20,000 nt of DNA from the IMG/VR virus record IMGVR_UViG_3300025916_000011. One strand, 5' to 3'. Positions 1 through 20,000 of the stretch are shown piece by piece. Positions within the stretch are counted from its first letter, which is position 1; each line of letters starts with the position of its first letter. The notes under the pieces were generated by a model that saw only the letters and a list, made by a program, of their open reading frames with translations, searched no databases and had not been told where the DNA came from. The stretch is from an uncultured virus (IMG/VR IMGVR_UViG_3300025916_000011). Its lineage: Duplodnaviria > Heunggongvirae > Uroviricota > Caudoviricetes. The position numbers were made by a program, and so were the translations under genes.

Positions 1-3000
1 CAAGCCTCCAAAGTCGCCATCGGTCTAATCAATACGGCTGTTGGGGAATACGAGAAGCAAGTTTCCGCTGCGGTGAAACCAGGAGAGGCGGGCGGAAAGG
101 GTGCGGCGGCGACACCTCCCACTGCCGCACCTAAGAAAACCAGTAGGGAGAAAGCCGCCGAACTCGCTCCGAAGTCTGGAAAGTACTCTACAAGTGACCT
201 TGCGGAGCCGGAAACGGCCCTTCCTGCGACTTCTACATCAGAGGGTAAGCCAGAAGCCACGGAAGTAGAGAAAACGGCTGTAACGGGAAAAGAAGAGGGT
301 GTACAATTCCACCATGAAACGGGCGGAGAAGGAACTAGCGGAGTTGCTAATGCCCCTGAGCGCGAAAATGTCCCTGCGGCAGGAAGCGGAAGCGCAGTTG
401 AATCTCGAACTGCTCATGGTCAGGGAAACGGTAAAGTTGCTCCGCAGGTCGAAGTCCAAGGCGCTGAGGGAGCACGGTCAGATGTTGCTGGCGGCGGCGG
501 AACTTCTCCAGAGTCATTACCGCTCCGCAGGGGCGACAGGGCCGTCCTTACCCGCCCGACCGAAGGGGAAAACGGCAAGATCTACCCGAAAGGCACCGAA
601 GTAATCATCAAATGGCCGCACCCGAACGGATTAGTAGCGCGAGCGCTGGTCAATGATGGAAGCCCGGATTGGCAAAACAATGGCCCAAAAATCAGCAAGG
701 GAGTCTCGTCCTTCGCCCGAGCTACCACCGAAGATGGAACCAAGATCAGCAGAGGAACGTCAGCATTCACCCGAGCAACTGTACCTGTATCGGTGGGAGC
801 TGTACATGGGAATGCCGACGTGCGGGGGAAACAGGAAGGGGCACCTGTGCCGAGTACTGGCGCGGGGGAAGCGGAACAACGCACTGGTGGAGTTCCTGAG
901 CGACGGCCAGAGGTTTCTGGTGAGCCGGAACGCGCTGAAGAAAGCCCCGCCAAGTCTGAATGGCAAACTCTCTTCGACCAAGCCTCTAAAATCCAACCTG
1001 ACAAAGTAGACTCTCTCCGTAAGATGAGCGGAGAACAACTCCGTGAAATCGTCCGCGCATCCGGAAATGCTAATTCCGGACAGACCTCTATTTCCGGACA
1101 TGTCGAAAACGATCAAGCTTCTAATGAACGATCCCGAAAGGTCTCCGACTACATCGAGAAACTATTTGAGCGTCGCGCGCGCAGTGAAGCCGTCAAGAGC
1201 CGCATGGACGAACTCGAAGAGGATGAGCGCGATCCGCGAGCCATCATGCAGGAGTTTTGGGCTAAAACCTTCCCGGTTCTGGATGAGCGCGGCCGCAAGA
1301 CGTTCCTCGGCAATTTCAAAGCCCAGATCGGACTCGGACCGGGCGATACGATTTCGACCGGACCCAGCGGAAACATTGTCGCCAAATCCCACCAGCACAT
1401 TACGGACGAGTTTTTCAAGAATGCAAAGACGTTCGACGGGCTGGAGCAGAACGAGCAAGCCGTCGTTGCGCTGGCAGATATCGTCAACGAGATGCGGCGC
1501 AAGAATGAACCAGTAGAAGCTGCTGCCCCTGCCTTGAGCGCGCCACAAGGAAAATTAATTGAAGGTGAATCAGGAGCCTCCCCAGTAAGCAACAAAGAAC
1601 CGTGGGAGATGACTAGAGCGGAGTGGAAGCAGAGTAAAGGTCTGACATTCACTGGCGGGGTCCATCAAGCCTTTGTCGAGGAAGCACTCGCAGCAGGTAA
1701 ACAAGTTCCCCCCGAAGTCCTGAAAGACTATCCCGACCTGAAGAAAAATGAACCCAGTGTCTCCCCAGTAAGTAAGACAGAGACGAAATCTAAAGTTGAG
1801 AAATCTACCCCAGTAGTAGCAGAAGACACCGAACCAGCCAAAGAGGAACCGACAAAAGCAGAGAAGACATTCGCTGCCGACCTAAACAAAAAGGTTGATG
1901 GACTACGGAAGCAGATCAAGGAACTGGAAAAAGAAACTGCCGCACCTGCCGCGTACTTCCAAGATTCCGCGAAGAATGCCAGCGAGCGGCTGAAGCGCGC
2001 CGCTCGCAATCAAAAGTTGAGCGACCTGAAATCCGAACTCCGCGAGATAGAGCAGGCGCACAAGATTGACCTCGCTGAGAAAATTACGCCGGAAGAGAAG
2101 GTTCCCGAGGAAGGCAAGAATTTCGAGGGGCGCTACGTCCGTGCCTCACTCGAACCAGTAAAGGCCGCATGGTTGGAGAAGTACAAACCACGCGAAGGCG
2201 AGGACGTAGACGAGCACTGGAAATGGATGGTCAAGAATGCCAGCAACGCGGACAAGCCCGCCGACTTCGCCAAAGGGCATCTCTACATCAAAGTGCCGGA
2301 CGACGGTTCGTTCTACATCCCCAATAATCCCGCTGCCATCGACCACGCACTAAAAGCGGCAGGCAAATTCGCAGCGTCAAAAGTCGGAGAAGCGCTGCCG
2401 AAAGCTGGCCCTAAGCCTTTCCGGATGACTTCGCCCAAGGAATTCGACAATGAGAAGTACGTCGCCGGACTGAAAAAAGAAATCTCGGACCTAGAAAACG
2501 AACTCGATTCTGCGGGCGCATTGCAAAAACCCTACATCGAAGAACAGTTGAAAGCAGCCCGCGAGAACTTAGTAGAAGCCAAAAAGGAAGAACCAGAGTC
2601 TATTCTCGCTGGTGAACGTGGTGAAGTTGCTCCCGGTGGCCCTCTCTCCGCTGCTGCCGAAGCGGCTGGCGCAGTTGGCAATTACCTTCGCGAAGCCGCC
2701 CACTATACCAAGATTGCCCGCGACCTCCAGCGCAACCTGGAAACCCTCGACACCAAGAAGCAAGCGCTAATCCTGAGTGCAAAAAATACCTTCGAGAAAC
2801 TGAAAGCCGAAGGACTGACCAAAGAGGATGACGCGAAACTCTACCACTTCGTAGAGAACCCCGAAGGCGAATCCCTTGACCCGAAGCAGGAGAAATTCTT
2901 CGATCAGGCTGAACCTCTGCTGGATAAGAACTCGGAACTCTACACCGAACTGAGCCAGGGCGGAATCCCGATTGAGAATTACGTCCACCGTGTAGTGAAG

Positions 3001-5034
3001 GGGAAAGGCGGAGTACTCGACCGGATCGCGCAGGGCATCAAGGGAATCACCCAAAAGGCCACACTCTCTAAATCCGCGCCACAAACCAAGCACCGTACTT
3101 ACATGGTGTTGGAGAATCAAAAGGGAGAGCGGCAAGTAGTCTCGGTCAAGGGTGGGCAGGTTACTTCATGGAAGAACGGCTCCCCAGAAAATCTCGGCGG
3201 GATCTCTCACACCCAAGAGGGAACTGTCTTCGAAGACAAAGACGGAAACGTCTGGAATCTGAAGCAAGCCACGACCAAGGAAATCGAGCAGCACACGGAG
3301 ACGAAGTATTATCACTCGTTCTGGGCTTCGACTCTAGTCTCGAACGTTCAGTTGCAGGGCGCTGTGAATGCGATGCGATTCCTGAACGAGTTTAAGACCA
3401 GCCCGGAATTCCAAGAGACTGCCTTCGATCTTAAAAAAGGGAACGCACCGAAGGGCTGGAAGACCACCAACCTCCAGCAGTTCAATGGGTACGCTTTTGA
3501 ACCCAGAACCGCCGAAGTTCTCGACGCCTATTACGATCGGATGCGCCAAGGAAATCTGGGGGCGCTGGAGCAGGTCGGGAACTTCATGCGGATCGCGATG
3601 CTCCTGAATCCGCTCTACCATCCGGCAAACGTCGTCGCGTCGTGGGCGATGGAGCGCGGCGCAACAGGCTTCTTACTTCCGAGCGAATATAAGATCGCAT
3701 GGAAGACAGGGAACAAAGCCGTCAAAGCCGTCATCGGGAAGAATCAGGACTTCATCGACGCACTCGACGCTGGCGGAGCGCTCCAGTCTCACCGCGAGGC
3801 CATGAAAGACATCAATAAGCTGTTCTTCGACCAACTCTCAGAGGGACTCGGCAAGCAGGAACCGTGGGCCATGAAAGTCGCGAAGGCTCTCGGAATTGAA
3901 CACGGAAACCTTCTAAATATCCTGCACAAGTTCTCCTCGACCGTAGCCTGGGGAGCAAATGACATTCTGATGCTTCAGTCCGCGTATGCCTATCAGGAGA
4001 AAAATCCGGGCGTCTCGCTGGCCGATGCGTTCAAGGAAGTTGGGCGAATCATCCCTGAGTATCGCGTGCCGACGCGCATCGCAGACAGTCAATTGCTTTC
4101 GAAGTTGATGACAAACAAGTGGGTGACAATTTTTGGTTCCTATCACTACTCACTTTTGCGCTCATTTGGGGAAGTGGCGAAGTCAGCGATCGGCGCGCAG
4201 GAACCTCCGCCGGGAAGCTCGAAGGCGAAGGAAGTCGCGAAGGGTTGGGACCGCATTGCTTTACTCGCTCTCGTCAGTATGGCGCTATATCCGATTTTGG
4301 ATGAGATGGCGAAAAAGGCCACCGGCGACAAGCATGCGAGAGTGAAGCGATTCGGCCCATTCGGAATAATCGACGCCGCAGCCGCTACAGCCAAGCACGA
4401 GCAATCCGTGAGCCAGACCATGCAGCGCGTTGTCACCCCGGCGCCACAGAGCAAAGCAGCCGCAGAACTCCTGACGAACCATGAGTTCTACGCAGGTCAC
4501 AACATTTACGATCCGCATGCTTCGTTCAAAACCCAAGCCGAGCAGATTGGGCGTTACATCCTCGGGGAGACTGGGCAAATCGGCCAGTACGAAAAAGCGC
4601 AAACCACACAGCAGAAGAGGAACTTCGCACTAGGCCAGGTCGGAATCCAGATGCACAAAACGGCCGCCGAAAAAACCGCCTCCGACATCGCAATGTCGAA
4701 AGTCGGGACACAGGCAGAATCCCCAGAGGATCAGGAGAGTCGTGTCCTTCGCCGGGAAATTCTCGACCAACTGAGAGCAGGGAATAAGAAGCCATTGGTG
4801 GACGCCGAGCACGCGCACGACATCACGCCGAAACAAGCACGAACGCTCGAAGAGAGAGCCAGGCGGACCCCTCTCCAAGATACCGTCCACGGCTTCACCT
4901 ACTCAGAAGCACGGAGAGTCTACGAAGTAGCGAGTCCGGAAGAGAAAAAGGAACTCGACGCGACGATGCGCCAGAAACGTATGAATCTGCTGAAGGCCGG
5001 ACGTGGGCGAGAAATCACCACCGCAACTCCCTGA
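1..5034 (+). CDS. Giant phage virion/DNA-ejection (large polyvalent-type) protein, 5'-partial, >1677 aa
   Basis: Frame 1 is open from base 1 to TGA at 5032-5034. Low-complexity E/K/A/P/G-rich N-terminal part, a PWEMT...HQAFVEEALAAGKQVPPEVLKDYPDL module, and a helical C-terminal part with a hydrophobic stretch (IALLALVSMALYPIL). Lies upstream of terminase. Confidence 0.7.
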   Translation, partial: QASKVAIGLINTAVGEYEKQVSAAVKPGEAGGKGAAATPPTAAPKKTSREKAAELAPKSGKYSTSDLAEPETALPATSTSEGKPEATEVEKTAVTGKEEGVQFHHETGGEGTSGVANAPERENVPAAGSGSAVESRTAHGQGNGKVAPQVEVQGAEGARSDVAGGGGTSPESLPLRRGDRAVLTRPTEGENGKIYPKGTEVIIKWPHPNGLVARALVNDGSPDWQNNGPKISKGVSSFARATTEDGTKISRGTSAFTRATVPVSVGAVHGNADVRGKQEGAPVPSTGAGEAEQRTGGVPERRPEVSGEPERAEESPAKSEWQTLFDQASKIQPDKVDSLRKMSGEQLREIVRASGNANSGQTSISGHVENDQASNERSRKVSDYIEKLFERRARSEAVKSRMDELEEDERDPRAIMQEFWAKTFPVLDERGRKTFLGNFKAQIGLGPGDTISTGPSGNIVAKSHQHITDEFFKNAKTFDGLEQNEQAVVALADIVNEMRRKNEPVEAAAPALSAPQGKLIEGESGASPVSNKEPWEMTRAEWKQSKGLTFTGGVHQAFVEEALAAGKQVPPEVLKDYPDLKKNEPSVSPVSKTETKSKVEKSTPVVAEDTEPAKEEPTKAEKTFAADLNKKVDGLRKQIKELEKETAAPAAYFQDSAKNASERLKRAARNQKLSDLKSELREIEQAHKIDLAEKITPEEKVPEEGKNFEGRYVRASLEPVKAAWLEKYKPREGEDVDEHWKWMVKNASNADKPADFAKGHLYIKVPDDGSFYIPNNPAAIDHALKAAGKFAASKVGEALPKAGPKPFRMTSPKEFDNEKYVAGLKKEISDLENELDSAGALQKPYIEEQLKAARENLVEAKKEEPESILAGERGEVAPGGPLSAAAEAAGAVGNYLREAAHYTKIARDLQRNLETLDTKKQALILSAKNTFEKLKAEGLTKEDDAKLYHFVENPEGESLDPKQEKFFDQAEPLLDKNSELYTELSQGGIPIENYVHRVVKGKGGVLDRIAQGIKGITQKATLSKSAPQTKHRTYMVLENQKGERQVVSVKGGQVTSWKNGSPENLGGISHTQEGTVFEDKDGNVWNLKQATTKEIEQHTETKYYHSFWASTLVSNVQLQGAVNAMRFLNEFKTSPEFQETAFDLKKGNAPKGWKTTNLQQFNGYAFEPRTAEVLDAYYDRMRQGNLGALEQVGNFMRIAMLLNPLYHPANVVASWAMERGATGFLLPSEYKIAWKTGNKAVKAVIGKNQDFIDALDAGGALQSHREAMKDINKLFFDQLSEGLGKQEPWAMKVAKALGIEHGNLLNILHKFSSTVAWGANDILMLQSAYAYQEKNPGVSLADAFKEVGRIIPEYRVPTRIADSQLLSKLMTNKWVTIFGSYHYSLLRSFGEVAKSAIGAQEPPPGSSKAKEVAKGWDRIALLALVSMALYPILDEMAKKATGDKHARVKRFGPFGIIDAAAATAKHEQSVSQTMQRVVTPAPQSKAAAELLTNHEFYAGHNIYDPHASFKTQAEQIGRYILGETGQIGQYEKAQTTQQKRNFALGQVGIQMHKTAAEKTASDIAMSKVGTQAESPEDQESRVLRREILDQLRAGNKKPLVDAEHAHDITPKQARTLEERARRTPLQDTVHGFTYSEARRVYEVASPEEKKELDATMRQKRMNLLKAGRGREITTATP
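314..604 (+). CDS. Possible overprinted ORF (+1 frame) inside the giant gene, helical 96-aa protein
   Basis: ATG at 314 lies 6 nt after TACAAT (302-307). Product MKRAEKELAELLMPL... is amphipathic-helical where the main frame is low-complexity. Confidence 0.3.
   Translation: MKRAEKELAELLMPLSAKMSLRQEAEAQLNLELLMVRETVKLLRRSKSKALREHGQMLLAAAELLQSHYRSAGATGPSLPARPKGKTARSTRKAPK
653..1009 (+). CDS. Probable overprinted small SH3-like phage protein (+1 frame) inside the giant gene
   Basis: YLYRW...RKGHLCRVLARGKRNNALVEFLSDGQRFLVSRNALKK resembles a small stand-alone phage protein family I recall (RKGQxCRVLARGxMNSxLVEFxDGxxxVxSRNALRK). Start uncertain (653, 680 or 734). Confidence 0.5.
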   Translation: MMEARIGKTMAQKSARESRPSPELPPKMEPRSAEERQHSPEQLYLYRWELYMGMPTCGGNRKGHLCRVLARGKRNNALVEFLSDGQRFLVSRNALKKAPPSLNGKLSSTKPLKSNLTK

Positions 5035-5137
5035 TACCGAGCGGATCAATACCAATGTGGGATAGGAGCCAGTTCGCGGCAAAGGCCATAATCAAAGCCC
5101 CGGCCAGCCAGAGCGGAATCTTTATCGCGTCTTTCAT
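5015..5137 (-). CDS. 40-aa single-transmembrane peptide (not in ORF track)
   Basis: MKDAIKIPLWLAGALIMAFAANWLLSHIGIDPLGIRELRW*; fills the gap between the giant gene and terS and has its own promoter-like sequence. Confidence 0.55.
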   Translation of the reverse strand: MKDAIKIPLWLAGALIMAFAANWLLSHIGIDPLGIRELRW

Positions 5138-5143
5138 CCTGAA

Positions 5144-5174
5144 ATCATGGACTGGGAAAGACCGTAGCTGTCAA
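5144..5174 (-). promoter_or_regulatory. Sigma70-type promoter for the 40-aa peptide (leaderless)
   Basis: TTGACA (5174-5169), 19-nt spacer, CATGAT (5149-5144), then ATG 6 nt downstream with no SD. Confidence 0.45.
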
Positions 5175-5234
5175 TGGTAGTAGGGTAGAATCTCATTTCC
5201 CCTGAACTTATGGGGGAAAGAGGGGAGCAGTGCC

Positions 5235-5861
5235 ATGGGGGAACCTTCCCCAAAGAAAAGTAAGCCGTCCGCGAAGTCTCTTGCCAACCTGCGACCCAAC
5301 CCGCAGAGCCTAAAAAGAGGCGGGAAAAAACCGCAAGAATTCATTACCCAGCCCGAGCTCGACTTCTGCAATTACCTGCTCGACGGCGCCACTGGCAAGG
5401 ATGCCGTGATTTGGGCAGGATTTCCCACCAAAACTCCCTCCCAACTGGCTTATAACCTCCGCCATAAGCCTATCGTAGCTCGGACACTCGAAGAACTGCA
5501 GGAGCAGCGCAAGAAGGAGTCTATTGAGCGCACTTCCCAACTTCGCGAGGAGCGTCGCATCTTCGCCCACCACCACTCCCTCCACTTAGCCCGCAAGATG
5601 AAGACCCACAAGTATCGTGGGGATGCGGACATCGTAAAGCACGCCGAGAATCTCCTACGATCGGTAGGAGATATCCAGCCGAATACCGTCAGCGCCAAAG
5701 CTGGAGCCGTAGCTGGTGCGCTTGCGGCCGCGCCGACGGCCACCTCGATCCCGCACTTATTTGTCCCTGCTTGGAAAAAAGCCATGACGCAGGTCGTAGA
5801 AGGAGAACCCTCTGTCCCTCAATTGGGAAGCAGCGAGCCCGGCGCAGGACGCATTCCTTAA
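5235..5861 (+). CDS. terS: Terminase small subunit
   Basis: SLANL motif then Terminase_2-like HTH (ITQPELDFCNYLLDG...AGF...AYNLRHKPIVARTLEEL); SD GAGGGGAG at 5220-5227; directly upstream of terL. Confidence 0.8.
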   Translation: MGEPSPKKSKPSAKSLANLRPNPQSLKRGGKKPQEFITQPELDFCNYLLDGATGKDAVIWAGFPTKTPSQLAYNLRHKPIVARTLEELQEQRKKESIERTSQLREERRIFAHHHSLHLARKMKTHKYRGDADIVKHAENLLRSVGDIQPNTVSAKAGAVAGALAAAPTATSIPHLFVPAWKKAMTQVVEGEPSVPQLGSSEPGAGRIP

Positions 5862-7329
5862 TTCTCTCGCGCAGTTTACCTGTGGAGGAGGAGCGGCCGG
5901 GACGTACAAAACCGAATCCCTGCTCGTTGACGCCGTTCACGAGTACGAGAATCCCCGGTTGAACGCTGTCCTGTTCCGCACGACTTTCCCAGAGCTCCAA
6001 GGCAAGATCATCCCGCGCTCCTACGATCTCTACAGTCAAATGTCCGGGGTGTACCACGAGAGTGAGCACTACTGGGAATGGCCTTGGGGATCTCGCGTCA
6101 AGTTCGCCTACCTCGGCCGCGACAAGGACGTTTACGCGCATCAGGGAGCCGAATACTCATGGATCGGCTTCGACGAAGGTACTCACCGCAGCGAATTCCA
6201 GATTCGCTATCTCCTATCCCGCCTTCGGTCGACTGACGGGCAAATCTTCTGTCGTGCAAGGGATGCGACCAACCCAGGCGGACCAAGCCACGATCTACAC
6301 ATGCACGTCTTTCTGGGAGGAGTCTGCCCGCATTGCCAGCCCGCCGTGAGAAAGCCCGGAGTCCTCTACCGCGATGCCACATGGTTGAGCGACAAGAAAC
6401 CGCTCGAGATGACCACGGAATACATTTTCAGTCTGTGGGATCCAAACGGACTTCTGCCCGACTACGGTAAGCAGTTGAGAATGCAGTCTGGTGGAATTTC
6501 CAAGGCGCTTCTCGAGGGGTGCTGGAAATCATTCGAAGGTCAGTATTTTGACATTTGGGAGCCGAATCGGGCGGGTATGCCAATGGTGGTGCCGCGGCAG
6601 AGCATCGGAGACGATTACTACTGGGCGCACTGGATTGGCTGCGACTACGGTTTCTCTGGCTCGAGCGCAGTCGCGTACCTTTTTGCCGTCGGTCAGGATC
6701 AGAAGATTTATTGCCTCGATGAGTACGTCTCGGAGAAAACCGCCAACGGAAAATCTGAAGATGTGAAGCAGTTCACGCGCAGCGTCTTTGAGCGGTTCTG
6801 CACAAAGCGCGATTGGCAGGAACAGCCACGAAAGATTCAGGCGATGTATCTCTCGCCAGACTGCTGGGCCGATCGCGGGGACGCGCACACTCTAGCCTCG
6901 CAGATGAACGAAGTCCTGCGGCCGCACAACCTTCACTGGATACAGGCTCGCAACGACCGCGCCGGTGGAGCGATGCTGATGTATACCATGCTCCAGACCG
7001 GGCAGTTTGTGATTGCGGAAAACTGCAAAGTGCTCCAGCAGTCGATTGAATCACGGATTCACGACCCCGACGAACCAGAGAAAGTTCTGAAGGTAATCGG
7101 CAGCATGTTGGATGACGCCTTCGACGCCTGCAGGTATGGCATCTACTCCTACAAGCGTCCGACCGAGAAGCCCCTTGCGATGCGCATCCATGAGCAGGTG
7201 GAGCATCTTTGGAAGGTTGATCCTACCACAGCTATGTATAAGGCGAATCAGATCATGGAAGCAGAGCGAAAGAAAGACGCGCCGGAAGAGTACGGGGGAG
7301 CCGCAGCGCGCGCCAGATTCAGACGTTAA
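5812..7329 (+). CDS. terL: Terminase large subunit (505 aa, CTG start)
   Basis: Frame is open from 5800 and includes PAQDAFL and Walker A GGGAAGTYKT upstream of the track's TTG at 5959. Walker B WIGFDE, TNPGG coupling motif, RNase H-like IGCDYG and DDAFDACRY. SD AAGGAG 5800-5805 then CTG 5812. Confidence 0.93.
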   Translation: MSLNWEAASPAQDAFLNSLAQFTCGGGAAGTYKTESLLVDAVHEYENPRLNAVLFRTTFPELQGKIIPRSYDLYSQMSGVYHESEHYWEWPWGSRVKFAYLGRDKDVYAHQGAEYSWIGFDEGTHRSEFQIRYLLSRLRSTDGQIFCRARDATNPGGPSHDLHMHVFLGGVCPHCQPAVRKPGVLYRDATWLSDKKPLEMTTEYIFSLWDPNGLLPDYGKQLRMQSGGISKALLEGCWKSFEGQYFDIWEPNRAGMPMVVPRQSIGDDYYWAHWIGCDYGFSGSSAVAYLFAVGQDQKIYCLDEYVSEKTANGKSEDVKQFTRSVFERFCTKRDWQEQPRKIQAMYLSPDCWADRGDAHTLASQMNEVLRPHNLHWIQARNDRAGGAMLMYTMLQTGQFVIAENCKVLQQSIESRIHDPDEPEKVLKVIGSMLDDAFDACRYGIYSYKRPTEKPLAMRIHEQVEHLWKVDPTTAMYKANQIMEAERKKDAPEEYGGAAARARFRR

Positions 7330-7754
7330 CCCTTCTTCTTCCTTGGCTTCGGTGGATCATTGGCTGTGGGAGCCAACTGCATCGTCCAGTTCTCATCCCA
7401 CTGGACTAAACTCGTTCTGTTCTTCATCAGGATTTTCAAGTTCTGCCGATGCCGCTTGAACTGCCCCATCTCTGCCCCGCCAATCCGTAAGTCCTCCACT
7501 ACTTTGTCAATCGGGATTTTCACTCCAGGTCTGGCCTTCAGATAGGACTCAAGAGCGTTTGTCATTCGCATGCCCTTGTACTGTCCGGGGGTAACAGGGT
7601 CGATCTGAAGGGAGTGGTGCGAACTTCCGTTGGGGCGGAAATTCGCGAGTGCGGAATCTATGGTTTGCATCTGAGTGGCGAGTTTTCGCTTCGCCTCGAG
7701 TAACAGGGTCACGGCCTCAGACACCTCATCCGTCTGCGGAGTTTGGCTTGCCAT
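7326..7754 (-). CDS. Hypothetical protein, N-terminal coiled coil plus putative C-terminal winged-helix DNA-binding domain
   Basis: 142 aa; SD TAAGGA; heptad-like N-terminus (LLLEAKRKLATQMQTIDSAL) and YKGMRMTNALESYL...IDKVVEDLRIGG; stop overlaps terL stop (TTAA). Confidence 0.7.
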   Translation of the reverse strand: MASQTPQTDEVSEAVTLLLEAKRKLATQMQTIDSALANFRPNGSSHHSLQIDPVTPGQYKGMRMTNALESYLKARPGVKIPIDKVVEDLRIGGAEMGQFKRHRQNLKILMKNRTSLVQWDENWTMQLAPTANDPPKPRKKKG

Positions 7755-7776
7755 TTGTTTGTTTTCCTTACGAAAA

Positions 7777-7836
7777 TTTATAACACTGGGAGCCCCTAAG
7801 CCTCTAGAGTTTCATCGCTATTTTGTTCTGTGTCAA
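7777..7836 (-). promoter_or_regulatory. Candidate sigma70 promoters for the 7326-7754 gene
   Basis: TTGACA (7836-7831)-17 nt-GAAACT (7813-7808), and extended -10 TGtTATAAA (7785-7777). Confidence 0.4.
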
Positions 7837-8224
7837 GTGGAATCACGTTTTCTGCATGATTCCGTACTGGCATTTCGATAACTTTCGCTGCAGTCTCTCG
7901 GATTAGCGCAGGTCCGTGTGCAAGAATATTCACCAAGTCTAGGAAGACTTGGCCGGGCAAACACAGTTCCCACTTCATCGTCTTGGCGTTGAATTCAATC
8001 AAACCGCGACGTTCCATCTGTCGCAATACAGTTTTTTCCTGATCCGTACACTCGATCGGGCTGAGTGCAAATTTGAAAGCAAAATCATCTCTCTGACAGG
8101 CTACGAGCAGGGAGTACTCGGTAATGGATAGCGGACACGATCTGAGCGCCGCCATCGCGCTACTAGCTAACTGAGGCATCAGCAAAACCGACGCTACGGG
8201 GCGCCGGACGGACGAAGTGGACAC
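7796..8224 (-). CDS. Hypothetical protein, possible winged-helix
   Basis: 142 aa, GTG start with upstream GGAG; LRQMERRGLIEF...KWELCLPGQVFL resembles a wHTH recognition helix/wing. Confidence 0.55.
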   Translation of the reverse strand: MSTSSVRRPVASVLLMPQLASSAMAALRSCPLSITEYSLLVACQRDDFAFKFALSPIECTDQEKTVLRQMERRGLIEFNAKTMKWELCLPGQVFLDLVNILAHGPALIRETAAKVIEMPVRNHAENVIPLDTEQNSDETLEA

Positions 8225-8360
8225 CGGGGGTTACTCCATTTCTTTAAACAGGGTCAACTGTACGGCATCGCACAAAGCATGTCTCTAGCACTTCAGTGGT
8301 GAATAAGTAGGGCTTCATGGGTAAGGCGTTTGGCGAACAACCCTTTGTCCCTCTCGGTTG

Positions 8361-8533
8361 TGGGTCCAACGTCAGTCCAAAACACACGGTTTTTTCGTGC
8401 TTTTTCGTGATACTGGACCCGTTAAGTTGATTGATTCCATTGTGTTTCCGTTTGGCGTTCGCAGGTAGGTTACTTTCGTGGTAGCCCTGCTTGCGCTTTT
8501 ATTTGCAACAAACTTGTACCCAAGTCAGTCCAG
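8361..8533. other. Candidate attP site
   Basis: Directly 3' of integrase. Paired arm-like repeats GGGTCCAA/GTCAGTCCAA (8362-8380) and GTACCCAA/GTCAGTCCAG (8516-8533), inverted arm copy at 8413-8420, tandem TTTTTCGTG at 10-bp spacing (8391-8409), IHF-like TAAGTTGATTGATT, imperfect inverted repeat AGGTTAC-TTTCGTG-GTAGCCC with 7-bp spacer (8467-8487). Confidence 0.6.
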
Positions 8534-8538
8534 AATTT

Positions 8539-9657
8539 TCACTGCACCAGCATGTTCCCAACTGCGGTTGCTGCTGAACGCGCGTCTGCGCTGACGCTGT
8601 GTGTGTAATGGACCATGGTTATTTTTGTTCCGGGCGCGTGACCCAAGCGCTCCTGCCGCACCTTCATGGGGACGCCCGCCTGGTCCATGAGTGTAGCAGA
8701 GCAGTGCCGAAATGCCTTCAATCCCTTCGAGGAAATTCCGAGGGCATCGCAGATCGGTGCCAAGCTATCCCGTCGGACGCTACAGGGATGAAGTGGCCCA
8801 CCGCGGGGTGAGACAAAGATCAGCCCAATGGGATTCGGGCGCCACGTCTGCAGGAATGCGTACAGGTGCTCGGCAAGTTCTTCAGAGATGGCGATCGAGC
8901 GGATAGCGTTCGTGGTTTTGGGCGTGGTGAAGATCGTCCGCCAGACACTTCTCTTGACATGGATGAGGCGCTTTTCGAGATCCAGATCGCTCACAAAGAA
9001 CGCGCACAACTCGCCTGGGCGAACTCCGGTCTCGGCCGCAAGCCAGTAGAGAGTTTTGTATTGACCCTCGGCGGCCGCAATGATGCTCTTGGCCTCGGCT
9101 GCGGTGTAGAAGAACGGCGACGTCGGACCTGACGAGGGGAACTTTAGCCGGTTGAACGGATCGTGGCTCACGTACTCGTCCGCCATGGCTGACTTCCAGA
9201 CCATCTGCAGAGTGAGTACTAGGTTGTGCCGAGTCTTGGGGGACTTGCGAGATTGCCGAATGAACTCTTGGATCGTTCGCCAGTGAATGTCTCGCAGCTG
9301 CATCTTGCCGAAGTAGGGAATCAGGTGGCACTTCAGTTGACTGTTCACGGAGTACTGCGTCGAGGGCTTGTGGCTCGGGAGTACGTTCTTTTTCCAGAAG
9401 TCCACGAACTGGGCGAACGTCTCTTCGCGCCTCGCACGGTACGACGGGTCATTGATCGGCGCCAGACGGGACTCAAGTTCTCGCAGCGCCAGCTTCATTG
9501 TTGGGAAAGACTTTTTCGAGCCGAGCACTTCGTTCTTGCGGACCCTGCGAACTTGACCGGCTGCGTCAATCACATCTTCCCGCCATCGTCCCACCCAGAC
9601 AGGCTGCCGCTTCCCGCGGAGCACTACGCTTCCACGCTGATACCTTCTTCTCGCCAT
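8539..9657 (-). CDS. int: Tyrosine recombinase / phage integrase (372 aa from MARRRYQ; alternative start 9741)
   Basis: Arm-binding N-terminus (MARRRYQRGSV...WVGRWRED), SAM-like domain, catalytic TGVRPGEL, PKT, KAFRH, LGH, HYTH; SD AAGGAG 9 nt before ATG 9657. Confidence 0.95.
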   Translation of the reverse strand: MARRRYQRGSVVLRGKRQPVWVGRWREDVIDAAGQVRRVRKNEVLGSKKSFPTMKLALRELESRLAPINDPSYRARREETFAQFVDFWKKNVLPSHKPSTQYSVNSQLKCHLIPYFGKMQLRDIHWRTIQEFIRQSRKSPKTRHNLVLTLQMVWKSAMADEYVSHDPFNRLKFPSSGPTSPFFYTAAEAKSIIAAAEGQYKTLYWLAAETGVRPGELCAFFVSDLDLEKRLIHVKRSVWRTIFTTPKTTNAIRSIAISEELAEHLYAFLQTWRPNPIGLIFVSPRGGPLHPCSVRRDSLAPICDALGISSKGLKAFRHCSATLMDQAGVPMKVRQERLGHAPGTKITMVHYTHSVSADARSAATAVGNMLVQ

Positions 9658-9800
9658 CTGTTCCATCTCCTTTGGAGACGGGACAGGATTGTTCGCCGGC
9701 AAGGAATCTTTCAGAGTCTCGAGTTGGGCGTCAACGGTCATGGCGTAGAAGTGGTTACCCTGGATATCTCCCTCTATTCCTGAACAGAATCACGTTCTAT

Positions 9801-9850
9801 ATTCTACGAAGCGCGTCTCCGTACATTGAGCAGTACGGGTCCCTACCCTC
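9801..9850 (-). repeat. ~48-bp junction element, copy A
   Basis: GAGGGTAGGGACCCG TACTGCTCAATGTACGGAGACGCG CTTCGTAGAAT; shares 15 nt with copy B and 11 nt with copy C. Confidence 0.75.
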
Positions 9851-10127
9851 CGACTTTGCGGACGTGGCCGGGGTGATGCTCCCAAGGGTCCCAGCCGAAT
9901 GCGTCCGCGAAGTGATTCTCCATTTTCTCGATCAGTTCCGGCAGTGATGACTTCAACTGCCTGACATGAAACTCGGCAGGCATCGGCAGCAGAAGCGCAT
10001 GAGCTAAATTGTCGAGCGAGTCTATGTCCTGACCAAGCGCATCCTCTTGGCTTTCGGTAATCTGCTCTGGTTCTGCAACCTGAGTTGCTCCGTGAGTTCC
10101 TCGCGCCGGAATTTTGCGATCCGCCAT
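9843..10127 (-). CDS. Hypothetical protein, 5' end uncertain or chimeric
   Basis: C-terminal ~70 aa look protein-like (DIDSLDNLAHALLLPMPAEFHV...WDPW); first third overlaps the upstream gene by about 105 nt; TAG stop lies inside element A. Confidence 0.5.
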   Translation of the reverse strand: MADRKIPARGTHGATQVAEPEQITESQEDALGQDIDSLDNLAHALLLPMPAEFHVRQLKSSLPELIEKMENHFADAFGWDPWEHHPGHVRKVGG

Positions 10128-10297
10128 ACTGTGAAGTCGTGCATGTCTTTTCTGTGGCCTAACTCTTCTTCGGCCTCACGCTTGGTAAGCCGCGCACTCA
10201 TCCATAGCGTGTACCAGATGACGCAGTGCTTGTAGCTGCCTTCAGGCACATAGAGGAACTTTTTCGCACGCCGCACAATCTTTTTCGATCCGCTCAT
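10022..10297 (-). CDS. Hypothetical protein (91 aa)
   Basis: ATG 10297 overlaps upstream stop (ATGA) with GGAG SD in the 28-bp junction repeat. Confidence 0.6.
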   Translation of the reverse strand: MSGSKKIVRRAKKFLYVPEGSYKHCVIWYTLWMSARLTKREAEEELGHRKDMHDFTVWRIAKFRREELTEQLRLQNQSRLPKAKRMRLVRT

Positions 10298-10521
10298 TTC
10301 TGCGCTCCGTCCTCCACCCCACTTGTTTGCACATATCCAGTCGCCAATTGTGCAGCGTGTGTATCGCAAAGGTTAACCGCGCCCAATTCTTTGCCCGTCA
10401 CGTAGCTAAACGCCAAGAACACTCCCACGGCTTTCTCTGGGCAGCGGCTTACTCCGCAAATATCGTCCAGCGGAAGCCCGTCTTGGATGAAGTACATTGC
10501 GCGTTTATTCGGATCAGCCAT
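10294..10521 (-). CDS. Small putative Zn-binding protein (75 aa)
   Basis: SD AAGGAG; MADPNKRAM...; C-x4-C and CxxH motifs. Confidence 0.7.
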   Translation of the reverse strand: MADPNKRAMYFIQDGLPLDDICGVSRCPEKAVGVFLAFSYVTGKELGAVNLCDTHAAQLATGYVQTSGVEDGAQK

Positions 10522-10546
10522 CACTCTTTCTCCTTTTTCCTTTTCA

Positions 10547-10593
10547 TCTACGTGTCCCTCTCGTTGGTGAGACTCTACCGGGTCCCTACCCTC
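10547..10593 (-). repeat. ~48-bp junction element, copy B
   Basis: GAGGGTAGGGACC-CGGTAGAGT-CTCACCAA-CGAGAGGGACAC-GTAGA, beginning at the upstream TGA. Confidence 0.8.
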
Positions 10594-10759
10594 AATCGTC
10601 ACAGTACAAGTCGAGTGTGTTTTTCTCTGGGTCAATGACCGATCCTGTGACGCTTTCCCATGCCATTGAGTCAGGGTCGAAGATGCGGACCACGGTGTCT
10701 GGTGACGAGCCGTGGTCCAGCAGGTTTTGCAAGTGCGCAATTAGGCTTGCAATGCTCAT
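10592..10759 (-). CDS. Small acidic hypothetical protein (55 aa; not in ORF track)
   Basis: MSIASLIAHLQNLLDHGSSPDTVVRIFDPDSMAWESVTGSVIDPEKNTLDLYCDD*; ATGA overlap with the Tad1-like gene stop. Confidence 0.75.
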   Translation of the reverse strand: MSIASLIAHLQNLLDHGSSPDTVVRIFDPDSMAWESVTGSVIDPEKNTLDLYCDD

Positions 10760-11049
10760 GCTGCGTTCGTTCCCTCGACCTTACGCGCCTCGCGGTCCAT
10801 CTTGCGCTTTAGCGACCAGAGAATAGCCTCGTCAAGTTTAGTGATGATGATGGAATTCTCGCGGCACGGAAACGCCTTGTTGAATCCCTCGATTTTTTCC
10901 TTGGCCCATGCGATTACATCGTCAATCTGGCAGCCGTTCTCCCCGAACTCCTTGATCGGCCCGGACTGAATCTGAAAGCTGACGGTTGAGATTTGCCCAT
11001 GCACTTGCGGCCAACCCGACTCTGCAATAAATTTGTTTTCCTTCAACAC
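10756..11049 (-). CDS. tad1: Tad1/Acb2-family anti-defence cyclic-nucleotide sponge protein
   Basis: FQIQSGPIKEFGENGCQIDDVI...FPCRENSIIITKLDEAILWSLKRKMDREARKVEGT matches the Tad1 signature FQxGPxKExGxNG...FxCRENxxAxTKLEEAxxWxxxRxxDRxxRxVEGT; SD GGAGG. Confidence 0.85.
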   Translation of the reverse strand: MLKENKFIAESGWPQVHGQISTVSFQIQSGPIKEFGENGCQIDDVIAWAKEKIEGFNKAFPCRENSIIITKLDEAILWSLKRKMDREARKVEGTNAA

Positions 11050-11069
11050 TTACCACCTTCCTCCCTGAT

Positions 11070-11119
11070 GAGGGGCAGGGACCCCGAATGGACTCACCAA
11101 CATCTCTACTTCGTAGAAT
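11070..11119 (+). repeat. ~48-bp junction element, copy C (inverted)
   Basis: GAGGGGCAGGGACC-CCGAATGGA-CTCACCAA-CATCTCTACTTC-GTAGAAT on the + strand. Confidence 0.8.
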
Positions 11120-11156
11120 CAAAGGGCACAAAGAAGAAACAAAAGTAAAGTTCGCG

Positions 11157-11768
11157 TCATTCCTTCTCCTTGAGTTGCTCCGTGAGTTCCTGGATGCGCT
11201 TCTCGGCCTTGTAAAACGATTCCTCTGCGGATTCTTTTAGGGCTTGGAGCAGATCGCGCTCGTTTTGCAGTTCTGCATTCTTCCTCTCTAGCTCGGCAAG
11301 TTGAGAACGCGCATAGGCTTCGGCAAACGATAGTGCGGCATCAAAGTATCTGACTCCGATTGCTCCAAGAGTCGCGTGCCATTCCTTGCGATTGTTGCCG
11401 TAGAATTGATCCGCGCTCTGCGTCACGCTAGAGACTCCCGCAGGCCAAGGTCCATAAACACAGTTACTCATCTGTAAGCATTTCCCGCGCGGCCCCTTGT
11501 GAACGATGCAGTAAATTTCCTCCGGTGCGGCTGGCGTGGTCGAGGACTCCCCTGCACTCCCCGCGTGCAAAGGATCAATGCACTGTCCTGTCGCCAAAGG
11601 TCCGTATTTCGCACACGTTGGGCAGGTCGGTGCTGGCTTCGCCTCTACTCCAGAGTGCCAAGGATGCGAATTGGGTTCGGTATCGTTACCTCCGAGGCAG
11701 GCTTGAAGCAGCACATTCCTTTTGTCACTGCCACATTTCGGGCATCTGCTCTGTTCGCTGCTCATCAC
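11157..11768 (-). CDS. Mosaic Cys/His-rich hypothetical protein with C-terminal coiled coil
   Basis: 203 aa; CPKC...HPWH, CPTC...CIDPLH and CIVH...C modules; coupled by stop/start overlap. Confidence 0.75.
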   Translation of the reverse strand: MMSSEQSRCPKCGSDKRNVLLQACLGGNDTEPNSHPWHSGVEAKPAPTCPTCAKYGPLATGQCIDPLHAGSAGESSTTPAAPEEIYCIVHKGPRGKCLQMSNCVYGPWPAGVSSVTQSADQFYGNNRKEWHATLGAIGVRYFDAALSFAEAYARSQLAELERKNAELQNERDLLQALKESAEESFYKAEKRIQELTEQLKEKE

Positions 11769-11995
11769 TTACCTCGCGCCCTGATTGCATAAAGATTTTT
11801 CCACTTTTTCACTTGATTGCTGGCGCGGCTCAATTGTTTCTCGGCAGCAACCAATTTCCGTTCAGCCCTTATCAGGATGTATTCTGTGGCTTGCAGTTCG
11901 GTTGGGAAATGTATGGCTGTCGGACGAACGCGCCCTGCCGAAACACGCTTAATCGAATTCAGATAATCATCTACAACATATCTCGTCTCGCTCAT
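11765..11995 (-). CDS. Hypothetical protein (76 aa)
   Basis: GGAG SD plus ATG in the 28-bp junction repeat; C-terminal coiled coil. Confidence 0.7.
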   Translation of the reverse strand: MSETRYVVDDYLNSIKRVSAGRVRPTAIHFPTELQATEYILIRAERKLVAAEKQLSRASNQVKKWKNLYAIRARGK

Positions 11996-12022
11996 TTCTG
12001 CGCTCCGTCCTCCACCTTATTG

Positions 12023-12070
12023 TCTACACGTACCCTCTACTTGGTGAGAGGCTTCGAGGTACCTGCCTAC
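12023..12070 (-). repeat. ~48-bp junction element, copy D
   Basis: GTAGGCAGGTACC-TCGAAGCCT-CTCACCAA-GTAGAGGGTACGT-GTAGA, beginning at the TAG of the C5-MTase relic. Confidence 0.75.
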
Positions 12071-12207
12071 TTGCTTGCTTGCTCATGGTCAGATTCACCG
12101 ACAGCCTGCACTATTCGCCGTCCGATCCACTCGGCTATTTGGGGCACGATTGCATTGCCGTAGTGCTTCACCATGTTTCTGACCATCGCGACGGAAATCC
12201 CATCACA
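12067..12207 (-). pseudogene. C-terminal relic of a C5-cytosine DNA methyltransferase (motif IX-X region)
   Basis: CDGISVAMVRNMVKHYGNAIVPQIAEWIGRRIVQAVGESDHEQASK*; GNAIVPQIAEWIG is the motif X signature; in frame right after the amino-MTase TAG. Confidence 0.75.
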
Positions 12208-12924
12208 CTAGAATTGCAATACTTCCTGGCTCAGACGCTTGGCCGCGATCTCGCAGTACTTCTCCTCGATCTCTATGCCGATTGCCGCGTAGCCGAGAGA
12301 TTTAGCCGCGAGTAGCGTCGTGCCACTTCCCATGAACGGGTCAACGATTGGCGCGACACACTCGTCCTTAAATTGCCGAATTAACTGCTTGCAAAGATGC
12401 AGCGGCTTTTCTGCAGGGTGCTGGCCATGGACTACCGGGAAATCCCATACCGCACGAGCCCCGCCACCGTTCCATGCCAGCGCGATATCGCCTGCTGGGT
12501 AGTGTTTGTGCATGATGGCGATGGCTTCCCATCCGGTCGCTGGCCGGTCACCAGTAAATTGCGGAGCGCCATTAGGTTTCACCCACACTCCGAAGCGAAT
12601 GAACCGCATGAACTCTGGAGGAGAACTTTCTAACTCAACCATATATCGCCAATCCATGAAGCTAATCATCCAACGACGTAGCCGAATCGCGGCCACGCCT
12701 AGCGCCGCTTTTATTTCCTCAATAGTCATCGGCGCGAAGTCGATCAGAACGTTGTCCATAGAATTTTCGGCGGATTTGCGAGTGCGCGCTCCAGTATGAG
12801 TAGCCGGAGAATATGGCGGGTCAGTCAGAATTAACCCGAACCAACTCGCTGGAATCTGCGGCAACACTTCTCGGCAGTCTCCGTGGTAGATGGTTATGCC
12901 TGCGTGCTCGTAGTAAGGCTTCAA
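12208..12924 (-). CDS. Orphan N6-adenine/N4-cytosine DNA methyltransferase (beta class)
   Basis: IYHGDCREVL, DPPY before DPFMGSGTT, HPAEKP, GIEIEEKYCEIAAKRL; TTG start at 12924 after AAGGAG, overlapping the upstream TGA. Confidence 0.92.
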   Translation of the reverse strand: MKPYYEHAGITIYHGDCREVLPQIPASWFGLILTDPPYSPATHTGARTRKSAENSMDNVLIDFAPMTIEEIKAALGVAAIRLRRWMISFMDWRYMVELESSPPEFMRFIRFGVWVKPNGAPQFTGDRPATGWEAIAIMHKHYPAGDIALAWNGGGARAVWDFPVVHGQHPAEKPLHLCKQLIRQFKDECVAPIVDPFMGSGTTLLAAKSLGYAAIGIEIEEKYCEIAAKRLSQEVLQF

Positions 12925-13109
12925 CTTCGCTCCTTGGTGGCTGGCTGCGTCTGCCCCTCTTGCTGGGATTTCCACCTTTGCAGAATTGGCCTAATCATGG
13001 CAGCGAGTGCAGAAATCGCACTTTGGTTCGAATCGAACAACTCTTCCGCGATGAACTGTGCCAAGTCTTTTTCGTCACCGTAGACTTCGATTTCGTCTCT
13101 ATATGGCAC
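12921..13109 (-). CDS. Hypothetical protein (62 aa)
   Basis: GTG start after AAGGA; coupled to the MTase start. Confidence 0.6.
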   Translation of the reverse strand: MPYRDEIEVYGDEKDLAQFIAEELFDSNQSAISALAAMIRPILQRWKSQQEGQTQPATKERS

Positions 13110-13113
13110 GTAT

Positions 13114-13743
13114 TTATCCTTTCGCGGAGGCCTGTTCTTGCGTCAATTCGCAGGGGCAATTACCCCCTGCTCCTTCGCAACCAATTTTCGGCCCGTGATG
13201 CGCAGAGGTCAGACAGTGACATTCGGGGCATTCCTTTATCGGTGGCTGCGTCTGCCCCGCCCCCTCCAGAACACGCGCTGCCTCTCTATCCTGCACGTGC
13301 AACGCTGCTATAGTCGCCTCCAGATTCTCGATGATCGTAGTCGTGGCGCAAGTCGCCAGATATGCCGATAGCCCGATGAAATGGTCGCGAGCCTTACGCA
13401 GCGCCTTCTCCAGTTCCTCTACGCGCGTGGGCGGTGTTGTTGGGGCCACAGTAGCCTCTCCCGCCGCCAATTTTTCTGCCCAGATGTCGCCCCACAAATC
13501 CATTAGTCCGCGAATCTTGTGATCTTTCCCGGATACTTCGCGGCACAAGTCGCAGGTATAGAAGTCGCCACACTTGCATTCGTTCTCGCGCAACTCCAAC
13601 TCTGCTACCTGTTCTCGCAAGGTCATGTACTCGGCCAATCCGCGCGTGGCATTGTCGATTTCCTTGCAGCAGCACTGCGCGAAAGGCTCATTGCACTCGT
13701 TACAGTTGGGGAAAATTCGCTTAATCTCAGGCTTCGCTTCCAT
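13114..13743 (-). CDS. Mosaic Cys-rich hypothetical protein (209 aa)
   Basis: SD GGAGGAG; CNEC...CCC, CKC...CDLC and CPEC...C clusters plus coiled-coil RVEELEKALRKAR. Confidence 0.75.
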   Translation of the reverse strand: MEAKPEIKRIFPNCNECNEPFAQCCCKEIDNATRGLAEYMTLREQVAELELRENECKCGDFYTCDLCREVSGKDHKIRGLMDLWGDIWAEKLAAGEATVAPTTPPTRVEELEKALRKARDHFIGLSAYLATCATTTIIENLEATIAALHVQDREAARVLEGAGQTQPPIKECPECHCLTSAHHGPKIGCEGAGGNCPCELTQEQASAKG

Positions 13744-13746
13744 GAT

Positions 13747-13953
13747 TTACTCCTCCACTAAGACCTTTGGACAGCGTTCACATTCGGCCTTCATACGTTG
13801 TGGCTTGCGAACAGCCGTGACCCATACTTCGTGCCCACAAGAAAGCGTCAGACACCAGCGACGTGCATTCATTGGGGACTGATCAACTCGCTGAACCGTC
13901 ATCACCTGCAATTTGTGCGTTGGGGATACAGTAGAAACCTGCTCTTTCCTCAT
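13747..13953 (-). CDS. Small Zn-ribbon protein (68 aa)
   Basis: MRKEQVST...LTLSCGH...CERC; ATGA overlap at 13950-13953. Confidence 0.7.
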   Translation of the reverse strand: MRKEQVSTVSPTHKLQVMTVQRVDQSPMNARRWCLTLSCGHEVWVTAVRKPQRMKAECERCPKVLVEE

Positions 13954-14684
13954 TTCGCCACACTTTCTTGACTCTTGAAGGCTTCCTCTACCATTGCGTT
14001 GAATTGATCCCGAGCCGCATCCCAAGCCGCAGCCCAAGCCGCATCCCGAGCCGCATCCCGAGCCGCAGCCCGAGCCGCATCCCAAGCCGCATCCCGAGCC
14101 GCATCCCGAGCCGCAGCCCGAGCCGCATCCCAAGCCGCAGCCCAAGCCGCATCCCGAGCCGCATCCCAAGCCGCATCCCAAGCCGCAGCCCAAGCCGCAT
14201 CCCAAGCCGCAGCCCAAGCCGCATCCCAAGCCGCATCCCAAGCCGCATCCCGAGCCGCATCCCGAGCCGCAGCCCGAGCCGCATCCCTCTTACTTTCGTC
14301 GCCTGTTTCTAAATATTCTTTAGTGATCGCGGGACAGTTCCACAGATGAATGACGCTGAGGGCCTGCTTTCGCGCGAATAGGCGCAAGAGTGCAGTCGCG
14401 TCAATGGTGGCAACGATCTTCCGCCGACGCGCGACAACTTTGTCCGATTGCGTCTCTACGATCCCTTCAAGCTCCACCTGATGCAATATTTCGCCCGGAG
14501 CATATCGCAGCGCATCGAAAGGCGTCTCGCTGGCATGGAGGCCGGATTCGCACATGATTACTTCTCCGTCATGCGTCAGCCATTCGCCAATCTTGGGCAA
14601 CTCTCGGCAATCGCGCAGCTTTGAGCCGGTGAAGTGGTAATAAATCTTGCTCGGAGTAGAAACCTGCTCTTTCGGTTGGGTCAT
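13950..14684 (-). CDS. DUF7666-like phage protein with (R/W)(D/A)AA tandem repeats
   Basis: [19 protein letters not shown]...[11 protein letters not shown] domain followed by 23 tetrapeptide repeats. Confidence 0.85.
14007..14287. repeat. 12-bp coding tandem repeat, about 23 units
   Basis: Unit A(T/G)CCC(G/A)AGCCGC on the + strand with only two variable positions. Confidence 0.97.
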
Positions 14685-14959
14685 GATTTAACCTCTCGCT
14701 TTCGCTCCTCGATGCGCTTCAGTAGAACGCCCGCAATCTCTTCGTCGCTGGATTCGCGATATGGGTTCGGATCTGCGGCCGAGCGCACGATATCGAATGC
14801 ATCCTTCACCCACTGCTCGGCAGCTTTGTACCCTTTCATAATCGACTCTTTGCTACTCAGAAATTCGAGGCCGGCTGCCAGCCCCGCGCCGTCGGGAATA
14901 GCGGCATGGCTCATCTTCTGAATTAGCAACCGTTTGACGTTTGGCCCAATTTTTGTCAT
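14681..14959 (-). CDS. Hypothetical protein (92 aa)
   Basis: MTKIGPNVKRLL...; ATGA overlaps at both ends. Confidence 0.75.
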   Translation of the reverse strand: MTKIGPNVKRLLIQKMSHAAIPDGAGLAAGLEFLSSKESIMKGYKAAEQWVKDAFDIVRSAADPNPYRESSDEEIAGVLLKRIEERKREVKS

Positions 14960-15375
14960 AGGCAGTGTTCTGGCTTCCACCTGTTTGCGATGTAGTCCTG
15001 AATGTCCAAGGATCCGCACTCGCGATTCGCCCTGGCATGCAAAAGAGTTAGGTTGCTTAGCCTGGAGTCGTGAAACGCCCCTCCAAGTCCCTTCGCTTGC
15101 CGGTGGGCCAACTCGACGTCCCTATAATCCTGAAATCCTTCCCCACAGGCCTGACATTTTACCCCTTGCCGTAGAATCTGGTCCTTCCGCCGTCTGAGTT
15201 CCGCGGTAGAGCACTTCTCCCGGCCATCCGGAGCCCGCCACAGCCCCGAACGGACGAATTGCCATATTCCATGACCCTGCTTTCTAACCTTCGTCCTATC
15301 GGTCTTAGAACGTCCGCAACACACTTTGCTTCCTCGGTGGAGCGGGCAGGGCTGATTGGCCTTCAGTTTCGGCAT
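14956..15375 (-). CDS. HNH-type endonuclease / Zn-binding protein
   Basis: CQACG...VELAHRQAKGLGG...SNLTLLHARANRECG; N-terminal CPLH...CCGR; start probably ATG 15375 (15405 possible). Confidence 0.75.
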   Translation of the reverse strand: MPKLKANQPCPLHRGSKVCCGRSKTDRTKVRKQGHGIWQFVRSGLWRAPDGREKCSTAELRRRKDQILRQGVKCQACGEGFQDYRDVELAHRQAKGLGGAFHDSRLSNLTLLHARANRECGSLDIQDYIANRWKPEHCL

Positions 15376-15615
15376 AAGATTCCTATTGCACGCACTTTGC
15401 GCCATGAAGTACTATTCGGACATGGCTACCCATCAATTTGCCCATCCCGGCCAGCCCCGTCTCTTACCTGGGGAGTCTCATGTCTGCCGCTTTCTCCCAG
15501 TAGTAGAAGTTTCGTTCGATCCGACCAACGTCCATGGCTTGCGTGACGACGAATCTGACTTCGCTTTCGCCTGTGCGTGCGGTAAAGTTGTCGATGTGTC
15601 TGTGAGAAGGGCATC

Positions 15616-16059
15616 CTAGAGCACCCCCATCTGTCTGAGATGTAGTACCACGCGCTCGGTGGAGTTCGCGACAATGTAGCTGTGGCCTTGAGCGTGAACG
15701 TGGTCCTCAAAACTCTTCTGCTCTGGAGACTGCTTCCCGTTCGCAGACTTGCACTCTATCCATAGAGGTACGATCCCGCCGTAATATCTTGGGTTCGTCG
15801 GCAGATTCTCGCCGTTGGCATGAAAGTCTCGTTGGCGGATCGGGAGCACGATGAATGCCAAGATGTCGGCAGCCCCTGCTCCGAGAGAATGCGCCCGAAA
15901 GAATCGCTTACCGACTTTCATTGCGGCAGTGTTCAGCCGAAACGCAAAGAGGTTATGCGCTGTCAGCAGTTCCATGATGGCTTTCTGAATCTGAGCTTCA
16001 GAGCCAGCCTTCTTGCCGTAGAGCGCACGGTTGATCTCGGATTGTGTAGCAGGTTTCAT
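15616..16059 (-). CDS. VRR-NUC domain (PD-(D/E)xK) nuclease / resolvase-like
   Basis: SEAQIQKAI...GAADIL...WIECKSANGKQSPEQKSF...YIVANS. Confidence 0.88.
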   Translation of the reverse strand: MKPATQSEINRALYGKKAGSEAQIQKAIMELLTAHNLFAFRLNTAAMKVGKRFFRAHSLGAGAADILAFIVLPIRQRDFHANGENLPTNPRYYGGIVPLWIECKSANGKQSPEQKSFEDHVHAQGHSYIVANSTERVVLHLRQMGVL

Positions 16060-16217
16060 AGGCTCTTGATGTGATCGTCCAGTTCCTTTAGGTCCAGCAC
16101 GACTTGGCGGAACTGCAGTTTGGCGAGATCAGCGTGAGACAGGGTAAGCAATCCCAATGCTTCCTTCGCCAGCTTTGCGGCCAACAGCGCCGTCTTGATC
16201 TTCTGCTCTGGTTTCAC
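16056..16217 (-). CDS. Small helical hypothetical protein (53 aa; not in ORF track)
   Basis: MKPEQKIKTALLAAKLAKEAL...DDHIKSL*; AGGAG SD, GTGA and ATGA overlaps with neighbours. Confidence 0.7.
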   Translation of the reverse strand: MKPEQKIKTALLAAKLAKEALGLLTLSHADLAKLQFRQVVLDLKELDDHIKSL

Positions 16218-16369
16218 TTCGCGCTCCTGCCTCTCGGCTTATTCTTCCAGCGTCCAATCCGCTTTAGTTCCTCGCGAAGCACTTTGAAAAACCTACTTCG
16301 CGGGGTACTGAAACGTACTAGTCTGCGTAACTGCTCCTCGTCAAAATCCATTCCCCAACGTCTGCCCAT
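16214..16369 (-). CDS. Small basic hypothetical protein (45-51 aa; not in ORF track)
   Basis: MGRRWGMDFDEEQLRRLVRFSTPRSRFFKVLREELKRIGRWKNKPRGRSAK*; coupled to the downstream gene. Confidence 0.6.
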   Translation of the reverse strand: MGRRWGMDFDEEQLRRLVRFSTPRSRFFKVLREELKRIGRWKNKPRGRSAK

Positions 16370-16376
16370 TCGTCTA

Positions 16377-16475
16377 TTAGCCTTAGGCTAACCGTCATTC
16401 ATGTTCCCGCCGGAACACTTTTCACAAACTCAGGAGCGCCAGCGGTCCAGTTCCAGCAACTCCTGAGTTCCCGCC
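16377..16475 (-). promoter_or_regulatory. Structured intergenic region with three inverted repeats
   Basis: AACTCAGGAG/CTCCTGAGTT (16427-16469), TGTTCC/GGAACA (16402-16417), TTAGCC/GGCTAA (16377-16391), direct repeat GTTCCCGCC (16403, 16467). Confidence 0.55.
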
Positions 16476-16485
16476 CCGACAGCGC

Positions 16486-16725
16486 TTAGGAGGCGGCTGC
16501 TTGCCGTTCTGCCGGAGGAGCTTGTTGTTTTGCACCCGTATGTTGCGGACGGATATGCGTCTGGAAGTGACGCCCGATGGATTCCGCAGCCATCAGCGCT
16601 TTGTGTTCTTCTTCCGAGACGCCTTTGTAGAGATACTCTCCGCCGCGCGTGAAGCGAATGCGGAGTTCGTTGGTCGCTGGATCGTAGCCGACGTGTGAGA
16701 TGGTGCTGGATTTAACTTCCTGCAT
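16486..16725 (-). CDS. KTSC domain protein
   Basis: VKSSTISHVGYDPATNELRIRFTRGGEYLYKGVS...LMAAESIGRHFQTHIR; SD GGGAGG. Confidence 0.93.
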   Translation of the reverse strand: MQEVKSSTISHVGYDPATNELRIRFTRGGEYLYKGVSEEEHKALMAAESIGRHFQTHIRPQHTGAKQQAPPAERQAAAS

Positions 16726-16738
16726 GACCTGCCTCCCT

Positions 16739-17014
16739 TCAGAATGCGTTTACGGCGTCGATTGCGTCAGAACCCTCTGGAACCTCTGGTGGTGCCGGGG
16801 GTTCTGGGATTGGTGCCGGGGGAGCGATCGTGGCCGCCTCGCGCTCTGCTGTCCTGCGGCGTGCCTCGCCCGGATGGTCGCTATGGTGTTTAGCTGCTTC
16901 GCTGATGATGGTGTATGCAGCACCAGCGGCGAGAGAATTCTTTCCGACCAGCTGATCGCAGTCGTCGATCAGCCGGAGTAACACATTGCATTCGTCCGAG
17001 TCTCGTAAATACAT
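16739..17014 (-). CDS. Hypothetical protein (91 aa, Pro-rich C-terminus)
   Basis: SD GGAGG; fits the operon. Confidence 0.7.
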   Translation of the reverse strand: MYLRDSDECNVLLRLIDDCDQLVGKNSLAAGAAYTIISEAAKHHSDHPGEARRRTAEREAATIAPPAPIPEPPAPPEVPEGSDAIDAVNAF

Positions 17015-17032
17015 TGACTACCCTCCACCTTC

Positions 17033-17053
17033 AAAATCAGGCTTGTTGGCCTG
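17033..17053 (-). terminator. Weak intrinsic terminator candidate after the Gp157 gene
   Basis: CAGGC-CAACAA-GCCTG followed by ATTTT on the - strand. Confidence 0.25.
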
Positions 17054-17055
17054 TC

Positions 17056-17571
17056 TTACTTGATTCGCAGATACCTCGTGCCCGGCTTCTCGCTAACGAC
17101 AACTTGGTCCGGAATTGGCAACGACGCTTCGTAGGCTGCCTTTAGCGCTTTCTTGTCCAGTTCTGGGTCACTCATCCGTAGGTATTCGAGCGGAACGTTG
17201 TGAATGTCGGCGCCTGGCGGAAGTTCGAAGCTGGTCGTTGCTGCAGAAGTCTGGCCCCAGATCGTGAACTTCGCCGTCTTGATTCGTCCGCCAAAGCCTT
17301 CGTCGACTGCGAACAGCATCAGTCCCTTCAGGTGCTTCGCGCCGTTCTCTAGGCCCGCCGCGCGCTTCAGCAGCCGCTCCGCTTCGGTTCGGCAAACCTC
17401 GGCGTCATCCTCAAGGGATAGAACCACCATAGCCGCCGACTCGACCTTCTCCTTACTCTCGCGGAGAAAGCCGGCTATGCGCTGCTCGATCTCGGGGGTT
17501 AATTCCCCGCAAGTATCGGCCAGCACGGTTTCAATTTCGTTCGCTTCGATGGGAATGTCGTAGAGTTTCAT
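17056..17571 (-). CDS. Siphovirus Gp157-family protein (171 aa)
   Basis: MKLYDI...GELTPEIE...KEKVE...EAERL...IKTAKFTI...PELDKKALK...LRIK; typical position after an SSAP; real start 17571. Confidence 0.88.
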   Translation of the reverse strand: MKLYDIPIEANEIETVLADTCGELTPEIEQRIAGFLRESKEKVESAAMVVLSLEDDAEVCRTEAERLLKRAAGLENGAKHLKGLMLFAVDEGFGGRIKTAKFTIWGQTSAATTSFELPPGADIHNVPLEYLRMSDPELDKKALKAAYEASLPIPDQVVVSEKPGTRYLRIK

Positions 17572-17575
17572 TGGG

Positions 17576-18346
17576 TTACTCCATTGCCCATTTGAGGGCT
17601 TCGGGGAAATCTTTCTTGGGCATCTCGTCCAGCGTCTCCAGCCCGATGGTGCCGAGATAGTCGGTGACCTGCTGCTGCGTCTTGTTGGCCTTTTTCGCGG
17701 CAGACAGGAAGGCATTCTTCTGGAAGGGAAGGATTGAGCCAACTGGAATAGCTGGCTTATCCTCGCTCTTTGGCGGTCGCGGGGGGTACTGAGGCGTGAC
17801 CGGTGCCGCTGCTGCTGGCTGCGCGGCACGGGCTGGCCTGTGGACTTCCTGCTCTGTGTTGGAGTCCTCGGGATCGTCCGCGCGATCGGGAACCAGACCC
17901 AAGCCTCGGAGGAAGTACTTGATAGCTCCGGTCTTTGCTTTGTAGATGGCCTTGTCGAAAGTATCCCGGCCCACACCATAGGCCGACTGGGAGATTTCCG
18001 CCGTGTCGTCCTTTAGGGTGAACTTGATCTTTAGGCGGCACTCCTGCATCGTTCCGCCAGCATTGGTCTCGTAGTCGCAAAACTCGGCGGACTCTTCGTG
18101 CTGCAGAAGGATCACGCCCCGTTCAAACAGTTCATGGCGGAACGCTGCTGCCACGTCTGCGGCCATCACATAGGAGTAATTCTGCTTCTGGTTGCGGCCT
18201 TTCTTCTCGATGCCGCCGACTGCGTTGCAGGCTTCGGCAATCTTCTGTACTAGGGTGGTGGCGGTAGACCTAGCCGCCGTGCCTTCAGAGTTGGTAGGTG
18301 CTTTTCTGGGTGTCATAACAGTGGGTTCAACGGTTGCAGTTGCCAT
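17576..18346 (-). CDS. erf: ERF-family single-strand annealing recombinase
   Basis: IEKKGRNQKQNYSYV...GVGRDTFDKAIYKAKTGAIKYFL...DDPE; SD AGGAGG. Confidence 0.9.
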   Translation of the reverse strand: MATATVEPTVMTPRKAPTNSEGTAARSTATTLVQKIAEACNAVGGIEKKGRNQKQNYSYVMAADVAAAFRHELFERGVILLQHEESAEFCDYETNAGGTMQECRLKIKFTLKDDTAEISQSAYGVGRDTFDKAIYKAKTGAIKYFLRGLGLVPDRADDPEDSNTEQEVHRPARAAQPAAAAPVTPQYPPRPPKSEDKPAIPVGSILPFQKNAFLSAAKKANKTQQQVTDYLGTIGLETLDEMPKKDFPEALKWAME

Positions 18347-18382
18347 ATGCGGCCTCCTAAGCCGATTGGGAATTTGTAAAAA

Positions 18383-18607
18383 CTAGTCCGAACCTTCAGC
18401 GTCGTGCGCTTCCTGGCCTCCGGTAATTGCGTAGAAATACTGACGCCCGAAACACTTCTTGCAAAATGCTACGGTCGACCGTTGCGGATGATCAGGAAAC
18501 TCTGAGAGCGGGATAGCCTGTGCTTTCGGCACGACTTCTCCGCAGATGGCTTCGAGATCCTTCCCATTGGGAATCGGATCAATCGAGATAATTAAATGCA
18601 CTTTCAC
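18383..18607 (-). CDS. Small putative Zn-finger protein (74 aa)
   Basis: GTG 18607 after GGAGG, overlapping the upstream TGA; H...AICG...CKKC. Confidence 0.65.
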   Translation of the reverse strand: MKVHLIISIDPIPNGKDLEAICGEVVPKAQAIPLSEFPDHPQRSTVAFCKKCFGRQYFYAITGGQEAHDAEGSD

Positions 18608-18867
18608 GCTACCCTCCCCGGCCGCTTCTTCGCGGGTCGTTGCAAATTGAACTGAGTAATCCATCTCCGCAGGGAATTGCGATGCGTCCCCAATCGGCGC
18701 GCGGCGTGCGACAAATTCCAGTCTTCGACGGTCAACGCTTCGCGGACTATTTCCTTCTTAAGTAACGCCAGCATGACCTCGTGGTGAATGTTCTCCGAAA
18801 CAGCGTGCTCCGCGAGACGAAGCAGACAAGTAACCCTCTGCGTGACCTGTTCGCTCTGTTTAAGCAT
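18604..18867 (-). CDS. Fis-family (HTH_8) DNA-binding protein (87 aa)
   Basis: EIVREALTVEDWNLSHAARRLGTHRNSLRRWI is the Fis/NtrC C-terminal HTH pattern. Confidence 0.85.
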   Translation of the reverse strand: MLKQSEQVTQRVTCLLRLAEHAVSENIHHEVMLALLKKEIVREALTVEDWNLSHAARRLGTHRNSLRRWITQFNLQRPAKKRPGRVA

Positions 18868-19036
18868 CGAAGACCACCCCGTTCTCCACTTCTCTATCCA
18901 GCACGACACCCAGGTTGAGCAGGGAGGGCGAGGCGCATGCTGGACAGAGAGTGGAGGTTGCGTTGCTGACCATGCTGCACTCTGCACACAGCACGGCTTG
19001 CGACAGGGGGAGCAACACAAGCTTGTCGGTTGTCAC
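18860..19036 (-). CDS. Small Zn-ribbon protein (58 aa)
   Basis: GTG 19036 after GGAGG; AVLCAEC...CPACASPSLLNL. Confidence 0.75.
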   Translation of the reverse strand: MTTDKLVLLPLSQAVLCAECSMVSNATSTLCPACASPSLLNLGVVLDREVENGVVFDA

Positions 19037-19242
19037 AATGACCCTCCGAGGAAATGCGTTTTCATCGAAACTCTCCACAACTCTTTCCCTAACCCATTGG
19101 GCTTACCTCGTGCCCGTTCCCGATTCGCTCTGTACATGACCTTTTTGCACTGAATGCAGATCGGGTTACGATTCCTCTTGACCTCTGACGGAGGAAAGAG
19201 AAACGGTGCTTTGTCCGCTCCGCAGGGGCCATGGCAGGTCAC
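19033..19242 (-). CDS. Small Zn-finger protein (69 aa)
   Basis: GTGA overlap; CHGPC...FPPSE...CIQC. Confidence 0.65.
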   Translation of the reverse strand: MTCHGPCGADKAPFLFPPSEVKRNRNPICIQCKKVMYRANRERARGKPNGLGKELWRVSMKTHFLGGSL

Positions 19243-19457
19243 CAGGGCAACCTCGGCATGAAATAGAGAGCCACTCCGCACAGCGCAATCAGAGCAAGTC
19301 CAACGAGGACGAACTTGGCTTCGTACCTGAGAGAGAAGGGAACTGGCTCCTGCTCTGTCATCTCCTGCATCTCAGCCATGTCTGCTAAGCGGTCGTCTTC
19401 AAAGTTTCGTTTCGGCATGATCAGCACCTTCTTTTCGCAATTCAAGGCAACACTCAT
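19239..19457 (-). CDS. Small membrane protein
   Basis: C-terminal hydrophobic helix FVLVGLALIALCGVALYFM; ATGA overlap. Confidence 0.7.
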   Translation of the reverse strand: MSVALNCEKKVLIMPKRNFEDDRLADMAEMQEMTEQEPVPFSLRYEAKFVLVGLALIALCGVALYFMPRLPW

Positions 19458-20000
19458 TTTTTGGCCTCAATCTTTTTTCCATTAACATCTACTTCCCACG
19501 TAGGTGCGCATACTCTGGGAGCTTTGATCTTTGTGGGGTAGTTAGGGTCTTTGTGGACCACGATTTCCGACACTTTTACGGGGCAGGCTACGAATTTCTT
19601 CCCCTCGGCGTCGAACTGGTAGCACATGCATGGTATCGGGCAGAAGTGGAGTCCTCCGCCACACTCAGCGGTACCGCCATCCCAGTCATCAGCCTTTGGC
19701 ATTGTGCCCGGTTCGTAGGACGTTCCGTGCTGGCTTTTCCAGTCGGCGCGGACGATCTTGTAGAGAATCGCGACGCCCTTCTCGGGAACGACGCCGTAGT
19801 TAGCGAGCCAATGCTTGGCCGTTCGCGGGCCTTTGTACTTAATCTGTACTCCGCCGGTCACTTTGGCTTTACCTGTGACCGTAACCGCTACTTGCTTCGA
19901 AGCCGTGACCTGCGAAGAGTCGCAAGCCGTGACCTGCGAAGAGCCGCAAGCCGTGACCTGCGAAGAGCCGCAAGCCGTGACCTGCGAAGAGTCGCAAGCC
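19454..20000 (-). CDS. DUF7666-like protein with N-terminal octapeptide repeats, 5'-partial
   Basis: Frame is open to the window end; repeats AC(D/G)SSQVT then LYKIV...YEPG...DWD...ECGGGLHF...KIKAP. Confidence 0.85.
   Translation of the reverse strand, partial: ACDSSQVTACGSSQVTACGSSQVTACDSSQVTASKQVAVTVTGKAKVTGGVQIKYKGPRTAKHWLANYGVVPEKGVAILYKIVRADWKSQHGTSYEPGTMPKADDWDGGTAECGGGLHFCPIPCMCYQFDAEGKKFVACPVKVSEIVVHKDPNYPTKIKAPRVCAPTWEVDVNGKKIEAKK
19901..20000. repeat. 24-bp coding tandem repeat (at least 4 units, truncated by window)
   Basis: AGCCGTGACCTGCGAAGAG(T/C)CGCA contiguous units with no spacers. Confidence 0.95.

Follow-up and report, generated by a model that had tools for sequence, protein, structure and literature searches.

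Can a single stretch of phage DNA serve both as the linker of a giant protein and as the gene of a small one, and which of the two readings would then be the older? The window analysed here, a stretch of 20,000 nucleotides from an uncultured member of the Caudoviricetes, raises this question near its 5' end, where a small reading frame lies within a giant ORF (Table 1). The virus record G001 is identical to the window at 100% over 1-5034, and in it the giant ORF starts at -1160 in window coordinates and comprises 2064 codons from stop to stop, or about 2055 amino acids from the first ATG. It closes a run of large ORFs on the same strand in G001 and is followed by the terminase genes. Judged by gene position, its product is probably an internal virion or ejection protein; the label is drawn from position because protein families name neither the giant protein nor the 12 ORFs upstream of it, which were without Pfam or PHROG match. 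The phage is temperate, its integrase being encoded on the opposite strand. A search via the terminase and the giant protein for closer relatives of this phage returned none.

Table 1. Features of the window and of related loci (window coordinates unless a locus is named).
Feature	Position	Strand	Remarks
Giant ORF, main frame	1-5034	+	Stop-free from 1 to 5031; continues 5' of the window in G001
Second nested ORF, +1 frame	299-604	+	GTG at 299, or ATG at 350 with GGAG 6 nt upstream; helical-looking; codon score 22.6
Possible small beta domain, main frame	517-726	+	Directly 5' of the nested core; by-eye likeness to a domain of L003, L097 and L095
Nested ORF, +1 frame	653-1009	+	118 aa from the first ATG, 109 aa from ATG 680, 91 aa from ATG 734
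Tandem duplication, period 54 nt	679-780 (679-726 and 733-780)	+	Each copy begins with a +1 ATG (680, 734)
Main-frame linker over the nested core	772-945	+	The -1 reading of the small gene; rich in G, E, P and R
SH3-barrel core of the nested protein	773-943	+	57 codons; unnamed phage family
Stop-free segment, +1 frame	1028-1516	+	162 codons; codon score 8.4
Terminase small and large subunit genes	5235-7329	+	Pfam/PHROGs
Tyrosine integrase	8539-9741	-	Pfam/PHROGs
Nested family with conserved helical motif, proline/lysine-rich tail and upstream Met	L102 66-332, L104 9666-9839, L105 9219-9443, L128 9246-9758, L129 241-477		Directly 5' of the conserved C-terminal domain of the giant proteins
SH3-family loci with DUF5131 or DNA methylase neighbours	L016, L023, L025, L026, L061, L065, L080, L082		DUF5131 adjoining at 8 loci, DNA methylases at 7; commonest named neighbours

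The nested protein and its family

The nested ORF is wholly contained in the giant ORF on the same strand, and both frames are intact: the +1 frame is free of stops from 638 to 1006 and closes with the stop codon at 1007-1009. The preliminary description of this locus had quoted a +1 peptide at about 779-946 and assigned it to a family of small stand-alone phage proteins with a beta-barrel pattern. The peptide is present exactly as quoted, from E773 to K943, over the main-frame linker, and the assignment to a family was borne out by phmmer, which gave 226 matches at E ≤ 0.001, 5 of them at E ≤ 1e-10, among 1.84 billion representative sequences. Family proteins are mostly small, with 145 of the 149 true matches among the 150 listed not exceeding 136 amino acids (the top row, P0004, is a false positive, a repeat protein, and was left out of the length counts), and in two annotated phages the family member is a stand-alone hypothetical gene. 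With an HMM score of 79.3 the window copy lies within the range of 91 copies (quartiles 78-89). A word-based protein search with the nested peptide gave no match, which is a weak negative.

AlphaFold2 with a 104-row alignment predicts a five-stranded barrel at a mean pLDDT of 95.7, in agreement with the SH3-like fold suggested earlier. The predicted barrel superposes on solved SH3, KOW and Tudor domains, none of which stands out (Foldseek best E 0.008, TM 0.71; VIA Z up to 7.3). KIN17, the KOW domains of Spt5/NusG, Src SH3 and YorP share the five-stranded barrel with Z of 6-7.3 and rmsd of 1.4-2.5 Å over 46-55 residues, but differ from the nested core in sequence (6-23% identity), and a common fold does not show function. 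None of the 104 family members matched any Pfam family better than E 0.005, with at most 2 members per Pfam family, and the Atlas places the SH3 family in three unnamed, mostly viral clusters at 0.91-0.92. No HNH or other nuclease was detected in the nested core, where Pfam and PHROG gave no match and the SH3 barrel stands alone. Going by fold and charge, the nested protein is most likely a small basic binding module for nucleic acid or a host protein, as KOW and Tudor barrels are.

Because the neighbours of stand-alone copies differ widely and include no fixed partner, the SH3 family behaves like a mobile accessory gene. DUF5131 (8 loci) and DNA methylases (7) are followed in the neighbour counts by terminase and portal (4 each). 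An excisionase role, brought up by two phage records with the gene 5' of an integrase or recombinase, was rejected, as integrases make up only 3 of 81 downstream neighbours. The family is present in 4 of 401 sampled Acidobacteriota genomes and was not found in the four genomes behind L126-L129. In the window itself, the early region also encodes ERF, Gam-like Gp157, KTSC, VRR-NUC and a DNA methylase, and two DUF7666 proteins are encoded on the minus strand at 13950-14684 and 19454-19861.

The main-frame linker over the same nucleotides is modelled at pLDDT below 50, in a single-sequence model that is weak evidence here, residues 1-133 being low throughout; a word-based protein search with the linker and a profile of 15 -1-frame readings compared with proteins of 108-2000 aa both remained without match, which are again weak negatives. 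For the possible beta domain directly 5' of the core, phmmer returned the segment itself alone, and its strands are modelled at low confidence.

Age of the two frames and selection on them

The preliminary description took the small gene for the overprinted frame. Our data reverse this: the small gene appears to be the old frame and the linker of the giant protein the new one, the opposite of classic overprinting. By the distribution criterion (PMC8227390), the small frame is ancestral because it is widespread. A gene born de novo would be a young small frame devoid of homologues, whereas this one has 226, mostly stand-alone, and the linker corresponds to a part of the host protein that arose from the other reading of a gene family already in existence. 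A functional nested gene and a captured gene recycled as linker had been offered as alternatives. They are not exclusive; capture is favoured as the origin, since the small frame is widespread and older, while present function is likely only, the usual start codon being absent.

Why such a gene should be found in +1 follows from the genetic code. Of 91 distinct copies, 20 have a -1 frame that stays open across the domain and 2 have the other frame open, while synonymous resampling expects 20.0 and 3.7 copies, respectively; the open -1 frame is thus not enriched in the family (20 observed versus 20.0 expected in 91 copies). About one in five copies can be read through unchanged, nearly always in the register in which the small gene is +1. 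Only this register is used because the code leaves the -1 frame of such genes open more often than the other frame.

The closest relative of the window copy is P0005/P0156, encoded in L021, which is 80% identical at the DNA level across 157 nt. Of the 37 differences within 57 codons, 26 fall on third positions of the +1 frame (p = 5e-6), and pN/pS is 0.18 in the +1 frame versus 5.07 in the main frame; the comparison with L003, made on 45 codons, gives 0.47 and 1.19. The inner frame therefore seems to be under purifying selection, although part of the signal may predate the capture. The synonymous excess relative to L021 may be older because the window and L021 copies sit in different host genes. 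A lack of homologues and stops in the +1 frame of relatives had been named beforehand as observations that would speak against a nested gene, and a comparison of substitutions in both frames had been proposed as a further check. Significant homologues exist, the nested relatives are without stops in the +1 frame, and the substitution pattern points to the inner frame.

When random substitutions avoiding only main-frame stops were simulated, the family score was kept in 25-71 of 1000 runs after 5 changes, in 3-12 of 1000 after 10 and in 0 after 15, with the score depending on a family set that was gathered with the window's own peptide and is biased towards the window copy. Either selection therefore still acts on the window copy, or fewer than about ten substitutions have accumulated since its capture; the simulation does not give the date of capture. 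In the codon-use test the nested ORF scores only 11.0.

Nesting in other genes and other giant proteins

Of the 20 copies with an open -1 frame, five are, by our own reading, embedded in a genuine host gene that continues as coding sequence to either side; in the other 15 the frame seems to be open by chance or to lead into the following gene. The five are those of the window, L003, L021, L077 and L136, and the nesting is always in +1. The hosts are the giant genes of the window and L003 and two unrelated genes, one in L021 and one common to L077 and L136. In a tree of 51 codons all five fall into one seven-member clade, with weak support except for the pair of window and L021 (0.996).

In L003 the ATG stands directly before the first motif, 24 nt are identical to window positions 773-796, and the giant protein is 43-44% identical to that of the window in the C-terminal part. 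Relative to a main-frame domain the two copies are on opposite sides, and their loop subtypes differ; because of these differences they do not date one capture. The L021 copy lies within a short zinc-ribbon ORF (weak Pfam rubredoxin-like match, E 0.0098) and lacks the usual ATG. Its +1 ORF, on the reverse strand at 1690-2092 and overlapped by the zinc-ribbon ORF in the other frame, opens with a GTG that overlaps the stop of an upstream gene labelled terminase-like by eye, and because of this overlap it could be translationally coupled to that gene.

In L077 and L136 the copy occupies the identical place in a two-domain host protein, each time with an ATG. Identity in the nested region is 0.77 in the +1 frame versus 0.40 in the host frame, with pN/pS of 0.29 versus 1.62, while in the flanking host domains pN/pS is 0.46 and 0.60 in the host frame and 0.98 and 0.96 in +1. 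Judging from these substitutions, this pair is the best evidence that the SH3 family works while nested and can persist there under selection. A search for further copies of this host gene found none.

The C-terminal 810 amino acids of the giant protein have relatives in 35 other loci on viral, metagenome and genome contigs, and the set comprises 36 loci including G001 after the duplicates L096 and L116 were dropped; four genome loci in it are Acidobacteriota assemblies, and the relatives belong to phages of Acidobacteriota. At least 500 N-terminal codons are held by 25 of the 36, and the SH3 family is nested in 2 of the 36. Of 273 N-terminal +1 segments in the 36 loci, 32 exceed a coding-likeness of 10, 14 exceed 15 and 10 exceed 20. 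None of 228 N-terminal +2 segments and 1 of 179 segments in the conserved C-terminal part score above 10. Local codon shuffles gave mean counts above 15 of 2.9 in 100-codon windows and 7.4 in 30-codon windows (maxima 6 and 10 in 30 runs). A +1 segment scoring above 12 occurs in 13 of the 36 loci. By these scores, +1 nesting appears to be general in the giant-gene linkers of this group and to extend beyond the SH3 family.

L097 and L103 hold a common nested ORF with pN/pS of 0.48 in +1 versus 1.47 in the main frame. Of two further nested families, one is present in 6 loci and the other in 5, and every copy of the latter has a Met upstream of its motif; the identity windows of famA and famD were chosen on the nested motif and favour the nested frame. 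The nested-ORF pairs of L003/L004 came from by-eye seeds and HMMs and were missed by blastp at E < 1e-3. By-eye alignment shows that the slot just after the N-terminal region is taken by the SH3 gene in L003, by an unrelated ORF in L004 and by ORF 299/350-604 in the window, where the SH3 gene lies one domain further on. Linker slots are thus exchangeable among the giant-gene relatives. ORF 299-604 scores higher in codon use than the SH3 ORF; no relatives and no Atlas or Pfam match were found for it. The open +1 segment further downstream in the window (1028-1516) is probably due to chance.

Other protein-like +1 ORFs without Pfam match are seen in the giant genes of L101 (6219-6587), L097 (1899-2126 and 2277-2492), L109 (3464-3679) and L004 (3990-4265). 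The giant proteins of L003 and L004 contain a ParB-like region matching part of phrog_21, and that of L004 also an RNA-ligase-like domain. Domain content varies among the giant-protein relatives, because the window's protein lacks these matches. At 12000-12872 of L004, a 290-codon ORF overlaps the end of the giant gene, presumably a LAGLIDADG endonuclease by its appearance. In G001, two to three inserted ORFs of non-structural appearance, at -3734 to -1528 in window coordinates, separate the giant gene from the large structural-type genes.

Expression of the nested gene and comparison with known systems

Most copies (66 of 76) have a start codon no more than 8 codons from the first conserved motif; the nearest one is 16 codons away in the window and 19 in L021. 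Candidate ATGs in the +1 frame of the window (653, 656, 680 and 734) lie 13-40 codons 5' of the core and pair weakly with the anti-Shine-Dalgarno sequence (-2.2 to -4.1 kcal/mol); ordinary genes of the window, with starts taken from the ORF lister, reach -7 or better in 8 of 16 cases and are as weak as the nested ATGs in 6 of 16. No internal promoter was seen upstream of the nested gene. The tandem duplication abuts the core at the site of the usual start codon. Its copies differ at 16 of 48 nt, 9 of these at main-frame third positions. Read in the main frame, the differences are synonymous in 5 codons and change 6, and in +1 the numbers are 2 and 8; the duplication was shaped by main-frame and not by +1 selection.

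From homology, the fold prediction, the two open frames, the substitution pattern and the recurrence, which are established, we infer with a probability of about 0.6 a small gene captured in a giant-gene linker, read through by the host frame and still expressed at a low level by internal initiation. An older mobile accessory gene for an SH3-barrel protein would have been taken up, by insertion or by read-through, in the sole register that keeps the host frame open, with the small gene in +1. The giant protein would now read the captured gene as a hydrophilic spacer, and the small protein would be made from the late mRNA starting at an upstream ATG (734, 680 or 653/656), which would give it an N-terminal tail of 13-40 residues. 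Against this reading stand the lost usual start, the weak anti-Shine-Dalgarno pairing, the occurrence in only 2 of 36 giant loci, the codon score of 11.0 and the failure to find a close phage relative.

A rival reading is a recent capture that lost its start at the junction and has since been silent, untranslated linker DNA that is intact because little time has passed. We regard this as possible, though rather unlikely. The missing start codon, the weak ribosome-binding sites, the main-frame rather than +1 constraint on the adjoining duplication and the patchy occurrence in 2 of 36 loci all agree with it, and capture needs no adaptation, given that chance alone leaves the -1 frame open in about 22% of copies. 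However, under silencing the 171 nt could have taken up fewer than about 10 neutral substitutions after the capture, the sister copy in L021, likewise without the usual start, is equally intact after 37 differences, and nested copies with an ATG (L077/L136) have persisted over saturating divergence.

In the window and in L021, both without the usual start, the open +1 frame extends 45 and 51 codons upstream of the core, respectively, at a chance of about 0.17 each. This could reflect a frameshift fusion, in which a +1 (or -2) shift within 638-773 makes the barrel the C-terminal domain of a shortened giant protein, and a few family members are indeed fused to other domains (4 of the 149 true matches among those listed exceed 136 aa). 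Such a fusion is improbable, as no slippery site is visible by eye, L003, L077 and L136 possess their own ATG, and the 150 matches listed include no in-frame fusion to a giant protein. Chance resemblance or an assembly artefact is hardly credible: G001 probably stems from the same assembly as the window and offers no independent check, but 226 homologues, a confident fold and the same nesting in four other independently assembled loci have already refuted it.

Capture with continued expression has partial precedents. The ShiLan insertion in actinophage DNA methylases is an HNH gene lying out of frame (PMC11855218). As in the window, a pre-existing whole gene was inserted out of frame and is read through by the host as a loop, with no clear ribosome-binding site and a patchy distribution. 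The ShiLan passenger is a homing endonuclease able to spread itself, whereas that of the window is a 57-residue SH3 barrel without nuclease; moreover, the SH3 passenger occurs in three unrelated host genes, and more than one kind of passenger is found in the giant host gene. The ORgenes of E. coli (PMC8788219) resemble the linker in that a short part of a protein has its origin in another frame of a gene already present, a part that is disordered in ORgenes and may be so in the linker. In ORgenes the borrowed frame is what matters, whereas the donor frame in the window is whole, apparently under purifying selection and recurring. Rz1 of phage lambda, in the +1 frame of Rz, is likewise a fully embedded gene on the same strand with homologues in separated arrangements, and separated genes are favoured as the primordial state of embedded spanins (PMC6139136). 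Rz and Rz1 form one complex, whereas the passenger in the window has no known partnership, varies among relatives and sits in a host of about 2000 codons; the exchange of passengers between relatives argues against the nested and giant products working together. In de novo overprinting of viruses (PMC8227390), there is also one ancestral and one new frame, and a new frame shifted by +2 and prone to disorder, as the linker may be, agrees with that account. In the window, by contrast, the new frame is the linker of a large gene and not a small gene.

Embedded +1 genes (PMC6139136), out-of-frame remodelling (PMC8788219) and a hidden out-of-frame HNH insert (PMC11855218) have thus been published. 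A full-text search, covering few subscription journals, returned no paper on nested genes in giant phage-protein linkers or on the SH3 family. New are the nesting of one family in three unrelated host genes, a quantitative explanation of the register from the genetic code and a copy without the usual start. One DNA stretch would then probably encode two proteins, the smaller of which is missed by ordinary annotation. Reading through captured genes would be a route by which very large phage proteins lengthen, and for small genes a route into the late transcript at zero cost in genome length. Since gene callers drop the coding-like +1 segments present in at least 13 of 36 giant genes, databases lack a layer of small phage proteins. 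With its start displaced, the window copy offers a testable midpoint between a nested gene that is still alive and a linker that is only its fossil.

A bolder version, which we offer tentatively and consider unlikely, is that one SH3 lineage is a stowaway cassette, which passes in +1 from linker to linker among unrelated phage genes and is expressed even after the loss of its own start, and that the linker region of the giant gene would be a second, exchangeable operon of small genes. It draws on the weakly supported seven-member clade that unites the five nested copies and on back-to-back nested +1 ORFs in L095. The latter, at 2248-2436 and 2437-2718 with scores of 32 and 36, are joined by a stop followed at once by an ATG, and by their arrangement they would form a nested two-gene operon inside an ORF of 3435 codons.

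Follow-up and report, generated by a model that had tools for sequence, protein, structure and literature searches.

The stretch of DNA analysed here (the window) comprises 20,000 nucleotides from an uncultured virus of the Caudoviricetes, and its central part holds a lambda-type phage integrase, an attP-like region, a homologue of Thoeris anti-defence 1 (Tad1), several small open reading frames and four copies, named A to D, of a two-box repeat (Table 1). The product of tad1 matches PDB 8KBB (E 6.5e-15) and phrog_2428, which bears out the identity that had been predicted for it, and orf55, whose last codons and TGA lie within the inner part of B, has no Pfam, PHROG or NCBIfam match. The 39-aa stub that ends in D presumably resembles the C-terminus of a cytosine methyltransferase. 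Putative core-like inverted hexamers, read from the sequence, surround positions 8474-8480 of the attP-like region, whose arm-like repeats resemble the copies in GGGTCC, a likeness that had been predicted and is present in the sequence; no tRNA gene was found in the window.

Table 1. Features of the window discussed in the text, with positions counted from its first letter.
Feature	Position	Strand	Details
attP-like region	8362..8532	.	arm-like GTCAGTCCA at 8371 and 8524
Lambda-type phage integrase (int)	8539..9741	-	PF00589 and PF14659
A, putative right end of a second cassette, left end missing	9795..9874	-	boxes 9837-9848 and 9803-9807
Putative cargo of A, 94-aa ORF	9843..10127	-	77% identical over 79 aa to the bracketed L174 cargo
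B, right end (R type)	10539..10617	-	boxes 10580-10591 and 10547-10551
Cargo 2, 55-aa ORF (orf55)	10592..10759	-	ORF reading
Cargo 1, Tad1 homologue, 97 aa (tad1)	10756..11049	-	homology
C, left end (L type)	11047..11125	+	conserved boxes 11073-11084 and 11113-11117
13-codon hydrophobic stub	11119..11160	-	start overlaps upstream gene stop; ends at outer edge of C
D, putative solo right end, variant lineage	12015..12095	-	box AGGCAGGTACCT, 12057-12068
39-aa stub ending in D	12067..12186	-	ORF reading
Erf single-strand annealing protein	17576..18346	-	PF04404

The four repeats are real. Copies B (10547-10591, minus strand), C (11073-11117, plus strand) and D (12023-12068, minus strand) match the consensus GGYAGGKACC-N9-CTCACCAA-N12/13-GTAGA with 0 mismatches, and a scan of the window gave four two-box and three three-box matches versus 0 and 0 in 1000 Markov-1 control sequences, the kind of shuffled background in which, according to the original prediction, a spurious element would score similarly. 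The tripartite consensus is thus exact in B, C and D, and A (9803-9848, minus strand), whose central box had been called degenerate, has both outer boxes and a middle box with 6 mismatches. Likewise, of the three copies said to start exactly at a stop codon, B begins directly after a TGA (10592-10594) and the TAG of D overlaps its first bases, whereas that of A sits within the box. The window contains no fifth copy, nor does the 59.5-kb record (G001) of this phage. The matches described between halves of the copies are present: agreement between the left halves of A and B (15/15) and between the right halves of A and C (11/11) is higher than in most pairs of the family (identity there in 2.2% and 0.8% of pairs, respectively), and the 13/15 agreement between the left halves of C and D is ordinary (36% of family pairs). 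The element also reaches about 26 bp farther inward than had been drawn, and in C this extension takes in the ribosome-binding site of tad1.

As predicted, inverted C and B bracket tad1. The inner part of C, which follows the L-type inner consensus, supplies the tad1 ribosome-binding site on the minus strand, and C, tad1, orf55 and B together form an outward-facing bracket that, as part of the explanation developed below, we read on balance as an intact loaded unit. The 13-codon stub is, judging from its sequence, probably an interrupted gene start. By the same explanation, A and D would, a little more probably than otherwise, be right ends whose left partners have been lost; the gene-to-end junction of A recurs in a bracket of another phage (L174) that has both ends, and the copy nearest to D (76% over 93 bp), in phage G013, is paired with a left end. 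The tad1 gene is bracketed again, with other flanks, in G004/L010, and across its occurrences it has two ends, remnants of them or no ends at all.

The family comprises 86 distinct copies in 43 phage records, from uncultured soil phages that probably infect Acidobacteria. Searches of 185,579 prokaryote genomes, with patterns catching 10 and 23 of 71 known copies, gave 0 matches, cultured phages and plasmids gave chance matches only, and a description of the family was not found in the literature searched. Conserved in the element are GGGYAGGGACCC and GTAGA, at a spacing of about 28 bp (26-30 bp in 73/73 copies, allowing for a 5-bp box duplication), with an A-rich stretch after GTAGA; the ‘central box’ is variable, and CTCACCAA, which had been taken to be fixed, occurs in only 7/71 copies. 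Inside the conserved box, GGGNAGGG, the FtsK-orienting motif, is found in 60/71 copies, and nothing further was found in support of that role. The repeats may also bear some likeness to twister, HDV-like, Cas12a-repeat, oriT and IS1380-family end sequences. Copies lie on the strand opposite to their operon in 37 of 70 cases and about half of all are solo, including some at conserved positions, either upstream of terminase genes (about a dozen records) or in a membrane-protein gene, which suggests a function in place. A single copy viewed as a 58-bp mini-element with 6-bp ends was rejected (match 1.97 versus 2.08 for shuffled partners).

Where two copies lie less than 700 bp apart they are inverted and face outward (20/20 pairs), enclosing one or two unrelated genes; a ribosome-binding site is contributed by the left end and stop codons by the right. 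The first cargo start falls 25-27 nt past the left box in 13/19 brackets, a figure from a script that favoured starts near +26. In the 15 brackets with flanks read the cargo is always in line with the operon and inverted cargo was not found. Cargo proteins recognised so far are a DNA methyltransferase, a queuine tRNA-ribosyltransferase-like protein and, in two instances, Tad1; among 18 scanned cargo ORFs, 14 had no PHROG match at E 0.001 and none was a transposase. Unrelated cargo sits in unrelated flanks across phages. In L174 and L183 the ends are 96% and 89% identical, the cargo is unrelated and so are the other surroundings, which amounts to one cargo swap between near-identical ends. Spacer alleles are recurrent but unlinked, a family-wide patchwork by which the copies are mosaics, and these alleles, along with the cargo swap, point indirectly to homologous exchange between copies. 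An exact filled/empty pair of DNA sites was not found among these phages; the locus shared by G031 and G032 was considered as an empty site and rejected, as it holds a different gene there.

The original prediction attributed the patchwork to the phage integrase, which would recombine the sites at the central CTCACCAA box and invert or shuffle genes as in a shufflon or an integron. In its favour, tad1 does sit between inverted C and B, int has A immediately upstream, GGGTCC occurs both in the repeats and in the arm-like repeats, and there is no linkage between the first spacer segment and the last (rho -0.003). However, all other pairs of spacer segments are unlinked as well (rho at most 0.10), linkage being absent at every junction tested, and spacer similarity is no greater within pairs than between unpaired ends (p 0.24). 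Each segment of B and A finds its closest counterpart in other phages (the first spacer segment of B equals that of a G008 copy, 8/8, and the last that of a G003 copy, 14/14), and where breaks in gene content had been expected at the sites, homology breakpoints are spread over gene starts and stops. The regions adjoining three other integrases have neither GGGTCC nor GGACCC, close relatives of the window integrase were not found in viral contigs, and with the integron-integrase model TIGR02249 it scores 28.5 bits versus a cut-off of 265. The adjacent integrase is not the mover, since complete bracketed phages (G013, G030-G033) have no tyrosine recombinase, the whole family shows the patchwork and inversions were not seen (all 15 cargoes lying in line). 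The integrase model is thus largely refuted and we consider it very unlikely; the cassette-shuffling idea survives in the cassette-associated ends, the bracketed tad1 and the mosaic copies, but not in an integrase crossover within a fixed box.

The search for another mobilising enzyme found no phage protein common to the carriers. Tyrosine recombinases occur in 18/29 and 1/5 carrier records, serine recombinases in 5/29 and HUH enzymes (PF01797) in 0/27, and the complete carriers G013 and G019 have no dedicated recombinase. A catalytic-domain-only tyrosine recombinase before terS in many carriers was rejected as the enzyme, as a serine resolvase occupies the same slot elsewhere and many carriers have neither. 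No autonomous copy was found in viral scans, GTDB, phage or plasmid records, each of limited sensitivity, and a search with read-through peptides, itself a weak test, detected no longer protein (a possible transposase) reading through an end.

Some proteins read through both ends, with exactly 17 codons between them in 6/7, and the right-hand portion of these proteins agrees with translated right ends of the family. These six imply empty doublets of about 150 bp, whose existence we infer from proteins only; as DNA, the empty doublet had 0 matches in viral contigs. Direct repeats abut the left end in 3/19 pairs (7, 14 and 17 bp) and, at lengths of at least 7 bp, are absent in 16/19, the pair in the window included; among mismatched pairs, an abutting repeat reached 12 bp in 0/340. 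The 14-17-bp repeat may not be a target duplication, because it is a gene start present three times in L174 and because L174 and L183 share an origin. At the 7-bp repeat of L005 the reading frame is the same on both sides of the unit, and a homologue search for the intact end of the interrupted gene returned only itself and one partial match. The pairs displayed no duplication at a fixed offset (at most 2/12 pairs for 3-mers) and the ends no invariant terminal base.

An end is also fused at one fixed point in 76 members of a small membrane-protein family, 82 members of which are without it, and the tail beyond that point is a translation of the same DNA in either of two reading frames (23 and 32 proteins), which indicates that it is conserved as DNA. 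Could the motif be simply a by-product of coding, the tail of this gene (Val-Tyr ... Arg-Val-Pro-Ala) copied by chance? The left end is in frame within the membrane-protein gene, at 28-bp spacing, in about 11 phages, the peptide is present in the 76 homologues, and the DNA scans used select for exact codons. Nevertheless, the copies opposite to their operon, the spacings of 27, 29 and 33 that break the frame, the tail in two frames and the 82 homologues without it all argue against such an origin, as does L145, which was found via tad1 rather than the motif and keeps 11/12 box bases, and we regard it as extremely improbable.

The best explanation for this family, with its outward geometry, unrelated cargo and flanks, one swap between near-identical ends and mosaic ends, would be that the repeats are the ends of a MITE/MIC-like non-autonomous gene-carrying unit whose cargo is swapped by homologous recombination, a reading that we favour with modest confidence. 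The unit would consist of two inverted ends of about 75 bp, residing in soil phages that probably infect Acidobacteria. When empty it would be a doublet, with its ends placed head to head within about 150 bp (TCTAC, 28 bp, 12-bp box, 48 bp, 12-bp box, 28-33 bp, GTAGA), and when loaded it would carry one or two genes at its centre, which the ribosome-binding site of the left end and the stop codons of the right end would allow to be expressed by read-through in an early operon. Cargo would be exchanged by homologous crossovers that take place in both ends, through annealing of the Erf/RecT type, and such crossovers would explain both the patchwork and the many solo ends; the Erf protein of the window is a candidate for such swaps. 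Whole units would be inserted in trans by a protein binding the two boxes.

It is possible, though doubtful, that the repeats are regulatory linkers and not mobile, that is, protein-bound modules fused to translation signals, with genes swapped by homologous recombination only; one example would be an activator site near -47 with a TAGA -10 element, firing outward (compare the PeSLs of T4-like phages). The fixed two-box spacing, the A-rich stretch, the solo copies before the terminase operon and, here, before int would suit linkers, as would mosaic spacers, which fit homologous exchange, breakpoints at gene starts and stops, and the failure to find a dedicated enzyme. However, little was gained from the promoter with TAGAAT as -10 that had been offered as an alternative: TANNNT is found in only 13/85 copies, there is no -35 signal (match 2.06 of 6, below the 2.34 of shuffled spacers) and no sigma-70 site in 8300-13400. 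Six right ends have a gene start, either supported by homology or predicted, 2-5 nt beyond GTAGA, which leaves too little room for a promoter that ends at this point. An activator-dependent form may still apply; an activator common to the carriers was not found. Linkers also leave the strict outward pairing, the fixed-length empty doublets and the interrupted gene stubs unexplained. Pairing of the ends in mRNA or single-stranded DNA, with a long stem round the cargo serving as a processing signal or a folded recombination site, is highly improbable. The left and right boxes are complementary on the transcript by construction and the outer flanks, compared in inverted orientation, resemble each other a little more than expected by chance (p 0.03), but 67 aligned copies have no covariation, folding z-scores range from -1.09 to +0.87, neither spacers nor inner bases match within pairs, and many copies are solo. 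An RNA element or ribozyme was rejected for the same lack of covariation and of a stable fold, and for the lack of an Rfam match, which also counts against the stem.

How phages acquire single accessory genes, in frame and correctly placed, is an old open question. Because the ends of this family are defined, an empty form has been inferred, cargo has been swapped once and 20 loaded examples come from phages whose virion genes are unrelated, the question becomes testable in reads, and the brackets mark candidate counter-defence genes. A bolder reading, which we deem unlikely, is a phage-restricted gene-capture system, in which the doublet of about 150 bp would be mobile, its palindromic centre would be the capture site and the enzyme would be a dedicated one. 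If true, the capture enzyme would set whole reading frames between the built-in ribosome-binding site and stop codons, and would then insert the loaded unit into the early operons of phages that are unrelated but belong to the same host group. Such a system would be an analogue of integrons, lacking IntI and attC, in which counter-defence genes such as tad1 are traded.

Like integrons and shufflons, the window combines an array of accessory genes, in which each stop codon has a site close by, with a neighbouring tyrosine recombinase, but this integrase is lambda-type, there are neither folded attC sites nor inversions, and the enzyme is missing from many carriers. The pdif site is a 28-bp XerC/XerD site with a 6-bp spacer, a layout that, judged by architecture only, boxes separated by 28 bp would seem not to match; as the left end is not the same as the right, short modules here always have one polarity. 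The likeness is in the module itself, since pdif modules of Acinetobacter plasmids are described as accessory genes between recombination-type sites with no enzyme aboard (PMC6449649). REPINs form inverted doublets with fixed spacing and many solo remnants (PMC3337134), all of which recur here; unlike them, the repeats have no hairpin, RAYT-type gene or high chromosomal copy number, and they carry genes. PeSL cassettes of T4-type phages combine a sigma-70 promoter with a stem-loop, and crossovers between PeSLs excise circles (PMC2839356). Both are conserved intergenic modules beside variable phage genes, with chimeric copies and homologous swaps of the flanked genes, but the repeats are without a sigma-70 promoter or a stem-loop (no terminator-like site was detected in 9800-12100) and are paired in inverted orientation. 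Closest to our preferred reading are MICs and MITEs, which carry passenger genes between short inverted ends and have no enzyme of their own (PMC4337579, PMC11602168). Passenger DNA between inverted ends, cargo without its own transposase and an inferred short empty form are common to both; the repeats differ in multi-box ends with variable spacers and no invariant terminus, in that target duplications are not the rule and a parent IS was not found, in being seen only in phages, and in a left end that donates a ribosome-binding site. The latter study lists 99 MITEs in phages of Acidobacteriae UBA7540 (PMC11602168), and our repeat family may be among them.

The four repeats beside the integrase (A to D) are genuine and belong to a family of inverted cassette ends that seems not to have been described before; that they are the ends of a mobile unit is somewhat more likely than not. 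The element stood out from Markov-1 control sequences, with 0 matches in 1000; the proposed consensus was matched exactly by B, C and D, although A retains the outer boxes only. No further copies were found in G001, a 59.5-kb record identical to the window at 100% over 1-14083 and judged to be the same phage. A strict pattern matched 1 viral and 5 metagenome contigs, and looser patterns matched 5, 54, 21 and 16 viral stretches in successive scans; 12 loci of the 54-stretch scan were excluded as probable chance matches before the profile was built, and three of nine new loci examined from the 16-stretch scan gave no profile match. The final tally is 86 distinct copies in 43 records, window included, leaving out two off-by-one duplicates, two weak matches, one internal duplicate and G001. 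The family core is GGGYAGGGACCC, 26-30 bp, GTAGA and then an A-rich stretch, the invariance of both boxes being partly built in by their use as search terms; where the spacing is longer, 5 bp at the end of the box are duplicated. A heptamer like CTC(A/G)CCA lies within the spacer in 24 of 85 copies and ~20 bp inward of the box in 40 (control 3/85). The carriers are several phage groups with no protein common to the whole set at BLAST level. Cultured phages and plasmids gave chance matches only, and a search of 185,579 prokaryote genomes with two patterns, which recover 10 and 23 respectively of 71 known copies, gave no match.

The copies take two placements, as left ends (reversed, before a gene, whose ribosome-binding site they include) and as right ends (after a gene, whose stop lies just inward or is a TGA/TAG inside the end). 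Neighbouring copies no more than 700 bp apart form 20 pairs, every one of them facing outward, and the six pairs 701-1500 bp apart comprise three direct, two inward and one outward. The bracketed cargo measures 167-665 bp, is unrelated from bracket to bracket and is oriented in line with the operon in 15/15 brackets whose flanks were read. Roughly half of the copies stand alone, with no partner nearby. Because the box spacing is fixed and such solo copies sit at conserved positions, the main rival is still that the copies are regulatory linkers that act as promoters; we consider this rather unlikely, as tests for -10 and -35 boxes were negative and it leaves both the outward pairing and the empty doublets described below unexplained. 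A conserved ~100-bp stretch and GTAAC boxes, found in the leader before the terminase operon, are possibly a late-control element or small RNA.

Under the mobile-unit reading, C-tad1-orf55-B is a loaded bracket, carrying a Thoeris anti-defence 1 homologue and a 55-aa ORF. In another phage tad1 is the only gene bracketed by ends of this kind, within different flanks, and the homology sets in at the left end's outer box. Among 12 loci with tad1 relatives, six are close (77-90% identity). Both ends are present in one of these, a decayed left end in another and only a similar ribosome-binding site in a third; the remaining three have none of these features. Since the gene that terminates in A shares 77% identity, and the same junction, with the cargo of the complete L174 bracket, A is read as a right end that has lost its left partner; the 20-bp repeat in the table may mark the recombination that removed it. 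D, a right end of variant type, has its nearest match in a paired copy from phage record G013, and what is probably a hydrophobic gene start of 13 codons is interrupted at C's outer edge.

Features of the window and of compared phage records and loci (G and L numbers)
Record	Coordinates	Strand	Feature
Window	653-1009		ORF inside annotated 1653-aa frame
Window	8539-9741	minus	lambda-type integrase, adjoining attP-like region
Window	9803-9848	minus	A
Window	10082-10101, 11172-11191		20-bp repeat, identical in both copies, close to the 3' ends of two ORFs
Window	10291-10318, 11989-12016		gene-start linker: identical 28-bp repeat (44 bp at 84%) spanning ribosome-binding sites and start codons in two different genes
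Window	10547-10591	minus	B
Window	11073-11117	plus	C
Window	12023-12068	minus	D
Window	12931-12957, 13232-13258		27-bp repeat near ends of two genes
Window	13983-14311, 19876-19995		12-bp and 24-bp tandem arrays within ORFs (the first in a DUF7666 gene)
G007	12900-13000		conserved ~100-bp stretch and GTAAC boxes; also in L019, G022, G025, downstream of solo right end
G013	63131-63362, 64686-64917		231-bp internal duplicate at record's end, containing a left end; may be an assembly effect
L019	1593-2129		catalytic-domain-only tyrosine recombinase just before terS; also in 13 other records
L136	329-544		P0003-family membrane protein
L144, L145	609-838, 2501-2787		tad1 copies frameshifted at same point, one with 52-bp deletion, other with 19-bp insertion and deletion
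L145, L064	2800-2890, 180-280		second inverted-repeat doublet, about 90 bp

An empty form is implied by proteins. The left end lies fused within the gene for a small membrane protein in about 11 phages, and profile searches for this protein gave 162 proteins: 76 whose tail is encoded by the end according to pattern matching (P0121 being a false match), 82 that have different tails (some few of these being decayed ends), 2 frameshifted, and 2 long repetitive proteins that were excluded. In seven the reading frame continues into a right end, with exactly 17 codons in between in six of these, and the read-through peptide agrees with the translation of known right ends. This implies empty doublets whose boxes lie 48 bp apart, a length equal to the two inner parts combined. 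No such DNA turned up in the scan of viral contigs, and the read-through proteins come from other assemblies. Between L174 and L183 the ends are alike (96% and 89%) and cargo and neighbours differ, which we read as a cargo swap inside fixed ends. The P0003 family has at least 159 members, which are small, cross the membrane once, carry basic tails and match nothing in Pfam or PHROG; the stretch after the membrane helix is a hot spot for insertions. The ~90-bp doublet follows tad1 in L145; it has a left arm similar to one of the main element's spacer alleles, and peptides translated from the doublet reappear in many tails of the small membrane protein.

Certain alleles recur among the spacer segments: near-identical pairs number 95, 134 and 64, compared with 23, 11 and 19 after column shuffling. 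The 2x2 combination of halves first seen among A to D is a local sample of these family-wide alleles, the first segment of B being exactly that of a G008 copy and the last that of a G003 copy. A single crossover point in the central box found no support, the segments being unlinked (rho at most 0.10); the pattern instead fits frequent homologous exchange among copies from different phages.

As signs of insertion, a direct repeat immediately adjoins the left end in 3 of 19 pairs; the window's own bracket has none. In L005 a 7-bp repeat stands in the same frame on both sides of the unit, and the flank on the right looks like a gene's tail, coupled to the start that follows. Repeats of 14 and 17 bp are ambiguous because they have a common origin and involve a gene start that recurs elsewhere in those phages. 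Among 340 mismatched flank pairs, 33 had a repeat of at least 7 bp somewhere and none one of at least 12 bp. Homology-block ends lie near copies in 11/231 cases (2.6 expected), scattered over starts and stops, and gene borders would be enriched in any case.

As to an enzyme, 18 of 29 records have a tyrosine recombinase, which is full-length in 4 and a short form in the others, and 5 have a serine recombinase. Complete G013 and G019 have neither, the four complete bracket-bearing records G030-G033 have no tyrosine recombinase, and no HUH transposase was found in 27 records. The window integrase falls far below the integron-integrase cut-off. In five records a serine resolvase replaces the tyrosine recombinase before terS.

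The window, carrying terminase genes, a lambda-type integrase and an attP-like region, is part of a temperate phage with a minus-strand early operon (Erf, Gp157, VRR-NUC, methyltransferase and many small ORFs). Its host group is likely Acidobacteriota, because the integrase's nearest clusters are mostly from that phylum and one element-linked protein is named from an Acidobacteriaceae assembly. The 1653-aa gene may start later than 73, since the inner ORF has homologues in phage record G011 and proteins P0026, P0093 and P0099.

No description of these ends was found in the literature searched; the 99 MITEs listed by PMC11602168 for phages of Acidobacteriae UBA7540 may include this family. The phage ends share some traits with REPIN (PMC3337134) and pdif (PMC6449649) and differ from them in others. 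Not all defining properties of MIC/MITE (PMC4337579, PMC11602168) or PeSL (PMC2839356) could be recognised in them, yet the layout is like that of MIC/MITE and the gene swapping is probably like that of PeSL.
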